Part shown: piece by piece, positions 1 through 64,000 of the stretch | How the letters are laid out: every line of letters begins with the position of its first letter | How positions within the stretch are numbered: position 1 is the stretch's first letter | IMG/VR virus record: IMGVR_UViG_3300009156_000026 | Coordinates: 37,734 to 101,733 of that record | DNA length: 64,000 nucleotides | Reading direction: 5' to 3' (one strand) | DNA from: a virus | Notes under the pieces: generated by a model | Databases searched by the model: none | What the model saw: only the letters and a program-made list of their open reading frames with translations | Told to the model about the DNA's origin: nothing | Position numbers and translations under genes: made by a program

Positions 1-37
1 GCTCTGGCTGCCGCCCAGGCTGAAGCGACGGGTCATC

Positions 38-364
38 GTGCCGGAGGTCGCCCACACCCAGAAGATCATCTACTTCAAGGGGCGGCTCTTCCAGAAGGCG
101 TTCACCTCGAAGGTCGACACCCGCTGGTACGGCAACGTCCGGGTCTGCCACTACAACGTCGACATCGACGAGCCGGGCGCGGACAGCATGACCGTCCGCG
201 ACCACATCCACCTCTGGATCACCGGCAAGCTGGAGCGGGTCTACGGCGGGCGCTTCGTCCACCAGGACTCCGACGAGCGCTACCACACCACCCTGATCGA
301 GGAGTGGCCGCTTTTCCAGCACAACGTCGAGCGCTGGGCCCGCTTCTACCGGCGGGAGATCTGA
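38..364 (+). CDS. hypothetical phage protein (108 aa)
   Basis: GC3-rich ORF with ordinary globular composition directly upstream of the terminase genes; no motif recognised. Confidence 0.7.
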   Translation: MPEVAHTQKIIYFKGRLFQKAFTSKVDTRWYGNVRVCHYNVDIDEPGADSMTVRDHIHLWITGKLERVYGGRFVHQDSDERYHTTLIEEWPLFQHNVERWARFYRREI

Positions 365-415
365 GGTGCCACGGGAGGCGCGCAGCGCAGGGTCCCGTGG
401 TGGGAGGGCACGGTA

Positions 416-1108
416 GTGCCGAAGCCGCAGACGAGGGTGCCGGCGGAGGCGACGGTCGGGAAGAACGGCCGCAAGGTCTGCGGCGGCCTGAAGGCCGACG
501 GCACGCGGTGCCAGGACCCGGCCGTCATGGCGAACGGCCGCTGCCGCCGCCACAAGGGCAAGGCGGCCCGTGGGATCGCCGCCCCCCAGACCATCAGCGG
601 GCGGTACTCCAGAGACCTCCCGACACGGGTGCTGCTGCGGTACGAGTCGGCCCTGGCCGATCCGGAGCTCCTGTCGGTCCGCGATGACATCGCCCTGCTA
701 CAGGGCGCCATCAAGGACATCATGGCCGAGCTCAAGGAGGCCGAGGCCCGCCCGGACCTCGATCAGATCCTCGGGTCGGTCGAGAAGATCTCGGCCGAGT
801 GGCAGTCGTGGGACTGGACGAGGATGAACGGGGAGCTCGCGAAGCTCAAGGAGGCGATCACCTCCCGGGCCTCGCAGCGGCAGGCGATGAAGGAGATCCG
901 CGAGCTCATCCGCGAGAAGTCAGCCCTGGTCGCGCAAGAGAACCGCCTCTTAGCCGATCGGCAGCAGTTGATCACCGTCGAGCAGTACGTGCTCGGCATG
1001 CGCGCCCTGGGGGCCGCTGTCCGACGGCTGGTCAACGACCCCCGCACGCTCCAGGCGATCGACGGCGAGTTCCGACGGCTGGCGTCGGTCCCCGAGAAGG
1101 GCAACTGA
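416..1108 (+). CDS. terS: putative terminase small subunit, HGGxSTG-like Zn-binding N-terminus
   Basis: CGGLKADGTRCQDPAVMANGRCRRHKG matches the C-x8-C-x7-NGRC-x2-HGG pattern of HGGxSTG-domain proteins; helical C-terminus; GGGAGG RBS; immediately upstream of terL. Confidence 0.7.
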   Translation: MPKPQTRVPAEATVGKNGRKVCGGLKADGTRCQDPAVMANGRCRRHKGKAARGIAAPQTISGRYSRDLPTRVLLRYESALADPELLSVRDDIALLQGAIKDIMAELKEAEARPDLDQILGSVEKISAEWQSWDWTRMNGELAKLKEAITSRASQRQAMKEIRELIREKSALVAQENRLLADRQQLITVEQYVLGMRALGAAVRRLVNDPRTLQAIDGEFRRLASVPEKGN

Positions 1109-1145
1109 TGGGTACCCACCAAAACCACCCGCAGGGTACCCGGTT

Positions 1146-3125
1146 TTGGCGGGGTCCCTGATGGTCGCCGCACGACTGCCCTTAGCTCCCGGCCGTGGCC
1201 GTCCACGGACGTCGTTCCGGACGGGCGCCCTGCTCGCTCCGAGCGTCAACCCGCTCGACCTGACCTGGGTCGATCCGGAGCCGATGTCGGCGTTCCAGCA
1301 AGGGCTCGACGCCCTGTGTGGCGAGCTTGAGGTCACCCCCGAGAGCACCGACACCTGGGCGATGGAGGACGACCTCGGGCTGTTCTGTCGAGCGGCGCTG
1401 CCCTTGTTCGTCCCGGGCGAGATCCGCTGGTCCTGGTCGCACGACGCCGTCGTCGACCACCTGACGGCCATCAGCGCCGGCGAGATCACCAACCTGATCG
1501 TGGACCTCCCGCCCAGGTGTTTGAAAAGCAGCATCGTCTCGGTCTGCTGGCCGTGCTGGGAGTGGATCCGCAACCCCTGGCTGCGCTACCTGTTCTCCAG
1601 CTACGACCTCAACCTGACGATCCGCGACAACGACTACGCCCGGCGGGTGATCAAGTCGAAGTGGTACCAGGATCGCTGGGGCGATCGGTACCAGATCTCC
1701 AGCATCACCGACGCCAAGCGCCTGTTTGAGAACGACCAGAACGGCCGTCGGCTCGCCACCTCGGTCAGGTCGCGCGCGACGGGTGAGGGCGGCGATCGGC
1801 TGATCGTGGACGACCCGCACGACGCCCGGAAGGTGGAAAGCGACAGCGAGCGCAAGGAAGTGATCGTCTGGTGGCTGCGGACGATGAGCTCCCGCGTCAA
1901 CTCGATGCAGGCCGCCAAAGTCATCACCGCTCAGCGCACGCATCATGCCGATCTCGTTGGCCACGTCTGGGCCGAGATGCTCGCTGGCGGCGAGTCGTAC
2001 GAGATGTTGGTCTTACCCATGGAGTACGACCCGAGACTGTATGTCCGGGCCGAGGATCTACGGGTAGGCCCAGCTTCTCCGTCCGACCCGGACCAGGACG
2101 ATGATATCCCCTGGGAGCCCACCGACGGGGAGTCAGAAGAAGACCAGGAAGAAGACTCCAGGCCACTCGACGACAACGAGGAGCTCGACACCCAGGGCAA
2201 GCGACGGGCCCTGGTCCTGGCCGACTTCGAGGACGCCCCTTCAGAAGCGCTCGACATCGTGCCGGCCAGGGCGATGCTGATCCCCAGGACCAACGGGCTC
2301 GGGTTTTCCGATCCCCGATCCACCACGGGCGAGCTCCTGGTGCCCGAGCAGTGGGACCACGAGTTCGTCCGCAAGCAGCGGCGGAACCTCGGCCCGATTG
2401 CCTATGCCGCCCAGTATCAGCAGGTCCCGACTCCGGCTGAGGGTGGCCAATTCAAAGAGTCGTACTGGCGCCGCTACAACTTCGGCGTCATGTGGCACCA
2501 GGGCCTGCGGCCCAGCATGATCTTCGTCGACTCGGCCTACGGGACCGAGGGTGGCGACCCGACCGGGGTGGCCGTGTGGGGCGAGCTTGGCGGGCGCCTG
2601 TACGTGCTGGCCGCAGCCGAGCTTGAGCTTGAGACGCCCGAGCTCCGCGCCCGCCTGCGAGACCTCCACGCCCGCTGGCGGGTGCCCTTCATGGTCGAGC
2701 AGAAGGCCAACGGGATCGCCTTGACCCAGGACTTACGTCGAGGCGGCGACGACGAGACCCTGCCCAGCTTGCCCGTCATGGAGTACCGCCCGGACGGGAT
2801 GAGCAAGGAAGCGCGGGCGCTGTCGGTCGTCCCGTACGTCGCCGGCGGCTTGTGCTACCTGCCGGAAGGTGCCGACTGGGTGGACAGGTTCATCACCCAG
2901 CACAAGGAGTTCCCGAAGGGCAGGAATGACGACTTGGTGGACACCACCGCGATGGCGATCTGCTGGTTAGCGTTGAGAACCGACGACATCCGCGAGTGGC
3001 TTGGACGGCCAGTCAAGGCGCCCTACGGAGCCGCCGCCTCGGGTGGGGCCGGCCTTGTCGGGGGCCTCGCTGGCGGCGCCCGGGCCGTGCCGGCCGGAGT
3101 CGGCCGCCCGTACTGGCAGCGCTGA
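1146..3125 (+). CDS. terL: terminase large subunit (start codon uncertain; 1161 or later possible)
   Basis: Walker A-like VDLPPRCLKS, Walker B GEGGDRLIVDDPHD, YAAQYQQVP, RNase H-like nuclease motifs IFVDSAY, FMVEQKANG and FPKGRNDDLVDTTA. Confidence 0.95.
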   Translation: MAGSLMVAARLPLAPGRGRPRTSFRTGALLAPSVNPLDLTWVDPEPMSAFQQGLDALCGELEVTPESTDTWAMEDDLGLFCRAALPLFVPGEIRWSWSHDAVVDHLTAISAGEITNLIVDLPPRCLKSSIVSVCWPCWEWIRNPWLRYLFSSYDLNLTIRDNDYARRVIKSKWYQDRWGDRYQISSITDAKRLFENDQNGRRLATSVRSRATGEGGDRLIVDDPHDARKVESDSERKEVIVWWLRTMSSRVNSMQAAKVITAQRTHHADLVGHVWAEMLAGGESYEMLVLPMEYDPRLYVRAEDLRVGPASPSDPDQDDDIPWEPTDGESEEDQEEDSRPLDDNEELDTQGKRRALVLADFEDAPSEALDIVPARAMLIPRTNGLGFSDPRSTTGELLVPEQWDHEFVRKQRRNLGPIAYAAQYQQVPTPAEGGQFKESYWRRYNFGVMWHQGLRPSMIFVDSAYGTEGGDPTGVAVWGELGGRLYVLAAAELELETPELRARLRDLHARWRVPFMVEQKANGIALTQDLRRGGDDETLPSLPVMEYRPDGMSKEARALSVVPYVAGGLCYLPEGADWVDRFITQHKEFPKGRNDDLVDTTAMAICWLALRTDDIREWLGRPVKAPYGAAASGGAGLVGGLAGGARAVPAGVGRPYWQR

Positions 3126-3162
3126 GCATGACATCTGATGCTGGCATGACATCTGATGCTGG
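3126..3162 (+). repeat. perfect 18-bp tandem duplication containing the start codon
   Basis: CATGACATCTGATGCTGG at 3127-3144 and 3145-3162, giving MTSDAG-MTSDAG. Confidence 0.95.
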
Positions 3163-3505
3163 ATGGGAAGAGACGATCGTGCTCGACGTAACACCCCTCG
3201 ACGATGCCGCAGCACCTCCGGCGGAGCCGCAGCCGCAGCCGCTGTCACTCCTGGATGCCTGCCTGCGGCTGGCGCCCGTGATGCGCCACACCGGGCTGTC
3301 GTATGCCGCGACCGCCGATCGGATGGCGGCGTACAGCAACGAGCCGTACCTGCAACCGTACGCGTTCATGTCGAACCACATCATCGCCTTCCTACGGGCG
3401 CTCGCTGCGACCGAGCAGGCGAGAGAGGACCAGCAGGCGGTGCTGGAGGCTCGGGTGCCGAGCCCGCGTCCGAGCTACGGCCCGAAGCTGCGGGAGGTGG
3501 GCTGA
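3128..3505 (+). CDS. hypothetical protein (~125 aa)
   Basis: ATG at 3128 just after the terL stop, in frame with track ORF 2996-3505; TGA overlaps the next ATG (TGATG coupling). Confidence 0.65.
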   Translation: MTSDAGMTSDAGWEETIVLDVTPLDDAAAPPAEPQPQPLSLLDACLRLAPVMRHTGLSYAATADRMAAYSNEPYLQPYAFMSNHIIAFLRALAATEQAREDQQAVLEARVPSPRPSYGPKLREVG

Positions 3506-3744
3506 TGGGCGATCAAGTCTCCCTGCCGGCCTGGAAGAAGAGCAAGGCCGTGGCCGGCGCGATGATGCTGCTGAAGGGGTACGCCGAGCCCGTCACGATC
3601 TGCGACCACTGCGGGCGGGCCCTGGAACGGGCCAGCGGGCTGATCGACGTCGAGTTCTCGGGACAGCAGGCCCGCTACCCGTGCCCGCACTGCGGCGGCA
3701 CGAGCGTCAGAGACCTCAAGGCTCCGGGAGCGGCCCGTGGCTGA
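3505..3744 (+). CDS. small zinc-ribbon protein (79 aa)
   Basis: CDHC...CPHC pair; ATG overlaps the upstream stop. Confidence 0.75.
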   Translation: MGDQVSLPAWKKSKAVAGAMMLLKGYAEPVTICDHCGRALERASGLIDVEFSGQQARYPCPHCGGTSVRDLKAPGAARG

Positions 3745-4255
3745 CCTGGGCGGCGAGCGGATCGTGGCCGACCCCCGACGAGCGTATCGGGAGCGCAAGC
3801 AGGCCCTGGCCGAGGGCTACCCAGCGGTGGGTACCCGGCTGGGGGACCGTCCACCCGGCCTGTTCGACGACTCGCCCGGGATCAGGCGCCGTCCGTTGCG
3901 GGCGATCCGTGAGCTCGCGCCAGAGCCCGAGGGTCCCGATCCGTACCGCGACGCACTGCGCCTGCAAGTCCGCCCCGGTAAGCGCCGGAACGGCCGAGCT
4001 CGGGTGCGGGTCTACCACCTGTTGCCGGGCTACGCCCCGACCGACCGGGACGGTCTCTGCTGGGCGTTCACGATCAGCCGAGCCGCCTGGGAGCGGCTCC
4101 AGACCGAGCGCGTGCTCGACTCCGAGGGCGCGGTCTACCCCGACGGGCGGCCGTGCGTGCCGCCGGATCTTGAACCCTTAGACGTACCGATCCAGTGTGG
4201 ATCGTGCGGCACAACTTCGGTAGAGTGCCTACAGATTCAGTTCTATGAAGAGTAG
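3737..4255 (+). CDS. hypothetical protein with C-terminal CxxC (172 aa)
   Basis: Overlapping-start operon arrangement, GC3-rich codons, CGSC near the C-terminus. Confidence 0.7.
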   Translation: MADLGGERIVADPRRAYRERKQALAEGYPAVGTRLGDRPPGLFDDSPGIRRRPLRAIRELAPEPEGPDPYRDALRLQVRPGKRRNGRARVRVYHLLPGYAPTDRDGLCWAFTISRAAWERLQTERVLDSEGAVYPDGRPCVPPDLEPLDVPIQCGSCGTTSVECLQIQFYEE

Positions 4256-4351
4256 AGCCTGAGATCCAGGCGAAGACCAGTTGTCATAACGGGCTGATCG
4301 GGCGAGGTTTCCAGCCTCTGGGGAGGGGCGCGGACGGAGCCCACGGCCCCT

Positions 4352-7300
4352 ATGCAGACCATCACCCCGGTGGCGGGCCCGGGCTCCAACCCGCTGCAAC
4401 CGTACCGCACCACCAGGATCAGAAAAGGGCGGGTCACCCAGCAGCAGATCTACGACATCTGGGAAGGCAACGCTCCCGCGTGGCAGGCCAACTACTGGGA
4501 GCGGCTCGACGACACTCTCCACCACCTCTTAGGGGGCACCAGATTCATCCTGCCGGATGAGTTCCTGGAGGGGGTCGAGGGAAGAGAGCATATGGTCGTG
4601 ATCTTCCCGCAGAAGATCACGACCCCGCTCAAGATCGTCAACCTGATCGGCAACAAGCGGCCGAAGACGAAGCGGTACGCGGTCGGCCTTGCGATGTCCC
4701 AGGCGGGGATCGCGACCGACGTCGACACCTGGACCAACGCCTGCCTCGAAGCCGACATCGACGGGGCGCCCCTGGTCAACTACCGGGAGCTCGTCGGGCG
4801 GTGCTTCCTCGAAGGCGCCGTGGTCGTCAAGTGCCTGTCATCTGACGCCCACTGGCGGGTCAGCCCCTCCTGGCTCGACATCATCGACGAGGAGGAGTAC
4901 GAGGAGCTCTCGTCCCGTCGGCGCCGCCGCTACAAGCCGGAAGAGGACGTCCTGTTCTCGGACGACGAGATCGACGAGATCGAGCAGGGCTGGACCTCCG
5001 AGGCCAAGCGGATGAACCGTGGCGGGGCCAAGCGGTACATCCACGTCGACCGTGACGGCGTGCCGGTCCCGAAGCGGCGCTTCCACCGCGACGCCAAGGG
5101 ACGGACCCGAGACCACCCCTACTGGTCGGTCCCCAGGAAGGACAAGGACGGCGAGCCGATCAAGTTCACGGAGGACCGATCGGCCTCACGGAAGGCGTAC
5201 CAGGAGGAGCAGCGCGAATGGCTGGCCAAGCGCCTGCCATTCGAGGTCGAGATCATTAGTGCGCGACATTGCATCCCACTGATGGATGACAATGAGCGTA
5301 TCGAAGCGATCCTGGTGATGCGCGAGTACGACGCCATCGAGGCGATCGGAAAAGACCTCGTCTGGGGCAACGACCAGGATATGCTGATCCCGTCCACGGC
5401 CGACGAGGGCGGCCCGATCGTCGTCTACGAGCTCTGGCATACCGACGAACGGATGCGTCCGTACGTCGCCTACTTCGTAGATGGGTACACCTGGACCGGG
5501 TTCGAGCGGCCCCAGATCGGCGCGACCGAGCCGCCGACCCAGTCGGACTTCATGCCGGGGGCTGCCGAGTCGGACGACGACACCGCGAGCTCGTCGCGGA
5601 TCGTGGATGCCGTGATCGACCTCCAGAAGGAGTACGGCTGCTCGACCCTGCCGATCCGCTGGTTCTGGGGCTTGCACCTCCCGATCGACGACGTCACCCG
5701 TAAGGCGATCCCGTTCCTCTGGCCCGTCTTGTCCTCGATCAACGCCGCCGAAGGCATCGCCACCGCGATGCATATTTACACCTGGCGAAACGCATTCGCA
5801 GGTTCGTTCATCCAGTTGGACCCCCAGATCCTGGAGCGGTACGGGAGCCTGTTCGCCAAGAACGGCGACCTGTTCCGTTTCTCGTTGGGTCCGATGGAGA
5901 ACGTGGTCGTCCCTGGGCGACCCCAGATTGCCGCTGCGCCCGATCCCGGTGCGGGTGCGCAGCAGCTTCTCCAGCTTCTGCTCCAGGCGTCCGCTGCGAT
6001 GTCGCCGTCGGACGCGGTCTTCGGCGGCGGCGGCTCCGCATCGGGCCACGACCGCGCCCTCTCGAAGGAGTACATGGAGGTCGCGCTCTCCCAGGTCCTG
6101 GAGTCGGCCCGCCTCGCCATCAAGTTCATTGCGGAGCGGATGCTGGAGTACGCGGTCTGGATCGCAGAGAAAACCGGCCGCTGCGTGCCGGTCTATGCGA
6201 ACACCCCGATCTCCCAGGTGACCACCCGGGTCGGGGAGACCACCACCGACATCATCGAGCTCAAGCCCTCCTGGCTCAAGACCAACCAGCAGGTCCATTG
6301 CTACTTCGAGAACGACGACGCCGACGAGCTCAAGCGTCAGCAGCTTGCACAACAGCACCTCCAGGGGCTGGTCCCGTGGGACCAGTACCGCGAGGAAGCC
6401 TGGAACGACCCGGCCCCCGACGTGACCCTCGTCAAGATTTTCAACGACCAGACCGCCCGCACCCCGGAGGGTCGCGAGGACGTGCTGGAGTTCGCCAAGG
6501 GCCTCAGAAGCGACGAGCAGGACCAGCAGAAGGAGAAGCTGGTCAAGCAGGGGCTCCTCTCCCCCGACGGCTTGCCGACCAAGGCCAGGGTCCCGTTCAC
6601 GCCGAAGCGCCTGCTGGGTCCGGCCGAGGGGGAGACGTCTCCGCCCAATGGGGCCGGGCTCGACGGTCTCGCCGCCATGATCGCGGCGGGTGCCGGCGGT
6701 CCAGCGCCCCCGGGTGGGGCTGTCCCTGGCCAGCGCGGCCCGGGGGCCGGGATGGGGATGCTGCCGCCCGGCGTCACCCCGCCCCCAGGTGTCCCGCCCG
6801 AGCTCATGGCGAGGCACATGCAACTCGACGCCAGCCACGCAGCGGCCCGCGCGGCGGCAGCGCCAACCGGGCCACTCGGCCCGATCGGGGGCCCGGCGAA
6901 CCCCGGTGGCCTCGGTCCTCCAGGCGGCGGCCCGCCAGGGATGCCACCCGGGATGCCGCCAGGGATGCCCCCTGGCATGGGTCCCGGAGGACCCGTTGGG
7001 ATGGGGCCTGCGGCCGGGCCACCCATCGCGCCGGAGCTCCTGGCGGCCCTGCGGGCCACCCGTCCAGGGCTCGACAGAACGCAGGGTCTGCCGCCCGGCC
7101 AGGAAGGCGCCATGGACCAGGAGCGGTACCCCCAGAAGGGGGCGGCTGCTCCCAACCTGCCGGGCATGCAGGGCTCGAAGCTCGGCAAGGCCAGTTCGGT
7201 CGACTCCCAGGCTGGCGGCGTGATCGCGGCGCAGTTGCGAAAGGCCGCAAAAGCCTACCACTCCAAGCGGCGGGGCCCGGCCGTCCCGAGCGGGTTGTGA
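4352..7300 (+). CDS. putative portal (head-tail connector) protein with long Pro/Gly-rich C-terminal extension
   Basis: 982-aa ORF, first large gene after terL, about 750 aa of mixed alpha/beta sequence followed by a disordered tail. Function is inferred from size and position, not from a motif. Confidence 0.6.
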   Translation: MQTITPVAGPGSNPLQPYRTTRIRKGRVTQQQIYDIWEGNAPAWQANYWERLDDTLHHLLGGTRFILPDEFLEGVEGREHMVVIFPQKITTPLKIVNLIGNKRPKTKRYAVGLAMSQAGIATDVDTWTNACLEADIDGAPLVNYRELVGRCFLEGAVVVKCLSSDAHWRVSPSWLDIIDEEEYEELSSRRRRRYKPEEDVLFSDDEIDEIEQGWTSEAKRMNRGGAKRYIHVDRDGVPVPKRRFHRDAKGRTRDHPYWSVPRKDKDGEPIKFTEDRSASRKAYQEEQREWLAKRLPFEVEIISARHCIPLMDDNERIEAILVMREYDAIEAIGKDLVWGNDQDMLIPSTADEGGPIVVYELWHTDERMRPYVAYFVDGYTWTGFERPQIGATEPPTQSDFMPGAAESDDDTASSSRIVDAVIDLQKEYGCSTLPIRWFWGLHLPIDDVTRKAIPFLWPVLSSINAAEGIATAMHIYTWRNAFAGSFIQLDPQILERYGSLFAKNGDLFRFSLGPMENVVVPGRPQIAAAPDPGAGAQQLLQLLLQASAAMSPSDAVFGGGGSASGHDRALSKEYMEVALSQVLESARLAIKFIAERMLEYAVWIAEKTGRCVPVYANTPISQVTTRVGETTTDIIELKPSWLKTNQQVHCYFENDDADELKRQQLAQQHLQGLVPWDQYREEAWNDPAPDVTLVKIFNDQTARTPEGREDVLEFAKGLRSDEQDQQKEKLVKQGLLSPDGLPTKARVPFTPKRLLGPAEGETSPPNGAGLDGLAAMIAAGAGGPAPPGGAVPGQRGPGAGMGMLPPGVTPPPGVPPELMARHMQLDASHAAARAAAAPTGPLGPIGGPANPGGLGPPGGGPPGMPPGMPPGMPPGMGPGGPVGMGPAAGPPIAPELLAALRATRPGLDRTQGLPPGQEGAMDQERYPQKGAAAPNLPGMQGSKLGKASSVDSQAGGVIAAQLRKAAKAYHSKRRGPAVPSGL

Positions 7301-7303
7301 CCG

Positions 7304-7807
7304 ATGGTCTTCTCCGGCTTCGCCTCACCGTCCGCCCTCGCTCGAAGAGAGATCCTCGGCTACGCCGCCAAGGAAGCGGCCCAGTTCGGCACCACCGTCC
7401 GTGGCGTCGTCGACACTTTCTTCGCGGGCAAGCCGCGCCCGGGGCTGCTCGCGTTCCTGGAGCGGATGCAGGCCGTCTCGGGGCTGCCGCCGGCCGAGAC
7501 GATGGCGCTGGTCTCGCGCTACTGGGACCCCGAGGAGATCGAGCCGGCCGACCTGCTGGTGGTCCTGGAGCAGCTTGTCGCGACCAACGCCCTGCCGACG
7601 CCCGAGCAGGCCCGCGAGCTCGTCGAAGCCTCGCAGCGGCTCTCACGGAGATCCCGCACCCACGCCCGCCTCGTCAAGGCCGCCCAGGCGGCGCACGACG
7701 CCGAGGTGGCGCTCACCTCGACTGATCCGCCACCCCTGCCGCCGCCGACCCAGCACGCCGTCCGCGCTCGATCTGTCCAGCGCTACTCCGGCCTGAGGGC
7801 ACGCTGA
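7304..7807 (+). CDS. hypothetical helical protein (167 aa)
   Basis: Follows the portal stop by 3 nt; TGATG-coupled to the next gene. Confidence 0.75.
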   Translation: MVFSGFASPSALARREILGYAAKEAAQFGTTVRGVVDTFFAGKPRPGLLAFLERMQAVSGLPPAETMALVSRYWDPEEIEPADLLVVLEQLVATNALPTPEQARELVEASQRLSRRSRTHARLVKAAQAAHDAEVALTSTDPPPLPPPTQHAVRARSVQRYSGLRAR

Positions 7808-8748
7808 TGAGCGTCGGCGGGCTGCCAGAAGCGCTCCCCTCGTCGGTGGTCCGTGGGCTGGTGGACCGGCTGATCACGCCCGTGGGTCAGCCACCCACCA
7901 GCCCACCGGGTCCAGGTCCCGTCCCAGGCACCGAGCCCGGAGGGCCCGTCGGTGGGCCACCCGCTGGTGGGCCTCCCCCAGGGCCCCCGCCGGGCGGGCC
8001 GCCGCCGGGTCCTCCGCCCGAGAACCCGCAGCAGTCGGGCGGTCCCGAGAAGCCGGCCACGGGCCCGGGTGAGCAGCCCTCTGACGGCCTCGACGACGAT
8101 CAGGCCGAGGCGATGCAGTTGCTGCTGGCCGACCCGAAGGTCAGGCAGCAGGTCGCGGATCTGGCCAAGCGGGCCTCAGGCGAGGACAAGGGCAAGCCGA
8201 AGTCGCAGATGGACCCGAACCGTCGGCTGATGCTGGCGCAGGGCTGGAACAGCTACGTCGGGTCGCTGGCGCTCCAGATGAACGCCGCCCGCTCCCAGAG
8301 CCCGGGCGCCTCGAAGGCGTCGGACGAGAACCTGCTGCTGGTCTACTGGATGACGCCGATCGCGCCCTGGTCGGACGACGAGGAGCCGTTCCCGATCCCG
8401 CTCTCTGACATCGACGAGTACGCCGATGCGGTCCGCGTCCAACTCGTCAGGCAGGGCTGGACCGACGTCGACAAGATCGAGGACCAGACCACCAGAGAGT
8501 GCTTCCCGCTCCGCGAGACCCTAATCAAGAGCGGGCGCGACTGGGCCGATCAGGTCGACTTCACCGACCAGATGGTCGAGCTCACCGACAGGTGGCTGCG
8601 TCGGTACGGGAAGCTGCCCGAGCCCGACCTGACGGTGCTGGCCCGCACCCGCCAGGGCCGAGGTGATCCCGAATCGCAGGCCCGGGACACCGATAGCTCG
8701 CCGTACCCGCCGGGTGGGGTGCCCAGTCCGAACCTCGGGATGCCGTAG
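7807..8748 (+). CDS. hypothetical protein, Pro-rich N-terminus plus globular C-terminal domain (313 aa)
   Basis: Translationally coupled ORF; GC3-rich codons. Confidence 0.75.
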   Translation: MSVGGLPEALPSSVVRGLVDRLITPVGQPPTSPPGPGPVPGTEPGGPVGGPPAGGPPPGPPPGGPPPGPPPENPQQSGGPEKPATGPGEQPSDGLDDDQAEAMQLLLADPKVRQQVADLAKRASGEDKGKPKSQMDPNRRLMLAQGWNSYVGSLALQMNAARSQSPGASKASDENLLLVYWMTPIAPWSDDEEPFPIPLSDIDEYADAVRVQLVRQGWTDVDKIEDQTTRECFPLRETLIKSGRDWADQVDFTDQMVELTDRWLRRYGKLPEPDLTVLARTRQGRGDPESQARDTDSSPYPPGGVPSPNLGMP

Positions 8749-8972
8749 CTGGGATCTCAGGCTCGGACAAGGCAAAGCCCCCGTCGTCGGCGTCCCGAAT
8801 ACCCGTGCGACAGGGGCCTTACCACACCCCCTCAGGCCGGAGACCCATCCAGCCGTGCAAGCCACGCATGAGCGCGAGACAGGTGAGGTCATTCCGACTG
8901 TACCTGACCGTTTCCGCTGCGTCAAGGATCGCAGCCGCTGCTGCGCGCCACGACCATCGCTGCGGTCCCGCA

Positions 8973-8992
8973 TTTGTGGCGGTAGCTTGTCG
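8973..8992 (+). promoter_or_regulatory. conserved intergenic 20-mer, copy 1 (candidate late promoter or regulator site)
   Basis: TTTGTGGCGGTAGCTTGTCG identical to 46137-46156; contains the TAnnnT hexamer TAGCTT; about 100 nt upstream of the ATG at 9091. Confidence 0.5.
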
Positions 8993-9090
8993 ATTTCGTC
9001 TCGTGCAAGGTCACCCCTAGCGGGTCCCCAGGCAGGTCCAGGCTCCGCCTGACCAGACCTGCCTGGGAGCCCTAGCGGAGGGCCGGCGCG

Positions 9091-11325
9091 ATGTACTCGA
9101 CGGGTTGGTACCAGCCGGGCGGCGGCTTCTCGGAGCCGCCAATCGGGCCCCAGCCCGAGCCGCCCAGAGTCGACGAGCCCACCACGCCACCAGGGGCTGG
9201 TGGGGGTGGCTACCGCCCGCCGGGCAGCCCGGGTGTCGGGGGAGGAGGCGGCGTGACGACTCCAGGTCAATACAACCTGACCGACCTGATGAACCTGATG
9301 CGCCAGCTTTCGCCGCTCCAGGCGGGCGCTGGATCCGATGAGCTCAACCGCGCCTATCTCGCGGCCCAGGCCCAGCAGAACGCCGCCCTCCTTGGTCAGA
9401 GCGTCCAGTTCCTGAACCAGGACCAGACCAACCAGATGCGGATGATGGAGCTCATGGGCCAGAGCGGGGGCGTCCCGACCGACGCCGCCCAGCGCTGGAG
9501 AAGCGAGCTCCTGGCCCAGCAGGGCATCCAGGGCACCCGCCTCCAGCAGGAGTACGCCCAGTTGATGGGCTACGGGGTCGATGCCCAGGGCAACCTGACC
9601 CAGCAGCAGACCCTCGGCGGACGCCAGCAGACCCTGGCCGAGCAGCAGGCCGCCCAGCAGAACCAGCAGCGGCTGTACGAGCTCATGGGATTTGGCCCCG
9701 GCGGCGTGCAGACGCTCGCCCGCGAGCAGTTCGGCAACGAGGTCCAGCAGGCCGAGCTCCAGCGCCGCCAGCAGATGGCCCTGCTGAACACCCAGCAGAA
9801 CTTCCAGGGCGCCGAGTCGGCCCAGGAGCGGGCGGCGCGGCTCCAGCTTCAGCGCGAGCAGCTTCAGTTCCAGGGCGGCGAGTCGCAGCAGGAGCGCGAC
9901 CTCCGCGAGCGGCTCCAGGCGGGCCAACTGGGCCAGCAGGAGGCGGAGTTCGCCCGCACCTACCTGCTCCAGCAGGCCCAAAGCCGCCGCCAGCAGGCCG
10001 AGCTCGCCGGCTACATGACCGACGAGAACGGCAACACCACGGGCCAGTTGACCGAGGCCGCCCGCGCCGCCAGATCCGGCGAGGCGACCCAGCGAGCCGC
10101 CCTGGCCGCCCAGCTTATGCAGTCCCCCAAGGACGTCTTCCGGGCCGGTGCCTACTTCAGAAGCCTGCGTGGCGCCAACCCGGCCGCGATGGGGCTCCAG
10201 GGCGGCGGCGTGATGGGCTTCAACTCGGCCGCCGATCGCGCGGCGATCGGCCTCCCGGGCACGCTGACCCCCGACGACGTCATCAACGCCACGGGCGGAG
10301 ATCTCTCCCAGCAGGGCGGCGCCACCCAGCAGTTCCAGGCGCTGGGGGCCGTCCCGGGCGCGGCCGAGGCGCGGGCCCAGGGAGCCTCGGCCGGTACCGG
10401 CGCCTCAGCCACCTCGACCGACACCACGGGCGGGGGCTGGGGCAGCGCGAGTGGTGCCCCAGCCGGCTCGTCAGAAGGCACCAGCACCACCGAGCGCGAG
10501 GGCCAGGAGGAGCAGACGGCCGGGCTGAGCCCCGGCGGGCCCGTCGGCTCGGCCGTCGACCGTCAGCTTGGCGACCTCGGGATGGGCGCGGGCGGGGCCA
10601 TGGCCGGCCGAGCGCCCGCAGCGGCCACTGCGGCGTCCTCGTCGATCCCGTACATCGACCCTCGGGTCTTCGAGGAGCCGGCCATCCAGCAGATGACCAG
10701 GGAGCTCCGTCGGATCGGCCGCTCGGATGCCCAGACTGGCGGTGCCGGCCGCGCGCGGGGTCCATCGGGTCCCGTCGGGCGCGCCGAGCGTCGAGCCGGG
10801 ACCACGCCTGCCCGCGTCGAGGTCGGGCCGTATCGCTTCGGGGAGCAGTCGGCCAGGGATCGGCAGGCCGCGACCGAGCGGTTCCTGCGGGGCGTGGCGC
10901 TGGTCAACCAGCGCACGAAGGTCCCGGGCATGAGCCCCGGCGGCCCGGTCGACGCGCCGCTCTGGCCCGATGGCACGGGCGGCACGGCCACCCCGCAGCT
11001 TCAAGACGCCGGGTCGCTGGGCGGATCGAGCTTCCAGGCGCCGATCTCCGAGCCGGTGTCGCTCGCCCAGGCGGCCTCCAGCTTCACGCCGGGCGGGATC
11101 GGCTCGGTCGACCCGGCCACCCAGGACTACGCCATGGGGCAGGCGGCGCAGATGGTCCAGGGCGGGATCGGCAACGTCGCCCCGCAGATCTTCGAGCAGA
11201 TGAGCAAGACCCAGCGCGGCACCCTCGAAGGCGCCTTCGAGGCGCTCGGCCTCAACCCCGACGACGTGATGCAGGCGTACGCCCAGACTCGGTTTGCCAA
11301 CACCGGCAACGTCCTGAGTGCCTGA
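9091..11325 (+). CDS. putative internal virion / DNA-ejection protein, Gln-rich coiled coil (744 aa)
   Basis: Q/A-rich heptad region (LQQEYAQL, RLQLQREQLQ) and Gly-rich linkers typical of podoviral ejected proteins; GGAGGG RBS. Confidence 0.65.
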   Translation: MYSTGWYQPGGGFSEPPIGPQPEPPRVDEPTTPPGAGGGGYRPPGSPGVGGGGGVTTPGQYNLTDLMNLMRQLSPLQAGAGSDELNRAYLAAQAQQNAALLGQSVQFLNQDQTNQMRMMELMGQSGGVPTDAAQRWRSELLAQQGIQGTRLQQEYAQLMGYGVDAQGNLTQQQTLGGRQQTLAEQQAAQQNQQRLYELMGFGPGGVQTLAREQFGNEVQQAELQRRQQMALLNTQQNFQGAESAQERAARLQLQREQLQFQGGESQQERDLRERLQAGQLGQQEAEFARTYLLQQAQSRRQQAELAGYMTDENGNTTGQLTEAARAARSGEATQRAALAAQLMQSPKDVFRAGAYFRSLRGANPAAMGLQGGGVMGFNSAADRAAIGLPGTLTPDDVINATGGDLSQQGGATQQFQALGAVPGAAEARAQGASAGTGASATSTDTTGGGWGSASGAPAGSSEGTSTTEREGQEEQTAGLSPGGPVGSAVDRQLGDLGMGAGGAMAGRAPAAATAASSSIPYIDPRVFEEPAIQQMTRELRRIGRSDAQTGGAGRARGPSGPVGRAERRAGTTPARVEVGPYRFGEQSARDRQAATERFLRGVALVNQRTKVPGMSPGGPVDAPLWPDGTGGTATPQLQDAGSLGGSSFQAPISEPVSLAQAASSFTPGGIGSVDPATQDYAMGQAAQMVQGGIGNVAPQIFEQMSKTQRGTLEGAFEALGLNPDDVMQAYAQTRFANTGNVLSA

Positions 11326-12313
11326 GATGACCAGCCCGGCCTCGAACCTTCCGAACTGGCTGATCGACGCGAGCGGCGGGCCCCGATCCGGGCGGGTCCT
11401 CGACGACCCGCCGCCCGAGGAGGAGGAGCGACCGATGGCGTTGCCACCGCCCGACGGGGGACTCCCGCCACTGCCGCCGGATCTCGGGGCCGGGCCCGAT
11501 CCACTGGCAGCGCTCGCTGGTGGCGCGCCCGGCCTTGGCGGCCCGATGCCGCCGCCGGGTGGCCCACCGCCGGGTGGCCTGCCGCCCGATGCCGGCGGCT
11601 CGTTCCTGCCGCCAGGGCCGCCGCCACCAGGACTCATGCCGCCTCCTGGCCTACCCCCGGGCGGCGGTCTGGGGCCACCCGGGCCACCCGGGTTGCCGAC
11701 GGGTGGCCCGGGTCTGGGGCCCCCACCCCCTCTGCCGATGCCGCCGCCGGGCGCCCCGCTGCCGAACCTGCCGCCCTTGATGAGTCAGGCCCCGCCACCA
11801 GGGCCGCCGCCACCGCCGACCGTCGGGGTGGCTGGTGGGACCGCGCCCGGCGCCCAGGCGCCCGTGATGCATATCGCCAACAGCGTCGTGAACGTTGGCC
11901 AGCAGGACGTCCAGACGCAGGGCAATCCGGCCGCGCCCGGCAACGTCAGCGGTGAGGCTGGTGCTCCGCCAGCCACGGCCGCCCCGACCTCCTTAGCTGA
12001 CATCCCGTTCGAGGACGTCCCGGCCCCGGGCGCCGGCCCCCCGATGAACCTGCCCGGCCCGGTCCCCGAGGCGCCGCCGCCCGCCCCCGTGATGGGGCCA
12101 GAGCCGTCGGTGCCAGAAGGAGCAACGGCGGGGCCCCTCCCTTCGGGCCTCCCCGCGTCGCCGCAGGGTGCCCTCGGGATGGCGGCTGCCGCTGCTCCGC
12201 CGGATCTTGGCATGCCGCCGGACCTGGGCCCGCCGCCGGATCTGGGGGGTGGGGCTGCGGCCGAGGCGCCGCTCGGGCCGACCTTCAACCCGCAGAGCGG
12301 CACCTACCAGTAG
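11318..12313 (+). CDS. very Pro/Gly-rich, probably disordered protein (331 aa)
   Basis: Only ORF filling the gap between coupled neighbours; C-terminus FNPQSGTYQ. Confidence 0.65.
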   Translation: MPEMTSPASNLPNWLIDASGGPRSGRVLDDPPPEEEERPMALPPPDGGLPPLPPDLGAGPDPLAALAGGAPGLGGPMPPPGGPPPGGLPPDAGGSFLPPGPPPPGLMPPPGLPPGGGLGPPGPPGLPTGGPGLGPPPPLPMPPPGAPLPNLPPLMSQAPPPGPPPPPTVGVAGGTAPGAQAPVMHIANSVVNVGQQDVQTQGNPAAPGNVSGEAGAPPATAAPTSLADIPFEDVPAPGAGPPMNLPGPVPEAPPPAPVMGPEPSVPEGATAGPLPSGLPASPQGALGMAAAAAPPDLGMPPDLGPPPDLGGGAAAEAPLGPTFNPQSGTYQ

Positions 12314-12322
12314 GGGAGCATC

Positions 12323-13045
12323 GTGGCTGACGAGGATCAGAGCTTCCAAGACGACGACGACACCCCGCCGACGGCGATCGTGATCTCCCTGGGACCGCCA
12401 GACGAGGTGCCGGTCGAGGTGCCGTCCGAGCCCGGCCCGCCCGTCCACGAGCCGCCGCCGATGTCGATGCCGACGCCAGAGCCACCCTCGGGCGAGCCCA
12501 AGCCGGCGCCGACGCCAGAGCCTGCGCCCGTCACCCCGGGCAACCCGCTCTGGGACACCCCGCCGCCGGGTACCCCGGGCACGCCAACGGGGGCCGGCAC
12601 GCCGCTCGACGAGGGCTTTTACGTCTGGCTCAAGCATCACGGCGTCACCCCTGGCGATGCCTCCCAGCGGGCCCGCATGGGCGAGCTCTACCGCAACTAC
12701 CAGTCGCTGCCGGAGCAGGACCACGCCTACTACCGCGAGGCCGGGCGGGCCGATCCCGCCAGCCACGCCTTCGACCTCAGCGGCTGGGCCGGGACGCCGG
12801 GCCTGCCGGCCTACGACCTGGGACGGAAGGAGCCGCCGCCCGTGGGCCCGCCCGACGAGGTGCCGCCCGAGGGGCCGCCCGAGGAGCCGGGGCCGCCCGT
12901 TCATGAGCCGATCATGATCGGGCTGCCCGAGACCGAGCGCGCGGCGTTCCGCGAGCGCTACGGCTACGTGCCGACCGAGTACGACTGGGAGGGGCGGCGG
13001 ACCCGCCGACGGCGCTGGGACGCGACGAGGGGGAGATTCGTCTAA
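12323..13045 (+). CDS. acidic/Pro-rich protein with internal repeat (240 aa)
   Basis: GGGGAG RBS; DEVPVEVPSEPGPPVHEP recurs as DEVPPEGPPEEPGPPVHEP; stop abuts the giant ORF start. Confidence 0.7.
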   Translation: MADEDQSFQDDDDTPPTAIVISLGPPDEVPVEVPSEPGPPVHEPPPMSMPTPEPPSGEPKPAPTPEPAPVTPGNPLWDTPPPGTPGTPTGAGTPLDEGFYVWLKHHGVTPGDASQRARMGELYRNYQSLPEQDHAYYREAGRADPASHAFDLSGWAGTPGLPAYDLGRKEPPPVGPPDEVPPEGPPEEPGPPVHEPIMIGLPETERAAFRERYGYVPTEYDWEGRRTRRRRWDATRGRFV

Positions 13046-16000
13046 GTGGCCGCCGAAGAGTGGGAGTACGAGTACGACTATGACCAGCCCGAAGATTCGG
13101 GTGAGGACACGTCGTACGAGTACGAAGAGCCCAGCTACGAAGAGCCCAGCTACGAAGAGCCGGTCTACCAGGAGCCCAGCTACCAGGAGCCCAGCTACGA
13201 AGAGGGCGGCGACTGGTACGACGCCTACGCCCGTGGCTACAGCGGCGGCGGCCTTGGCTACGTCGCACCCGAGGCCGAGCCTGAAAGCTGGTACGACGCC
13301 TACGCCCAGGCGTTCAGCCCCCGCGTCGAGCAGCGTCCGACCGACCCGTACGCCTGGAGCTACAACGAGGGGGGCCGTCCCGAGACGATCGACACCTGGG
13401 CCGACGGCCGCCCGATGGACGAGAAGGCGGCCAAGCAGGCCCGGATCTACCGGGTGGCGCTCGAAAACGGGCTCGACGAGGAGGGCGCACGGGTCCTCGT
13501 CGCGGTCACCGAGACCGAGGCGGGACTCTTCGGCGCGCTCGGTGACGGCGGCCAGTCTCGCGGCCCATTTCAATTCTACGAAGGCGGGCAGATGCCGGCC
13601 TTCCGTCAGTGGGTGCAGGCCAACGGCATTCCCGGCGACCCCAACCAGCTTGTCCACGACCCCGAGATCGCGACCTCGTTCGCGGCCTCGAACTACCTGG
13701 GCGCCGCGATCAAGCGTGGGCAGGCGCAGGGGCTGCACGGCGCCGATCTCGCGACCTACGCCCAGCGGACGGGACAGGTCTCGGTCTCTCCCGAGCGGAC
13801 GGGCGAGAACTACCAGCGCCTGTTCGCCACGGGCGACCCGTACGGCGACGCCATCCGGGTGGCCCAGCCGTCAGCGGGGGCCCGGGCCCGTGCGAACGCC
13901 CAGATCCCGCCCGGGCACTGGGACGGCGACGGCCACGATCACGGCGTCGCGACCCCGTACACCCAGCAACAGGTCGGCCGTGACGGCTCGGTCTGGCAGA
14001 TCGCGTTCGACTTCGACCAGCCGTACGCGGACCCGTTCAACCCCCAGATCCCGAACCATCGCGGCGTCGACCTCCAGCTAGCCGGGGCGCCCAACGGCGG
14101 CGAGAACACCCCGTACACGGCGATGCGCAATGGACGGGTGGTCAAGATCACCAACGACCCCCACGGCGGGATCGGGATCATCGTCGACACCGGCGACCCC
14201 TCGGCCAGATATGACAGATATTTTCACAACAACGCCGTCAGCGTGCGCGAGGGCGACGTCGTCCAGGCCGGGCGGACCAACCTTGGGGTGATCGGTCAGA
14301 CCGGGAGTCAAGGCTTCCCGCACCTGCATTACGAGGTCAGCCAGAACGTTGACGGCGACCCGATGGGGCAGACGATCGACCCCCGTCCGTACCTCGGGCC
14401 ACCGCCCGGGCGGCCCCAGGCCGCTGTCCGTGCCCAGCCCGGGGCGCCGTGGGACCCGTACGCCCCGTACGGTGGCGCGCAGCAGCAGCAGCCGCGCGCA
14501 GCAGCCGCCGTGGCGGCGCAGCCGAACGTCGTTGAGCTCACGACGCCGTACACCTCGGGCCGCCGCCAGACCACCGACGGGATCGTGATCCACGCGACCC
14601 GTGGCCAGGGCGAGACCCCCCAGGCCGAGTACGAGTGGACGCTGGGCTGGTTCGGGAAGAACCCGTATCAGGTGAGTGCGAACGCCGTCATCGGCCCTGA
14701 CGGCCAGATCGCGATGCCCCGCGACTGGGATCTGATCACCCACCACGCGGGCGAAAATAATGCGACCAAGTTCGGGATCGAGTTGGCCCAGTCGGCCGCC
14801 GACTCGGCTCGCGGGGTGCCGTACACCGACGCCCAGTACGCCTCGCTCGGCTGGCTGCTCGGGCAGTTGCACCAGCGCTACGGCATCCCGATCGACAGAA
14901 GCCATGTGGTCGGGCACGAGGAGCTCGACCAGGGTCGTCGACAGAACAAGACCGACCCCGGCGAGAACTTCGACTGGGGGCGGGCCCTCCAGCTTGGCGC
15001 CCAGCCCCAGCGAGGGGTCCCGGCCCAGCAGGCCACCCAGACGGCCAGGGTCGCTCCAGCGGCGCCGTACCAGGACGTCGGCGGCACGGCCCCCGGCCGC
15101 CCGCCAGCGGGTACCCCGACACCAGCCACGGGCGGCAGCTACACGGTCGGCGGCCGTCCCGCGACCAGGGAGCAGTACGACGCGGCCGTCGCCAGCGATC
15201 GGGAGAGCCGCGACAGGTTCCTGGCCCAGCTTCCAGAGCCCACCCGGAACGCCTACACCGAGTGGGAGGCGTTCAGGCGTTCACGGGGCGAGGACCCCAA
15301 CGACATCCCGGCCTTCCGCGCGCACATCGATCGGCTCGGCGTCGAGAACCCCTGGACGGGCCAGGAGCAGCGTAGAGAGCAGGCAAGAGTCGCAAGAGAG
15401 CAGTTCGAGGCGTCGCTGCCCGAGACGACCAGGACCCAGTTCCGCGAGTGGGCAGCCGACCGTGAGGCCCGTGGTCAGGACCTTACCCTGCCGGCCTTCC
15501 GCGAGCACCTGGGTGCGCTCGGCGCGCCGGATCCCTGGACGGCCCAGGAGCAGGCCGCCCGTGCTGCGGCTGCCCGCCCGGCGGCGGCCACACCACCGCC
15601 GCCGGCCGGACGGACGGTCTACAGGTTAGCCGGCGGGACCGAGATCTCCGAGGCTCAGGCGCAGGAGATCGGGCGTCAGAATGCCGCCGCCGAGCGGATC
15701 AACGCCGGCTACAACGAGCGGATCGCGGCTGCCCGCGTCGAGCGGGAGCGGCTACGGACGTGGCAGGCCCAAAGCGACGCCTACTTCAACGATCCGAACG
15801 GCCAGCTTCCCCACCCGGGCCCGAGGCCGAGCACCGAGAACCTCGACTGGCTGGAGGCCGATGCGGCCAGGGGGGCCGACACGGGTGCCCGCGAGCAGCC
15901 GATCACGGTCGTCTCCAGCTACAACGAGCCGGCCTCGGCCGACGAGGTGGCAGCCGCCCGCGCCCGCGCCGAGGCCCGCGTCCAGACGGGCGCCCTGACC

Positions 16001-19000
16001 CGTGAGGCCGCAGCATCGTCGGACCCGCTCGTCCAGGCGGCCCAGGCGGCCCAGGCGCGATCCACCCAGCTTCTCCAGCAGGTCGAGAACCAGCGGATCC
16101 TCGATCGCGAGAGCCCGCTCGACCCCCGCTACATCGCGCTGGTCCGTAGCCAGGAGCTTCAGCGTCAGGGCGCGATGCAGGAGGGCCCGCTGCCCCAGCT
16201 TACCGACCAGGAGATCGCCATGCCCACGATCCGCCCGGCCCAGCCGGAGCGGTTCAATCAGGCGATCTACGACTACTACCGCAATCGCGGCTACTCCGAG
16301 GAGCAGGCCCGCGCCGAGGCGACCCTGGCGCCGGCCAGAGAAGCCACGATGGAGCCGCCGTCCCCGAGGGTGATCCAGGCCGATCCCGTCCCCGAGGTCG
16401 ACCCGAACATCTCGACCTACGAGGCGCTGGCGAACGCTGCGATCCGTGGCACCGCCGGACTGGCGACCGGGCTCTACAACATCCCCGAGGCGGTCGGCTA
16501 CTACACGGGTCAGACGTGGCTGGAGGAGGAGTCTAGAGAACGGATCCGTGGCATCCAGGGCGCCGTCCGTGAGTCGGGGGCGCTGCGTCAGTCGGGCAAC
16601 CAGTGGTACCAGAGCCCGCTCGGCTTCTTCGAGGGCGCCGCCGAGAACCTGCCCAACGTCGCCGCCACCGTCGGCGCGGCGTTCCTGACGGGTGGCGGAT
16701 CGATCGCCGCGATGGCGGCTGGCGGCGGGGCCCGGGTGGTCGCCCCGCTGCTCGTCCGTGGCGGGATGGCGGCCTCTCGGGCGGCGCTGGTGGCGGGGTC
16801 GCTGGCATCTGGCGGCCAGATGCGCGAGTCGCTCCGTGACGAGGTCGCGGCCGGCCTGATCAACCAGGAGACGGCCGACTTCGCGGGTGCTGTCGCAGCG
16901 GCCACCGAGGCGCTGACCGAGACGGTCATGCCGGGCCTGGACAGGATGGTCCTGCGCGGCTTCGGCCTCCAGGCCGCCAAGGAGATCGGTCACGAGCTCA
17001 TCAAGCGCGGCCTGGGCGGCGCGCTCAAGACGGTCGGCGGCGAGATCGTCAACGAGGCCGGCGAGGAGCTCGTGACCGAGGCGGTCGGGATCGGGACCGA
17101 CCTCGCCTTCTCGGCCCAGAAGCCGACCATGCTGGAGGCCGCCGAGCGGCTGGCCACGGCTGGTGTGATGGGCGGGGCCCTGGGTGGCGCGATGGCCGGC
17201 CCGATCACCGCTTCCGGTGCCGTCGTCCAGGCGCTCGAAGGCCGCAGAGAGACCGCCAACGCTCGCCAGCTTGACGCGGCCTTCGGCAGCCCGGCCGACC
17301 AGCTTGCCCGCGACGGGGTCCAGGTGGTGGTCGCCTCACCCGACTTCGGGACCTACGCCGTCCGCCACATCGACCCGACCAACCCGAACCGCCAGCGCGC
17401 GTTCACCCTGAACATCTCCGAGGATGCCGAGGGCAACGCGGTCGTCACCCCGGGCGGCGCCTATCGCGGCGAGCCGCTGCGGACCATCGACCTCCAGGAC
17501 CCGACCGCCGATCGGATGCGGGCCGCCCGCAACGCCGGCGCAGCGTTGACCTACCTGAACCAGCAGGGGGTGATCTCCAACGAGACGGCCTCGGGTGCGA
17601 TCGAGTCGCTCCAGAAGCGGGCCGAGGCCGCAGCCAGCGGTGCGGCGGTCGCGACCCAGGCCCGTCCGTCCCGCGAGGCATCCCTGGAGGAGGGGCCCGA
17701 GCGCAGCGAGGGGTATATCAAGCCCGACGGCTGGTCCGACGTCGGCACGATCCCCGGCACCGACCTGCACCTGCGAGCCGCCGACCACCTGCCGCAGCCG
17801 CTGGTCTCCCAGATCATGCGGGCCGAGGCCGATCGCGTGATCGCGGCCTCGGTCTCGGAGCTCACCGACCGCATGGACAAGCGGTCACAGGACCTGGGCA
17901 TCACGCCGAGGACGATCGTGCGCCGCCTGATGGGCACCTCGCTCTACGGCGCCGGGATGATCGCCCAGAACGACAACATCTTCGTCGAGGGGACCCGAAA
18001 CCGCGAGACCGGCATCGGCACGCTGGGCGGCTTCCAGTTCGATACGGGAGCCATCATCTTCGACGCGATCAACGACGCCAAGGAGGCTGGCTACAGCCTC
18101 GCCCAGTTCCTCGATCCGAGGGTCGGCGGGCGGTTCCTGGCGGCCAAGATCGCGGAGGTCGCGGTCCACGAGCCGAGCCACGACGTCAACGCCTACCATG
18201 GCGAGCGGTTCCACCAGACGATGACGGCCTACCGTCAGGCGCTGGTTGCGGAGCAGCGGGCGCTTGAGCCGATCATGCGCGAGCTTGTCTCGTCGGGCGC
18301 CGTCGAGCGGTCGCTGGCCCTGCACGCCCAGATGTACCGCGATCATGCCCGCCACTGGTACTGGCGAGGAAGGGGCCGAGATGTCGCAGCCGAGCTCGCA
18401 GCCCGAGATGCCCGACGCGGGACTCCCCTCGGGGGAGCTATTGATGTTCGTCGGCCTGATAGTCAAGGCGGCCGAGGAGCAAGACCAGCGGCTGCTCGAC
18501 CTGTACCTGCGGATGGCCGAGGAGTCGGGGCTATCACGCTCCGAGGTCCTGGCCTACGCCCTGCGGCGCAGGCCGGGGAACCCGCTACTGGCGTCCCTGA
18601 GCTAGGCCCGCCCTCGCCGCTGGTCTCGCGTGAGGCCGCCATGGCCAGTGGCGTCCCGGTCGAGATGCCGTCCGACCCACGGGTCCAACAGGCGCTCGCC
18701 CGCACGCCCGGTATCCAGGTCACCCCAGATGGACTGGTGGTTGATGCGACGCGGTTCCAGCGACGGGGCAGCGGCGGCGCGCCGTCGCTCTCGGGCAACG
18801 TCTACTACGGCGTCTCGGGGCCAGAGACGACCATCGGCGGCGACAACAGCTACTACGACCAGCGCGATCGGCTGGTCTACGGTGGGTCCGAGGCCGTCAG
18901 GGGTCCGACCGTCCTGCGCCGTCCGTTCGTCGGCACCTCGGGGGCGTTCCACCCGGAGGGGGCGCAGACGATTGCCGAGGCGGTGGGTGACCAGGATGCC

Positions 19001-22000
19001 GCCCGTCCGCTCGCGGTGCTCAATCAGGCTGGCTTCCTGAACACGGCGTCGCCCGAGGCCAGGGCGGCCATCACCGACGCCATGGAGCAGTACGGGGTCG
19101 ATCGCGCGATCCCCGAGCGGATCTTCCAGGCGCTTGACAGTGGGCTGATCCGCGAGCAAGCTGCCCGCTCGAACCTCTCCGAGGCGGTCGCTGGCGAGGC
19201 GTTGCGACGGGCCGGCTACGACGGCTACATCAGGCTGAACCCCGACAACACGGTCGACTCGATCATGGACGTCAGGGAGCAGACCTACCCGGACGAGGAG
19301 GGGCGAACCGCGCTCCATCCGCAGTTCGAGGGCGCAGCACCCGCTGTGACGCGCAGCGCCGACGGCTACGAGCAGATCGGCATGTTCGACTCGGACGAGG
19401 TCCGCCCGTCGAACATGGCCGCCCGCGAGGCTGCACTGTCCCGACCGATCCCGACCCGTGTCCAGTACCCGCCGGAGGTGGCCCAGCAGCTTCAGGCAGC
19501 CGGTCTGGAGCTCCAGCCTGAGCGGGGGCTGGTGGTGCCGATGGCGGCGCCAGCGGCGGGCGGCGTCGAGGCCGATCGCCGTCCCGATGGCGGCATCAGC
19601 TTCACCGAGCTTACGCCCGGCCCAGGTGGGCGCGAGGTCGCCCTGGCCAACCCGATCATCCACCAGGGCGGCACGATGGCCACCGATCGGGCGCAGGCGC
19701 TGGCCGATCTGCTGGGCGAGGACCCCGGGACGGGCTCCAGGTTAGTCGAAGCGATCCAGGACGCGATCGCGCAGGACGGCCCGACGACCGAGAACGTCAG
19801 AACGATCATGGCCTCGATCGGGCTGGGGGACCCGGATCAGGCGGCGCTGCTGGTCAAGGCAGCGAGAGGGGATACCGGCCAGGGCTCGGGCAGCTTGGCC
19901 AACCACATCGTCTCGCAGATGCTCGCGCACGAGGGGCGGATCCACGGCCACGACGGGCTTGTGACGCTCGGTCCAGACGGCGCCCCCAGCATCGCTAGCT
20001 TCCAGCGGCCCCAGGATACAGCCGACACGGGCTACGTGGTCGACGACGGACAGCTTCTCTACCGTGGGGAAGCGGAGACGCCTCCGAGCTATCAGGTGCA
20101 GGACGGCCAGCTTGTCCACCAGGGCACGGGCTATGAGGTGCAGGACGGCCGCCCGGTCTACCAGGGCCCGTCGGCCATGGTCCCGAGCATCCGCCCGATG
20201 CGCGACGCGGTCGAGGCCGAGATCGCGAAGATGGAGGGTCACCGCACCGAGTCCCTGGCTCGCGCCGAGCAGAGCGGCGACTCCTGGGGCTACGACGCCA
20301 ACAACGCCCGGCTGCTGGAGCAGCAGATCGCCCGTCGTCGAGCAGTGCTCGATCGGGTGGAGAGCCGGGCCCCGCTCGACTTCCCGGGCGTCGAGCCGAG
20401 GATCATCGTCCCGGCCGAGGCCGGCGAAGGGGTGACCACCTCGTCCGACTGGAACGGCGGCGTCCGCGCCTGGGCTCAGATCAACGGCGCCACCGTCCGA
20501 GGCGTCCCGATCGACGTGGACGACGAGCGGGTCCCGGACGTGCTGTACCACGCCACGACCAACCTACCGGCCGTCCAGCGCTCGGGCATGCTGCGGGCGG
20601 GTGGGGTCGGCGGGCTGGGCGGCGACAACCGCGACAACATCGTCTCGCTGACGATCAGCCGCCCGATTGCCGACGGGATCGCCCGTGACCTCCGTACGGC
20701 GATCGACGTGGCGCGCATCCCCGAGCCAGCCACGGTCCAGGTGCCCTGGGAGGACTCGCGGGGGCGGACCCACTACAGCACCGAGTGGGCCGATCCCGAG
20801 GAGTACCAACGCTACCGCGAGGCCGTGATCACCCGCCTCCAGGCGCAGGCCCGGACCGAGGGCTGGACGTGGGATGCCGAGCACATCTCGCCCACCGCTG
20901 CCGGGCGCGACATCTTCAGCACCTACTTCCAGGTGCGCTCGTACCAGACCGACCTGAAGAACCCGCTGATCTACACCGAGCTCGACGCGCTGCGGCTGAT
21001 CGACCCCGAGAACATCGGCGTCGTCGAGGTCCCCCGTGACGCCCTCAGGACAGGCGCGTTACTCACCGACCTGGACCTGGGGAGGAACCACCTCGAAGAG
21101 ATCAGAAGCTACGGCGACGTCCCGCTCCAGCCCGGGGTACCCACCAGCGGGCCCTCCGCGATGCAGGGCGAGCTTCCGCCGCCGCCGCCGATCGTCAGGC
21201 CCGACCAGCGGTCGTCACAGCCGTTCCCGTCGAACGTGATCATCCCCCGGCAGTTCATCGCGCCCGACCTCCGGGCCGGCCCCGAGACCGAGCTTGCCGA
21301 GCCGCCGCCCTTCGCAGGCCCCCCGCTGGTGGGTACCGAGGAGGCGATCGACGCGGGCTGGGCCGGCATCCCGGACCCCAGGACCCCGATCGAGAACCGC
21401 GCCGATCTGCACAATCGGCTGGTCCTGACGCGCTTCCTGTCGCAGCGGGAGCTCAAGGAGATCCTGGGCGAGCGCCCGCAGGACCTCCAGCAAGTCATCG
21501 ACTTCATGGTCGCCCAGCGCCAGAAGGTGGTCGAGGGACGGCTGCTGCCATCGGACGTCGCCAAGGCGTACCTGATGACGGTCTCGTCCCAGGGCCAGGG
21601 CGCGATCGACCCCCAGATCATCCTGGACAAGACGGGACTGGCGATCCCCGACCACTTCTTGACCCCCAACCGTGACGGGGTGCGGCAGATCCGCGCCGAG
21701 GACGCAGCGGCTGCCTGGATCGCCTCCCCGACGGGTCAGCGGACGCTGGCCCAGCTTGACCAGGGCACGTTCGACGAGGCCGGCTGGGAGAACGCCGCCT
21801 CCATTCGCGCGGCCTTCTCGGACGATCGGCTGAACAACAACAACGTCATGGGGACCCGTCCCAACAGACGGGGCAGGATCTCGATGCGGGACGTCGTGGC
21901 CTTGACTGCCGATCTCAACCAGATCGGGGACAACCCACGGGCGATGGCGGCGGCGGTCGAGCGCCTCAATGGGATCGGCCCCCGCAAGACGGGCTTCATC

Positions 22001-25000
22001 CAGCATCTGCTTGGCTTCGGGGAGATGCCGACCCTCGATGCGCGGGCCTTGAACACCTGGATCACGGGTCAGGGCGACATCCGAGGGATGGACACCGAGG
22101 CCGCCCAGATCGCCCGGCTGATGAACCAGCACTACGCGGCCGACGCGACGGGGATCCTGACATTAGCCCGGATCATCAGCGGCTACAACCAGCTTCGCCG
22201 CTCCGGGTTCGCCCCCGACATCCCGAAGGCCGTCTACAACGCGGTCCTGCACAACTGGCTCTGGACCCGCATCAAGGGCCATGAGCGCACCTACGCCCCG
22301 ATGTACGAGGCCCAGGCAGCCCCGGTCGAGCCCATCCCCCAGACCGAGTGGTCGCGCGACGACTTCGAGACCCGCAACCAGATGATGGAATCCTGGATGC
22401 GCGACCCGTACGAGGCCGAGGATCGCGAGCTCGGGCCGTACGATCCCGATGCCCGCGAGGGCCCGTCCGCCATGGCGGCCGAGATCCCCTCGATCCCAGC
22501 CTACCTGCGAGAGCACGCCGTCCCGTTCGCTGGCTACGAGCCGAACACGATCGAGGGGCGGATGGAGCAGGTGCTGATGGACGCGGCCCGCGCCCAGGGC
22601 ACCAACCGACCGCAGTTCGAGAAGGGCGAGCTCGGCAAGCTTGAGCCGAAGTTCCTGCCCAGCCCGACCGCCACCAAGGTCGAGATCAAGAAGAACCCGG
22701 ACGGCACCAACAAGAAGGACAAGAAGGGCAAGGACGTCTGGGTCGAGAGCAACTACGGGGTAACGCCAGCCCTGGAAGATCAGCGGGTGGCGCTCCAGCT
22801 TGGGCGGCCGGCCTCGCGCTGGTACACCGAGCTTGCCCACTGGGTCTACGAGCGGGTCGGGCCCGAGGCGTTCGACGAGTTCCGCGTGATCTTCGGGGTG
22901 ACCTCCGCCCAGACCGAGCCGACCGAGAACATGGCGACGACGTTCGCCGCGATGAAGATCGCCCGCGAGATGGCGGCCGAGGGGATCCTCGACGACGCCC
23001 ACCGCGACGAGTTCCACGCGCGGATGAAGGCGTACCGGATCCCCAGCGTCAGTGAGGGGGTGGCCAACGTCGAGAAGGACGGCACCCCGAAGATGGTCGG
23101 CTTCCGGACCTACACCGAGGGCAAGGGCAAGCAGATCATGGACCTCTACACCACGGGGTCCGTGACGGTGCAGACGAACGCCAAGACCCCGTCCTACGCT
23201 GGCAACATGATCTCGGCCCTGATGGGCGTCTACGACCCGAACGTGACGGTCGACGTCTGGATGGCGCGGGCCATGAACTACTGGTCGACATCCTGGATGG
23301 CGACCTCGGATCAGGCGTACCGCGCATCGCACGCGATCTACAACTGGCTCGCGCGCGAGGAGGGCATCAGCCCGCACGAGGCCCAGGCCGCGATCTGGTT
23401 CCCGATCAAGACCGCCTGGGAGCGGGGCGGAACGGCGATCCGCCAGAAGATCCAGGATGGCGATCTGGCTGACGCGCTCCGAGACGCCGAGCAGGCTGGC
23501 CTGCTGCGCCCCGAGCTCATCCGTGGCGACCTCGCCGCGATCAACGCCGACGCCCGGGTCCAGCACGCCTGGGAGCAGCTTGCGCCCGTGATCGCCTCGT
23601 CTCCGCTCTCGCCAGGGCAGGCCGAGGCCGGCGTCACCGACATCGTCTACCCAGGCCAGACCAGAGGCCGAGGCGAGACCAAGGAGCCAGCCCGCCCGGT
23701 CGATCGGGCCCAGCGGGCGGCACTCCTGGACGTGGCCGAGGGACAGGCGCCGACGGTCGGGATCGTGGGGGTCCCTGACCGCGCCGCCCTCGGCTACGCC
23801 AACGGCCAGCTTGACTGGCTCGGCCAGCCGCATCAGGTGGTCCCGATCGGGGACGGGCTGATGGTCCGTCTGGTGGGCGGCAACCTCGACACCGCCCGCT
23901 ACGTCGCGGCCGAGCTTGGTGAGCGCGCCGGCGCCCCAGCGGTCTCGCTCCAGCTTGCCTCGACAGAAGGCAACGCGCTCGGCTACGTCTTCTCGTCCTC
24001 GGGGGAGGAGCCGATCGAGAAGGCCGATCTGGAGGCGATCTCGGCGCTGGTCGCGGGGACCGGCATCCCGCTGGTGGCAGATCCCGGCGGCCACTACGTG
24101 GCCCTGATTGACTCGCCGTCGGTACCCGAGGAGATCTATAATTCGACGGTCGACGCGATCGCCAACCTGGGGATCGCGGGACTTGAACAGGAGGGTTACC
24201 GTGGCTGGGCAGAGCATCTCCCTGCGGCCGAGTATCGAGGAACGATTCAAGCGCTTGGGCATCGGTTCGGCGCCGGCGAGCCACAAGATCTACCAGTCGG
24301 GGCCGCAGGTGGTGATCGTGCTGCCGAAGAAGGCGGAGCCGAAGCCCAAGGAGTAGGCCCGTCGGCCATGGGCGCGGAAGCTCCCTGGGCCGAGGGCTGG
24401 TCCCAGCCGACCCCCGAGGAGTTCCTGCGGATCCGCTCCCAGAGCGATCGCGGGGCGTACCTGTCGGCCTCGGACGTCGACAGTCTCAGGGGCAAGCGGC
24501 TCTTCGTCAAGCCGACCGACACGGGTGGCTACGCCGGGTTCGCGCTCGACGAGGACAACGACCTCCAGAACGTGTTCAACGTCCCGGGCCCTGACGGCCG
24601 GAAGTCGAAGGGGGCCGGGGTCGACGCGATGCTGATGGGGATCAGCCAGGGCGCCGACAAGCTGGACGCCTTCGACCCGTTCCTGCCGAAGTATTACCAT
24701 CAGTTCGGGTTCCGCGAGACGGGCCGCGTGCCGTTCAACGACGAGTACGCGCCCGAGGGCTGGGACTACGCCAATGGCCGCCCCGACGTGGTCCTGATGA
24801 CCTGGGACGGCTTCCACAACGGAGAGAGCCCCGATGACGTCCGCGCCAGGGTCGGAGGACCCAAGACCGAGTGGATCGCCCAGCCTCACGCCCGAACCTT
24901 CGACGACTGGGACCAAGCAGCGGAGGTACGCGACGGACGACTCGCTGACCTCCGAGGAGGTGCAGTTCCTGGACGAGTGCGTCCCGTTGCTGGGCCAGGA

Positions 25001-28000
25001 CGTGGTGGACCGGCAGTACGGCCTGATACTGGACCAGGGGCGGCAGGTCGGGGAGATCTAGCCGGGCCATCAGCCATGGTCGGACGTGAGGCGGCTATCA
25101 CCACTGGCGTCCCGCTTGACCTGCCGACCCGCCGTGGCTTCTTGCAGGCGGTAGAGAATACAGACGGCGCCCAGATCACACCCGACGGCCTCTCGGTCGA
25201 TCTGATCCGCTGGCAGCAGCCCGAGCAGGTTGGCGCCGAGGCTGGCCAGTCCGCCGTCTTCTACCTCGCTTCCGGCACGCACGCGCGGGACGTCGACACC
25301 TATCGCGGCACCTTCCTGGGCGACTATGGCGGCGACCAGCGGATCGCCGGGCCGTCGGTCTTTCGTCGGCCGTTCGTGGCGCGGGCGGGCGTGGGTGACG
25401 CTGCCATCGCGGCCTACGCTGCGCTCAATGGCCAGGAGGCCACCGATGCGATGCGCGGCCCGGTGGGTCGGCTCGGGGGCTTCCCGCGTCTCAGCCGCGA
25501 CGAGGTAGTCGCGCGTACCCGCGATATCTTGACCCGTCACGATGCCGGCCCAGAAGCCGCCGAGCAGATCGTGGACGCCTACCGCCTGGGTGCTCCGTTG
25601 GAGAACGCGGTCGAGGAGCGGATCGTCTCCCACGACTTGCGCCGCCGTGGGTACGACTCGGTCATCGGCTACAGCGGGGTCGGCCGCAACGCGCGCTTGA
25701 CCGAACTGATGGATGTGCGGGAGCGGACCTACCCTGATGAGACGGGGCAGACCGAACTGCACCCGCAGTTCGGTCCTGGCCCCTCGGCCATGGCGGCCGA
25801 GATCCCAGGCTGGGTACCCGTCAGCGGGATGCCGGACGACCTGCACCAAAGAGTCCTGTCGGGCAGCCCCCGGCTCCAGGCGGTCGCGGCCGAGAGCACC
25901 GCGACCTTGCAGGAAGCCCTGATGGAGGCGCTGGACTCGGACCCGCTGATGACCGACGCGGACCGTCAGGTCCTGCACGGCCACGCCAGCTTCTACACCT
26001 CCGCGATCGTCGGGCTCGCGACAGAAGATCCCGCCCGCCTGGAGGCGGTCGGGCTTGACTACGCATCGGCGGAGCTCGAGCGAGATCGGGCGATCGGGCA
26101 CCTCGAACGGATCGGACGGCTCGACGCGCTCTACAACGCCGAGGCCGCCTGGGCGAGCCTGTCCCCCCGTGACGATCCGAGCCAGGGCCGACCATCCGCC
26201 ATGGCCGGCGAGGTCCCGGTCACGCTGGCCGAGCCGTTCTACTCCAGGCTGACCCAGGTCGCAGGCGCGTTGCCCGAGATGATCGAGGGCAACCCGGGGC
26301 GGCTGGTAAGAGACAAGGCCCGCCCGGAGCGGGTCGTCAGAAGGGCGGCCCAGAACCCGAACCGCGAGGAGCCGCCGCCCGAGCGCGGCTGGATCATGGC
26401 CGAGGACGGAAGCTGGATCGAGCCGGCCCGTGAGGGGTCCGAGCGGATGGTCGAGGTGACCACGGGCGCCCAGGAGACCATGCGGCGACTCCGCGAGGCC
26501 GGGGCCAAGCCGGACGAGCTCGCCTGGACGGGCGTCGAGACGTGGCTGCGCGACCAGGGCGACGGCCCCATCGACCGGGCCGCGCTGATGGACCACCTCT
26601 CCCAGCGGCGCATTGTCGTCGAGGAGATGGTGCTCGGCGGGCGCGAGATCGGGCAGATCCACGTCTACCAGGACGGCCCCGAGGAGATCGTCGAGCAGGA
26701 GCCGTACGAGGTCGAGGAGGGGTACGAGGACGACGAGGGCAACTACGTCGAGCCGGAGTACCTGTACGACGACGAGTCCGAGCCGGAGTACCGCTACACC
26801 TTCCGGGCGGCCCCCGAGGAGAACGAGCTTGGCGACGAGCTCGTCTACGAGGCGACGGGCAACGACGACCAGGGCTACTGGGTCACCACGGTCGACGGCG
26901 AGCCGATCGGCAACGACCCCGTCGATGACCTGGAACGCGTCGAGCGGGCGATCGGGGACCACGCCCGCCTGCGGCTGGAGGAGCCGCTGCCCGAGGGCGT
27001 GGCCGGGCCCGTCCAGTTCGAGTGGGAGCCCGGGGATCCGTCCGCCCCGCTGGTCCAGCCCGGCGGCGAGGAGTACCGGGAGGTGCTGCTCATCCTGCCG
27101 TGGCGGGGCCGCGAGGAGCTCGCGCTCTTCGAGCAGGCGGCCGATCGCGCGTCCGATGCCTACCACGCGTTCACGGCCGACCACTCCTACGAGGAGCGGG
27201 TCGACGACCTCGACCTGCGCCGACAGTCTCTCGAGCTCCTGGATGCGGCCAACCGAGCCCGTGCAGAGCTCGACGCCAAGCGCGTGGAAGTCGAGCGCCA
27301 GCGGTACACCGGCAGCCACTTCACGCAGCCCGGGTCCTACAACCCGGTCGAGAACGTCGCGGTGCATGTCCGCATGACCACGCGGATCGGCCCCAACGGT
27401 GAGCGGCGGGTGTTCATCGAGGAGATCCAGTCGGACTGGCAGCAGCAGGGCCGCGAGAAGGGGTTCATGCCGAAGTCGGGCCTGCCGAAGGGGTACGCCG
27501 TCGAGTTTCGCCCGCCCTCGCGGATCGACCCCACCCAGGCAACCCGGATCGGTGGCCGCTTCGACAATGCGTCTGGTCGCTACGTGGACGAGACCGTCCT
27601 GGAGCCCGGCACCCCCGAGCACGCCCGCCAGATGCGGTCCTACTCGAAGTGGTACGCCGTGACGCCCGACGAGGCGGCCCGCGACGACGCGGCGTTCGAC
27701 AGCGAGGCGGAGGCGCGGACGTACCTGGAGCGCCAGATCGCCAAGGACAACCCGCCGCCCGAGTTTCCGTTCATGCGGACCGAAAGCTGGGCGACCCTGG
27801 CGTTCCGACGGATGATCCGCTGGGCCGCAGAACACGGCTACGACCAGATCGCCTGGACCACGGGCGCCCAGCAGAACGACCGCTACGGCCCCAGGCGGAT
27901 CAAGAACCCCGAGGCGCTGCCGAAGTTCTACGACGGGGTGCTGGTCACCGTCGCGACCGACCTCGGCAAGCCGTGGGGGGTCGCTCCCACCAGGAGCCAG

Positions 28001-31000
28001 ATCTCGGTCCACGAGACGGGCCAATTCGGACAGGTCGTCGAGCAGCCCGACGGCTGGCGGTACACCCTGCCGAACGGCACATCGCTCGGCGGGTACCCCA
28101 CCCAGGAGGCCGCCCAGGCCGCAGCCGATGCCGAGGCCGAGCGGGCGGGGACAGCGGAGGCGGTCCACGTCCTGGACATCCCGCCCCAGATGAAGCGCTC
28201 GGCGCTCGAAGAGGGCCAGCCGCTGTTCATGGCGGGCGAGATGCCGACGGGCCAGCCCCCGGGTGACCCCGAGGCGCAGTGGGACCGCCAGGACCCGCAG
28301 GACGCGACCGACCCGGCCCTGGCCGAGGCGATCGATCTCGACGGCGCGGTCCAGGAGATCGACGACCCGGACGCGTTGCCCAGGACCGACGGCCCCGAGC
28401 AAGTCCAGATGATCCTGCCGGGCTTTGACACGGTGCCGATCTCCGACGAGGAGTACGACCGCATCGTGGCTGCGCTCGACGCCAACGAGGCTGTCTCAGG
28501 CGCCCCGCCAGTGGGGGGCGCGGCCCCGCAAATATCGGCTCCGCCGACATCCCCGCCACCAGGACCGCCCGCACCCCCCATCTCGTTCCCCGAAGACGAG
28601 CCCGTGCCCGGGGTCCCGAACCTCGGGCCACCGACCGGCAATGAGCCAAACCTCGACCAGTTCCCGTCCTGGGCGCAGGCACTCCTGGAGATGGGATCGC
28701 TGGTCGAGATGGGCGATCCGAACGTCGGGATGCTGGGCGAGCGAGCGCGGCTGATCAGAGAAGTCCAGGCCCGCCCGAACGCCGAGGCGATGTCAGCCGC
28801 GCAGATCGAGGCGGCTGCCGACAGGATCCTGGCCCAGCGCCGTGAGTTCCGGGCCGCCAACGAGACCGAGTGGGCCGACGCGATCATGATGATAGCTGCC
28901 GGCCCGAACGCCGAGGGCCTGTCCAGGCGAGAGCAGCAGATCCTGGCCGGCGCGATCATGCGGCAGTACAAGCTGTTCCAGCGGGCGGCCGATCGGGCCC
29001 AGGGCCAGCGGGCTACCCCCTGGTCGGTGGCCCAGATGCTCGACGAGGCCCGCAAGTTCTCCGCGATCAGGGGACTCGCGATCACGCCAAGAGACCAGTG
29101 GGCGATGCTCGACGAGGTCTGGCGCTCGGCACCCGTGACGCAGGGCGCCTCTGGCACGCTGGAGGAGTTCCTGGAGGTGAGACAGGCAGCCCAGGACGCC
29201 GGCGACACCGACGCCGTGGCGCGCCTTGAGGAGGAGGGGATCGCCAGAGCAAGCGGGATGGTCGCACGGACCCGCCCGACGCCGATCGCGGGACGACGCC
29301 GAGCGACAGCCGAGGGCGAGCTCGTACGCTACGGACGGACGATGGCGGATCAGGTCCGTGGCGAGACCACCCCCTCCGAGGCGGCGGCAGCGGCAGCCGC
29401 CCCGGACCTGTCGATCCACCCGTGGGAGATCCTCTCGAACGTCCGCTACAACAACATGCTCTTGGGTCCCCGAGGCATCTTGAACGACTACGCCTGGAAC
29501 ACGGGCATGCTGTTCGGGAAGATGATGGCCGACCCCTTCTTGCCCGAGACGGGGGGGCTGGACCCGCGCGCCCGCTGGGCGATCACCAAGGTCGAGGCCG
29601 CCGCGATGGCTAGATACCTGCCGCTGGCGATCAGGCGGATGGGGCGGATCCTCTTCACGGGTGTCGACACCCTCGAATCCGAGGCCACGGGTGCCCCGCG
29701 TAACATCTCCGGGCGGCTCACCCGCCGGATCGAGAACGCCCGCGAGGAGGGCGCGGGCGAGCGCTCCCCGAAGCTGCTCAAGCTGAAGGCCAGCAAGGTC
29801 GGGGCGGTCCTGTTCGCGGAGCTCGCCGGCCGACTCAAGGGGATGGCCGACGTCGGGATCAAGCAGATCGCCTGGGGCATGGAGATGAACCGACAGGCCG
29901 CGATCCTGGCGTGGCGCGAGGGCGTCCACGAGGTCGACTCCGACGAGTGGCACGAGCGGATTGCCGAGATCATGGCCGGCAACATCGCGGGACCCAACGC
30001 CACCCCAGAGGAGCGCCGGGCGGCGACCGCGACCCACCTCCAGATGCAGAAGAACGCCCGCCGAGAGGCCGAGCGGACCACCTTCCAGGGCGACATGGGC
30101 ACCTTCGGACGCAAGCTGGAGCCGATCCAGCGCCACCCCGTGGGCCAGTTCGTCCTGCCGTTCTTGAAGACGCTCTACCACATCCGTGGCTGGGCCATCG
30201 ATTTCTCGCCGCTGGGGCTCGCTGGCACCGTCTACGACGTCGCTCGATCAGCCGCCTACAAGAAGGTGATGCAGTCCGATCGCGGCCAGCGGATGCTCGG
30301 GACCCCGAACATCCCGCTGCCGTTCGGGCAGGCGATCCCGACCCGCAACGCCTTCGGGATCCTGGGCGGGCCGTACCAGGACGCCTGGAGGGGCACCCAG
30401 GTGGGCCCGGGGGTGGCCGACCTCGACCGACGGCTGATGGCGAACATGATCGGCACGACCGGCTTCTTCTACCTGCTGGGGCTCGCCTTCGAGGGCGCGC
30501 TCTCGGCCAGCGGCCCGCCCGACGATCCGATCGTCTGGTTCGACGAGGAGCTCCCGTCGGGCGACGCCCGCTCGCTGAAGCGGACGATGCAGGCGACGGG
30601 CTGGCGGCCGTACTCGGTCAAGATCCCGTGGCGGGGCCAGGACTACTGGGTCAACTACTCGAACTGGGGCCCGCTCGGCTACATGATGGGCGCGGCTGCC
30701 GCGATCGGGGAGTCGTACCTGTACGGCGTCTCGGCCGAGAAGAAGCGGCCCTTGACGGGCAGTCCATTCCCGGACTCCTGGCAGGGCATCCAGGACCTCT
30801 GGAACGGGGGCGATGGCGATACCCTGCGGACCGCCCGCCGACGGTTCTTCGGGATGATCTCGGACGTGACCTTCCTGTCTGGCATGAGCGACCTCGTCAA
30901 GCTGACCGACGCGGCCTGGGATTGGGTGGTCCCGGAGGGGCCAGAGACGCCGAGCATGGCGCTCCGTCGCCAGCACGGGGCCCAGAACGAGATCGGGGCG

Positions 31001-32023
31001 TGGCTGGGCTGGAACGCCCTCGGGTCGTTCATGCCAGCGGCTGGGCTGACCCGCACGATCGCCCAGAGCCAGGACCCATACGCCAGATCCACCGAGTTCG
31101 GCGGCATCAGAGAAGGGCTGGCCTACGGCGTGCCGGACCTGGGCCCGGCGCCCGGGCTGCGGCTGCCGTTCGGCCTGCCGGACCTGCTCGCGACCCAGCA
31201 AGGGAGCCCGACTGGGCGACGCTCGGGGCTGGCCATCACGAGAGACGCGCTGGGCCGCCCGGTCGAGAGCGAGTACAGCGGCGCCTACGCGTGGCTGCCG
31301 TTCCGCGCGACCCAGGAGCACCTCGACGACGCCGTGCTGAACACGCTGCTCGACGCGAAGGTCGGCGCCCCCAGCCCGCCGAGCGAGTTGTTGTACAAGG
31401 TCGAGCGGCCGGGCCAGTGGACGCTGGTGGCGATGCCGCAGGCCCTTAGACAGGAGTTCGCCCGACGGGTGGGCGAGGCCGCCAACGCCCGCGTCCAGGC
31501 CGAGATGCAGGCGGTCCCCGAGGCCCAGCGCAAGGCCGACCCTGACGCCTGGAGCGATCGGCTGAAGGCGGCGATGAGCGAGACGTTCAAGACGGTCCGC
31601 AACGAGATGCAGGACGACCCGGCCGTCAAGGCCCAGCTAGCCGTCTTAGCTCAGGACTCCAACAGGACCCGCCCGTTCGAGTCAGCGGCAGCGGTCGACA
31701 AGCTGCTCGGCCGCGAGCCCGCAGCGACGCCCGGGGCCACGCCACGGCCGGGCGCAACGCCCGTAGCTACGCCTCCGCAGCCAGCCACCGATCCGAACGA
31801 GGCCGCCAACCGCGCTCGTCGAGCCGTCGGGCTGCCAGACTTGCCTCCTGGTCAACAGGCACCCGTGACCGCCCCTGCCACTCCACCAGCGGGTACCCCG
31901 ACGACGCCAGCGCCCGTCAGGACGCCGTCAGCGACCCAGGCGCCCGCAGCCCCGGCGGCGACTGATCAGAAGGAAGCGGTGAACAGGTCGCGACGGGCCG
32001 TTGGGCTGCCGCCCCTGCCGTAG
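13046..32023 (+). CDS. giant (6325 aa) polyvalent virion/ejection protein with multiple enzymatic modules
   Basis: Uninterrupted 19-kb ORF with GC3 bias; recognisable lysozyme-like, M23, amidase, HExxH, ART-like, HhH-GPD-like and GNAT-like segments, plus motifs typical of phage large polyvalent proteins. Confidence 0.95.
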   Translation: MAAEEWEYEYDYDQPEDSGEDTSYEYEEPSYEEPSYEEPVYQEPSYQEPSYEEGGDWYDAYARGYSGGGLGYVAPEAEPESWYDAYAQAFSPRVEQRPTDPYAWSYNEGGRPETIDTWADGRPMDEKAAKQARIYRVALENGLDEEGARVLVAVTETEAGLFGALGDGGQSRGPFQFYEGGQMPAFRQWVQANGIPGDPNQLVHDPEIATSFAASNYLGAAIKRGQAQGLHGADLATYAQRTGQVSVSPERTGENYQRLFATGDPYGDAIRVAQPSAGARARANAQIPPGHWDGDGHDHGVATPYTQQQVGRDGSVWQIAFDFDQPYADPFNPQIPNHRGVDLQLAGAPNGGENTPYTAMRNGRVVKITNDPHGGIGIIVDTGDPSARYDRYFHNNAVSVREGDVVQAGRTNLGVIGQTGSQGFPHLHYEVSQNVDGDPMGQTIDPRPYLGPPPGRPQAAVRAQPGAPWDPYAPYGGAQQQQPRAAAAVAAQPNVVELTTPYTSGRRQTTDGIVIHATRGQGETPQAEYEWTLGWFGKNPYQVSANAVIGPDGQIAMPRDWDLITHHAGENNATKFGIELAQSAADSARGVPYTDAQYASLGWLLGQLHQRYGIPIDRSHVVGHEELDQGRRQNKTDPGENFDWGRALQLGAQPQRGVPAQQATQTARVAPAAPYQDVGGTAPGRPPAGTPTPATGGSYTVGGRPATREQYDAAVASDRESRDRFLAQLPEPTRNAYTEWEAFRRSRGEDPNDIPAFRAHIDRLGVENPWTGQEQRREQARVAREQFEASLPETTRTQFREWAADREARGQDLTLPAFREHLGALGAPDPWTAQEQAARAAAARPAAATPPPPAGRTVYRLAGGTEISEAQAQEIGRQNAAAERINAGYNERIAAARVERERLRTWQAQSDAYFNDPNGQLPHPGPRPSTENLDWLEADAARGADTGAREQPITVVSSYNEPASADEVAAARARAEARVQTGALTREAAASSDPLVQAAQAAQARSTQLLQQVENQRILDRESPLDPRYIALVRSQELQRQGAMQEGPLPQLTDQEIAMPTIRPAQPERFNQAIYDYYRNRGYSEEQARAEATLAPAREATMEPPSPRVIQADPVPEVDPNISTYEALANAAIRGTAGLATGLYNIPEAVGYYTGQTWLEEESRERIRGIQGAVRESGALRQSGNQWYQSPLGFFEGAAENLPNVAATVGAAFLTGGGSIAAMAAGGGARVVAPLLVRGGMAASRAALVAGSLASGGQMRESLRDEVAAGLINQETADFAGAVAAATEALTETVMPGLDRMVLRGFGLQAAKEIGHELIKRGLGGALKTVGGEIVNEAGEELVTEAVGIGTDLAFSAQKPTMLEAAERLATAGVMGGALGGAMAGPITASGAVVQALEGRRETANARQLDAAFGSPADQLARDGVQVVVASPDFGTYAVRHIDPTNPNRQRAFTLNISEDAEGNAVVTPGGAYRGEPLRTIDLQDPTADRMRAARNAGAALTYLNQQGVISNETASGAIESLQKRAEAAASGAAVATQARPSREASLEEGPERSEGYIKPDGWSDVGTIPGTDLHLRAADHLPQPLVSQIMRAEADRVIAASVSELTDRMDKRSQDLGITPRTIVRRLMGTSLYGAGMIAQNDNIFVEGTRNRETGIGTLGGFQFDTGAIIFDAINDAKEAGYSLAQFLDPRVGGRFLAAKIAEVAVHEPSHDVNAYHGERFHQTMTAYRQALVAEQRALEPIMRELVSSGAVERSLALHAQMYRDHARHWYWRGRGRDVAAELAARDARRGTPLGGAIDVRRPDSQGGRGARPAAARPVPADGRGVGAITLRGPGLRPAAQAGEPATGVPELGPPSPLVSREAAMASGVPVEMPSDPRVQQALARTPGIQVTPDGLVVDATRFQRRGSGGAPSLSGNVYYGVSGPETTIGGDNSYYDQRDRLVYGGSEAVRGPTVLRRPFVGTSGAFHPEGAQTIAEAVGDQDAARPLAVLNQAGFLNTASPEARAAITDAMEQYGVDRAIPERIFQALDSGLIREQAARSNLSEAVAGEALRRAGYDGYIRLNPDNTVDSIMDVREQTYPDEEGRTALHPQFEGAAPAVTRSADGYEQIGMFDSDEVRPSNMAAREAALSRPIPTRVQYPPEVAQQLQAAGLELQPERGLVVPMAAPAAGGVEADRRPDGGISFTELTPGPGGREVALANPIIHQGGTMATDRAQALADLLGEDPGTGSRLVEAIQDAIAQDGPTTENVRTIMASIGLGDPDQAALLVKAARGDTGQGSGSLANHIVSQMLAHEGRIHGHDGLVTLGPDGAPSIASFQRPQDTADTGYVVDDGQLLYRGEAETPPSYQVQDGQLVHQGTGYEVQDGRPVYQGPSAMVPSIRPMRDAVEAEIAKMEGHRTESLARAEQSGDSWGYDANNARLLEQQIARRRAVLDRVESRAPLDFPGVEPRIIVPAEAGEGVTTSSDWNGGVRAWAQINGATVRGVPIDVDDERVPDVLYHATTNLPAVQRSGMLRAGGVGGLGGDNRDNIVSLTISRPIADGIARDLRTAIDVARIPEPATVQVPWEDSRGRTHYSTEWADPEEYQRYREAVITRLQAQARTEGWTWDAEHISPTAAGRDIFSTYFQVRSYQTDLKNPLIYTELDALRLIDPENIGVVEVPRDALRTGALLTDLDLGRNHLEEIRSYGDVPLQPGVPTSGPSAMQGELPPPPPIVRPDQRSSQPFPSNVIIPRQFIAPDLRAGPETELAEPPPFAGPPLVGTEEAIDAGWAGIPDPRTPIENRADLHNRLVLTRFLSQRELKEILGERPQDLQQVIDFMVAQRQKVVEGRLLPSDVAKAYLMTVSSQGQGAIDPQIILDKTGLAIPDHFLTPNRDGVRQIRAEDAAAAWIASPTGQRTLAQLDQGTFDEAGWENAASIRAAFSDDRLNNNNVMGTRPNRRGRISMRDVVALTADLNQIGDNPRAMAAAVERLNGIGPRKTGFIQHLLGFGEMPTLDARALNTWITGQGDIRGMDTEAAQIARLMNQHYAADATGILTLARIISGYNQLRRSGFAPDIPKAVYNAVLHNWLWTRIKGHERTYAPMYEAQAAPVEPIPQTEWSRDDFETRNQMMESWMRDPYEAEDRELGPYDPDAREGPSAMAAEIPSIPAYLREHAVPFAGYEPNTIEGRMEQVLMDAARAQGTNRPQFEKGELGKLEPKFLPSPTATKVEIKKNPDGTNKKDKKGKDVWVESNYGVTPALEDQRVALQLGRPASRWYTELAHWVYERVGPEAFDEFRVIFGVTSAQTEPTENMATTFAAMKIAREMAAEGILDDAHRDEFHARMKAYRIPSVSEGVANVEKDGTPKMVGFRTYTEGKGKQIMDLYTTGSVTVQTNAKTPSYAGNMISALMGVYDPNVTVDVWMARAMNYWSTSWMATSDQAYRASHAIYNWLAREEGISPHEAQAAIWFPIKTAWERGGTAIRQKIQDGDLADALRDAEQAGLLRPELIRGDLAAINADARVQHAWEQLAPVIASSPLSPGQAEAGVTDIVYPGQTRGRGETKEPARPVDRAQRAALLDVAEGQAPTVGIVGVPDRAALGYANGQLDWLGQPHQVVPIGDGLMVRLVGGNLDTARYVAAELGERAGAPAVSLQLASTEGNALGYVFSSSGEEPIEKADLEAISALVAGTGIPLVADPGGHYVALIDSPSVPEEIYNSTVDAIANLGIAGLEQEGYRGWAEHLPAAEYRGTIQALGHRFGAGEPQDLPVGAAGGDRAAEEGGAEAQGVGPSAMGAEAPWAEGWSQPTPEEFLRIRSQSDRGAYLSASDVDSLRGKRLFVKPTDTGGYAGFALDEDNDLQNVFNVPGPDGRKSKGAGVDAMLMGISQGADKLDAFDPFLPKYYHQFGFRETGRVPFNDEYAPEGWDYANGRPDVVLMTWDGFHNGESPDDVRARVGGPKTEWIAQPHARTFDDWDQAAEVRDGRLADLRGGAVPGRVRPVAGPGRGGPAVRPDTGPGAAGRGDLAGPSAMVGREAAITTGVPLDLPTRRGFLQAVENTDGAQITPDGLSVDLIRWQQPEQVGAEAGQSAVFYLASGTHARDVDTYRGTFLGDYGGDQRIAGPSVFRRPFVARAGVGDAAIAAYAALNGQEATDAMRGPVGRLGGFPRLSRDEVVARTRDILTRHDAGPEAAEQIVDAYRLGAPLENAVEERIVSHDLRRRGYDSVIGYSGVGRNARLTELMDVRERTYPDETGQTELHPQFGPGPSAMAAEIPGWVPVSGMPDDLHQRVLSGSPRLQAVAAESTATLQEALMEALDSDPLMTDADRQVLHGHASFYTSAIVGLATEDPARLEAVGLDYASAELERDRAIGHLERIGRLDALYNAEAAWASLSPRDDPSQGRPSAMAGEVPVTLAEPFYSRLTQVAGALPEMIEGNPGRLVRDKARPERVVRRAAQNPNREEPPPERGWIMAEDGSWIEPAREGSERMVEVTTGAQETMRRLREAGAKPDELAWTGVETWLRDQGDGPIDRAALMDHLSQRRIVVEEMVLGGREIGQIHVYQDGPEEIVEQEPYEVEEGYEDDEGNYVEPEYLYDDESEPEYRYTFRAAPEENELGDELVYEATGNDDQGYWVTTVDGEPIGNDPVDDLERVERAIGDHARLRLEEPLPEGVAGPVQFEWEPGDPSAPLVQPGGEEYREVLLILPWRGREELALFEQAADRASDAYHAFTADHSYEERVDDLDLRRQSLELLDAANRARAELDAKRVEVERQRYTGSHFTQPGSYNPVENVAVHVRMTTRIGPNGERRVFIEEIQSDWQQQGREKGFMPKSGLPKGYAVEFRPPSRIDPTQATRIGGRFDNASGRYVDETVLEPGTPEHARQMRSYSKWYAVTPDEAARDDAAFDSEAEARTYLERQIAKDNPPPEFPFMRTESWATLAFRRMIRWAAEHGYDQIAWTTGAQQNDRYGPRRIKNPEALPKFYDGVLVTVATDLGKPWGVAPTRSQISVHETGQFGQVVEQPDGWRYTLPNGTSLGGYPTQEAAQAAADAEAERAGTAEAVHVLDIPPQMKRSALEEGQPLFMAGEMPTGQPPGDPEAQWDRQDPQDATDPALAEAIDLDGAVQEIDDPDALPRTDGPEQVQMILPGFDTVPISDEEYDRIVAALDANEAVSGAPPVGGAAPQISAPPTSPPPGPPAPPISFPEDEPVPGVPNLGPPTGNEPNLDQFPSWAQALLEMGSLVEMGDPNVGMLGERARLIREVQARPNAEAMSAAQIEAAADRILAQRREFRAANETEWADAIMMIAAGPNAEGLSRREQQILAGAIMRQYKLFQRAADRAQGQRATPWSVAQMLDEARKFSAIRGLAITPRDQWAMLDEVWRSAPVTQGASGTLEEFLEVRQAAQDAGDTDAVARLEEEGIARASGMVARTRPTPIAGRRRATAEGELVRYGRTMADQVRGETTPSEAAAAAAAPDLSIHPWEILSNVRYNNMLLGPRGILNDYAWNTGMLFGKMMADPFLPETGGLDPRARWAITKVEAAAMARYLPLAIRRMGRILFTGVDTLESEATGAPRNISGRLTRRIENAREEGAGERSPKLLKLKASKVGAVLFAELAGRLKGMADVGIKQIAWGMEMNRQAAILAWREGVHEVDSDEWHERIAEIMAGNIAGPNATPEERRAATATHLQMQKNARREAERTTFQGDMGTFGRKLEPIQRHPVGQFVLPFLKTLYHIRGWAIDFSPLGLAGTVYDVARSAAYKKVMQSDRGQRMLGTPNIPLPFGQAIPTRNAFGILGGPYQDAWRGTQVGPGVADLDRRLMANMIGTTGFFYLLGLAFEGALSASGPPDDPIVWFDEELPSGDARSLKRTMQATGWRPYSVKIPWRGQDYWVNYSNWGPLGYMMGAAAAIGESYLYGVSAEKKRPLTGSPFPDSWQGIQDLWNGGDGDTLRTARRRFFGMISDVTFLSGMSDLVKLTDAAWDWVVPEGPETPSMALRRQHGAQNEIGAWLGWNALGSFMPAAGLTRTIAQSQDPYARSTEFGGIREGLAYGVPDLGPAPGLRLPFGLPDLLATQQGSPTGRRSGLAITRDALGRPVESEYSGAYAWLPFRATQEHLDDAVLNTLLDAKVGAPSPPSELLYKVERPGQWTLVAMPQALRQEFARRVGEAANARVQAEMQAVPEAQRKADPDAWSDRLKAAMSETFKTVRNEMQDDPAVKAQLAVLAQDSNRTRPFESAAAVDKLLGREPAATPGATPRPGATPVATPPQPATDPNEAANRARRAVGLPDLPPGQQAPVTAPATPPAGTPTTPAPVRTPSATQAPAAPAATDQKEAVNRSRRAVGLPPLP
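13440..13830 (+). other. domain in giant protein: lytic transglycosylase/lysozyme-like
   Basis: LVAVTETEAGLFGALGDGGQSRGPFQF: catalytic-Glu helix followed by a G-x-G-x-F-Q motif. Confidence 0.65.
13990..14395 (+). other. domain in giant protein: M23 (LytM) peptidase
   Basis: HRGVDL, RYFH, IGQTG-SQGFPHLHYEV, TIDPRPYL. Confidence 0.9.
14570..14995 (+). other. domain in giant protein: N-acetylmuramoyl-L-alanine amidase (Amidase_2)
   Basis: GIVIHAT, SANAVIGPDG, HHAGENN, FGIEL, YTDAQY, VVGHEEL, KTDPGENFDW. Confidence 0.85.
17950..18350 (+). other. domain in giant protein: HExxH zincin-like metallopeptidase
   Basis: VAVHEPSHDVNAYHGERF (HExxH-x5-H) at about 18157-18210. Confidence 0.6.
18381..18605 (+). 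CDS. nested overprinted gene A in +1 frame of the giant ORF (74 aa, RHH/CopG-like helices)
   Basis: GAGGAAGGGG RBS, ATG at 18381; GC3-rich codons in this frame; LRMAEESGLSRSEVLAYAL resembles RHH helices; the giant frame here is R/G/P-rich shadow-like sequence. Confidence 0.6.
   Translation: MSQPSSQPEMPDAGLPSGELLMFVGLIVKAAEEQDQRLLDLYLRMAEESGLSRSEVLAYALRRRPGNPLLASLS
18625..19330 (+). other. domain in giant protein: duplicated module copy 1, degenerate ADP-ribosyltransferase-like
   Basis: Paralogous to 25085-25770; VYY...YGG...RRPFV...GYDGYI...MDVRE pattern recalls ART-like domains of polyvalent proteins. Confidence 0.45.
20530..21125 (+). other. domain in giant protein: ART/PARP-like module
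   Basis: LYHATT (strand-1 His), IVSLT (central S-x-T), terminal LEEIRSY glutamate. Confidence 0.5.
21450..22280 (+). other. domain in giant protein: HhH-GPD (Ogg-like) DNA glycosylase-like
   Basis: LNGIGPRKTGFIQHLLGFGEMPTLDARALNTW resembles the GIGxK...LGF...LD..L.W signature of 8-oxoG glycosylase/lyases. Confidence 0.55.
22810..23410 (+). other. domain in giant protein: second HhH-GPD-like phage domain
   Basis: WY...VTSAQT..TEN...KTPSY...VTVDVWMARA...Y...A...G..P.EAQAAIW pattern of a widespread phage glycosylase-fold family. Confidence 0.55.
24201..24356 (+). CDS. nested overprinted gene B in +1 frame of the giant ORF (51 aa)
   Basis: Strong SD CAGGAGGG 5 nt before GTG at 24201; MAGQSISLRPSIEERFKRLGIG...QVVIVLPKK; TAG overlaps the GPSAM glycine codon. 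Confidence 0.55.
   Translation: MAGQSISLRPSIEERFKRLGIGSAPASHKIYQSGPQVVIVLPKKAEPKPKE
24400..24810 (+). other. domain in giant protein: GNAT acetyltransferase-like
   Basis: AGFAL...LQNVFN...KGAG...GADKLDAFDPFLPKYYHQFGFRE: motif A/B-like with the Y..FGF signature. Confidence 0.6.
24834..25061 (+). CDS. nested overprinted gene C in +1 frame of the giant ORF (75 aa)
   Basis: GGAGAG SD before ATG at 24834; C-terminal half LTSEEVQFLDECVPLLGQDVVDRQYGLILDQ is protein-like while the giant frame is R/G-rich; TAG lies 3 nt before a GPSAM motif. Confidence 0.55.
   Translation: MTSAPGSEDPRPSGSPSLTPEPSTTGTKQRRYATDDSLTSEEVQFLDECVPLLGQDVVDRQYGLILDQGRQVGEI
25085..25770 (+). other. domain in giant protein: duplicated module copy 2
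   Basis: REAAITTGVP...ITPDGL.VD..R.Q...VFY...YGG...RRPFV...GYD.VI...MDVRERTYPDETGQTELHPQF, colinear with 18625-19330. Confidence 0.6.
26230..28230 (+). other. domain in giant protein: large-polyvalent-protein-type module
   Basis: PFYSRL...GAKPDELAWTG, PGGEEYREVLL, GSHF...HVRM, FIEEIQSDWQQQGR, GYDQIAWTTG, VLDIPPQMK...GQPLF are motifs typical of large polyvalent phage proteins. Confidence 0.6.
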
Positions 32024-32130
32024 GTACACGCCTACCATGGGGCCCCTCCCCCACGGTATGCTGGGGCACCGAACGTTCCTCCCCTGGACGCGCGGGACGC
32101 GATCCATTCTCCCTAATGGTCGCGGGGGAC

Positions 32131-32178
32131 GGCTGCGATGCGGCTGCACCCGGAGCCGCATCGCAGCCGCGCTTTGTA
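32131..32178 (+). terminator. 15-bp perfect hairpin, probable terminator after the giant gene
   Basis: GGCTGCGATGCGGCT-gcacccgg-AGCCGCATCGCAGCC followed by GCGCTTTGT. Confidence 0.6.
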
Positions 32179-32285
32179 CGAACGACGGGGCCCCTCCCTG
32201 CATAGCCGGGCCTCCCCGTGTTGTGGCGGTTGGTTGTTGACGGCATCTCGGGTATAGCTGTCTCACCTGGACGGGGTGAGGCACG

Positions 32286-34625
32286 ATGTCGGTCCCGCGC
32301 ACTGGTCCATACGGCGACCCGAGCGACATCATCCCGGGCTATTACCCGACGCCCACGAGGCCACCAGCGACGCCGCGCCCGACCCAGACGCCACGGCCGG
32401 ACCCGACCCCCAGGAACACGCCGACCCCGCGCCCGACCCAGACGCCCACCCGCGAGCCGACGCCCACCCGCGAGCCGACGCCGACCAGGGTGCCCACCCA
32501 GACCAGGGAGCCGACCGCGACGCCGACGCCGAGGGCGACCGCGACTCCGAAGGCCGAGCCCACCCCGAAGCCGATCCGCTCAACCAAGCCGTACGACATG
32601 CCGCCGGCGCGGTGGACCCAGATCAACGGGGTGGTCTGGGCCGATCCGCGAGCCGAGGCCGCCAAGCGGAAGCAGGATCGCGGCGACCCGCTCAGCGACG
32701 ACGATCGGCAGGCGCTCGAAGACGCGAACATGATCATGGAGTCGGAGATCCGCTGGTGGCAGGGCGGCCACGGCTTCAACGATCCGCGACCGTCTCTGGA
32801 TGGCTCCCCCGAGCCCGGCGGCACCCCGGGTCCCACAGGGACCCCGACGCCGGCCGACCTGGGCGCCACGCCAGCGGGTACCCCGACGCCAACGGGCACC
32901 CCGGAGCCGACCGCCACGCCGACGGTGCCGCCGACGCCGACCTCGCCGCCGACGCACCCGATCTCCGGGCTGCCGCTGGTCCCGAGCCTGGAGCCGCCGC
33001 CGCCGTTCACGGCCAACCCGGCCCCGGGCGACCTCGACGTGCCGTCGGCCGCGCGGTCGGCCGTCTCGCCCGACGACCAGCTTACCGTCACCGACGACTG
33101 GGGCAACACGCTCCAGATGACGCGCGGTCAATACGACGCCCAGGACCCGTCGTACCAGGGGACGCTGCGGATCGTCAACGTCGAGCCGGCCGGCACCCGT
33201 GACCTGACGGTCCCGCCGCTGCCCCGAGCGGCCGAGCCGCCACCCGTGGCGGCTGCCGCAGCCGCCCCGGCTGCGCCCGTGGTGCCGCCCGCAGCGCCGG
33301 CCGCGCCCGCGACGAAGGCCCCGTCGATCAAGCTGCCGCCCCAGACGCCGCTCGAAGCGCCGTTCCAGGACGAGGCGCCGAATCGACGGCCGCCGGCCCA
33401 GACCCACCCGACCCCGCCGATCGCGACGGCTCGCCCGACCCCGAAGCCGCCCGCCGCCGCGCCCAAGGCGGCCCCACCCCCAGCCAGCATCGCGCCGCCG
33501 CTGCCGTTCGAGCGCGACGAGACGGGCGCCGTGCTGCCAGAAGGACGGCTGACCAGGGCGATCGCCAGGGCCGGCGAGGGTCGGGTCCGTCCGACCCGTC
33601 CTGTCGTCGAGCGGGTCGCCCGTGAGATCGGGGACGTCTTCCGCCCGGGTGACCAGGGCGGCTGGCGGGGCGATACGGGCGGCTGGCGGACGCTGGCGCA
33701 GGAGGCGGCTGCGGCCTGGGAGCGGCAGTACAAGGAGGCGCCGAACACCCTGGACCCGCGAGAACGAGCCGCCTACCAGAAGGACCCGCACTCGCTCTAC
33801 ACCAAGATCCTCGACCCCGACTCGCCGTTCAGGAACTATCGGGAAAGCTGGATCGGGGCGGTCAGGAACGGCGAGGTGGTCCCGGACTCCGCCGAGTTTG
33901 TGGGCGAGCTTGGCCCCTACGGCGTGGCCGCGCCGCGCGGGGTGCCGCGAGCAGCGCCTGCTGCTGCACCGCCACAGTTCGAGCCAGGGTCGGGCATCTC
34001 CAACACCACCGATCGCGGCGGGGTCCCCCGCGAGTACACGCCGGCCAGCGTGACGGGTGGCGGCAGCGGGGTCGCCCCGGGACAGGCACCACCGACGGGC
34101 GTCACCAACGTGACCGACGCCGGCGGGGTCCCAAGAGAGTACACCCCGTCCAGCCAGACGGGCCCCAGGTCCACGCCGGGCGAGCCGCCGACGGCGGTCG
34201 AGCCGATCCCGCTCGATGTGGGCCAGGGACGGGTCGAGCCGATCCCGATCGACCTGTCGGGATCCGGGGCGGTCACGGAAGAGGAGATGATCCGTCTGCG
34301 GGCGCCGGAGCAGCAGCGGGTGATCCCGTACAGCGGCGAGGAGACGCCTCCGCCCGACGGCCAGATCGTGCCCGAGGAGACGCCTCCGCCGCCTGTGATC
34401 GTGCTGGGCGCGCCCGAGGACGTCCCGATCGAGGAGGGCGAGGGCCCGGTCGACGACAGCCAGTACATCGAGCAGCCCAGCTACGCCTACGACGAGCAGC
34501 CCAGCTACTACGACGAAGAGCCCGTCTACGACGAAGAGCAGCCCAGCTATGAGGACGTGGTGGCCGAGTCCGAGCCCGTCTACGACGAGCAGCCCAGCTA
34601 CGAGGACTACGAGGTGTACGCGTGA
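32286..34625 (+). CDS. Pro/Thr-rich putative internal virion protein with acidic Tyr repeats at the C-terminus (779 aa)
   Basis: GAGG RBS; PT/TP repeats; C-terminal EQPSY / EPVYDE repeats. Confidence 0.75.
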   Translation: MSVPRTGPYGDPSDIIPGYYPTPTRPPATPRPTQTPRPDPTPRNTPTPRPTQTPTREPTPTREPTPTRVPTQTREPTATPTPRATATPKAEPTPKPIRSTKPYDMPPARWTQINGVVWADPRAEAAKRKQDRGDPLSDDDRQALEDANMIMESEIRWWQGGHGFNDPRPSLDGSPEPGGTPGPTGTPTPADLGATPAGTPTPTGTPEPTATPTVPPTPTSPPTHPISGLPLVPSLEPPPPFTANPAPGDLDVPSAARSAVSPDDQLTVTDDWGNTLQMTRGQYDAQDPSYQGTLRIVNVEPAGTRDLTVPPLPRAAEPPPVAAAAAAPAAPVVPPAAPAAPATKAPSIKLPPQTPLEAPFQDEAPNRRPPAQTHPTPPIATARPTPKPPAAAPKAAPPPASIAPPLPFERDETGAVLPEGRLTRAIARAGEGRVRPTRPVVERVAREIGDVFRPGDQGGWRGDTGGWRTLAQEAAAAWERQYKEAPNTLDPRERAAYQKDPHSLYTKILDPDSPFRNYRESWIGAVRNGEVVPDSAEFVGELGPYGVAAPRGVPRAAPAAAPPQFEPGSGISNTTDRGGVPREYTPASVTGGGSGVAPGQAPPTGVTNVTDAGGVPREYTPSSQTGPRSTPGEPPTAVEPIPLDVGQGRVEPIPIDLSGSGAVTEEEMIRLRAPEQQRVIPYSGEETPPPDGQIVPEETPPPPVIVLGAPEDVPIEEGEGPVDDSQYIEQPSYAYDEQPSYYDEEPVYDEEQPSYEDVVAESEPVYDEQPSYEDYEVYA

Positions 34626-43878: not shown

Positions 43879-46032
43879 GTGAGACGAGTTGCATTAGATG
43901 GATATGACATGACCATCGACGGAAGGATTGGCCTCAATCTGTTCCGCGATGGCAAGCGGCCGGCCGTGCTGGGCGGCAAGTTCGGACCGTCGGAGCAGAT
44001 GCGCAACCCCGGCGCGCTTGAGCAGGCGGTCGTCCTGGATCGCCTGGACGGCGGGGTGGGTGCGGTCGAGCGGCAGGTCCCGAACACCTACCCATTAGCG
44101 ATCGACGGCTGTACGCGGTTCGGACGGGCCTGGACGCCGTCAGGGTACATCACCGACCTGCCGCCGCTCGCTCCCTTCGACCTCGTGCCACCCGGCACGA
44201 TCACCGGGCTGCTGCCGTTTCGAGGGGTGCTGCTGGTCGGGGCGGGGCGGGTCATCTACGGGGTTGGCCCCGACGAGCTCGACGTCGCGATCCCGCTCGG
44301 GGTGCTGGCGAACCCGAACGAGGTCGTCTGCGACATGGTCGAGTTCCAGGGCCTGTTGTGCATCGGCACGACCAACACCCTCTCGGGCCAGCCCGGCCAC
44401 CTGTACATCTGGGACGGGACCGCGCTGGCCTCCGGCACCACGATCGCCCAGCACCTCTACAAGACGTATCAGGTGATCGACGACCTCGGGTCCTCTCGAC
44501 TGGTCGGCAACAACACCCTCTTCACGTTCAAGTTCATCGCGGCCACGGACCCGCCGGGCTCGGTCACGATGATCGACTTCCTGCTCGATGGGTCCAACTG
44601 GGTCGGCCCGGCCGGCACCAACGGCTATCAGGTCGGGGACACCTCGGCCCCGATCACCAACATCGGTGGCTCCCCGCTGGTCGTCTTCTTCGCCAAGACC
44701 GATGGCGTCTACCACGTCGGCCCGGACGGACGGGCCGCCCGCATCGTCGACTGGTCGGACTCCCAGCACCGCACCAATGGGCAGGTCTTCAAGTTCGCCT
44801 ACGGTGGGATGTACGCCTCCAACTTCCGCTGGGGGCTGGTCCGTGTGGACGTGGCCAACCTCCAAGTCCAATGGCAAACCAACGCCTGTGGGCCCGGCGT
44901 CAACCTGCCACGGGTGGTGCCATCGACCGGGCTGGTGACGGCGATCACGCTCGACGGCGAGTGGATCGTGATCGCCCAGTGGAACGGGCGCGACTCGTAC
45001 ACCTTCTACGCCCGCCCGGTGGAGATCACCGAGCGGGTCGCGATGATCAACATTGCCTCGCCCCAGGCGTTGAACTGGCACGGGTCCGAGGGGACGTTCT
45101 GGGGCAAGCAGGTGACCCAGCTTGAGGTGGTGGTGCTGGGCTCTGGGACAAGCGAGCGCCCGCTGCTGTTCGTTGGCTGGCAGCGGCCCGACGGGACACC
45201 CGGACTCTCGCACGTCAGCCTGCCGAAGCTCGGGACGCCGCTGGAAGACTGGCTCGTCGGCGGTCCACACCGCTTCCAGCCGTCAAGCTGGCTCTACTTT
45301 CCGAGGCAGGACTGGGGCGATGAGCGCGGCGGGCCGTTCGGCGGCTGGGCCAGCGTCAGAAAAGTCTTCAACAGGTTGGATCTCTCGGCCGACTACCTGG
45401 AGCGGTACGCCTGCTGGGTGGACGCCTACATGGCGAACACGGGCGGCCATGGCCTGTTCTACGACCGCGCGCTCTCCGACGGGGAGGACGGCTACGACCC
45501 GCTGCGCCCGACTCTCTGGACGGGGGTCGGGCGGTTCGACGAAGGGGATCGGATCTCGATGGTCCCCGGCAAAACGATCCAGTCGGGCCTCAAGGCGGCC
45601 CTGATGCTCAGGGGCCACTGCGAGCCGAACCACCCGTTTGCGTTCTACGGGGCGAAATTGCGCGGCACCCCGATGATTGAGCAGAGCGAGCGGCGGCAGT
45701 ACCGGGTGACGTTCGGGCGCTCCCGCAAGGCCAACCAGGGCCAGGACCACCGCGAGATCTTGTCGATCATGAACGAGATGTGGGCCTTGCAGTGGGCCGA
45801 CCCGGTCTCGCTCAGCGATCAGTACCGGCTGCCGCTGGTGGTCGATGTCGAGCCGACCATGAGCTACGAAGACACCACGGAGCCGAGCACGGGCGAGCCG
45901 ACCGTCGTCGTCACGTTCACCTGTCGGGTCGTCAGAAGAGGGTTCTTCTGGGGCGCCGGGTACAGGTGGGGTGGCGAGATCGTTTGGAGCGGCGGCGGCC
46001 CGACGATGGGCCCGCCACCGCCGACGGAGTGA
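43879..46032 (+). CDS. putative tail nozzle / beta-propeller stabilisation protein (717 aa)
   Basis: Beta-rich repeats (LLVGAG..IY, LCIGT, VFFAKTDGVY) typical of podoviral tail tubular B/nozzle proteins; inferred from size and position. Confidence 0.55.
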   Translation: MRRVALDGYDMTIDGRIGLNLFRDGKRPAVLGGKFGPSEQMRNPGALEQAVVLDRLDGGVGAVERQVPNTYPLAIDGCTRFGRAWTPSGYITDLPPLAPFDLVPPGTITGLLPFRGVLLVGAGRVIYGVGPDELDVAIPLGVLANPNEVVCDMVEFQGLLCIGTTNTLSGQPGHLYIWDGTALASGTTIAQHLYKTYQVIDDLGSSRLVGNNTLFTFKFIAATDPPGSVTMIDFLLDGSNWVGPAGTNGYQVGDTSAPITNIGGSPLVVFFAKTDGVYHVGPDGRAARIVDWSDSQHRTNGQVFKFAYGGMYASNFRWGLVRVDVANLQVQWQTNACGPGVNLPRVVPSTGLVTAITLDGEWIVIAQWNGRDSYTFYARPVEITERVAMINIASPQALNWHGSEGTFWGKQVTQLEVVVLGSGTSERPLLFVGWQRPDGTPGLSHVSLPKLGTPLEDWLVGGPHRFQPSSWLYFPRQDWGDERGGPFGGWASVRKVFNRLDLSADYLERYACWVDAYMANTGGHGLFYDRALSDGEDGYDPLRPTLWTGVGRFDEGDRISMVPGKTIQSGLKAALMLRGHCEPNHPFAFYGAKLRGTPMIEQSERRQYRVTFGRSRKANQGQDHREILSIMNEMWALQWADPVSLSDQYRLPLVVDVEPTMSYEDTTEPSTGEPTVVVTFTCRVVRRGFFWGAGYRWGGEIVWSGGGPTMGPPPPTE

Positions 46033-46104
46033 TGTGACATGCGGCTACCATGAGGGTGAGGGGTGGGTCGTACGGACTCCCCACCGCCTCCTCACGCACC
46101 TGGG

Positions 46105-46139
46105 ACCCGTCGGTTGTGCGGCCGACGGGTTCTTCGTTT
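46105..46139 (+). terminator. intrinsic terminator
   Basis: ACCCGTCGG-ttgtgcgg-CCGACGGGT-TCTTCGTTT. Confidence 0.7.
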
Positions 46140-46156
46140 GTGGCGGTAGCTTGTCG
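46137..46156 (+). promoter_or_regulatory. conserved intergenic 20-mer, copy 2
   Basis: TTTGTGGCGGTAGCTTGTCG identical to 8973-8992; 60 nt upstream of the ATG at 46216. Confidence 0.5.
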
Positions 46157-46215
46157 TCCGGCAATCTGGCAGGGTCCCCGCAGGTGCGCAGCGCTGGCTG
46201 CTGCGGAGGGGGACG

Positions 46216-46682
46216 ATGGCCGAGCCGGTCCAGCCCAGAGAAGGGGACGTCGCGTTCGCGGTCAGTGTTGCGACGCTCTACGACCTGACGATCGGGCGGG
46301 TCGCCTGGGACGTCAGGCTGACCCGCTGGAGCTCGCCCGACAAGGCGACGTTGACGCTGGCGAACAGGACCCCCGGCGGCCCGGTCTTGAACATCCTGCC
46401 GTGGGACTTCTACCTGACCCCGCCGGGCCACCCGCTGCCGCCGCCGATCCTGTCGATCTCGAACGACGGCATCTCGTCGATGCGGGTCGGCGGCTACATC
46501 GACCTGCTGGAGCAGGCGTCGGCGCCGGCTGCCCGGCGGCGGGCTCAGACACGCTGCGGATGTACTACCAGGGCGACCGTCTCTGGTTCAAGCTCGACGG
46601 CGTAGACGACCCGTTCGAGATCCCGATCGGGGAGGCGCCCGGCCCGTCCGCCCGCTACGCGTTCTGGATGGGGGGCGGCTGA
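46216..46682 (+). CDS. tail-region protein split by a -1 frameshift at about 46533 (about 155 aa when joined)
   Basis: Frame 1 is coding-like up to EQASAPAA; frame 0 continues PAAGSDTLRMYYQGDRLWFKLDG...; one extra C in GCCCGG restores the frame. Confidence 0.6.
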
Positions 46683-46683
46683 G

Positions 46684-47061
46684 ATGCCTGAGTTTCCAGA
46701 CCGTCTGTGTGACAACGAGCTTTCCCGTCGGCCAGCCGCCAACGCCTACAAGCTGTACTACACCGCCACCTCCGCAGCCTACTTCGGGATGGGCGTGGCC
46801 AACACCACCACCGGCGACCTGCACGTCTCGGTCTTCCTGATCCCGGCCGCCGAGGTCGGCTGGTCCGAGCCGTCCGCGCCCCCGCCGTACACCGAGATCG
46901 TCAGCCGCAAGCTGATCGAGGCCGACGCCACGCAGAGCGAGCCCTGGGAGATGCCCAACTGCGTGCTGCGGAGCGGCGACAAGATCGCCGTCTTCACCGA
47001 CGTCGTGGGCGCCAACTTCAACGGCCACGGCATCCGCATCACGGGCGACCCGGTCCCATGA
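46684..47061 (+). CDS. small virion tail-associated protein (125 aa)
   Basis: KLYYT...GVANTT...VFLIP...LRSGDKI resembles small proteins preceding tail fibres. Confidence 0.65.
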   Translation: MPEFPDRLCDNELSRRPAANAYKLYYTATSAAYFGMGVANTTTGDLHVSVFLIPAAEVGWSEPSAPPPYTEIVSRKLIEADATQSEPWEMPNCVLRSGDKIAVFTDVVGANFNGHGIRITGDPVP

Positions 47062-48554
47062 GCCGTGGCGCGACGCCGTACGCCACCCGTGGGACGACCC
47101 TGGCGCTGCCGAAGGGGACGCTGGAGAACCCGGCCCTGCGGCTGGGCGGCGAGCGGCTGGGCCTCTATCGGGTGGCGCCCGCGCGGCTGGGACTGGGCGT
47201 CAACAGGTTCCGCGCCGTCGAGGTGGCCGAGCAGGGCACGATCGTGCGCTCGAACGCCCCCGGGGCCGGCAACGTCGCCCCGCTGGCGTTTGCTCGCGCC
47301 AACCCGACCACCGACGACGGCCAGGAGACGGCGCTCGATAGCTTCGAGGGGACCCAGCTTCGCGGGCGGCTCGCGCTCTACCGCCAGGAGACGGGCAAGT
47401 ACGGCTGGCGCCTGTACGGCTCGACGGGCGGGGCACTCACGACCGACCTGACCCTCACGGGCGACGGCGACTTGACCACCCGTCGGGACCTCCACGCCGT
47501 CCGCGACGTCCGCGCCGACCGCGACCTCGTGGTGGCCGGGGCCGGCTCGGTCACAGGCCAGTTGACGCTCAATCAGGCGGTCAATCAGACGGCCCTGTCG
47601 ATCCCGAACGGCAACGCCGTGCTCGGCGGCACGCTGCGGGTCACCGGCATGCTCTCCGCGAACGGCGGGATCACGCTGCCAGCGGGCGGGCTCTCGATCC
47701 CGGCCGGCGGCCTGAACGGCAACGTGATCCAGGCCCGCACGCTGGTGGGTACCCAGCTTGTCGTCGGCACGCTTGGGTCGAACGAGATCGCCGTCGGCGG
47801 CGTCCACGGCAACCGCCTCCAGGGCAACACGGTCACGACCAACGAGATCCAGGACGGCACGATCCTCGGGAGCGACATCAACGCCGGCACCAGCATCTCG
47901 GTCGCCGGGCTGACCGTCGGCGGGCTGGGCGCGACGCTCGGCGGCGTCGTGCGACTGACGGGGGCTGGGTACGCCCTCCAGATCGACAACAGCATGAATG
48001 TCGGCAGTCAGGTCCTCGCCAACAGCCTGAGCGCGCTGAGCGCCACGCTCACGTCGAGCGGGGCCTCGGCCCTGGATGTTACCGGCGGCGGCAGCTTCGG
48101 CGGCTCGCTCAGGACCAACGGCAACCGCTTCTACCAGCAGGTCTCGGCCAGCGCCGTCTCCCAGATCATCAGCGGGGTGGTGCCCGGCGAGCGCCAGGAG
48201 ATCCAGTTGTGGGGCTACAACGCCGGCGTGCAGGCCGTGATCGGGCTCGGGGCCGGGGCCGGCCAGTACATGGGCGGGTACGGCGACCTGTCGATCTACA
48301 CCGCGACGGCCGGGGCGCTGCACTTCGGGGTCGCGAGCTCCCGTCGGATGTCGATCACGGCCAGCGGCGACGTCAACATCGACGCGCGGCTGTTCACGAC
48401 GGCCTACATCAGCTTCACGATCCCCGGCTCGCAGTCGATGGTCTTCGACATCTGGGGCAACACCTGCCTGTCCGCGTCGGGCGGGGCGATCGTGACCTAC
48501 ATGCAGATCCGGGTGGGCGGAAGCTTCTACAAGCTGGGCCTGCACGCCGTCTAA
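47058..48554 (+). CDS. tail fibre / receptor-binding protein (498 aa)
   Basis: Gly/Thr/Val-rich beta repeats (GDGDLT, VAGAGSVTG, RMSITASGDV), typical of fibres. Confidence 0.75.
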   Translation: MSRGATPYATRGTTLALPKGTLENPALRLGGERLGLYRVAPARLGLGVNRFRAVEVAEQGTIVRSNAPGAGNVAPLAFARANPTTDDGQETALDSFEGTQLRGRLALYRQETGKYGWRLYGSTGGALTTDLTLTGDGDLTTRRDLHAVRDVRADRDLVVAGAGSVTGQLTLNQAVNQTALSIPNGNAVLGGTLRVTGMLSANGGITLPAGGLSIPAGGLNGNVIQARTLVGTQLVVGTLGSNEIAVGGVHGNRLQGNTVTTNEIQDGTILGSDINAGTSISVAGLTVGGLGATLGGVVRLTGAGYALQIDNSMNVGSQVLANSLSALSATLTSSGASALDVTGGGSFGGSLRTNGNRFYQQVSASAVSQIISGVVPGERQEIQLWGYNAGVQAVIGLGAGAGQYMGGYGDLSIYTATAGALHFGVASSRRMSITASGDVNIDARLFTTAYISFTIPGSQSMVFDIWGNTCLSASGGAIVTYMQIRVGGSFYKLGLHAV

Positions 48555-48582
48555 GTGCCTGCATCTCAGGCTTGGAGGATCC

Positions 48583-48933
48583 GTGGGCGAGGCGAAACGA
48601 CGGCGGGAGCGGACGGCGCTGGCTGCGCAGATCGAGCCGTCCGAAGCGGCCTACCTGCGGCGGGTCCGAGCCCAGACCCAGGAGGCGGCCCGGATCGAGC
48701 AGCAGGCGGCCGAGCTCGAACAGCGGGCCGGGACGCTGCGGCGGACGGCGGTCGCGCTGTACGGGGCGCACGAGTCGTTCGTCGACCACCTGTGTGAGAA
48801 GTACGGCCTCGACCCCAAGACCGACCTGATCGATCCCGACACGGCCGCGATCACGCGGATGCCGGTGCTGGACCTCGACGAGGATGGGCTGCCCGCCGAC
48901 GGGCAGCCCGTGAACGGGATGGTCAGGCCATGA
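48583..48933 (+). CDS. small coiled-coil protein (116 aa)
   Basis: GGAGG RBS; heptad-like EQQAAELEQRA. Confidence 0.7.
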   Translation: MGEAKRRRERTALAAQIEPSEAAYLRRVRAQTQEAARIEQQAAELEQRAGTLRRTAVALYGAHESFVDHLCEKYGLDPKTDLIDPDTAAITRMPVLDLDEDGLPADGQPVNGMVRP

Positions 48934-48946
48934 GGGATGCAGCCCG

Positions 48947-49204
48947 ATGATCGACTGGCCCGGCTGGGTGGAGAAGTTCACGTTGCCGGTCGCGATGCTG
49001 GCCGTCGCCACGGTGATCCTCTGGAAGTTCGTCGGGGCGACGCTCGATCGGGTCTTCAAGCTGTACGAGGCCCGCTTAGCTGCCCTGGAACGGCGCCTCG
49101 TGGCCGACGAGGCCCGGATCTCGGCGCTGGAGACCCAGCGCGACGAGCTCGTGATGCGGCTGCTCCCAAACATCGCCGCCGCACGGGGGGAGACGTCTCC
49201 GTGA
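48947..49204 (+). CDS. holin-like membrane protein (85 aa)
   Basis: Single N-terminal hydrophobic segment (LPVAMLAVATVILWKFVG) plus coiled coil; directly upstream of the endolysin. Confidence 0.55.
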   Translation: MIDWPGWVEKFTLPVAMLAVATVILWKFVGATLDRVFKLYEARLAALERRLVADEARISALETQRDELVMRLLPNIAAARGETSP

Positions 49205-50607
49205 AAGCGCTGATGACCAGCACCCCCGTCGTCTCGGGCGCCCCGCCCCACTACGACTGGACCTACCCGTCGATCCTCCAGAATCACGACTGGGATTGTA
49301 GCGAAGAATCGACACGATGGTGCCTGTTCGCCTACGGGAGGACGCCAGACGACGCCTGGATGGAGTCGTCGATGATCGCGGCTGGGGTGATCTCGCCCGA
49401 GGCCGGCTGTCTCGACGCGACGGGTGCTGGCTTGGCTCAGTGGGTCAACGACCAGTATGGCGAGTACGGGTATCTGGCCTCGAACGAGCCGACGGTCTCC
49501 TTCGACGCCGTCATGGCCGAGGCGCGGACCCACAAGCACCCGCTGGCCATGGGCGGGCGCGCCTTTTACCACTGGGTCGGGGTGCGTGGCTACGACCCGG
49601 TGATGGACCGTCTCATTCTTGCGAACCCAGCCCCCGGGTACAAGGGCATCTACCAGACGATGACCCGCCAGGAGTTCGAGAACCTGGGCGGATTTTCGAT
49701 GTTGCGGGTCACCCACCCCGAGGCCGAGAGCGGCGGCGGAGTGGTTCCCAGCACCTTGCCTGGGGGGATCGACGTAAGCTCGCACCAGGGCTACGTCGAC
49801 TGGACGGCCGTCCGCAACGCCGGCGCGGCCTTCGGCTGGAGCAAGGCCACGGGCGGGGCGTGGTACAAGAACCCGACCTTCTCCGCCAACTGGGCCGGCA
49901 TGCAAGCGGCCGGCCTGAAGAAGGGCGCCTACCACTACGCGTTCGAGCCGTCTGGCCAGCCGTTCCCAGGCCCGGGCCCCGAGGCGGAAGCCTCCTACTT
50001 CCTGGACACCGTGGCCCCGCTCGGCCTGAGCCAGGGCGACATGTTGTGCCTGGACATCGAAGAGGGCGCAGGCGACGTCGCGCGCTGGGCGCTCCAGTGG
50101 TGCGAGCAGGTCGAGAAGCTGGTCGGCTTCGCCCCGATGCTCTACTCGGGGGCGTGGTTCACCGACCAGCACGGCTTCGCTCAGGTCCCCGACCTGAAGC
50201 GGTACCTGCTCTGGCAGGCCGCCTACCAGTCGACGATGCCGGCCCCCGCTGCCCCCTGGGACACGATCTCGATGTGGCAGTTTACCGACTCGGCCACGGT
50301 CCCGGGGGTCTCTGGCGGGGTCGACGGCAACTGGTTCAACGGCAGCCTCCAGGACCTCCAGGCCCTCGGCAAGCCCGGCCAGGGGCCGTCTCCTGAAGAC
50401 CCCTACCTGCCGTGGCGGGGCCTGATCGGCTCCGGGATCTTAGACATGATGGAGGTCGACGGTACGCTGCCGGCCTCTTCCAAGAGTACGTGGCTCCCGC
50501 TTGGGACCTCGCCCGCCGACGTCGAGTCGGTGATGGGCCAGAACGGGGTCACCTACAACTGGACGGTCTCGACGACCAACCAGGGCTTCCGGTACCGGCC
50601 GGAGTGA
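49201..50607 (+). CDS. endolysin: C39-like peptidase plus GH25 muramidase (about 468 aa)
   Basis: QNHDWDCS (Cys), YHWVGVRGYD (His), LANPA; GIDVSSHQG, KATGG, GAYHY, LDIEE, WQFT, VDGNWF; GTG at 49201 with GGGGGAG RBS. Confidence 0.9.
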   Translation: MKALMTSTPVVSGAPPHYDWTYPSILQNHDWDCSEESTRWCLFAYGRTPDDAWMESSMIAAGVISPEAGCLDATGAGLAQWVNDQYGEYGYLASNEPTVSFDAVMAEARTHKHPLAMGGRAFYHWVGVRGYDPVMDRLILANPAPGYKGIYQTMTRQEFENLGGFSMLRVTHPEAESGGGVVPSTLPGGIDVSSHQGYVDWTAVRNAGAAFGWSKATGGAWYKNPTFSANWAGMQAAGLKKGAYHYAFEPSGQPFPGPGPEAEASYFLDTVAPLGLSQGDMLCLDIEEGAGDVARWALQWCEQVEKLVGFAPMLYSGAWFTDQHGFAQVPDLKRYLLWQAAYQSTMPAPAAPWDTISMWQFTDSATVPGVSGGVDGNWFNGSLQDLQALGKPGQGPSPEDPYLPWRGLIGSGILDMMEVDGTLPASSKSTWLPLGTSPADVESVMGQNGVTYNWTVSTTNQGFRYRPE

Positions 50608-50612
50608 GTGGG

Positions 50613-51362
50613 ATGGCGATCATGACCGACCGTCATGCCACCCACCTGGGGCGCCGGGTGATCGTCGACTCCCGCGACCTCTGGTACCTGCTGGCCGATC
50701 AGGCGCCTGAGGTCTTCACGCAGCCGCTGGCTACCCGTGGGCGGGTCGTCTTCACGCAGCCCCCGGCTACCCGTGGGCGGGTCCTCCGTGGCCCCGTCTA
50801 CGACCAGGGCAGCCATCCATGGGCGGTCTCCTGCGCGCTCCTGGCCAACCTGCACGCCTCGCCACGGAAGATCGGCGTGCCAAGAACCCCGACGGTCGAG
50901 ATCCTCGACCGCCTGATCCGCGAGATCGAGGGGGCCACTGGCCCGTCGGTGACCGTGCGATCGGGCTGCAAGGCGCTCAAGCGGCTGGGCCTGATCACGG
51001 GCTACGCCTGGAGCTACGAAGCGTCCGAGGTCAGGGACTGGCTGCTCTCTGGCCGTGGGATTACCCTGGGCCTGGACTGGTACGAGATGATGGACCAGCC
51101 CGACGAGCAGGGCCTGATCCGCGCCTGGGGGCGGCCGGCTGGTGAGCACGCCGTGTTCGCCTTCGGCTACGACCTGCTGACTGACACGGTGCTGCTCCAG
51201 AACAGCCGTGGGCCCGACTGGGGCGGCTGGTCGACGAGGCCGGGCCGCCGCGACTTCCGAGGCTGCGCGCGGCTGCCGCTGAGCGACCTCAACAAGCTGC
51301 TGGTCGACAACGGCGAGGCCGTCGCCCTGGCCAAGAATCCGGACTGGCGAGGCATGCCATGA
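50613..51362 (+). CDS. papain-like (C1) peptidase homologue, catalytic Cys apparently substituted
   Basis: PVYDQG, GEHAV..FGYD and QNSRG.DWG are present, but DQGSHPWAV has Ala where DQGxxGSC has Cys. Confidence 0.7.
   Translation: MAIMTDRHATHLGRRVIVDSRDLWYLLADQAPEVFTQPLATRGRVVFTQPPATRGRVLRGPVYDQGSHPWAVSCALLANLHASPRKIGVPRTPTVEILDRLIREIEGATGPSVTVRSGCKALKRLGLITGYAWSYEASEVRDWLLSGRGITLGLDWYEMMDQPDEQGLIRAWGRPAGEHAVFAFGYDLLTDTVLLQNSRGPDWGGWSTRPGRRDFRGCARLPLSDLNKLLVDNGEAVALAKNPDWRGMP
50712..50783 (+). repeat. 36-bp in-frame tandem duplication (2 mismatches)
   Basis: GTCTTCACGCAGCC(GCT/CCC)GGCTACCCGTGGGCGGGTC twice. Confidence 0.9.
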
Positions 51363-53611
51363 GGCTGGGCGTCTGTATCGGCGGGTCCGTCCTGACGCCG
51401 GACTGGCGCGTCGAGGCGCTGGGCGGGACGGCCGTCTCGTTCCCGCTCGGGCCGCCCGACGAGGAGGTGGCCGGGTACCTGGAGTGGTTCCGAGGGAAGG
51501 GCCACGACGTCCTGGCGGTCCTGGGGCCACGGGCGATCGTCGAGCCCGGCGACTGGCGGGCCTCGGCCAGGGCCGCGCTCGGTCGGCTCTCCGGGCTCGT
51601 CGCGGAGGGGCTGGTCACCCAGGTCGCGCTGGGCTACGAGCCGGACGACGGCTGGCCGGGCGACCCGATGAGCGACGACCCGCTGGTGCTGCCGCGCGGC
51701 GGGGTCGGCTCCTGGGTGCTGTCGACCGCCGACCTGGGCGAGCTCGTCCACCGGGCCCGTGAGCAGCTTGGCCAGCGGGTGCCGCTCTTGCTGGGTGGGC
51801 TGGTCTCGGGCCGTCCCGAGTGGCTATCCCGGCTGGATCTCGCGGCGGTCGACGGCGTGCTGATCCACCCGTACGCCGAGCAGGACCTGGGGGCCCTGCT
51901 CGACGGCGTCGCCTCGGAGATCGCGGCCCAGGGCCTCACGGGACGGGTCTCGATCGGGATCGGGGAGCTCGGCCGATCGGACCACGTCCTCAGACGGGGC
52001 GCGATCGCTGACTGGTACGCGCGAGTCCTCCCGGAGCTTGCCCAGCGTGGCGACGTCGCGGCCTGCTTCGTCTGCTGCGACTCCGACCTGACCCAGGACG
52101 GCTACGGCCTGTTCGACGCCCAGGACCGCGCCAAGCCGGCCGTCGCGAGCGTCTTCGAGATAGCCAAGCGACTGGTCGGCCCGGGATCCGAAGCCTCCCC
52201 CGGCAGCCCGCTGGTGGGCCTCCAGCCAGAGCCGGTGTCCGACGAGCCCGATGAGCCCGATGAAGACCTGCCCTGGCCACGGAGTCTGGCCCTCTCGCCC
52301 GAGGAGATCGGACGGGCGCTGGGGCCGCCCGCCGGCGGGGTGCTGGAGGTCGACAGCATCGTCGCTGTCTGGCCCGAGGCCGGCCCCCACCTCGCGCTCT
52401 ACGACGTCGACCGCGAGCCGTCCCCCGCCGTGGCCCTGGTGGCGGCGATCTGGGTCGGCACCGACGGGACCTTTCGTCCCTCAGCCGAGGACGGCCGCTA
52501 CGATCGCTGCGAGCGCCTGTACGGCCGAGGGACCCAGACCGGCCTGATGCTGGGCAACCGCCACCATGGCGACGGCCATCGGTTCCGGGCCCGTGGGCTG
52601 GTGCCGATCCGTGGACGGGCCGCCTACGAGCGGTACGGCGACCTGCTCGGGTTCGACCTCGTTGCAGACCCGGACCTCCTGCGGGAGCCGGCGATCGCGA
52701 TGGCGGTAGCTTGCGCCCTGTTCGAGGCGAACGACCTGTGGGCGGCAGCAGCGAGAGGCGACTACGCCGCCGTCAGGCGAACGATCGACCCGGGCCTGAA
52801 CGGGTACGCGGCGTTCCTGGGGGCCGTGCAGCGCCTCTGGGCGATGATCGATCGCCAGGGCGACGAGGCGGCCGAGCTCGATCAGCCGGCCCTGGCGGGC
52901 GTCTACGCACGGGCCCAGGCGATGGTCGGGCAGCCGTATCAGCTTGGCGGCGCCCGTCCGGCCGGGTTCGACTCGGGCGGGCTGGTTGCCTGGGCCTACC
53001 TGACGGCCTCCGGCACCGACCTGCCGATCGACCCCGACGCGATCGCCGGCTGGTCGCAGCCGATCGGCCCGGAGGCTGCCCGTCCGGGCGACCTCGTGCT
53101 GTACCAGTACGGCGACCCGTCCCGTGGCGGGGCCGGCTACGCCCACATCGCGATCGTGACCGAGCGTCCAGATCTGGTCCTCGATAGCCGGGTCGGGCTG
53201 GGGGTCGGGACACGGGCGCACGTCCAGGGTGCGGTCAGGCGGTACCGACGGGTCTTCACCGACGCCCAGCTACGACAGGCAACGACAGAAAGCGACGAGG
53301 CGATGTGGAAAGAGCGCTACGAGGAGGCGATGGCTCGGGTCGGTGAGCTCGCCGGGCAGATCGATCTGGAGCGCGCCAAGCTGAACGCGGCGATGCCGAT
53401 CGTGGCCAGACCGGCCGACTCGGCGGTCAAGGCCGAGCACGTCGAGTACGGGCAGGCGATGGAGCGCTGGCAGGGCCACATGGTGGCGATGCTGGAGGAT
53501 CGTGACGTCGGGCTCATGCGGATCGCGGCCCAGATGCAGGCGCTGCCAGACGCCCTGGCGACCACACCAGGGCCACAAGTGGACACAACGGGACAGGAGA
53601 CGTCTCCATGA
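51359..53611 (+). CDS. multidomain hydrolase-like protein: clan GH-A TIM barrel + GH19-like + NlpC/P60 + coiled coil (750 aa)
   Basis: LGYEPDD and IGIGELG (GH-A glutamates); LGN...GDGHRFRARGLVPIRGRAAY (GH19-like); GQPYQLGG...GFDSGGLV...HIAI (NlpC/P60). Confidence 0.75.
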   Translation: MRLGVCIGGSVLTPDWRVEALGGTAVSFPLGPPDEEVAGYLEWFRGKGHDVLAVLGPRAIVEPGDWRASARAALGRLSGLVAEGLVTQVALGYEPDDGWPGDPMSDDPLVLPRGGVGSWVLSTADLGELVHRAREQLGQRVPLLLGGLVSGRPEWLSRLDLAAVDGVLIHPYAEQDLGALLDGVASEIAAQGLTGRVSIGIGELGRSDHVLRRGAIADWYARVLPELAQRGDVAACFVCCDSDLTQDGYGLFDAQDRAKPAVASVFEIAKRLVGPGSEASPGSPLVGLQPEPVSDEPDEPDEDLPWPRSLALSPEEIGRALGPPAGGVLEVDSIVAVWPEAGPHLALYDVDREPSPAVALVAAIWVGTDGTFRPSAEDGRYDRCERLYGRGTQTGLMLGNRHHGDGHRFRARGLVPIRGRAAYERYGDLLGFDLVADPDLLREPAIAMAVACALFEANDLWAAAARGDYAAVRRTIDPGLNGYAAFLGAVQRLWAMIDRQGDEAAELDQPALAGVYARAQAMVGQPYQLGGARPAGFDSGGLVAWAYLTASGTDLPIDPDAIAGWSQPIGPEAARPGDLVLYQYGDPSRGGAGYAHIAIVTERPDLVLDSRVGLGVGTRAHVQGAVRRYRRVFTDAQLRQATTESDEAMWKERYEEAMARVGELAGQIDLERAKLNAAMPIVARPADSAVKAEHVEYGQAMERWQGHMVAMLEDRDVGLMRIAAQMQALPDALATTPGPQVDTTGQETSP

Positions 53612-53832
53612 GCGTGGGCGCCCGTCGTCTGGTGCGGACGGAGCTCGTCTCGCGGGCGCGGGGCGATGGCTGGCGGCTGGGTGTCGCCTACGGGCACTGG
53701 CCCCCGTGCAGCGTGTGTGCCCGGCGGTTCGGTGAGGGCGAGGTGCTGCTGTTCCGAGCTCGAGACCAGCGCCTGCTCTGCATCGGCTGCGCGGCGGCCA
53801 GCAGCCTGACCGACGAGGAGGTGCTGTCCTGA
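53608..53832 (+). CDS. small Zn-finger protein (74 aa)
   Basis: CSVC...CIGC; ATGA overlap with the upstream gene. Confidence 0.65.
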   Translation: MSVGARRLVRTELVSRARGDGWRLGVAYGHWPPCSVCARRFGEGEVLLFRARDQRLLCIGCAAASSLTDEEVLS

Positions 53833-54095
53833 TGGCCAGAGTGAGCAAGCGCTGGCGGCTGGACATGTACGTCGATCCCACCCCGAGCCCGCCGCCCAGA
53901 GAGCACGTCGAGGAGGCGATGTACGCGCTCGGCCTGGAGGTCCGCTCGGCCGAGGTCGAGCAGATCGTGGACAGCCCGCTGGGCGGTGTCCTGGTCGCCC
54001 TGGTCAAGCATCTAGCCAGACGGGGCAGCTACGTGGCGGTCGAGCTCGACGGGCCCAGCCTGCTCGACGACGCGATGGGGCTCGACCCCGGCTGA
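53832..54095 (+). CDS. hypothetical protein (87 aa)
   Basis: TGATG coupling; GC3-rich. Confidence 0.65.
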   Translation: MARVSKRWRLDMYVDPTPSPPPREHVEEAMYALGLEVRSAEVEQIVDSPLGGVLVALVKHLARRGSYVAVELDGPSLLDDAMGLDPG

Positions 54096-54106
54096 GGGAG
54101 GACGTC

Positions 54107-54304
54107 ATGACACGCCTGACGAGCAAAGCCAGGAAGAAGATCAAGGGCAGTAATTTCGCGCTGCCTGGACGTCGCTATCCAATTCACGATCGATCTCATG
54201 CGGCCAATGCGTTGGCCAGGGTATCGCAGCATGGATCGTCGGCAGAAAAAGCGAAGGTTCGCTCGGCGGTTCGTAGGAAATACCCGAACATGGGCAAGAA
54301 GTAA
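54107..54304 (+). CDS. small basic phage protein (65 aa)
   Basis: GGAGGA RBS; FALPGRRYPIHDRSHAANALARV matches a recurrent small phage family; last gene before the strand switch. Confidence 0.75.
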   Translation: MTRLTSKARKKIKGSNFALPGRRYPIHDRSHAANALARVSQHGSSAEKAKVRSAVRRKYPNMGKK

Positions 54305-54346
54305 TTTCGATCTAGTTACGCGCTAGCTCGCCTCGGTCCTGCTGCG

Positions 54347-54598
54347 TCAACGGAAGAGCGCGCCGTACACCCAGAGCCAGGGGCCAAGCAGCCACCCAAT
54401 GCCCTGGGCGAAGTAGGCCGGCCCGGCCCAGCCCGTGAGGTCTGCGATCCCCAACAGGACCGCTGCGAGCAGCATCAAACAGATCGGGAAGCCGACCAGC
54501 AGCATGAAGATGGCGCGGAAGAGCGTGCCACCTGCGTCGTCGTCGTAGCGGGTGGGCACGGGTAGCTGATGCTCAGGGGGCAGATCGGTCCAGGTCAT
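54347..54598 (-). CDS. small membrane protein (83 aa)
   Basis: ATG at 54598 with GGGAG RBS; two hydrophobic segments. Confidence 0.7.
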   Translation of the reverse strand: MTWTDLPPEHQLPVPTRYDDDAGGTLFRAIFMLLVGFPICLMLLAAVLLGIADLTGWAGPAYFAQGIGWLLGPWLWVYGALFR

Positions 54599-54794
54599 GG
54601 GTCTCCCTCGGGGTGGTCTCGAATGCGGCCTCCTGGCCTGCGGCCTCGACGGCCGCCCAGGAGAGCAGGCTCGCCAGTTCCCTGGCTTCGGTTGGGGTGA
54701 AGATGGCGATGCCGGTCGGCAGCACACACTGGACCTCGCCTCGGCGTCGTGCGATGTCGTAGCCGGCGTAGATCTTCGGCAGGGTGTCGGTCAT
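54573..54794 (-). CDS. hypothetical protein (73 aa)
   Basis: GAGGAG RBS; coupled to the upstream gene. Confidence 0.65.
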   Translation of the reverse strand: MTDTLPKIYAGYDIARRRGEVQCVLPTGIAIFTPTEARELASLLSWAAVEAAGQEAAFETTPRETHDLDRSAP

Positions 54795-55156
54795 GACGGC
54801 TCCTCGGGATCCCCCTGGTCGAACGCCACGGCGCGACGGGCCTCCGCGCGCGAGCGCTGGTCGATCAGCGCCCGCTTCTCTCTGAGCATGCCCAGGAAGC
54901 CGCCCTTCATCTGATCGTCGGCGTCCATCTCGTCGAGCACCAGCATCAGCGCCTCGTCGCCCTCGGCGGCCCCGGCCGCCTCGACCAGGAACGCGGCGAT
55001 CTCACGGGCCTTGGCCGGGGTGTGCTGGGTGACCATCGTGTTGCCCTGGCCGTCGGTCGAGGACATCACGACGAGACCGCGCTTGGTGTTCTGGCCATAG
55101 ATCGCGATGACCTCGACGCGGGCGTCAGGGTTGAAGGTCGGCTCAGATGCGTCCAT
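54791..55156 (-). CDS. hypothetical protein (121 aa)
   Basis: ATG at 55156 overlapping the dnaB end; GGAG RBS. Confidence 0.7.
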   Translation of the reverse strand: MDASEPTFNPDARVEVIAIYGQNTKRGLVVMSSTDGQGNTMVTQHTPAKAREIAAFLVEAAGAAEGDEALMLVLDEMDADDQMKGGFLGMLREKRALIDQRSRAEARRAVAFDQGDPEEPS

Positions 55157-56522
55157 CGAGGTAGAACTCCACGCCTCGGAAGCGGGTGGTCTCCGGGTTC
55201 CAGGGTAACGTGATGTCGCCGGTCTGGCCGTTGCGGTTCTTCTCGACCTGGAGGTCAGCGAGGTCACCCTTCTCGGTGTCCGGCTTGTACATCTTCTCTC
55301 GGGAGAGCATCAGGATGACGTCGGCGTCCTGCTCAAGCGTGCCCGACTCCCGGAGGTCCGACATCAAGAGCCGCTTGTCGGCCCGCTGCTCGACGGAACG
55401 GTTCAACTGGCAGAGCGCGATCACCACCACGTTGAGCTCGGCTGCTAAGGCTGCGAGGCCGTTCGAGATCGCGCTCATCCGGGCGACCGCGTTCTCGCCC
55501 AGGCCCGTCATCCGCTGGATGTGGTCGATCACCACGAAGTCCAGCCCGCCGACGGTGGCCGACAGGCGTCTGGCGCGGGACTTGATCGAGGCGACCGTCT
55601 GGGTGCGGCTGTCGTCCCACCAGATCTGGAGGTTGGCAAGCTGGCCCAGCGCCCGTCCCAGCGACTGGCTCTGCGCCTCGGACAGGCCACCCTGGCGGAA
55701 CTTCGTCAGGGGCACCCCACTCTGTCCGCTAAGCTGGCGGCGCAGCATCGCTCCCGTCGACATCTCCAGCGAGAAGAAGGCGGCCTTGAGGTCCCCGAAC
55801 GCGAGCAGGCTGTCGGTGATCAGGCTCAGCACCAGACTCGACTTGCCGGATCCCGGGCGGCCCGCGAGGTAGACGAGCTCGCCTCTTGTAAAGCCGCCGT
55901 CGAGCAGACGGTCCAGGTCCTTGAAGGTGGTCGGCAGGATGCCGCTCTCGGTCAGCGAGCGCCGCTCGGGCGAGATCTGGGCGCCCAGCCGTTCGAGCTC
56001 GGCCTGCAAGGCTTGCTCCTGCGAGACCAGCCGATCGCCCGCCAGGGGCGCACGGACCTCGGACAGAAGCTGCTCGGCCCGCTCCAGCATCTGCTCGATC
56101 TCAAGCTGGTTGGCGAAGCCCATCGTGGCGATCGTGCCGCCGATCGACATGATCTGTCTGGCTGCCGCCATCACGGCGATCAGGCGGGCGTAGCTCTCGG
56201 CGTGGATCGGGGTCGGGACCGCCCCCAGGAAATCGGCCACGTAGGTGGTGCCGCCTGCGGCCAGAAGCGCGCGGCTGCGGTCAAGCTCGTCGATCAGGGT
56301 CAGGTAGTCGACGGGCTCGCCTCGGTCGTCGAGCGCGACCATCGCGCGGAAGATGATCTCGTTCCGTTCGAGGTAGAAGTCGGTCGGGCGGACGAGGTCG
56401 CGGACGCGCAGGATGACGGCGCGGTCCAGCAGGACCGATCCCAGGACGGCCGCTTCGGCCTCCAGGTTGTGGGGCGGCAGCCGCTCGGGCTGGCCCTGGA
56501 AACGCAGGCGCTCACTCACCAT
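55143..56522 (-). CDS. dnaB: replicative DNA helicase DnaB
   Basis: PPHNLEAEAAVLGSVL N-domain; Walker A AGRPGSGKS; FFSLEMS; VIDHIQ; QLNRSVEQRADKR..MSDLRESGTLEQDAD; KNRNGQTG. Confidence 0.97.
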   Translation of the reverse strand: MVSERLRFQGQPERLPPHNLEAEAAVLGSVLLDRAVILRVRDLVRPTDFYLERNEIIFRAMVALDDRGEPVDYLTLIDELDRSRALLAAGGTTYVADFLGAVPTPIHAESYARLIAVMAAARQIMSIGGTIATMGFANQLEIEQMLERAEQLLSEVRAPLAGDRLVSQEQALQAELERLGAQISPERRSLTESGILPTTFKDLDRLLDGGFTRGELVYLAGRPGSGKSSLVLSLITDSLLAFGDLKAAFFSLEMSTGAMLRRQLSGQSGVPLTKFRQGGLSEAQSQSLGRALGQLANLQIWWDDSRTQTVASIKSRARRLSATVGGLDFVVIDHIQRMTGLGENAVARMSAISNGLAALAAELNVVVIALCQLNRSVEQRADKRLLMSDLRESGTLEQDADVILMLSREKMYKPDTEKGDLADLQVEKNRNGQTGDITLPWNPETTRFRGVEFYLDGRI

Positions 56523-56889
56523 GGCGGGGTCTCCTCGGCGTGGGGGTGGATGGGTCTCGCCGCAGAGCATACTGCGAAGCCGCACGCGCGTGCAGGAGCT
56601 CCAGCAGCCCGACCGTGCCCATGATCTCCTCGGCCAGTCGCTGCCAGTCGAGCAGCGGTGCGGATCCGCAGAGGTACAGGAAGCGGTCGGTCTCTAGGTC
56701 GTCGAGCTCCAGGGCGCGGGCTAGCTGGAGGGCCGGCCTCGGCCGTAGCTGGGTGATGAGGCCGGCCTCGATATCTCGGACGTCGGTCGACGACTTCGAG
56801 GAGGTGCGGTGGGCAAGCTGGTTCGGGGACAGGCCCAGCCGGGTGCGGTGGCGGGCCATGAACGAGCCCAGCGTGTCGGGCTCGCTCAA
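56512..56889 (-). CDS. XRE-family HTH transcriptional regulator (125 aa)
   Basis: LGLSPNQLA...RDIEAG...LARALEL. Confidence 0.8.
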   Translation of the reverse strand: MSEPDTLGSFMARHRTRLGLSPNQLAHRTSSKSSTDVRDIEAGLITQLRPRPALQLARALELDDLETDRFLYLCGSAPLLDWQRLAEEIMGTVGLLELLHARAASQYALRRDPSTPTPRRPRHGE

Positions 56890-57296
56890 GGCTCGGGCTC
56901 GGTCGGCTCAGTGGTCGCCAGGGCTTGCCGCAGGACGTCGGCCATCGCGCGGTGGGTCGCGGCCGAGACCGCAGCCGGCAGGTCGGCCGCAAGCTGCTCG
57001 AAGGCGACCTGCCAGTCGATCCGTCCGGCGAGGCCGAAGGCGTGGAGCAGCCGATCGCCCTGGTCGAGGTCGAGCTCCAGGGCGGCGGCCAGCCGCAGCA
57101 CGACGGTGCGGGACGGCGAGTGGCTCCCGAGCCGCCGCTCGATCCTGTTGATGTAGGCCGGATCGACCCGTGCTCGAATCGCAAGCTGGTTCTGGGACAG
57201 GCCGAGCTCGACCCGGTACCGGCGCACCATCGCGGCGGGGTCTGGCGCTGCGCGGGCCAGCCGAGCCACGGTCGAGAACGCGACGGGCTGCGTCAT
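56886..57296 (-). CDS. XRE-family HTH transcriptional regulator (136 aa)
   Basis: LGLSQNQLAIRARVDPAYINRIERR...PSRTVVLRLAAALEL. Confidence 0.88.
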   Translation of the reverse strand: MTQPVAFSTVARLARAAPDPAAMVRRYRVELGLSQNQLAIRARVDPAYINRIERRLGSHSPSRTVVLRLAAALELDLDQGDRLLHAFGLAGRIDWQVAFEQLAADLPAAVSAATHRAMADVLRQALATTEPTEPEP

Positions 57297-57637
57297 GGCG
57301 GCCTCCTCGGGTCCCCAGAGGGACCACCCGAAGGGTACCCGGTCCCTCTGGGAGCCCTCGGGGGGCTGACCTGGGGGCGGGCTCTGAGGATGCCGATGCG
57401 GGCACCCTCGATGTCGTGGCAGGCGCTGAGCACGTCGTCGCGGATACTGGCGAGCGCCTGCCGACGGGCCATGTCGATCAGCCAGTCGGGGTCGAGCGGC
57501 TCCTCGCCGTCGAGGTCCTCGGCCAGCGTGCGCAGCGTGGTGGAGAGCCGATCAAGCTGGACGTTCGTCCAGGCGAGTCGCTGGGCGAACGCCTGATCGC
57601 TCTCGGACAGCCCGTCAGTGGGCACCCTGGCAGTCAT
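57293..57637 (-). CDS. hypothetical protein (114 aa)
   Basis: Helical acidic ORF in the coupled minus-strand run. Confidence 0.65.
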   Translation of the reverse strand: MTARVPTDGLSESDQAFAQRLAWTNVQLDRLSTTLRTLAEDLDGEEPLDPDWLIDMARRQALASIRDDVLSACHDIEGARIGILRARPQVSPPRAPRGTGYPSGGPSGDPRRPP

Positions 57638-57812
57638 ACTCGCACGGTCCCATCAGCACGGCCGCCAGGAAGGTCAGGGTCAGCATGTCGGCCTCGTCGG
57701 CAAGCTCGCGGGGGATCTCGGGGAGCTCGCGCTTGAGTTGCATGCGCACGGCGGACGTGGCAAACCTCGCGTTCTTTTGGTCACGGCGCATGCTCACAGC
57801 GGGGCTGGACAT
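57615..57812 (-). CDS. hypothetical protein (65 aa)
   Basis: GGAGG RBS before ATG at 57812, in frame with track ORF 57615-57929. Confidence 0.5.
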   Translation of the reverse strand: MSSPAVSMRRDQKNARFATSAVRMQLKRELPEIPRELADEADMLTLTFLAAVLMGPCEYDCQGAH

Positions 57813-57980
57813 GGGGCGCCTCCAGACTCGGGCTACCGCACGGTGGGACCGCCACACCCGGCACTGCGGCCGATGGGCGCGGCGCGCTCTCTCCCGGTTC
57901 AGTGTGCCGGTGGGCGTGGCGACGGGCAAGGGTCATCTGTCGCTACGCCCGTGGTACCAGTGCGCCCACACCAGCCTCAT

Positions 57981-58526
57981 CTACATATCGTCCAGGATGT
58001 CGTCGAGCACGTCCCCGACCACCGCGTCGTCCGGCAGCGGCGCCAGCTTCCGCTCGGCAAGCTCGAAGAACCGCTTGTGCAGCGCCGAGTCGACCTCGCG
58101 CCCTCGGTACATCTCACGGACCAGTTGGACGTCCTTCTTGTTGAGGTCCTCGACTCTGAGCCAGAGACCCTCGCGATCGGGGCTGACGGGCAGGCCGTAC
58201 TGGTCGACCTCGCCATCGGCTGCGCCGTGCTCGACGCAGAAGATCCGTCGCAGCCGCAGCTTCTCGCCGGACTGCCCGATCAGCAGCCAGCGTCGGTTCT
58301 TGAAGCTGGACTGGACGTAGTAGTACAGCCCCTGGTCGAGGATCTGGCCGACCCGTTTGCGGTAGGCGGGCTGGAACATGTCGTTCGGCTCTGACGGCAG
58401 CCGCGCGTACTTGGCGAGCTCCTTCTGGGCGGCCTTGGTCTTGATGCCGTGCCGCCACGCCCCGGCCTCGACGCGGGTGATCAGTCGCTCCATCGCCGGC
58501 TTGTAGTCGCCGTAGTCCCGCCGCAC
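57981..58526 (-). CDS. hypothetical protein downstream of the Cas7-like gene (181 aa); C-terminal domain similar to 59815-60417
   Basis: GGGAGG RBS plus GTG; shared L.K..V.L...R...RFF...L...VGD pattern. Confidence 0.8.
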   Translation of the reverse strand: MRRDYGDYKPAMERLITRVEAGAWRHGIKTKAAQKELAKYARLPSEPNDMFQPAYRKRVGQILDQGLYYYVQSSFKNRRWLLIGQSGEKLRLRRIFCVEHGAADGEVDQYGLPVSPDREGLWLRVEDLNKKDVQLVREMYRGREVDSALHKRFFELAERKLAPLPDDAVVGDVLDDILDDM

Positions 58527-58549
58527 GACAGCCTCCCTGTTAGCGGGTC

Positions 58550-58590
58550 CCCATGAAGATCGTGTCAGGCGAAGCCTGGATCTTCATGGG
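58550..58590. other. hairpin immediately after the Cas7-like stop codon (12-bp stem, bulge, GCGAAGC minihairpin)
   Basis: CCCATGAAGATC-gtgt-CAGGC-GAA-GCCTG-GATCTTCATGGG. Confidence 0.8.
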
Positions 58591-58594
58591 ATCC

Positions 58595-59581
58595 TTAGCG
58601 ACGCCGTCTCATGGTCATGGGCGAGCCACCCCGCTGGTGGGTACCCCGGGTTGGGTCAAGGATCGGAGACGCCTCCGTGTCGATGGGTGCGCGGGCCCGC
58701 GCCGTCGTCGGAGCGAGGCGCTGCACGGGTGCGCCCGTGCCGTTGGACGACGGGCTGGTCGGCGGGGTCGGGACCCGTGAGGTGGTCTCCTCGATCACGC
58801 GATCGAACGTCGCCGCGTCGATCTTCTCCCAGCGCCGCATGAAGAAGCGCCCGAAGTCCTGGCTGCGCTTGGCGCCGAGCCCGTGCTGCTGGGCGTACCG
58901 CCAGAGGTCGATCCACTTGTCGTGCCCCAGGCGGTCTCGGAGCGCCATCACCACGAACGTCACGGTCGGCCGCTCGGAATACTCGTAGTACCCGAGCGCC
59001 GAGCGGGGGCCCTGCGGGCCGACGACGTGCTGGACCGACAGGTCGATGCCGGTCGGCTCGCTCATCCCGAGCGGGATGTTCAAGGGCTCGATCGAGATCG
59101 TCTCGATCAGGTACGACCTGGGGGACTTGCCTCGGGTCTGCTTGGTCTCGCCCGTCTTCTTGTCGGTGGTGGTCTTGCCGCCCCAGCCGATGTTGTCCCA
59201 CGGCCAGAGGATGTTGCACGACTCGCGCAGCATCGCCTTGACCTGCCGCGACTCGATGTAGATGCCGAAGCGGGGGTCGCGCTTGAAGACGGTCGTCTGG
59301 GACTTGGCGGCGATCGCCTCGGCCGCCTCGCGCAGGCTCTTGAAGGTCCGCTCCTCGCCGGGGAAGAGCTCGTCGACATCGACCCCGATCTCCTTGAGGG
59401 TGGTCAGGCCGAGGTCGTAGATCTCCTGCTGGCGGGAGACCCCCAGGTTGCGCATCAGCCACTGCTCGATGAGGCGTGCGTCCGAGGGGATGCCAGCGAC
59501 GAGGCGGTCGCGAAACTCCAGGGTGGCGACGTAGTACGAGAAGAGCTCCGACGGCTGGTCGTCAAAGATACCGCGCTGCAT
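58595..59581 (-). CDS. stand-alone Cas7/RAMP-like protein (328 aa), VIPR-like effector candidate
   Basis: AAGGAG RBS then ATG at 59581; RRM beta1 ATLEFRDRLVAGIP; IYIESRQVKAMLRE (cf. Cas7/Csm3 YIPGSSLKG.LR); beta-hairpin thumb QHVVGPQGPRSALGYYE; C-terminal Gly-rich loop GLGAKRSQDFGRF. Confidence 0.8.
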   Translation of the reverse strand: MQRGIFDDQPSELFSYYVATLEFRDRLVAGIPSDARLIEQWLMRNLGVSRQQEIYDLGLTTLKEIGVDVDELFPGEERTFKSLREAAEAIAAKSQTTVFKRDPRFGIYIESRQVKAMLRESCNILWPWDNIGWGGKTTTDKKTGETKQTRGKSPRSYLIETISIEPLNIPLGMSEPTGIDLSVQHVVGPQGPRSALGYYEYSERPTVTFVVMALRDRLGHDKWIDLWRYAQQHGLGAKRSQDFGRFFMRRWEKIDAATFDRVIEETTSRVPTPPTSPSSNGTGAPVQRLAPTTARARAPIDTEASPILDPTRGTHQRGGSPMTMRRRR

Positions 59582-59593
59582 GATCGGCTCCTT

Positions 59594-59814
59594 GGACTGG
59601 TCGGGGCTGGCCCGGGAGGATTGAGGGTGTACCGGCCCGGCCTGTCGAGGTGGCATGGCGAGGGGTGGCCGAGTCTGTCTTGGCTGGGGGGGTCGGCGTG
59701 GTCCGGCTCGGCTGGGGTGGGGCAGGGGCAGCCTGGAACGATGCGGTCCGACCTGGAACGTCGCTCGGGCGAGGGCGGCGGCGTGACGCGGCGACACGAG
59801 GTGGCATGTGGTCC
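59594..59814 (+). repeat. 5-nt periodic GG-anchored array (candidate guide-RNA array) in the leader of the Cas7-like gene
   Basis: On the + strand, 29 of 45 in-phase units start with GG (GGACT GGTCG GGGCT GGCCC ... GGCGT GGTCC GGCTC GGCTG GGGTG GGGCA ...); three phase blocks each offset by a 3-nt unit; CGAGGTGGCATG occurs at 59646 and 59797. Confidence 0.75.
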
Positions 59815-60417
59815 TCAGCCTGCAACCTGCTGAGCGCCGTCGTCGCCGTCCTGCTGCGGCGGGATCGGCTGGTTGGCGCAGATCGCCTGGAACATCTCCT
59901 CCAGGCGGTCGGCACTGTGGCGGTCCCCGATCTGCTCGCCGGCCTGCATGATCGTGTCACACTCGCGGAGCAGCCTGATGCGGCGCTCCTCGGCGTCCCG
60001 ACGCGTCATCCGCGCGGCGATCGCCAGCGGGATCTGCTCCTTGGTCAGCGCCATCAGCTTGACGTGGCGGCCGTCGACGTACTCGGTGTGGTTGAGCCAG
60101 CGCAGGCGGTTCTGCTGGCCCAGCCGGCCTCGCCGCATCTGCTCGCGGATCGACCAGGGCGCAGGTGACGGCGGGGCCGCCGCAGCCGTCGCTGCGGCCT
60201 TGGCCTGCTGGGATCGGAGCCGCTGGCGGCCGAGCACCTGCATCCCTTCGCTGTAGACCAGGGTGTACAGCGTCTCGGTCACGTAGGCGTCCAGGAGCAG
60301 CTTGTCGGCTCGGATGTCGGCCGTGATGTCGGCCGCGATGCCCGGTAAGGTGAAGTCGTCAAGCGGCTCGAAGCGGTCCTCGAACCGCTTGCTGATAAGC
60401 TGCCGGGTCGTGGTCAC
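59815..60417 (-). CDS. hypothetical protein upstream of the array (200 aa); C-terminal domain similar to 57981-58526
   Basis: GAGGAGG RBS plus GTG; stop codon abuts the pentamer array. Confidence 0.8.
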   Translation of the reverse strand: MTTTRQLISKRFEDRFEPLDDFTLPGIAADITADIRADKLLLDAYVTETLYTLVYSEGMQVLGRQRLRSQQAKAAATAAAAPPSPAPWSIREQMRRGRLGQQNRLRWLNHTEYVDGRHVKLMALTKEQIPLAIAARMTRRDAEERRIRLLRECDTIMQAGEQIGDRHSADRLEEMFQAICANQPIPPQQDGDDGAQQVAG

Positions 60418-60573
60418 GGGCGTCCTCCTCTAGGAGTGGAGCCTTATGACGAGCACGAGAGGTCGTGCTAATCAGCATTATCATGACCAGGACGTGCCGG
60501 TGAGTCCATACCCCCCCAGCACATGACCCCAGAAGTCATCCCCGGCAGGCTGCAACAGTCTGCGGTCTCGTCC

Positions 60574-60603
60574 GCTGGCGTGCGCTAGCGTGCGCCGGCG
60601 TGC
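60574..60603. repeat. three tandem 10-bp units
   Basis: GCTGGCGTGC GCTAGCGTGC GCCGGCGTGC. Confidence 0.8.
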
Positions 60604-60770
60604 GAGCTTGCAATCTTCTTGAGCACCTCAAGGTGGGCCCCGATGTCCTCCAGGAAGACGCCAAGCGCCTCGATCTGCTCGTCGGCCTGCTCGTCCAGGC
60701 TCCTCGGGTCGTCGGGCTCCGGCTTGTCCAGGAACGTGACCGCTACGATGTACTCGACGTACGGCGCCAC
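60585..60770 (-). CDS. hypothetical protein (61 aa)
   Basis: GTG start 1 nt after the upstream stop; acidic amphipathic helix. Confidence 0.6.
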   Translation of the reverse strand: MAPYVEYIVAVTFLDKPEPDDPRSLDEQADEQIEALGVFLEDIGAHLEVLKKIASSHAGAR

Positions 60771-60771
60771 C

Positions 60772-61119
60772 TCACGCTCCCTCCTCGTCCAGCTTCTTCA
60801 GGTCGCGGCGGGTGGACTCGGCGCTCCGCCCGGCCTCACGGTACGTGATCAGGCAGAAGCCGCCAGCCACCCCGGCGATGAAGCAGGTTGCGCCCAGGAC
60901 CCACGGCTGGTTGGCGTCGAACCAGACCCAGAGCAGGCTCCAGGTGACCGCCCAGATCATCATGATGAGCGCGCGGCGGCGGGTGGCACCCGTCAGCTTG
61001 AGGTGCCGCAGCATCAGGTCGCGGAGCTCCCGTGTGCGCGTCTCGGGCCACGACGGAGACGTCTCCTGGGCGTCTCGGGCGGCGGCGTGGATGGTGCCGT
61101 TGCGACGCTGGCCCGTCAT
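60772..61119 (-). CDS. two-TM membrane protein (115 aa)
   Basis: ALIMMIWAVTWSLLWVWF and WVLGATCFIAGVAGGFCLI hydrophobic segments. Confidence 0.75.
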   Translation of the reverse strand: MTGQRRNGTIHAAARDAQETSPSWPETRTRELRDLMLRHLKLTGATRRRALIMMIWAVTWSLLWVWFDANQPWVLGATCFIAGVAGGFCLITYREAGRSAESTRRDLKKLDEEGA

Positions 61120-61841
61120 GCGTCGTCGTCCCCGACGAGCTCGAAGACCAGCCCGTCGAGCTCGTCGGGCTCACGGGCGTGCTCGACAGACTGGGTAAGC
61201 TGGGTCCCGGTCTCCTGGACCCGCGCCAAGTCTTCCGCGTCCAGCTTCCTGACCGCGTTCAGGGCTACCCGCTGGCGGGCTCCCAGCCGATCGACCTCGG
61301 CCCGGTGTCTGACGTGCTCGTCTCGGAGAGCCTGGGTCGCCTGACGGAGCCGCTCAAGCTGGGTCAGCGTGGGGAGATACACCTCGGTCGCGGTGCGGAC
61401 CCGGTGGACGATCCACGGACGGCGTCCGTACGGCGCGCTGGTGGTGGCGCGGGCGACCTCCTCGGGGACCCGGATCACGAACGGCTCGCCCCGTCGGGGG
61501 TGGTGCTCGATGACGGTGCAGGGGATGACCACGACGAGATCCTCGTCGTCGGCGGCCTGCTCGTCGATCGAGAGCAGGCACGCCTCGACCGGGATCACCA
61601 GGGCGCGGGCCCGGACTCGGGCGACGATCGAGGCGAAGTCGGCAGATCTGAGCTCCGAGGTCGAGCCCTTGCCCTCGACGCCCGAGATCTGGGCCGTGAA
61701 CTGGGCGGTCAGCGGGCGGAAATAGATCGGGACGCCGAGCTCGGTATGCACCAGCACGACGTCGGCCTGGGGGTCGATCGGCAGATCGGTGGCCTCGCCC
61801 GCGTAGGGCTCTGGGTAGTAGGTGTGCGGCTTAGACGACAC
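61116..61841 (-). CDS. hypothetical protein (about 241 aa)
   Basis: GTG at 61841 with GAGGAG RBS, in frame with track ORF 61116-61883. Confidence 0.7.
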   Translation of the reverse strand: MSSKPHTYYPEPYAGEATDLPIDPQADVVLVHTELGVPIYFRPLTAQFTAQISGVEGKGSTSELRSADFASIVARVRARALVIPVEACLLSIDEQAADDEDLVVVIPCTVIEHHPRRGEPFVIRVPEEVARATTSAPYGRRPWIVHRVRTATEVYLPTLTQLERLRQATQALRDEHVRHRAEVDRLGARQRVALNAVRKLDAEDLARVQETGTQLTQSVEHAREPDELDGLVFELVGDDDA

Positions 61842-62199
61842 TGTCGGGGGTCTCCTCTGGTGGGGGTGGTGGTGGGTCCCCATGACGGTCGCCCGAAGGG
61901 CACCCGACCGTCATGGGATCCCGTGGCGGCGGCTGATGCCTCAGGATGAGCGCCTCGATCCTGAGGTAGATGGTGACCGCACGGCGATGTTTGCACGGCT
62001 CGCCCTGGCTGTAGGTCGACCAGGGGCAGGTACAGGAGATGCGGCTGACGGTGTAGGTCGTGCCGCCCGAGGCCGGCAGCCGCCAGAGATGCGCGCCCGT
62101 GGGACCCACAAACGGCTCCCAGGACTCGCAGCCACCCAGCACCTCCAGCACCGACTCGGCCGAGGCTGGGGTCCGGGGAGGCCGCGCCCGCGTGCTCAC
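61831..62199 (-). CDS. SWIM zinc-finger protein (122 aa)
   Basis: YTV...CTCP...PCKHRRAV (CxC...CxH). Confidence 0.8.
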   Translation of the reverse strand: MSTRARPPRTPASAESVLEVLGGCESWEPFVGPTGAHLWRLPASGGTTYTVSRISCTCPWSTYSQGEPCKHRRAVTIYLRIEALILRHQPPPRDPMTVGCPSGDRHGDPPPPPPEETPDSVV

Positions 62200-62516
62200 G
62201 TCACGCCAAGCTGCTTGAAGGCGGCGAGCAGCCGTTCCTGGGTCTCGGGGTCGCTCGGCTCGGCCTCGTCGATCACGACGTCAGCGACCCGGCGGAGCTT
62301 CAGCGGGATCCGCACGCCGGGCCGGGCCACCAGGACGATCGGCTTCTCGTAGAGCAGCATCATCCCGAGCGAGGTCGCGAACTGGACCTCCTGGGCGCCG
62401 CCACTCCCCTGCTCGTAGAGGGCCAGGAACACCCTCGACGACAGAAGCTGGGGCATCACCCGAGCGCGGAACCGCTCGCTGTAGTCGGCCCAGGCGCGGT
62501 CCTGTCTGGTCGGCAT
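62196..62516 (-). CDS. nucleoside 2-deoxyribosyltransferase-like / Rossmannoid small protein (106 aa)
   Basis: SLGMMLLYEKPIVLV...LRRVAD resembles the G.A...KP motif of NDT-like proteins; the usual catalytic Glu is not evident. Confidence 0.5.
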   Translation of the reverse strand: MPTRQDRAWADYSERFRARVMPQLLSSRVFLALYEQGSGGAQEVQFATSLGMMLLYEKPIVLVARPGVRIPLKLRRVADVVIDEAEPSDPETQERLLAAFKQLGVT

Positions 62517-62640
62517 CCTGCCCACCCTTCTGTCGAGCCCGGAGTCTGAAGCTGCGCCACTTGACGTCGGTGACGGCGTACGTCGCCGCCAGGAAGAAGA
62601 CCGCGATGAGCAGCAGGATCGCTGCGTCCTCACGGCTCAT
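62281..62640 (-). CDS. possible small membrane peptide (only the N-terminal part looks real)
   Basis: ATGA overlap and hydrophobic AAILLLIAVFFLAATYAV; the rest overlaps the next gene and looks like shadow sequence. Confidence 0.3.
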   Translation of the reverse strand: MSREDAAILLLIAVFFLAATYAVTDVKWRSFRLRARQKGGQDADQTGPRLGRLQRAVPRSGDAPASVVEGVPGPLRAGEWRRPGGPVRDLARDDAALREADRPGGPARRADPAEAPPGR

Positions 62641-63167
62641 AGGCGCTCGCCCTCCTGGGGATGCTGCCCGCTCCCAGCAAGCGCTGCGACCAGCGCGTCG
62701 TCCATGTACAGCGGCTCACGGCCCGTCGCATCGAGCCGCCGATCGTGCTCGGCTCGGGCCAGACACGGCTCACACTGCCGGCAGTCGCCCGGGAACCACA
62801 GGAGCGGGTTCGTTCTGTCGATCGGGATCTTCTCCGGGTTGTGGCACGGCTTCGTGCTGGGTCCCGAGTCCTCGGTCTCGAACAAGATCTCAACGGGCCC
62901 GCCCGCAAGGTCGGTCGCCTGGGCCTCATGGAACCAGTCCGGAAGCTGGACGAGCTCCTCGTCCGAGACGGCCCGATGCATGCAGACCGTGACGTTCATC
63001 CGGAAAATTCTCTCGCGGGAGGCATCTCCAGCCGGGCCCAGGCAGCGTCGCAGCAACGCCCAGGATTCAGCCATCGTCTGCGACGTCCAGAGCGGCGTCG
63101 CCAGCCTACCACCTCGGAGGGGAGATTGCCTGCTGATGGAGACGAGCCACACGGGCCGTCCACGCAT
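62637..63167 (-). CDS. hypothetical Cys-containing protein (176 aa)
   Basis: C...CH...CRQCEPC; coupled to neighbours. Confidence 0.7.
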   Translation of the reverse strand: MRGRPVWLVSISRQSPLRGGRLATPLWTSQTMAESWALLRRCLGPAGDASRERIFRMNVTVCMHRAVSDEELVQLPDWFHEAQATDLAGGPVEILFETEDSGPSTKPCHNPEKIPIDRTNPLLWFPGDCRQCEPCLARAEHDRRLDATGREPLYMDDALVAALAGSGQHPQEGERL

Positions 63168-63176
63168 GGCGTCACT

Positions 63177-63314
63177 TCACTTGTTGAGACTGAGTCCGAT
63201 AAGGATGCCACCAGGGAGCTCGACATCGGGCAGCACGAAGCGGTCGGCGCGGGTCAGCGGGTGGGCCATAGCCTGGGCCCGCATCTGGGCGAACTGGCGA
63301 TCAAGGCGACTCAT
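63177..63314 (-). CDS. small hypothetical protein (45 aa; not in the ORF track)
   Basis: GAGGAG RBS, ATG at 63314, MSRLDRQFAQMRAQAM...LSLNK*. Confidence 0.55.
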   Translation of the reverse strand: MSRLDRQFAQMRAQAMAHPLTRADRFVLPDVELPGGILIGLSLNK

Positions 63315-63990
63315 CAGGTGCTCCTCTCTGAGCCAAGTGCTCCTGGAGTCGGGCGCCCAGGTAGCGAGTGTAGGCCGGCGGCACGGCCTGACTGAGCTCC
63401 TCTCGTGTCATCCAGTCCAGGCCGCCCATGGCTTGGTGCTGGATGCTGAGCGGGATGCGGCGAACGCCGATCTCGACCGTCGATCGGAGGTTGGTGCGGT
63501 TGGTGGCCTGGGGGAAGCGCGGCCGTTGCCATGCATGGTTGCAGGGCGGCGCCACTGTTGGCCAGCTTGTCTCGAACCAGCGGTGCCGCCTGACGTCGAG
63601 GTCGAACGCCGATCCACACAACTGGATCGGGTCACGCAGCGGAGATCTCGGCACGTTCTCGATGATGTAGGGCAGGCCCAGCGCCAGCAGGGTCTCTCTG
63701 AGCGGGCCGATCAGGTCCGGGTAGCCCTCGCCCACCCCCTGGCCACGGCGGCGGTAGGCCGACCACGTCTGGCAGGGCGGCGAGGCGTGGACGGCCGCTG
63801 GACGCGGCAGCGCGCCCGAGGCGATCTCGGTCAGGATCTCCCGCACGTCGGCCAGGAAGAAGCGGGCGCCGGGGTAGCGGGGCTGCGGGACGATGTCGAC
63901 GCCCCAGACCTCAAATCCAGCGTCCATGTAGCCACGGGCCGCCCCGCCAGCCCCGCAGCAGCCGTCCAACAGGAGTGGTGGGCTAGCCAT
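63301..63990 (-). CDS. DNA cytosine-5 methyltransferase, short phage type (229 aa)
   Basis: Motif I LDGCCGAGG, motif IV HASPPCQ, motif VI IIENV, motif VIII RRHRWFE, motif X SQAVPP. Confidence 0.9.
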   Translation of the reverse strand: MASPPLLLDGCCGAGGAARGYMDAGFEVWGVDIVPQPRYPGARFFLADVREILTEIASGALPRPAAVHASPPCQTWSAYRRRGQGVGEGYPDLIGPLRETLLALGLPYIIENVPRSPLRDPIQLCGSAFDLDVRRHRWFETSWPTVAPPCNHAWQRPRFPQATNRTNLRSTVEIGVRRIPLSIQHQAMGGLDWMTREELSQAVPPAYTRYLGARLQEHLAQRGAPDESP

Positions 63991-64000
63991 CAGCGGGTCC

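Follow-up and report, generated by a model that had tools for sequence, protein, structure and literature searches.

Candidate partner genes embedded in the inter-module linkers of a giant polyvalent phage protein

Introduction

Are three small open reading frames that lie entirely inside one giant gene, all in its +1 frame, genes in their own right, and if they are, what is the larger gene doing in the sequence that they share? The 64,000-nucleotide stretch of viral DNA analyzed here (the window; positions are counted from its first letter) raises this question with ORFs A, B, and C. A first-pass annotation had read them as partner genes captured together with the enzymatic modules of the giant protein, fused into it as dual-coding linkers and still expressed from internal ribosome-binding sites. 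With a probability of roughly 0.6, we favor the reading that the giant gene encodes a polyvalent virion protein in which three inter-module linkers are dual-coding, each with a partner gene embedded in it. Embedded genes are routinely missed by annotation. If this reading holds, polyvalent phage proteins can expand when translation runs on through partner genes in a shadow frame, and the DNA of a linker can at the same time encode a second protein.

Results

The giant protein has no cysteine in its 6325 amino acids, and several unrelated effector domains share the one polypeptide: Peptidase_M23 and Amidase_2, both matched in Pfam near the N terminus, a GNAT-like module, and a HExxH module. A further match, to DUF7178, is weak and under the Pfam cut-off. 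The GNAT-like module matches phrog_2563 in PHROGs (3.3e-14) and can be aligned to contigs L006 and L007. In the alignment of the HExxH module, H164, E165, H168, H174, and F178 are invariant, and the motif HExxH-x5-H-x3-F is kept in three lineages. The only profile match of this module is to the YgjP-like family PF01863 (E=0.067, below cut-off); from the motif and this sub-threshold match, we tentatively assign it as a metallopeptidase-like module. The features of the region are as follows.

13046..32023, plus strand: giant ORF, host frame of the embedded genes; 6325 aa, modular virion-type polyvalent protein
17678..18370, plus strand: HExxH module, host frame; HExxH-x5-H-x3-F motif, zincin-like, weak YgjP-like match
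18366..18375, plus strand: SD-like GAGGAAGGGG preceding the ATG of ORF A
18381..18605, plus strand: ORF A, embedded gene of 74 aa by sequence comparison; +1 frame, ATG, predicted four-helix protein, conserved family
18605..18619, plus strand: GPPSP delimiter, host frame; first base overlapped by the ORF A stop
24189..24195, plus strand: SD-like AGGAGGG for ORF B; strong, 5 nt spacing to GTG
24201..24356, plus strand: ORF B, candidate embedded gene of 51 aa; +1 frame, GTG start, before the GNAT-like module
24356..24370, plus strand: GPSAM delimiter opening the GNAT-like cassette
24371..24900, plus strand: GNAT-like (phage 'acetyltransferase') module, host frame; conserved C-terminal F/YDxWD segment
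24821..24826, plus strand: SD-like GGAGAG for ORF C
24834..25061, plus strand: ORF C, candidate embedded gene of 75 aa; +1 frame, ATG, start within the end of the GNAT-like module
25064..25078, plus strand: GPSAM delimiter opening the next (ART-like) module

The three ORFs proved to lie where the first-pass annotation had placed them and in the frame that it gave, each with coding-type codon usage and GC3 and each preceded by an SD-like motif and a start codon. Their ends fall at the module delimiters as described there: in A and B, the final G of the TAG stop doubles as the opening base of the GPPS or GPSAM Gly codon, and for C, the TAG stands 3 nt before the Gly codon of its GPSAM. The use of TAG itself is not significant, since by a crude count TAG is frequent in this genome.

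Long ORFs in alternative frames are common at 70% GC, and the giant ORF holds 49 stop-to-stop ORFs of at least 50 codons in its +1 frame. This is what one would cite for the simplest alternative, that A, B, and C are chance shadow ORFs of GC-rich DNA, or else products of frameshift errors in assembly. Codon usage speaks against chance: among the 49, it favors +1 over frame 0 only in A, B, and C (+1 minus frame-0 score, +0.07 to +0.41 nats per codon), with the other 46 at -0.48 to -1.20 nats per codon. When the giant ORF was scanned in 210 non-overlapping 90-nt windows, LL(+1)-LL(0) was +2.1 to +35.8 within the stretches of A, B, and C and -26.1 ± 8.8 outside them, with a maximum of 2.9. GC at codon positions 1/2/3 is.72/.45/.91 in nested frame A,.61/.45/.90 in B, and.65/.49/.88 in C, compared to.71/.51/.88 for the whole giant ORF, whose own GC3 drops to.45-.49 over the nested stretches. 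The earlier description of GC3-rich nested frames over a degrading giant frame is thus borne out by both codon-position GC and codon usage. Chance is further contradicted by the protein family and confident fold of ORF A (see below), and assembly error is contradicted by the recurrence of the same frame relation in independent assemblies from different samples, namely the 99.9% identical contig L005 and seven diverged lineages. Taken together, these observations refute this alternative, which we regard as extremely improbable.

ORF A offers the fullest comparative record. Its family comprises at least 13 small proteins, and a profile search returned 12 true matches of 53-122 aa and no long in-frame fusions; two long matches, P0012 and P0017, were rejected as translated tandem repeats rather than relatives. 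Queries with the host module and the nested ORFs found no relatives in IMG/VR, GTDB genomes, cultured phages, or plasmids, and Pfam, PHROGs, and ESM Atlas searches with A, B, and C gave nothing usable. In the databases searched, ORF A homologues stand mostly where a contig end removes most of the giant gene; one giant relative, P0002, is covered by two short contigs only.

DNA was available for seven lineages of 64-74% GC (the window, L003/L004, L009, L010, L011, L014, and L017). In all seven, ORF A is open with its start kept, lies +1 relative to the downstream gene, and directly follows the C terminus of the HExxH module, while the host frame is stop-free throughout those contigs. An eighth lineage, seen from coordinates only (the contig of P0011), likewise has its relative in +1 to the downstream gene. 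A GGAG/GAGG-like motif lies 5-10 nt 5′ of the ATG in 6/7 lineages, with L010 having only GGTGGAAAG. The module downstream varies, being different in L010, L011, and L014, and the host motif P[ED]L[GA]PP at the delimiter after ORF A is retained in relatives.

Frame-specific comparison of these lineages shows purifying selection on the nested frame, with amino acid identity of 0.47 and pN/pS of 0.70. The host frame across ORF A (identity 0.30, pN/pS 1.27) resembles the null +2 frame (0.31 and 1.09). Given the nested proteins, the probability that the host frame stays open is 0.33-0.61 each, with a product of ~0.1 for the window and ~0.08 for three relatives. The ATG is invariant in the seven lineages, with the overlapping host codon being GAT, CAT, AAT, or TAT (D, H, N, or Y), although the presence of the start is partly ascertained because relatives were drawn from called small proteins. 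T-ending codons such as this host NAT are otherwise disfavored in this genome. Judged from these comparisons, ORF A is a real conserved embedded gene, and the giant frame over it is an unconstrained G/A/R/P-rich linker. With constraint falling on the nested frame, capture of a gene that already existed would be a better fit than overprinting de novo.

What might ORF A encode? The earlier suggestion that it is ribbon-helix-helix-like did not survive: there is no Pfam match to that class (CopG/Arc/MetJ), and the AF2 model (pLDDT 87) has four helices and no strand, including none at the N terminus. Searches with this model in Foldseek (PDB and AFDB clusters) and VIA-align wide gave generic helical hairpins and bundles only (best values, Z 6.4 and E above 0.2). 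Modeled with the HExxH module, ORF A gave a complex score of 0.78, compared to 0.01 for the best of three controls; the calibration, in which the mark was reached by 58/80 solved complexes and 2/110 mismatched pairs, holds only roughly for this pair, which was modeled from our own, shallow alignments (3 and 14 rows). The interface takes in H164 and H168 of HExxH. The ORF A product is therefore predicted, from the model, to bind the HExxH module on its catalytic helix. The complex model would fit equally well with ORF A binding in trans or packing in cis.

The cis arrangement brings up programmed +1 ribosomal frameshifting near the module end, which would add A, B, or C as a C-terminal tail, with termination at TAG giving truncated products that end exactly at module boundaries. 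The modeled interface would suit an intramolecular C-terminal subdomain just as well, the +1 frame is open for 15-67 codons 5′ of the ATG in every lineage, and in several lineages the coding signal switches frame at one homologous position. Purine-rich SD-like motifs can also stimulate +1 shifts, as in prfB. However, no slippery or hungry-codon motif is common to the seven lineages just 5′ of ORF A, the ATG does not vary while the host residue does, and the codon-usage switch sets in only ~25-40 nt 5′ of the ATG, near the SD motif, and lasts up to the TAG. We know of no precedent for three efficient +1 shifts within a single gene. We consider frameshifting distinctly unlikely, and prefer separate initiation of embedded genes. 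A search of RNA runs found none that contains the sequence.

For B and C, no significant homologues were found, and the small +1 ORFs that occupy the corresponding positions in L007 and L008 show no sequence relationship to those of the window; for the +1 ORFs that precede the GNAT-like module in the window, L007, and L008, mutual similarity is no better than after shuffling. The AGGAGGG and GTG of ORF B were seen in the window only. What recurs in other phage contigs is the arrangement of +1 ORFs around GNAT-like modules. After the F/YDxWD segment, the coding signal shifts to +1 in the window, L006, and L007, and L006 has GGAGA and an ATG at the place homologous to the start of ORF C. In the window, the +1 signal of ORF C becomes dominant only from ~24900, its first ~22 codons overlapping the conserved host segment. 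A single-sequence fold of ORF C was uninformative (pLDDT 60).

With no significant homologues found, B and C could be recent relics. The +1 signal would then be left from small genes, or from the initial parts of genes lying downstream, swallowed after upstream stop codons had disappeared, so that, at least for B and C, the giant linker would now be the sole translated frame. L006 lends weight to this idea: its +1 frame after the GNAT-like module continues as a long GHKL-ATPase-like gene, and ORF C could accordingly be a truncated 5′ remnant. For ORF A, conservation, pN/pS, and a start and stop kept in seven lineages exclude such an origin. For B and C, it is opposed by nested GC3 that is still.88-.96, with the host frame at.37-.49, right up to the stop codon, and by strong SD motifs that have been kept. 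For B there is also one polymorphism: contigs from four other samples are identical to the window save for a single SNP, 24341 G>C, which is synonymous in ORF B and E>Q in the host frame. On balance, we think fossil frames unlikely, and from codon usage and start signals, B and C, which flank the GNAT-like module, are probably embedded genes like ORF A.

Discussion

The proposal of captured module-plus-partner cassettes in dual-coding linkers thus stands best for ORF A, which is conserved, has its own start, is coinherited with the HExxH module, and is modeled as binding it. For B and C, codon usage, start signals, and the recurring arrangement speak for embedded genes, and the lack of significant homologues speaks against them.

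We propose that the giant gene produces a modular polyvalent virion protein in which each dual-coding linker would carry a small +1 gene, with its own ribosome-binding site and start, as the constrained frame. Across each of these genes, the giant frame would have no stop and would read as a G/A/R/P-rich linker of low complexity. Each small gene would start within the C-terminal part of one module and stop at the beginning of the next, and thus the overlap would be confined to sequence dispensable for the giant protein. ORF A would be translated separately from its internal ATG, and its four-helix product may cap the catalytic helix of the zincin-like HExxH module encoded just upstream. More speculatively, it might restrain this peptidase inside the cell that makes the phage, with the restraint ending once the giant protein has been packaged or ejected on its own.

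One can extend this, tentatively and with considerable doubt of our own, to linker-encoded small proteins in general acting as safety catches, each silencing an individual enzymatic module in the producing cell and staying behind at packaging. ORF A would cap the processing peptidase; with the small proteins left behind, the ejected protein would stay inactive until it reached the next host, where its activity and its cleavage at the GPSAM sites would begin. Embedding would ensure that an inhibitor always travels with its module, in inheritance and in shuffling, as a single cassette. If the embedded-gene reading itself holds, the peptidase thought to process polyvalent proteins may have a dedicated, coinherited binding partner, and the locus would offer a direct way to study how ejection proteins with several enzymes are kept from doing harm while they are assembled.

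Among known systems, lambda Rz1 lies wholly within the +1 frame of Rz, on the same strand and with its own start, and the two products act as a complex. ORF A occupies a comparable position, nested in +1 within the giant gene, and the predicted binding target of its product is the host-protein segment encoded immediately before it. The gene that Rz1 overlaps, however, is small and encodes structured protein at the overlap, and both lambda products are lysis proteins; here, one host gene, for a multi-enzyme protein of 6325 aa, contains three candidate embedded genes, all at disordered linkers, and the host frame over ORF A lacks amino acid constraint.

The giant protein resembles the polyvalent proteins of phages and conjugative elements described by Iyer et al. 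2017 (PMC5512222) in its many enzymatic modules, HExxH among them, and it has N-terminal wall hydrolases as well. In that study, the zincin-like MPTase is a hub domain, and MPTase-type modules were proposed to process the polyprotein; the words 'overlapping' and 'frameshift' are absent from its text. The Pfam model of those MPTases has no match here, where there are only the motif and the weak YgjP-like match.

As in toxin-immunity and toxin-antitoxin cassettes, a small partner, predicted from the model to bind, shows tight linkage to an enzymatic module and accompanies it through changes of neighbors. In contrast to polymorphic toxins, or to GNAT toxins paired with ribbon-helix-helix antitoxins, the partner gene does not sit next to the module's gene but is nested within it in a different frame, and ORF A is not a ribbon-helix-helix protein and has no Pfam or PHROGs match. 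Finally, as in the overprinting of small viruses of the phiX174 type (reviewed in PMC8227390), two proteins would come from one DNA stretch, one frame being constrained and the other compositionally biased and disordered. Classic overprinting has the newer frame nested within the older; here, it is the embedded frame that is conserved and the long host frame that is unconstrained.

Coding signal in the +1 frame of the giant ORF

The source record is a 108.7-kb IMG/VR virus of 70% GC, and the window sequence is present in rhizosphere metagenomes. The features discussed here are as follows.

13046-32023, + strand: giant ORF (host frame), 6325 residues, with Peptidase_M23 and Amidase_2 near the N-terminus (Pfam)
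17678-18370, + strand: HExxH module
18381-18605, + strand: ORF A, nested, +1 frame
24201-24356, + strand: ORF B, nested, +1 frame, GTG start
24371-24900, + strand: GNAT-like module
24834-25061, + strand: ORF C, nested, +1 frame
18605, 20165, 21149, 22460, 24356, 25064, 25778 and 26186, + strand: GPSAM-type motifs between modules (DNA about GGCCCGTCGGCCATGG)

Three stretches of the giant ORF carry their coding signal in the +1 frame. The peak of a GC frame plot shifts to +1 over ~18296-18686, 24146-24416 and 24836-25166, where giant-frame GC3 is.48-.54 vs.88 overall. A codon-usage likelihood scan returned the same three stretches (18338-18599, 24197-24377 and 24881-25106) and no other of comparable +1 strength in 19 kb; of 49 +1-frame ORFs of at least 50 codons inside the giant ORF, +1 beats frame 0 only in A, B and C. 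For non-overlapping 90-nt windows, the score of +1 minus frame 0 is -26.1 +/- 8.8 in the background, with a maximum of 2.9, and +2.1 to +35.8 inside the three stretches, the central windows lying at +17 to +36. At ORF C, the +1 signal prevails no earlier than about 24900; upstream of this point the host frame is the stronger one, and it is conserved there as the F/YDxWD end of the GNAT-like module. The first-pass annotation had described three small +1-frame ORFs with coding-type codons, and the GC3 plot and codon-usage scans bear this out; their starts, SD-like motifs, TAG stops and positions at delimiters are likewise as it had stated.

The giant protein has 0 cysteines vs 103 tryptophans; ORF C has one cysteine. 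The giant protein ends in a repetitive P/A/T-rich tail (31676-32006) in which GC3 periodicity is weakly lost and the +2 frame is weakly preferred (9.7 nats), probably a compositional effect. GPSAM-type delimiters also occur in the giant relative P0002 (8 motifs) and in the contigs L011 and L017. The motif's Met lines up with potential start codons inside the gene (REAAM in the window), and the delimiter might serve for cleavage, mark a recombination joint or act as a start.

Conservation of ORF A and of its place after the HExxH module

P0002 (3625 aa, 38% identity) is the sole giant relative in the protein database, and its linker aligns weakly in the giant frame. Two metagenome contigs of its lineage, L003 and L004, carry a clear ORF A homologue in +1 that likewise ends in SLS-TAG on host PELGPP and shows the same GC3 shift. 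An ORF A profile run exhaustively against 1.84 billion representatives gave 15 matches: 12 true relatives of 53-122 aa, the cluster P0005 (from the L003 contig) and two junk repeat proteins, which were discarded. No long protein with the ORF A domain fused in frame was found in this search. DNA from five further lineages was analysed as well: L009, L010, L011, L014 and L017 (GC 64-74%). All lineages with DNA have the small ORF in +1 with respect to the gene downstream, a host frame that is stop-free across the contig, and host-frame GC3 of.41-.54 over the small ORF; the contig of one more relative, P0011, known from gene coordinates alone, shows the same +1 relation. The search thus uncovered a family of small proteins, with the C terminus of the same HExxH module immediately upstream in every lineage with DNA. 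The downstream module is ART-like in four lineages and different in L010, L011 and L014, so the small gene travels with the upstream module.

The two frames differ in constraint. Between the window and the L003/L004 lineage, 56 ungapped codons give 54% amino-acid identity and a dN/dS of about 0.5 in the nested frame, vs 31% and about 1.7 in the giant frame. Across 21 of 21 lineage pairs, identity and pN/pS are 0.47 and 0.70 in the nested frame, 0.30 and 1.27 in the host frame, and 0.31 and 1.09 in the unused +2 frame. Given that host-frame values are close to those of the +2 frame, the giant-frame amino acids here are as unconstrained as those of a noncoding frame, the frame being just kept open. 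The chance of an open host frame, given the nested proteins and phage codon usage, is 0.33-0.61 per case; these values multiply to about 0.1 over the three ORFs of the window and to about 0.08 over three independent relatives. Constraint is thus found in the nested frame and, at the amino-acid level, none in the host frame. Its protein family, its constant position and these substitution patterns mark ORF A as a real, conserved gene nested in the linker that follows the HExxH module.

Route of expression of ORF A

The nested ATG is found in 7/7 lineages, a few codons past the host's conserved W. In host-frame terms the site always reads NAT, then G, and encodes D, H, D, N, N, Y and Y across the lineages; the nucleotides are thus kept and the host amino acid is not. 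Codons ending in T are otherwise disfavored (GC3.88). GGAG/GAGG-like motifs lie 5 to 10 nt before the ATG in six of the seven lineages, L010 having just GGTGGAAAG, and codon usage switches ~25-40 nt before the ATG, close to the SD motif, and switches back at the TAG. One can also envision +1 frameshifting into ORF A from the giant frame, given that the +1 frame has no stop over a good distance ahead of the ATG and that the relatives were recovered via called proteins, a route biased towards ORFs with starts. Against this, the ATG is invariant despite the changing host residue, and no slippery or hungry-codon motif upstream of ORF A is common to the seven lineages. Together with the SD-like motifs and the switch position, these observations favor internal initiation over frameshifting.

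Predicted fold and binding of ORF A

The AlphaFold2 model of ORF A (14-row alignment; pLDDT 87, core above 95) has a disordered P/S-rich leader followed by four helices, not the ribbon-helix-helix that had been proposed from the sequence; fold searches with the model returned just generic helical hairpins. In the HExxH module, HExxH-x5-H-x3-F (18119-18200) is invariant in three lineages, with a sub-threshold YgjP-like Pfam match at the motif. We take this spacing to be that of YgjP/WLM/SprT-type minimal zincins. When the module (231 aa) and ORF A were modelled as a complex, two runs gave a score of 0.78 and the third gave 0.85; none of three controls exceeded 0.01. In a calibration that is approximate, since custom alignments were used, this mark was reached by 58/80 solved complexes and 2/110 mismatched pairs. 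The predicted interface joins module residues 133-197, including H164 and H168 of HExxH, to ORF A helices 1 to 3. The models support binding of the embedded protein to the catalytic helix of the preceding module, in trans or packed in cis, and ORF A is very likely the partner of that module.

ORFs B and C

ORFs B and C have excellent +1 codon usage right up to the stop. Nested GC3 is.90 in ORF B, whose last 24 codons, read from the sequence, all end in G or C and whose SD is the best of the three, and.96 in the core of ORF C. Across four other samples just one polymorphism turned up, 24341 G>C, which is present in one rhizosphere sample and in the database protein P0001; it is silent in ORF B (Pro) and replaces Glu by Gln in the giant protein. 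Similar arrangements recur in other phage-like contigs. The shift of the coding signal to +1 comes directly past the F/YDxWD of the GNAT-like module in the window and in L006 and L007; in L007 and L008, a +1-coded stretch also lies ahead of the GNAT-like domain, within an uninterrupted called gene.

Stretches of +1 GC3 with protein-like small ORFs, in called genes of 389-498 aa on phage-like contigs with a GNAT-like domain
L007: 10046-10190, 10700-10900, 11260-11440
L008: 5783-6001

L006 has an SD and an ATG where ORF C has them, at the corresponding xPD codon (GAT) of the host frame. Past the GNAT-like gene of L006, the +1 frame runs on as a long GHKL-ATPase-like gene (overlap, ~260 nt), which makes ORF C a possible truncated remnant of a gene of this kind. 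In L006 (59% GC; 300-360, 1790-2060), which may contain indel errors, a domain that is unbroken in the giant protein (its residues 2882-3091) is divided over two frames, 1 and 2, the frame break falling inside the domain; each frame step is +1. The small +1 ORFs of these contigs have no significant similarity to B, C or one another, and database searches found no other homologues of B or C. Codon usage, SD motifs and recurrence, set against this lack of homologues, make B and C probable embedded genes; that they are recent relics is a live alternative. Within the region, DNA similarity to cultured phages is confined to 24646-24733, where the matches are free-standing "acetyltransferase" genes of 125 aa in Streptomyces phages (Celia, Zemlya and others); these genes have neither the tail nor the nested ORF.

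Frame, stops and known systems

In the frame one base upstream of a GC3-rich gene, T-initial codons are nearly absent; only a small gene +1 to the host can thus be read through without stops. The host protein can tolerate an overlap only in places where it needs no particular sequence, so the nested gene must stop before the next module. These two constraints account for both regularities, and a special role for TAG at the delimiters is unneeded, TAG being a common stop in this genome.

The first-pass annotation had interpreted the nested ORFs as captured cassettes of a module plus its partner. This is partly supported: it has support for ORF A, a conserved gene embedded after the HExxH module, and none for its ribbon-helix-helix label. 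Embedded +1 genes are already known in phages (Rz/Rz1); as far as we found, no polyvalent protein has been described with partner genes nested in its linkers. The words "overlapping" and "frameshift" are absent from the text of the study of polyvalent proteins by Iyer et al. (2017, PMC5512222). The architecture of the giant ORF corresponds to the proteins described there, among which the zincin-like HExxH peptidase is the hub domain and the proposed polyprotein processor.

What the first reader, a model, noticed from the sequence alone, without database searches (positions are those of the whole stretch)
58595..59814. CRISPR-less Cas7-like gene with a 5-nt periodic GG array in its leader: candidate RNA-guided (VIPR-like) phage system
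Seen: a 328-aa protein with RAMP/Cas7 hallmarks (LVAGIP, IYIESRQVKAMLRE, beta-hairpin thumb, GLGAKRSQDFGRF). No cas1/2/3/5/6/10 or CRISPR array occurs anywhere in 64 kb. The whole 230-nt gap upstream is a pentamer-periodic tract. Block 1 (59594-59651): GGACT GGTCG GGGCT GGCCC GGGAG GATTG AGGGT GTACC GGCCC GGCCT GTCGA GGT. Block 2 (59652-59689): GGCAT GGCGA GGGGT GGCCG AGTCT GTCTT GGCTG GGG. Block 3 (59690-59814): 15 of 25 units start with GG and 20 of 25 with G. Positions 4-5 vary freely. Established: Cas7 subunits polymerise on guide RNA with a fixed nucleotide step. From memory, not checked here: recently reported phage VIPR systems pair a Cas7-like protein with GGY/NN repeat RNAs whose NN positions specify a gapped DNA target. 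Inference: this is such a module, possibly a divergent variant because third positions include G/A and many units are GA/GT, and it may act against competing phages or for transcriptional repression.
Basis: partly seen in the sequence, partly recalled or inferred. Interest (0 to 1): 0.95.

Follow-up and report, generated by a model that had tools for sequence, protein, structure and literature searches.

The report
Phage VIPR system with pentamer guide arrays
A 108.7-kb high-GC phage carries a stand-alone Cas7-like (Vipr) gene next to a GG-every-five-bases repeat tract, so it is a real, divergent member of the recently described VIPR RNA-guided silencing systems, and it has a second, 1.6-kb array elsewhere in the genome.

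Summary
The gap 59582-59814 has the strongest GG lag-5/10 signal of 10,846 windows in the phage genome (z 5.6 against dinucleotide shuffles). The 328-aa protein folds as a RAMP. Its best AlphaFold-DB matches include all five proteins used to discover VIPR, and its best PDB matches are Cas7/Csm3/Cmr4. No Cas1, Pfam RAMP or CRISPR-like repeat occurs in the 108.7 kb.

Homologues (28-70% identity, 20 loci, GC 45-72%) carry the same kind of tract next to the gene. A second, 1.6-kb non-coding array lies 73 kb away, outside the window.

It differs from the characterised type II system (phage SUSP1) in four ways:
- The base after GG is not restricted to a pyrimidine.
- Arrays are back-to-back modules of 5n+3 nt (mode 38), separated by a 3-nt G-TC slip, with no recognisable 3' tail.
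- The G-rich strand is antisense to vipr in 19 of 20 loci.
- The protein is larger.

Which strand is the RNA is unresolved; I favour the G strand about 70:30. In a relative, one module spells seven codons of a sibling phage's vipr gene (20/21 nt). No target was found for this phage. Verdict: a new member of a known, very recent kind.

The parts
58595..59581 (-). vipr-like gene, 328 aa. RAMP core is roughly residues 1-256: strand 14-23, helical insertion 35-93, helix-1 111-125 (ESRQVKAMLRE), long beta-hairpin 178-203 with GPQGPRS at its tip (assigned here as the thumb), and G-loop 234-246 (GLGAKRSQDFGRF). Residues 257-328 form a low-confidence, basic, P/T/R-rich tail.
   Evidence: Translation. 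Twenty word-index homologues and 600 cluster representatives at E<=1e-3. Alignment A1 with an invariant G-loop. AF2 model, pLDDT 74.7. Foldseek PDB top matches are Cmr4/Csm3/type VII Cas7. AFDB top 7 contain all five VIPR seeds (seeds listed). Single copy in the genome.
59588..59593 (-). Ribosome-binding site AAGGAG, 6 nt upstream of ATG 59581
   Evidence: Read directly from the sequence. Homologues start at the equivalent Met.
59594..59651 (+). Array block 1: 11 GGNNN-phase pentamers plus 3 nt on the G-rich (+) strand
   Evidence: Layout and HMM phase segmentation.
59652..59688 (+). Array block 2: one module of 37-38 nt (7 pentamers plus a 3-nt slip), the modal module size of the family
   Evidence: Module statistics over 12 arrays.
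59689..59760 (+). Array block 3: 14 pentamers in one phase, 11 starting GG, ending in G|TC
59761..59814 (.). Rest of the intergenic gap, only weakly periodic. No significant RNA fold on either strand.
   Evidence: assigned to background. Fold z-scores -0.02 and 0.44.
59815..60417 (-). 200-aa gene (P0002) upstream of the array: candidate accessory (vap-like) gene, function unknown
   Evidence: Found upstream of the array and vipr in L002, L005, L016 and L023. No Pfam or PHROGs hit. AF2 pLDDT 73 with no informative fold match.
58550..58590 (-). Stable hairpin just after the vipr stop codon: 13-bp outer stem with a 4-nt bulge and a 5-bp cap, no U-tract
   Evidence: MFE -31.4 kcal/mol, z = -4.25, 0 of 200 shuffles fold as well.
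57981..58526 (-). Downstream 181-aa gene of unknown function. Not conserved next to vipr in relatives and not a detectable paralogue of P0002.
   Evidence: No Pfam hit. No homologue in related loci. BLASTP against P0002 gives E = 27.

Best explanation
This is a VIPR (Viral Interference Programmable Repeat) system of a divergent clade, carried by a roughly 109-kb high-GC tailed phage. The 328-aa RAMP protein (Vipr) is inferred to polymerise along RNA transcribed from the pentamer arrays, one protomer per GGNNN unit. It would hold the GG dinucleotides and display the variable bases, which pair with a gapped or codon-phased DNA target and silence it. This follows what was shown for phage SUSP1 and P. 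fulva VIPR.

The phage has two guide stores. One is a 170-nt array between vipr and the upstream 200-aa gene (59591-59760). The other is a 1.6-kb solo array 73 kb away (genome 23,290-24,910).

Arrays in this clade are built from back-to-back modules of 5n+3 nt, most often 38 nt (7 pentamers plus a G-TC slip). Each module probably acts as one short guide for about 21 bp.

Shown here: the periodicity, the RAMP fold and its nearness to the VIPR seeds, the conserved gene-array linkage, the module architecture, and the absence of cas1, Pfam RAMP genes and CRISPR-like arrays.

Inferred: transcription, filament assembly, DNA silencing and the anti-competitor role. I take the G-rich strand, antisense to vipr, as the RNA with about 70% weight.
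For: Periodicity: top of 10,846 genome windows, z 5.6.

Fold: Foldseek against PDB gives Cas7-family proteins first, E 3.5e-7. Against AFDB clusters, A0A1F4YLN4 (E 1e-12), A0A2D6XG06, X1U2U4, A0A0F9A1L0 and A0A661D0E2 rank 1, 2, 3, 5 and 7. These are exactly the five VIPR discovery hits named in the paper. A profile search of PDB sequences hits the Csm4/Cas5 G-loop weakly.

Linkage: lag-5 tracts lie next to the gene in L002/L003, L005/L006/L007, L009, L012, L013 and 12 of 15 further loci.

Module architecture: 123 of 191 phase changes are +3, and modal lengths are 38, 33, 43 and 28 nt.

Context: virus record, CheckV 89% complete, no Cas1 or Pfam RAMP, with terminase, capsid and lysin genes.

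G strand as the RNA: in L013 a small array reads as canonical GGT/NN (T at position 3 in 92%) on the same strand as the large arrays, directly after a sense-strand terminator. L027 has arrays in both orientations around one gene.

Guide function in the clade: module L005:9932-9892 matches 20/21 nt of the L007 vipr gene in codon register, and no shuffle set reaches that.
Against: No RNA data. The only run holding this DNA is a wastewater library kept as contigs, probably DNA, and it covers only part of the gene.

No promoter or terminator was found on either strand, and no conserved 3' tail or significant fold.

The pyrimidine after GG that defines GGY/NN is absent here.

The arrays fill the intergenic gaps flush with the stop codon and the RBS, and are C-rich on the local sense strand in 19 of 20 loci. 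This would be simpler if the sense strand were the RNA.

In a low-confidence alignment, the SUSP1 residues that read the two guanines (D177, W178) align to A237 and K238 here.

No target was found for this phage's own modules.
Confidence: 0.85

Rival explanations
1. Same VIPR-type system, but the guide is the C-rich sense strand. It would be co-transcribed with vipr and the flanking genes and read as CC-R-NN, a complementary-base version of GG-Y-NN.
For: The C-rich strand is the vipr sense strand in 19 of 20 loci, whether the array is upstream, downstream or remote. In SUSP1 the guide strand is the vipr sense strand. Arrays abut the stop codon and the RBS, leaving no room for their own promoter. 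The L005 guide-target match puts the paired bases right after GG. On the C strand this gives the canonical order of two fixed bases, one semi-fixed base, then NN. The residues aligned to D177/W178 are not conserved. A second preprint reports non-canonical cores such as GAC/NN and CAC/NN. The C strand is nearly unstructured.
Against: There is no precedent for a CC core. The L013 small array is canonical GGT/NN on the G strand and sits behind a sense-strand terminator. L027 carries both orientations, so antisense array transcription must occur somewhere in this family.
Confidence: 0.22
2. The tract acts as DNA, not as a guide RNA. It could be a phased protein-binding or structure-forming array (G-quadruplex or i-motif, origin or regulatory region) that merely neighbours a RAMP-fold gene.
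For: No transcript evidence. G-runs at regular spacing could form G4 structures. The locus lies in the replication module, near DnaB and HTH genes.
Against: Linkage to a Vipr-like RAMP holds across 28-70% identity and 45-72% GC. Positions 3-5 are hypervariable while GG is kept. One module spells a gene segment in codon register. The same architecture is experimentally an RNA guide in SUSP1.
Confidence: 0.03
3. Chance or compositional artefact of a GC-rich intergenic region, or coding sequence of a longer 400-aa ORF.
For: The ORF is open to 59797. The genome is 70% GC.
Against: Rank 1 of 10,846 windows and z 5.6. A period of 5 is incompatible with codons. Homologues start at the ATG. The sister array has flat codon-position GC.
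Confidence: 0.01

Closest known systems
VIPR type II of Escherichia phage SUSP1 (vipr plus vap1 plus four vrRNAs; bioRxiv 10.64898/2026.04.26.720920 and 10.64898/2026.04.26.720927)
   Same: Phage-borne, stand-alone minimal RAMP with a G-loop ending in FGRF. Arrays of GG-anchored pentamers lie in the flanking intergenic DNA. No cas genes and no CRISPR array. One protomer per 5-nt repeat and 3 bp of target per repeat is the likely geometry.
   Different: SUSP1 vrRNAs have 9-16 YNNGG repeats plus a structured 3' tail and their own promoter, on the same strand as vipr. Here there is no pyrimidine rule. Modules are 5n+3 nt and abut each other without tails. The G strand is antisense to vipr. The protein is 328 aa against 195 aa, with only weak profile similarity (hhalign E 0.019). 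The array load is about ten times larger.
Non-canonical and 'staggered' VIPR arrays (NNNGG, YNNNG, NNNNG types; staggered arrays; non-canonical cores in 10.64898/2026.10.21.760802)
   Same: Pentamer arrays with a relaxed core next to Vipr-fold proteins. Adjacent guides abut without spacers.
   Different: The figures and data tables are not held, so I could not check whether this clade, its 5n+3 modules or its antisense arrangement are among those described.
Solo (orphan) vrRNAs of satellites and SUSP1-family phages (10.64898/2026.10.15.759431)
   Same: Guide arrays far from any vipr gene, and guides aimed at relatives' vipr genes (abstract). Compare the 1.6-kb remote array here and the L005 module matching vipr codons.
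   Different: Those are single vrRNAs of about 100 nt with tails. Here a continuous 1.6-kb block of roughly 35-40 modules sits in the same genome as vipr.
Class 1 CRISPR Cas7 backbone (Csm3/Cmr4/type VII Cas7)
   Same: RRM core, thumb hairpin and G-loop. Best PDB matches. Periodic base flipping along a guide.
   Different: No Cas5/6/10/11, Cas1/2 or repeat-spacer array. Period is 5 rather than 6. The guide information is interleaved with the fixed bases.

Membership tests
VIPR | Vipr protein: single-RRM RAMP with thumb and glycine-rich loop | tested here: met
   AF2 model. Foldseek against PDB gives Cas7-family proteins at the top. Invariant GLGAxRSQxFGRF loop.
VIPR | Closer to known Vipr proteins than to CRISPR RAMPs | tested here: met
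   All five published discovery seeds rank 1, 2, 3, 5 and 7 among AFDB clusters, E 1e-12 to 5e-6 (against the list). No phylogeny was built.
VIPR | Minimal locus without cas genes or a CRISPR array, mostly viral | tested here: met
   Virus record. No Cas1 or Pfam RAMP in 108.7 kb. No CRISPR-like tandem repeat in the window. Phage structural and lysis genes present.
VIPR | Tandem pentanucleotide repeats (at least 4 units) in intergenic DNA flanking vipr | tested here: met
   Also seen in homologous loci.
VIPR | Canonical GGY core (pyrimidine after GG) | tested here: not met
   Y at position 3 is 0.58 (window array) and 0.55 (remote array), against 0.91 in the SUSP1 control. The paper accepts NNNGG variants as VIPR, so this does not exclude membership.
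VIPR | vrRNA of 9-16 repeats followed by a conserved structured 3' tail | tested here: inconclusive
   Window blocks have 11, 7 and 14 pentamers. The family mode is 7. No conserved tail and no significant fold. No Rfam family, including hammerhead.
VIPR | Array is transcribed and the RNA binds Vipr | not testable with these tools
   The only run found holds a 242-nt piece of the gene as a contig, probably DNA.
VIPR | Variable bases match natural targets under a skip rule, in codon register | tested here: inconclusive
   No enrichment for this phage's modules. One module of relative L005 matches vipr codons LIEAWIM at 20/21 nt, with 0 of 20 shuffle sets reaching that.
VIPR | Accessory vap gene next to vipr | tested here: inconclusive
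   The 200-aa P0002 is linked to vipr in L002, L005, L016 and L023. It has no recognisable DNA-binding or nuclease fold.
CRISPR-Cas class 1 (type III/IV-like) | Cas7 together with Cas5 or a large subunit, Cas6, and a repeat-spacer array | tested here: not met
   Single RAMP gene. No Pfam RAMP or Cas1. No repeat-spacer array.

The most novel reading that the evidence does not exclude
This clade uses a different code and a different guide format from the characterised VIPR. The guides would be tail-less mini-guides of 5n+3 nt (about 7 repeats, about 21 bp) packed head to tail in kilobase arrays. The bases read would be those directly after the fixed dinucleotide, possibly all three (NNN/GG, full codons, no skipped base). 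The guide might even be the C-rich sense strand (CC-R-NN). Synonymous differences would then spare the phage's own vipr, while a sibling's allele is hit.
Probability: 0.3. Interest if true: 0.85.

Novelty: new member of a known kind. Interest (0 to 1): 0.62.

Why it matters
VIPR was described only in 2026, and experiments cover types II, III and V. This locus extends it to a large, high-GC tailed phage and to a metagenomic protein family with 600 cluster representatives at 50% identity.

It offers a natural system with dozens of short guides, a remote kilobase array and a relaxed core. That makes three open questions directly testable:
- How are guides without tails delimited and processed?
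- Can the third variable base be read?
- Must the guide strand be G-rich?

If the short-module format works, it would be an even more compact programmable DNA-binding platform than the one published.

Tried and rejected
**Family and sequence searches**
- Pfam and PHROGs on the protein and on P0002 gave nothing useful.
- blastn against phage records found no match.
- tblastn against phages found only 'Microcystis phage Mae-JY09'.
- Rfam gathering search on the window and L001 gave 0 hits.
- Sigma-70 and terminator scans found nothing in the high-GC loci and only weak hints in L012 and L013.
- TRF does not detect the arrays, because the copies are too dissimilar.
- The VIPR paper's supplementary tables are not held, so the VIPR type could not be assigned.
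- `genome search` 'relatives' is not available for a virus record. `protein comparison` with an alignment failed, so hhalign was run locally instead.

**RNA evidence**
- One wastewater run, kept as contigs, covered only 59051-59290. It gives no strand information.

**Target searches**
- Ten skip and position codes were run against the phage's own genome and related loci. None was enriched over shuffles.
- Two scans of viral contigs with 10-repeat, 1-nt-skip patterns gave 0 hits.
- In-frame and peptide-level searches against Vipr genes found nothing significant for this phage. The best was 13/14 to the L015 vipr, within chance.

**Composition and periodicity tests**
- The reverse complement of positions 4-5 fits codon positions 1-2 best. 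The gain over the genome dinucleotide null is only about 20 log-likelihood units, and an independent-marginals model fits far better, so this is weak.
- Fourier power at period 5 fails on these arrays because the phase slips every ~38 nt or so.

**P0002**
- AF2 plus Foldseek (PDB, AFDB) and the ESM Atlas gave no informative match.

Full report
**1. What is there**

The window is part of a single 108,690-bp IMG/VR virus record: 70% GC, CheckV 89% complete. It encodes a terminase, a capsid protein and lysins.

On the - strand the gene order is P0002 (59815-60417, 200 aa), a 233-nt gap, then a 328-aa gene (58595-59581). The 328-aa gene has an AAGGAG site 6 nt before its ATG. The frame stays open up to 59797, but homologues begin at the ATG, so the gap is non-coding.

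**2. Is the periodicity real?**

Yes. GG co-occurs at lags 5 and 10 nearly twice as often as expected.

The gap scores highest of 10,846 windows of 233 nt, scanned for both GG and CC across the genome. It exceeds all 1000 dinucleotide-preserving shuffles, z = 5.6.

Only one other region stands out: genome 23,290-24,910, outside the window (fetched as L001). It is 1.6 kb without codon-position GC structure and is G-rich on the - strand between + strand genes.

A simple phase HMM shows three phase blocks in the window tract: 59591-59651, 59652-59688 and 59689-59760. The remote tract resolves into about 35-40 modules. Many have the form TC-(GGNNN)7-8-G, 38 or 43 nt long.

**3. The protein**

Pfam and PHROGs are silent.

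The family is large in metagenomes. A word-index search found 20 homologues. A full HMMER scan found 600 representatives at E<=1e-3.

The alignment shows an invariant C-terminal GLGAxRSQxFGRF loop, a YIESRxVKAMLRE helix and a GPQGPRS hairpin tip.

The AF2 model has pLDDT 74.7.
- Against PDB, Cmr4, Csm3 and type VII Cas7 match best.
- Against AlphaFold-DB clusters, the five proteins that seeded the discovery of VIPR rank 1, 2, 3, 5 and 7 (seed list).
- A profile search of PDB sequences weakly hits the Csm4/Cas5 G-loop.

There is one copy in the genome. There is no Cas1, no Pfam RAMP and no CRISPR-like repeat.

**4. Is the gene-array link conserved?**

I fetched loci for homologues from 70% down to 26% identity, with GC from 45% to 72%. 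A lag-5 tract lies directly upstream or downstream of the gene in:
- L002/L003/L004 and L005/L006/L007
- 'Microcystis phage Mae-JY09'
- a Tara Oceans contig, L012, and a 45%-GC contig, L013
- 12 of 15 further loci from prokaryotic MAGs and IMG/VR

In low-GC loci the pattern is plain. L012 has nine modules, mostly exactly 38 nt: TT-GCAKT-(GGNNN)6-G.

Over 12 arrays, 123 of 191 phase changes are +3. The commonest module lengths are 38, 33, 43 and 28 nt, that is 5n+3.

**5. Comparison with the published system**

The VIPR papers describe a Vipr RAMP of about 20 kDa. It polymerises one protomer per repeat on vrRNAs made of 9-16 GGY/NN repeats plus a structured 3' tail. The filament sequesters GGY and pairs NN with DNA while skipping every third base. 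The result is transcriptional silencing of competing phages and satellites.

As a control I located the SUSP1 locus: vipr at 28474-29061 (-), with arrays on both sides. My scan finds those arrays. They lie on the vipr sense strand, with a pyrimidine after GG in 91% of units.

The present clade differs in five ways:
- **(a)** A pyrimidine follows GG in only 0.55-0.58 of units here, and 0.27-0.74 across the family.
- **(b)** The modules are short and abut each other, with no recognisable tail or significant fold and no ribozyme.
- **(c)** The G-rich strand is antisense to vipr in 19 of 20 loci.
- **(d)** The protein is larger, with a helical insertion, an extra loop and a disordered basic tail. 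Its similarity to SUSP1 Vipr is only weakly detectable by profile comparison. In that low-confidence alignment the guanine-reading D177/W178 align to A237/K238.
- **(e)** The total guide load is far larger.

The papers mention NNNGG-type repeats, 'staggered' arrays of abutting vrRNAs, non-canonical cores and solo vrRNAs. These differences may therefore fall inside what is already catalogued. The figures and tables are not held, so I could not check.

**6. Which strand is the RNA?**

This is unresolved.

For the G strand:
- All biochemistry so far concerns GG.
- In L013 a small array reads as canonical GGT/NN (T in 92% of units) on the same strand as the large arrays. It sits immediately after a sense-strand intrinsic terminator.
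- L027 has arrays in both orientations around one gene, so orientation is not tied to vipr transcription.

For the C strand:
- Co-orientation with vipr and with local genes is near-universal.
- The arrays fill their gaps flush with the stop codon and the RBS.
- The register inferred below gives the canonical order (two fixed bases, one semi-fixed, then NN) only on the C strand.

I weight the two readings 70:30. Read data could not help.

**7. A guide-target pair in a relative**

I scanned all modules against all fetched DNA under several codes. No general enrichment appeared, but there was one outlier.

Module L005:9932-9892 reads GG-CTG GG-ATT GG-GAA GA-GCC GG-TGG GG-ATC GG-ATG. Its triplets spell LIEAWIM, which is residues 37-43 of the Vipr protein of that clade.
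- It matches the vipr gene on contig L007 at 20/21 nt.
- It matches L005's own vipr at 18/21 nt. All 14 first and second codon positions match, and the three mismatches are at wobble positions.
- No shuffle set of 309 guides reached 20/21 (maximum 19 in 20 sets). By extrapolation the family-wise chance is roughly 0.06, before counting the codon register and the location in vipr.
- At the peptide level it is the only 7/7 match.

The match spans exactly one module. If real, it says three things:
- One module is one guide.
- The paired bases are the two right after GG.
- The fifth base lies opposite the wobble base and may carry information.

It also fits the published idea that guides target relatives' VIPR genes. 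This is a single example in a relative, so I treat it as a lead. For this window's own modules nothing significant was found.

**8. Accessory gene**

P0002 homologues sit upstream of the array and vipr in L002, L005, L016 and L023. That makes P0002 the best vap candidate. Neither sequence nor fold searches say what it does.

The downstream 181-aa gene is not conserved and is not a detectable paralogue of P0002.

**9. Verdict**

This is a genuine member of a kind of system published in 2026. Its clade has a relaxed core, short tail-less 5n+3 modules, antisense array orientation and a kilobase solo array.

The function against competitors and the exact code are inferred, not shown.

Noticed in passing
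L001:1291-2911 (genome 23,290-24,910; outside the window): Second, 1.6-kb non-coding pentamer array of about 35-40 modules, G-rich on the - strand between + strand genes, 73 kb from the only vipr gene. A gene with a nucleoside 2-deoxyribosyltransferase domain lies just downstream.
   Followed up: yes
L005:9892-9932 against L007:823-843 and L005:10109-10129: One array module of a related phage spells the vipr codons LIEAWIM. It matches a sibling contig's vipr at 20/21 nt and its own at 18/21, with all mismatches at wobble positions.
   Followed up: yes
L013:4036-4131: A small array with canonical GGT/NN units sits in the same locus as large non-canonical arrays, on the strand antisense to the vipr-like gene and right after a sense-strand terminator.
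   Followed up: partly
L009 (PP395641.1, 'Microcystis phage Mae-JY09') 37713-38900: The only INPHARED phage with a homologue (34% identity). The gene is the last in the record and is followed by a C-rich pentamer array. The genome is 72% GC, which from my own knowledge looks high for a Microcystis phage.
   Followed up: partly
L023:2386-2997 and L016:377-988: These relatives (40% identity) have a roughly 600-nt C-rich gap between a P0002-like gene and vipr. It is punctuated by a recurring (C)TTCGAC about every 40-70 nt, but shows no GG/CC lag-5 signal. It may be a more degenerate array type.
   Followed up: no
L010:6822-8096 and L011:4832-6001: Homologues (38% identity) sit next to gene-free gaps of more than 1 kb in which my GG/CC scan finds no pentamer signal.
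   Followed up: no
window 13046-32023 (+): A single open frame of 6325 aa with Peptidase_M23 and Amidase_2 domains near its N-terminus. The C-terminal half has no Pfam match. Presumably a giant virion or ejection protein.
   Followed up: partly
window 58550-58590 (-): Very stable hairpin between the vipr stop codon and the next gene (z -4.25), without a U-tract.
   Followed up: partly
window 58595-58810 (-), residues 257-328 of the protein: Low-complexity P/T/R-rich tail ending in RRRR, present only in the closest relatives and modelled with pLDDT below 50.
   Followed up: no

Follow-up and report, generated by a model that had tools for sequence, protein, structure and literature searches.

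The element studied here lies in a 108,690-bp virus genome (IMG/VR) with a GC content of 70%, and the DNA runs containing this virus are rhizosphere metagenomes. Unless stated otherwise, coordinates refer to the window, i.e. the whole stretch of 64,000 nucleotides of this genome that was analysed. Three genes follow each other on the − strand: a conserved 200-aa gene (59815..60417, stop codon 59815-59817), a 328-aa gene (58595..59581), and a 181-aa gene (57981..58526) oriented in the same operon direction. The 328-aa gene, which encodes a minimal RAMP with the G-loop GLGAKRSQDFGRF and is named vipr for reasons given below, is present as a single copy in the genome. By direct reading of the − strand, its ATG (59581-59579) is preceded by the RBS AAGGAG (59593-59588), and 232 nt separate its start from the upstream gene. 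None of the three local proteins has a match in Pfam, PHROGs, or PADLOC. The 200-aa protein, for which there is likewise no informative Atlas match and no recognisable fold or family, is a candidate accessory (vap-like) gene product; by tblastn, its gene precedes vipr in seven related loci (L030-33 with 37-50% identity, L010-12 with 23-25%), where the two genes are separated by an array. The 181-aa gene was not found in the related loci by tblastn. In the closest relatives, L030 (5759-5977), L031, and L032, an extra 72-aa gene lies between array and vipr, and the array abuts the RBS of this gene, not that of vipr.

Frame analysis indicates that the GC3 coding signal ends at ~59580 and returns at ~59815; 59582-59814 is therefore non-coding. 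Read upstream from its ATG, the vipr frame stays open over 72 codons, as far as a GTG at 59797, and a 400-aa version of the gene starting there (58595-59797, −) was rejected because this extension carries no GC3 coding signal. For the same reason, gene callers may over-extend the vipr gene. By our estimate, long open frames running through arrays are compatible with the unit structure of the latter. A 362-aa gene called on the G strand over the array of locus L033 looks spurious, like the 400-aa extension of vipr.

The sequence was segmented by a Viterbi procedure using a five-state unit model (G, G, Y-biased, N, N), in which slips are permitted at a cost. This identifies in the gap a single + strand segment (59594-59760) scoring 34.1, whereas the remaining + strand segments of the 108,690-bp genome score ≤9.5. 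Genome-wide and on both strands, all other segments score ≤10.9, except for a distal array described below. Shuffled versions of the gap score 7.6±2.0 (maximum 16.8), with none of 1000 dinucleotide-preserving shuffles reaching 34.1, and vipr's own (−) strand of the gap scores only 5.0 under the identical model. As a positive control, the same scan applied to Escherichia phage SUSP1 (KT454805.2) recovers the published vrRNAs, one upstream and three downstream of the two VIPR genes, all on the strand of these genes. The autocorrelation of G in the gap peaks at lag 5 (z 3.7) and lag 10 (z 4.45). Tandem Repeats Finder detected nothing in the gap, and the period-5 Fourier amplitude of GG was not discriminating, with many coding regions as high as the gap. 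The earlier note, made on the window alone, had described a pentamer array with its GG phase antisense to the gene, and the above scores confirm it. In full, the phased GGNNN array (59594-59812, +) spans from the vipr RBS to the stop of the upstream gene. Its first GG, at 59594, is adjacent to the RBS and 12 nt from the ATG, precisely as had been read before, and the CC-anchored units that had been listed for the − strand are the exact reverse complement of 59690-59717. A search of the phage's own genome also returned a 28-nt stretch of the window (43531-43558, −) with 89% identity to a part of the leader array (59582-59609).

The array is divided into modules, all on the + strand. Module 1 (59594-59643) has 10 units, of which 9/10 begin with a G and 8/10 have a G as second base; it is followed by a GTC (59644-59646), which forms the first +3 slip. 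Module 2 (59647-59691) has nine units and is followed by a second GTC (59692-59694) and +3 slip. Module 3 (59695-59759) has 13 units and is followed by a third GTC (59760-59762). A decayed module 4 (59763-59812) continues for 10 units in the same phase and ends, with no closing GTC, 2 nt short of the upstream gene's stop codon; it has a G at unit position 1 in 10/10 and at position 2 in 3/10. GG is retained in 23 of the 32 units of modules 1-3. The Viterbi path places two 3-nt slips at GGT (59649-51) and GGG (59687-89), in agreement with the earlier note, which had seen the phase change through these units. Both can equally be read as the GTC spacer of the family instead: GGT gives the same downstream phase as the first GTC, and GGG is an alternative placing of the second. 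The G-run-plus-GTC boundary seen at 59687-94 is present twice in the closest relative, L030, whose first module shows 89% identity over 36 nt (59612-59647) to the gene-proximal half of module 1.

Both pairs of repeats that had been pointed out are present. The 12-mer CGAGGTGGCATG occurs exactly at 59646 and 59797, the second copy (59797-59808) lying in decayed module 4, and looks like the start of module 2 recurring there. A direct repeat of this length arises in 2.1% of gap shuffles, and the repeat is therefore only modestly significant (p about 0.02). The two copies of CCTGGAACG, at 59732 and 59752, are both in module 3, four units apart and in phase. Slips and repeats had been proposed to mark the boundaries of guide units. 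This holds for the slips, because modules across the family are closed by a short slip, with the refinement that GTC can be read instead of GGT and GGG. Growth of the array by duplication, which had also been proposed, is supported by internal duplications in relatives, such as the repeated modules in L030.

An AlphaFold2 model of the 328-aa protein (pLDDT 74.7) was compared with known and predicted structures using Foldseek. In AFDB, the entries A0A1F4YLN4, A0A2D6XG06, X1U2U4, A0A0F9A1L0, and A0A661D0E2 were found at ranks 1, 2, 3, 5, and 8, with E values from 1e-12 to 5e-6. According to the methods of the preprint that defined VIPR (bioRxiv 10.64898/2026.04.26.720920), these are the five founding Vipr proteins. 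Because they are the top AFDB fold matches, we assign the gene to Vipr and the locus to a VIPR system. In line with a Vipr, the predicted structure has one RRM core together with a thumb and a glycine-rich loop. The PDB search points to Cas7-type RAMPs, with subunits of Cmr, Csm3, and type VII Cas7 as the best fold matches (E about 1e-7), and the matches to Vipr entries in AFDB outrank those to any Cas protein. The gene had been called Cas7-like, for which Vipr is the better name. A profile search of the PDB gave only weak matches to the G-loop of Csm4/Cas5. With 2144 clusters at 50% identity (E≤1e-3), this is a large family. Invariant motifs among the homologues are ESRQVKAMLRE and H..GP.GPRS, together with the glycine-rich loop GLGA.RSQ.FGRF, and the invariant residues of the G-loop are G234, G236, R239, S240, G244, and F246.

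VIPR is a CRISPR-like DNA silencer described in 2026 (bioRxiv 10.64898/2026.04.26.720920). In the model published there, the guide RNA consists of 5-nt units and is covered by Vipr protomers, which hide the fixed GGY and present the NN bases; the latter pair with double-stranded DNA, with every third base skipped. Functionally, such a system is recognised by an array giving rise to RNAs of about 100 nt that co-purify with Vipr. At the sequence level, a VIPR array consists of at least four tandem 5-nt units, with fixed Gs and variable bases, in non-coding DNA flanking vipr. The gap at 59594-59812 holds 32 such units and 10 decayed ones; it is a VIPR guide-RNA array, an already known kind of element. 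The unit types given in the available text of the preprint (GGY/NN, NNNGG, YNNNG, and NNNNG) are all G-anchored, and there sRNA-seq confirmed only the ribozyme-interspersed and single-vrRNA architectures.

The closest published counterpart, as far as described in the preprint, is the "staggered" vrRNA form of VIPR (bioRxiv 10.64898/2026.04.26.720920, fig. S18). Shared features are a lone minimal RAMP and a phage host, as well as long non-coding tracts on the flanks, built of 5-nt units with fixed Gs, in which guides follow head to tail without a tail element. The staggered form has no CRISPR array, and Rfam gave no CRISPR-DR match in the window. The array studied here differs in having GGNNN units without a pyrimidine at position 3, a 3-nt GTC spacer, and one array 72 kb from the gene; in addition, its G strand is always opposite to vipr and flanking genes, an orientation on which the available preprint text makes no statement. 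The experimentally validated type II VIPR of SUSP1 likewise combines a Vipr with pentamer arrays upstream and downstream, and by the published mechanism one protomer covers each 5-nt unit. The G-loops of the two proteins can be aligned (...G.G..R..FGRF), with a weak profile match, although overall sequence similarity is marginal (hhalign probability 2.5%). In SUSP1, vrRNAs are on the same strand as vipr, whereas here the G strand is antisense. They contain 12-16 GGT-rich units (T at position 3 in >80%), have a structured 3′ tail, and are preceded by a sigma-70-like promoter, in contrast to the short modules without a tail found here. SUSP1 Vipr reads both guanines base-specifically through D177 and W178, residues that are not conserved (GVGDWR in SUSP1, GLGAKR here) but replaced by A and K.

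Two further systems are similar in part. Class 1 Cas7 backbones (Csm3, Cmr4, and type VII Cas7) share the RRM core, G-rich loop, thumb, and the logic of a periodic protein-RNA filament (Foldseek E about 1e-7). Unlike in class 1 CRISPR-Cas, there are no 25-40-nt repeats at the gap and no Rfam CRISPR-DR in the window, the period is 5 and not 6, and the fold is nearer to Vipr. The arrays of the Evo-PIN survey (bioRxiv 10.64898/2026.10.21.760802) also have a period of 5, with fixed parts other than GGY, and are found beside Vipr-like folds. Their motifs, as given in the available text, are GAC, CAC, WGT, and TGH with NN, and that text mentions neither CC- or GG-only units nor antisense placement.

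The orientation of arrays was examined in 25 viral loci, five with near relatives, and 80 metagenome loci, each oriented so that the homologue is on the + strand; 101 loci remained after removal of duplicates. At a score ≥12, 89 arrays are antisense (−) and three are sense (+), the latter scoring 12-19. At a score ≥25, the GG phase is antisense to vipr in 69 arrays and sense in none. The earlier note had made its case depend on conservation of orientation and periodicity in relatives, and with these 69 strong antisense arrays both are conserved. Antisense placement holds from 70% down to 24% protein identity, at GC contents of 44-72%, for arrays upstream as well as downstream of vipr, and in an isolate, Microcystis phage Mae-JY09. 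Matching array grammar is found beside homologues in 80 or more independent loci. Antisense placement is the fixed design of this whole Vipr family, in contrast to SUSP1, and not a peculiarity of this phage. Arrays also lie close to the genes: the distance is 0 nt to the RBS in the window, with a median of 59 nt to the protein match for 33 upstream arrays, and the arrays of L023 and Mae-JY09 begin 4-11 nt after the vipr stop. The Mae-JY09 locus (L116, PP395641.1 37713-38845) encodes a homologue with 34% identity and has an antisense array 11 nt past the stop, with a 12-bp palindromic hairpin beyond; its GC content of 73% is odd for a Microcystis phage.

Family arrays are chains of modules, most often of 6-8 units, each closed by a short slip. 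A length of 3 nt accounts for 63% of 915 slips, and the sequence GTC for 41%. Under an unbiased model (4546 units from 61 loci), the pyrimidine fraction at unit position 3 is 0.59, with values of 0.55 and 0.63 for positions 4 and 5, respectively. The base fractions at position 3 of the units in this genome are 0.375 C, 0.305 G, 0.16 A, and 0.16 T. A pyrimidine bias at position 3, considered as a clue to the polarity of the G strand, was rejected since it vanishes under the unbiased model. Because position 3 is not pyrimidine-enriched, the unit is GGNNN and not GGY, which fits the alternative "NNNGG" form of the preprint. In low-GC relatives, the boundary words on the G strand are longer and conserved: GTCAATTATG (L023:4646-4922), GTTGCAAA (L020:4845-5169), and GTCGATGAC (L021:4668-4780), which share a GTC/GTT start and are possible processing or capping sites. 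Array content varies between close relatives. L033, L034, and L035 encode an identical Vipr protein (P0007), yet their arrays differ, with no exact module and only about two near-identical modules in common between L033 and L035, and array content therefore turns over faster than the protein. Such hypervariable modules are expected of guide arrays. Hairpins were noticed at two related loci. In L025 (1367-1960), ATGGCCATGGCCAT forms the basis of perfect palindromic hairpins at three places, within the array and at its far end. In L020 (4790-4830), a hairpin lies between the stop codon of vipr and the array. Its stem is completely paired on the sense RNA (with two G-U pairs), whereas it has two C-A mismatches on the G-strand RNA, a hint from this single locus that the sense strand carries the structure.

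A second, much longer GGNNN array is present in the same genome outside the window, 72 kb away from vipr. It covers 1534 nt (genome 23253-24786, corresponding to L117:3254-4787), scores 130.1, and consists of about 30 modules, mostly of eight units plus GTC, which gives a 43-nt period. We consider it to be probably the main guide array of the phage. Its G strand is the − strand, i.e. the strand of vipr, and its flanking genes, which end at 23284 and resume around 24850-25164, are on the + strand, so that this array too is antisense to its own local genes. The genome thus combines a single vipr gene with two arrays that lie on opposite DNA strands yet follow one GG...GTC grammar.

Elements that could assign the guide to one strand were sought in several ways. 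Scans for promoters and terminators on both strands of the window, L074, L103, and L023 gave counts inside the shuffle range. A census of both ends of 70 arrays on both strands found almost no canonical U-tailed terminators, and more hairpins on the G strand (47 versus 33), a difference that is not significant. A terminator candidate in L047 proved on inspection not to be one. Rfam matched no family in the 64-kb window, CRISPR-DR models included, and in the window plus 18 related loci it found no ribozyme and no CRISPR-DR but only one tRNA, and thus no strand-specific RNA element by which the guide strand could be called. In RNA folding, 198 of 200 shuffles are more structured than the sense leader. 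There is no structured 3′ tail at the window array, where folds are weaker than those of shuffles. Run X11, labelled cDNA but probably DNA, contained a single 242-nt contig inside the vipr gene and nothing on the array. Candidate targets were searched by comparing the 33 modules of this genome with the genome itself and related loci (about 400 kb of phage DNA), allowing skips of 0-3, and nothing exceeded shuffled guides; the skip-3 scan returned only the self match. Four exact 1-nt-skip scans of IMG/VR, with modules 1 and 3 in two parses each and no mismatches tolerated, gave 0 hits.

We favour the view, with a probability of roughly 55%, that the gap element is the VIPR guide array of the adjacent vipr gene and that its G-rich strand serves as guide. 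It is built like the vrRNA arrays of the "staggered" type, with GGNNN modules arranged head to tail and no tail element. There are three intact modules (10, 9, and 13 units) and a decayed fourth. Each intact module is closed by the 3-nt GTC spacer, which breaks the 5-nt register and so sets off one guide, perhaps through processing at this point. The functional RNA would most likely be a rightward transcript, antisense to the vipr operon. Vipr would line this guide with a protomer on each unit, so that GG is held back and the variable bases are exposed, and rival DNA would then be silenced through the gapped code of the published model. The G strand is favoured because all published VIPR types are G-anchored and SUSP1 Vipr reads both guanines base-specifically, and because one Vipr has to serve arrays of the same grammar on both DNA strands. 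Other observations point in the opposite direction. Since the 5′ end of the array on the G strand touches the vipr RBS, a rightward promoter would have to sit within the vipr coding sequence, and no promoter position is conserved, the array of L030 abutting the RBS of a different gene and those of L023 and Mae-JY09 lying 4-11 nt past the vipr stop. The uniform antisense orientation, which extends to both arrays of this genome, is more simply explained by a guide carried on the operon transcript. Promoter-like and terminator-like sites, which were found on neither strand, the replacement of the residues that read G1 and G2, the lack of a pyrimidine bias at position 3, and the failure of the above scans to find a 1-nt-skip target also count against this view.

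The opposite choice of strand is possible, although we hold it to be clearly the less probable one. The element would be the same VIPR array, with the guide being a C-rich sense RNA cut from the operon mRNA (upstream gene, array, and vipr), in which a CC-containing triplet is sequestered (units 5′-VCC-NN-3′). If so, and this is an equally tentative proposal, this large Vipr family (>2000 clusters) may use a second, complementary code, read by a G-loop without guanine-reading residues. A Vipr filament on the leader would then reach the RBS and could autoregulate vipr or couple guide loading to its translation. This would account for the C-rich strand being on the gene strand in 69/69 strong family arrays, for both arrays of this genome being sense-C relative to their own flanking genes, and for arrays filling gaps between co-directional genes edge to edge (0 nt to the RBS here, a median of 59 nt for 33 upstream arrays). 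It would also agree with the layout of SUSP1, where vrRNAs run in the operon's direction. The replacement of the guanine-reading residues of SUSP1 Vipr and the low structure of the sense leader speak for it as well. A strong palindromic hairpin past gene and array, 33 nt from the array in Mae-JY09 and 14 nt in L025, resembles an operon terminator. Triplet specificity does change, since fixed triplets GAC, CAC, WGT, and TGH have been reported beside Vipr-like folds, in arrays that are not GGY (bioRxiv 10.64898/2026.10.21.760802). Nevertheless, no VIPR type described in the available preprint text has a C-anchored unit, and it would be a coincidence if specificity had switched to precisely what is complementary to the canonical GG. 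Long, C-rich, unstructured, and untranslated RNA is a classic Rho loading site, so a C-rich sense leader would tend to terminate the operon.

We regard it as unlikely that the leader array is a decaying remnant, with working guides coming from the distal array and the tract being a mere leader of the vipr mRNA, perhaps regulatory. The gap is short (232 nt, compared with 633 nt for the homologous gap in L030 and about 1150 nt in L033), its module sizes of 10, 9, and 13 are irregular relative to the family mode of 6-8, and there is no room for a promoter on the G strand. Most units of the fourth module no longer have the second G, and in the module common to this array and L030, G has been replaced by A/T three times at GG positions. 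Against decay of the array as a whole, it scores as high per base (34/167) as the L030 array (69/364) and higher than the distal array (130/1534), GG is kept in 23/32 units, and all three GTC boundaries are intact. Even less credible, to the point of being very improbable, is a tract with no RNA-guided role at all, whether a compositional or DNA-structural feature (G-quadruplex-prone DNA, phased DNA, or an origin with iterons), a protein-titrating RNA of the CsrB/TRAP-site type, or a product of chance. The G runs of the + strand, the additional period-10 signal, and the failure of a plain Fourier measure to separate the tract from coding DNA would be compatible with such a role, but the score is above that of all 1000 shuffles, the same grammar recurs beside homologues of the same protein in at least 80 independent loci spanning 44-72% GC, the protein fold is that of Vipr, and the method recovers the validated vrRNAs of SUSP1. 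G-quadruplexes or curved DNA, an origin with iterons, and a CsrA/TRAP-type titrating RNA were rejected on this comparative evidence.

VIPR was discovered only months ago, and what is established about its code comes from G-anchored guides that are co-directional with the protein gene. Here, in a very large branch of Vipr, the G strand of every strong array runs against the surrounding genes, often without room for a promoter. The GTC spacer grammar provides a simple rule for splitting arrays into single guides in the search for targets, and the isolate Mae-JY09, which has the same design, offers a cultured handle. We consider that the points worth carrying forward are the family-wide antisense, edge-to-edge placement of arrays, the choice of guide strand that results from it, and the large distal array. 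If the G strand is the guide, this branch would possess a dedicated programme of antisense guide transcription, with consequences for the expression of vipr and its neighbours. If instead the C-anchored reading is true, it would have a new recognition code, which would widen the programmability of these systems.
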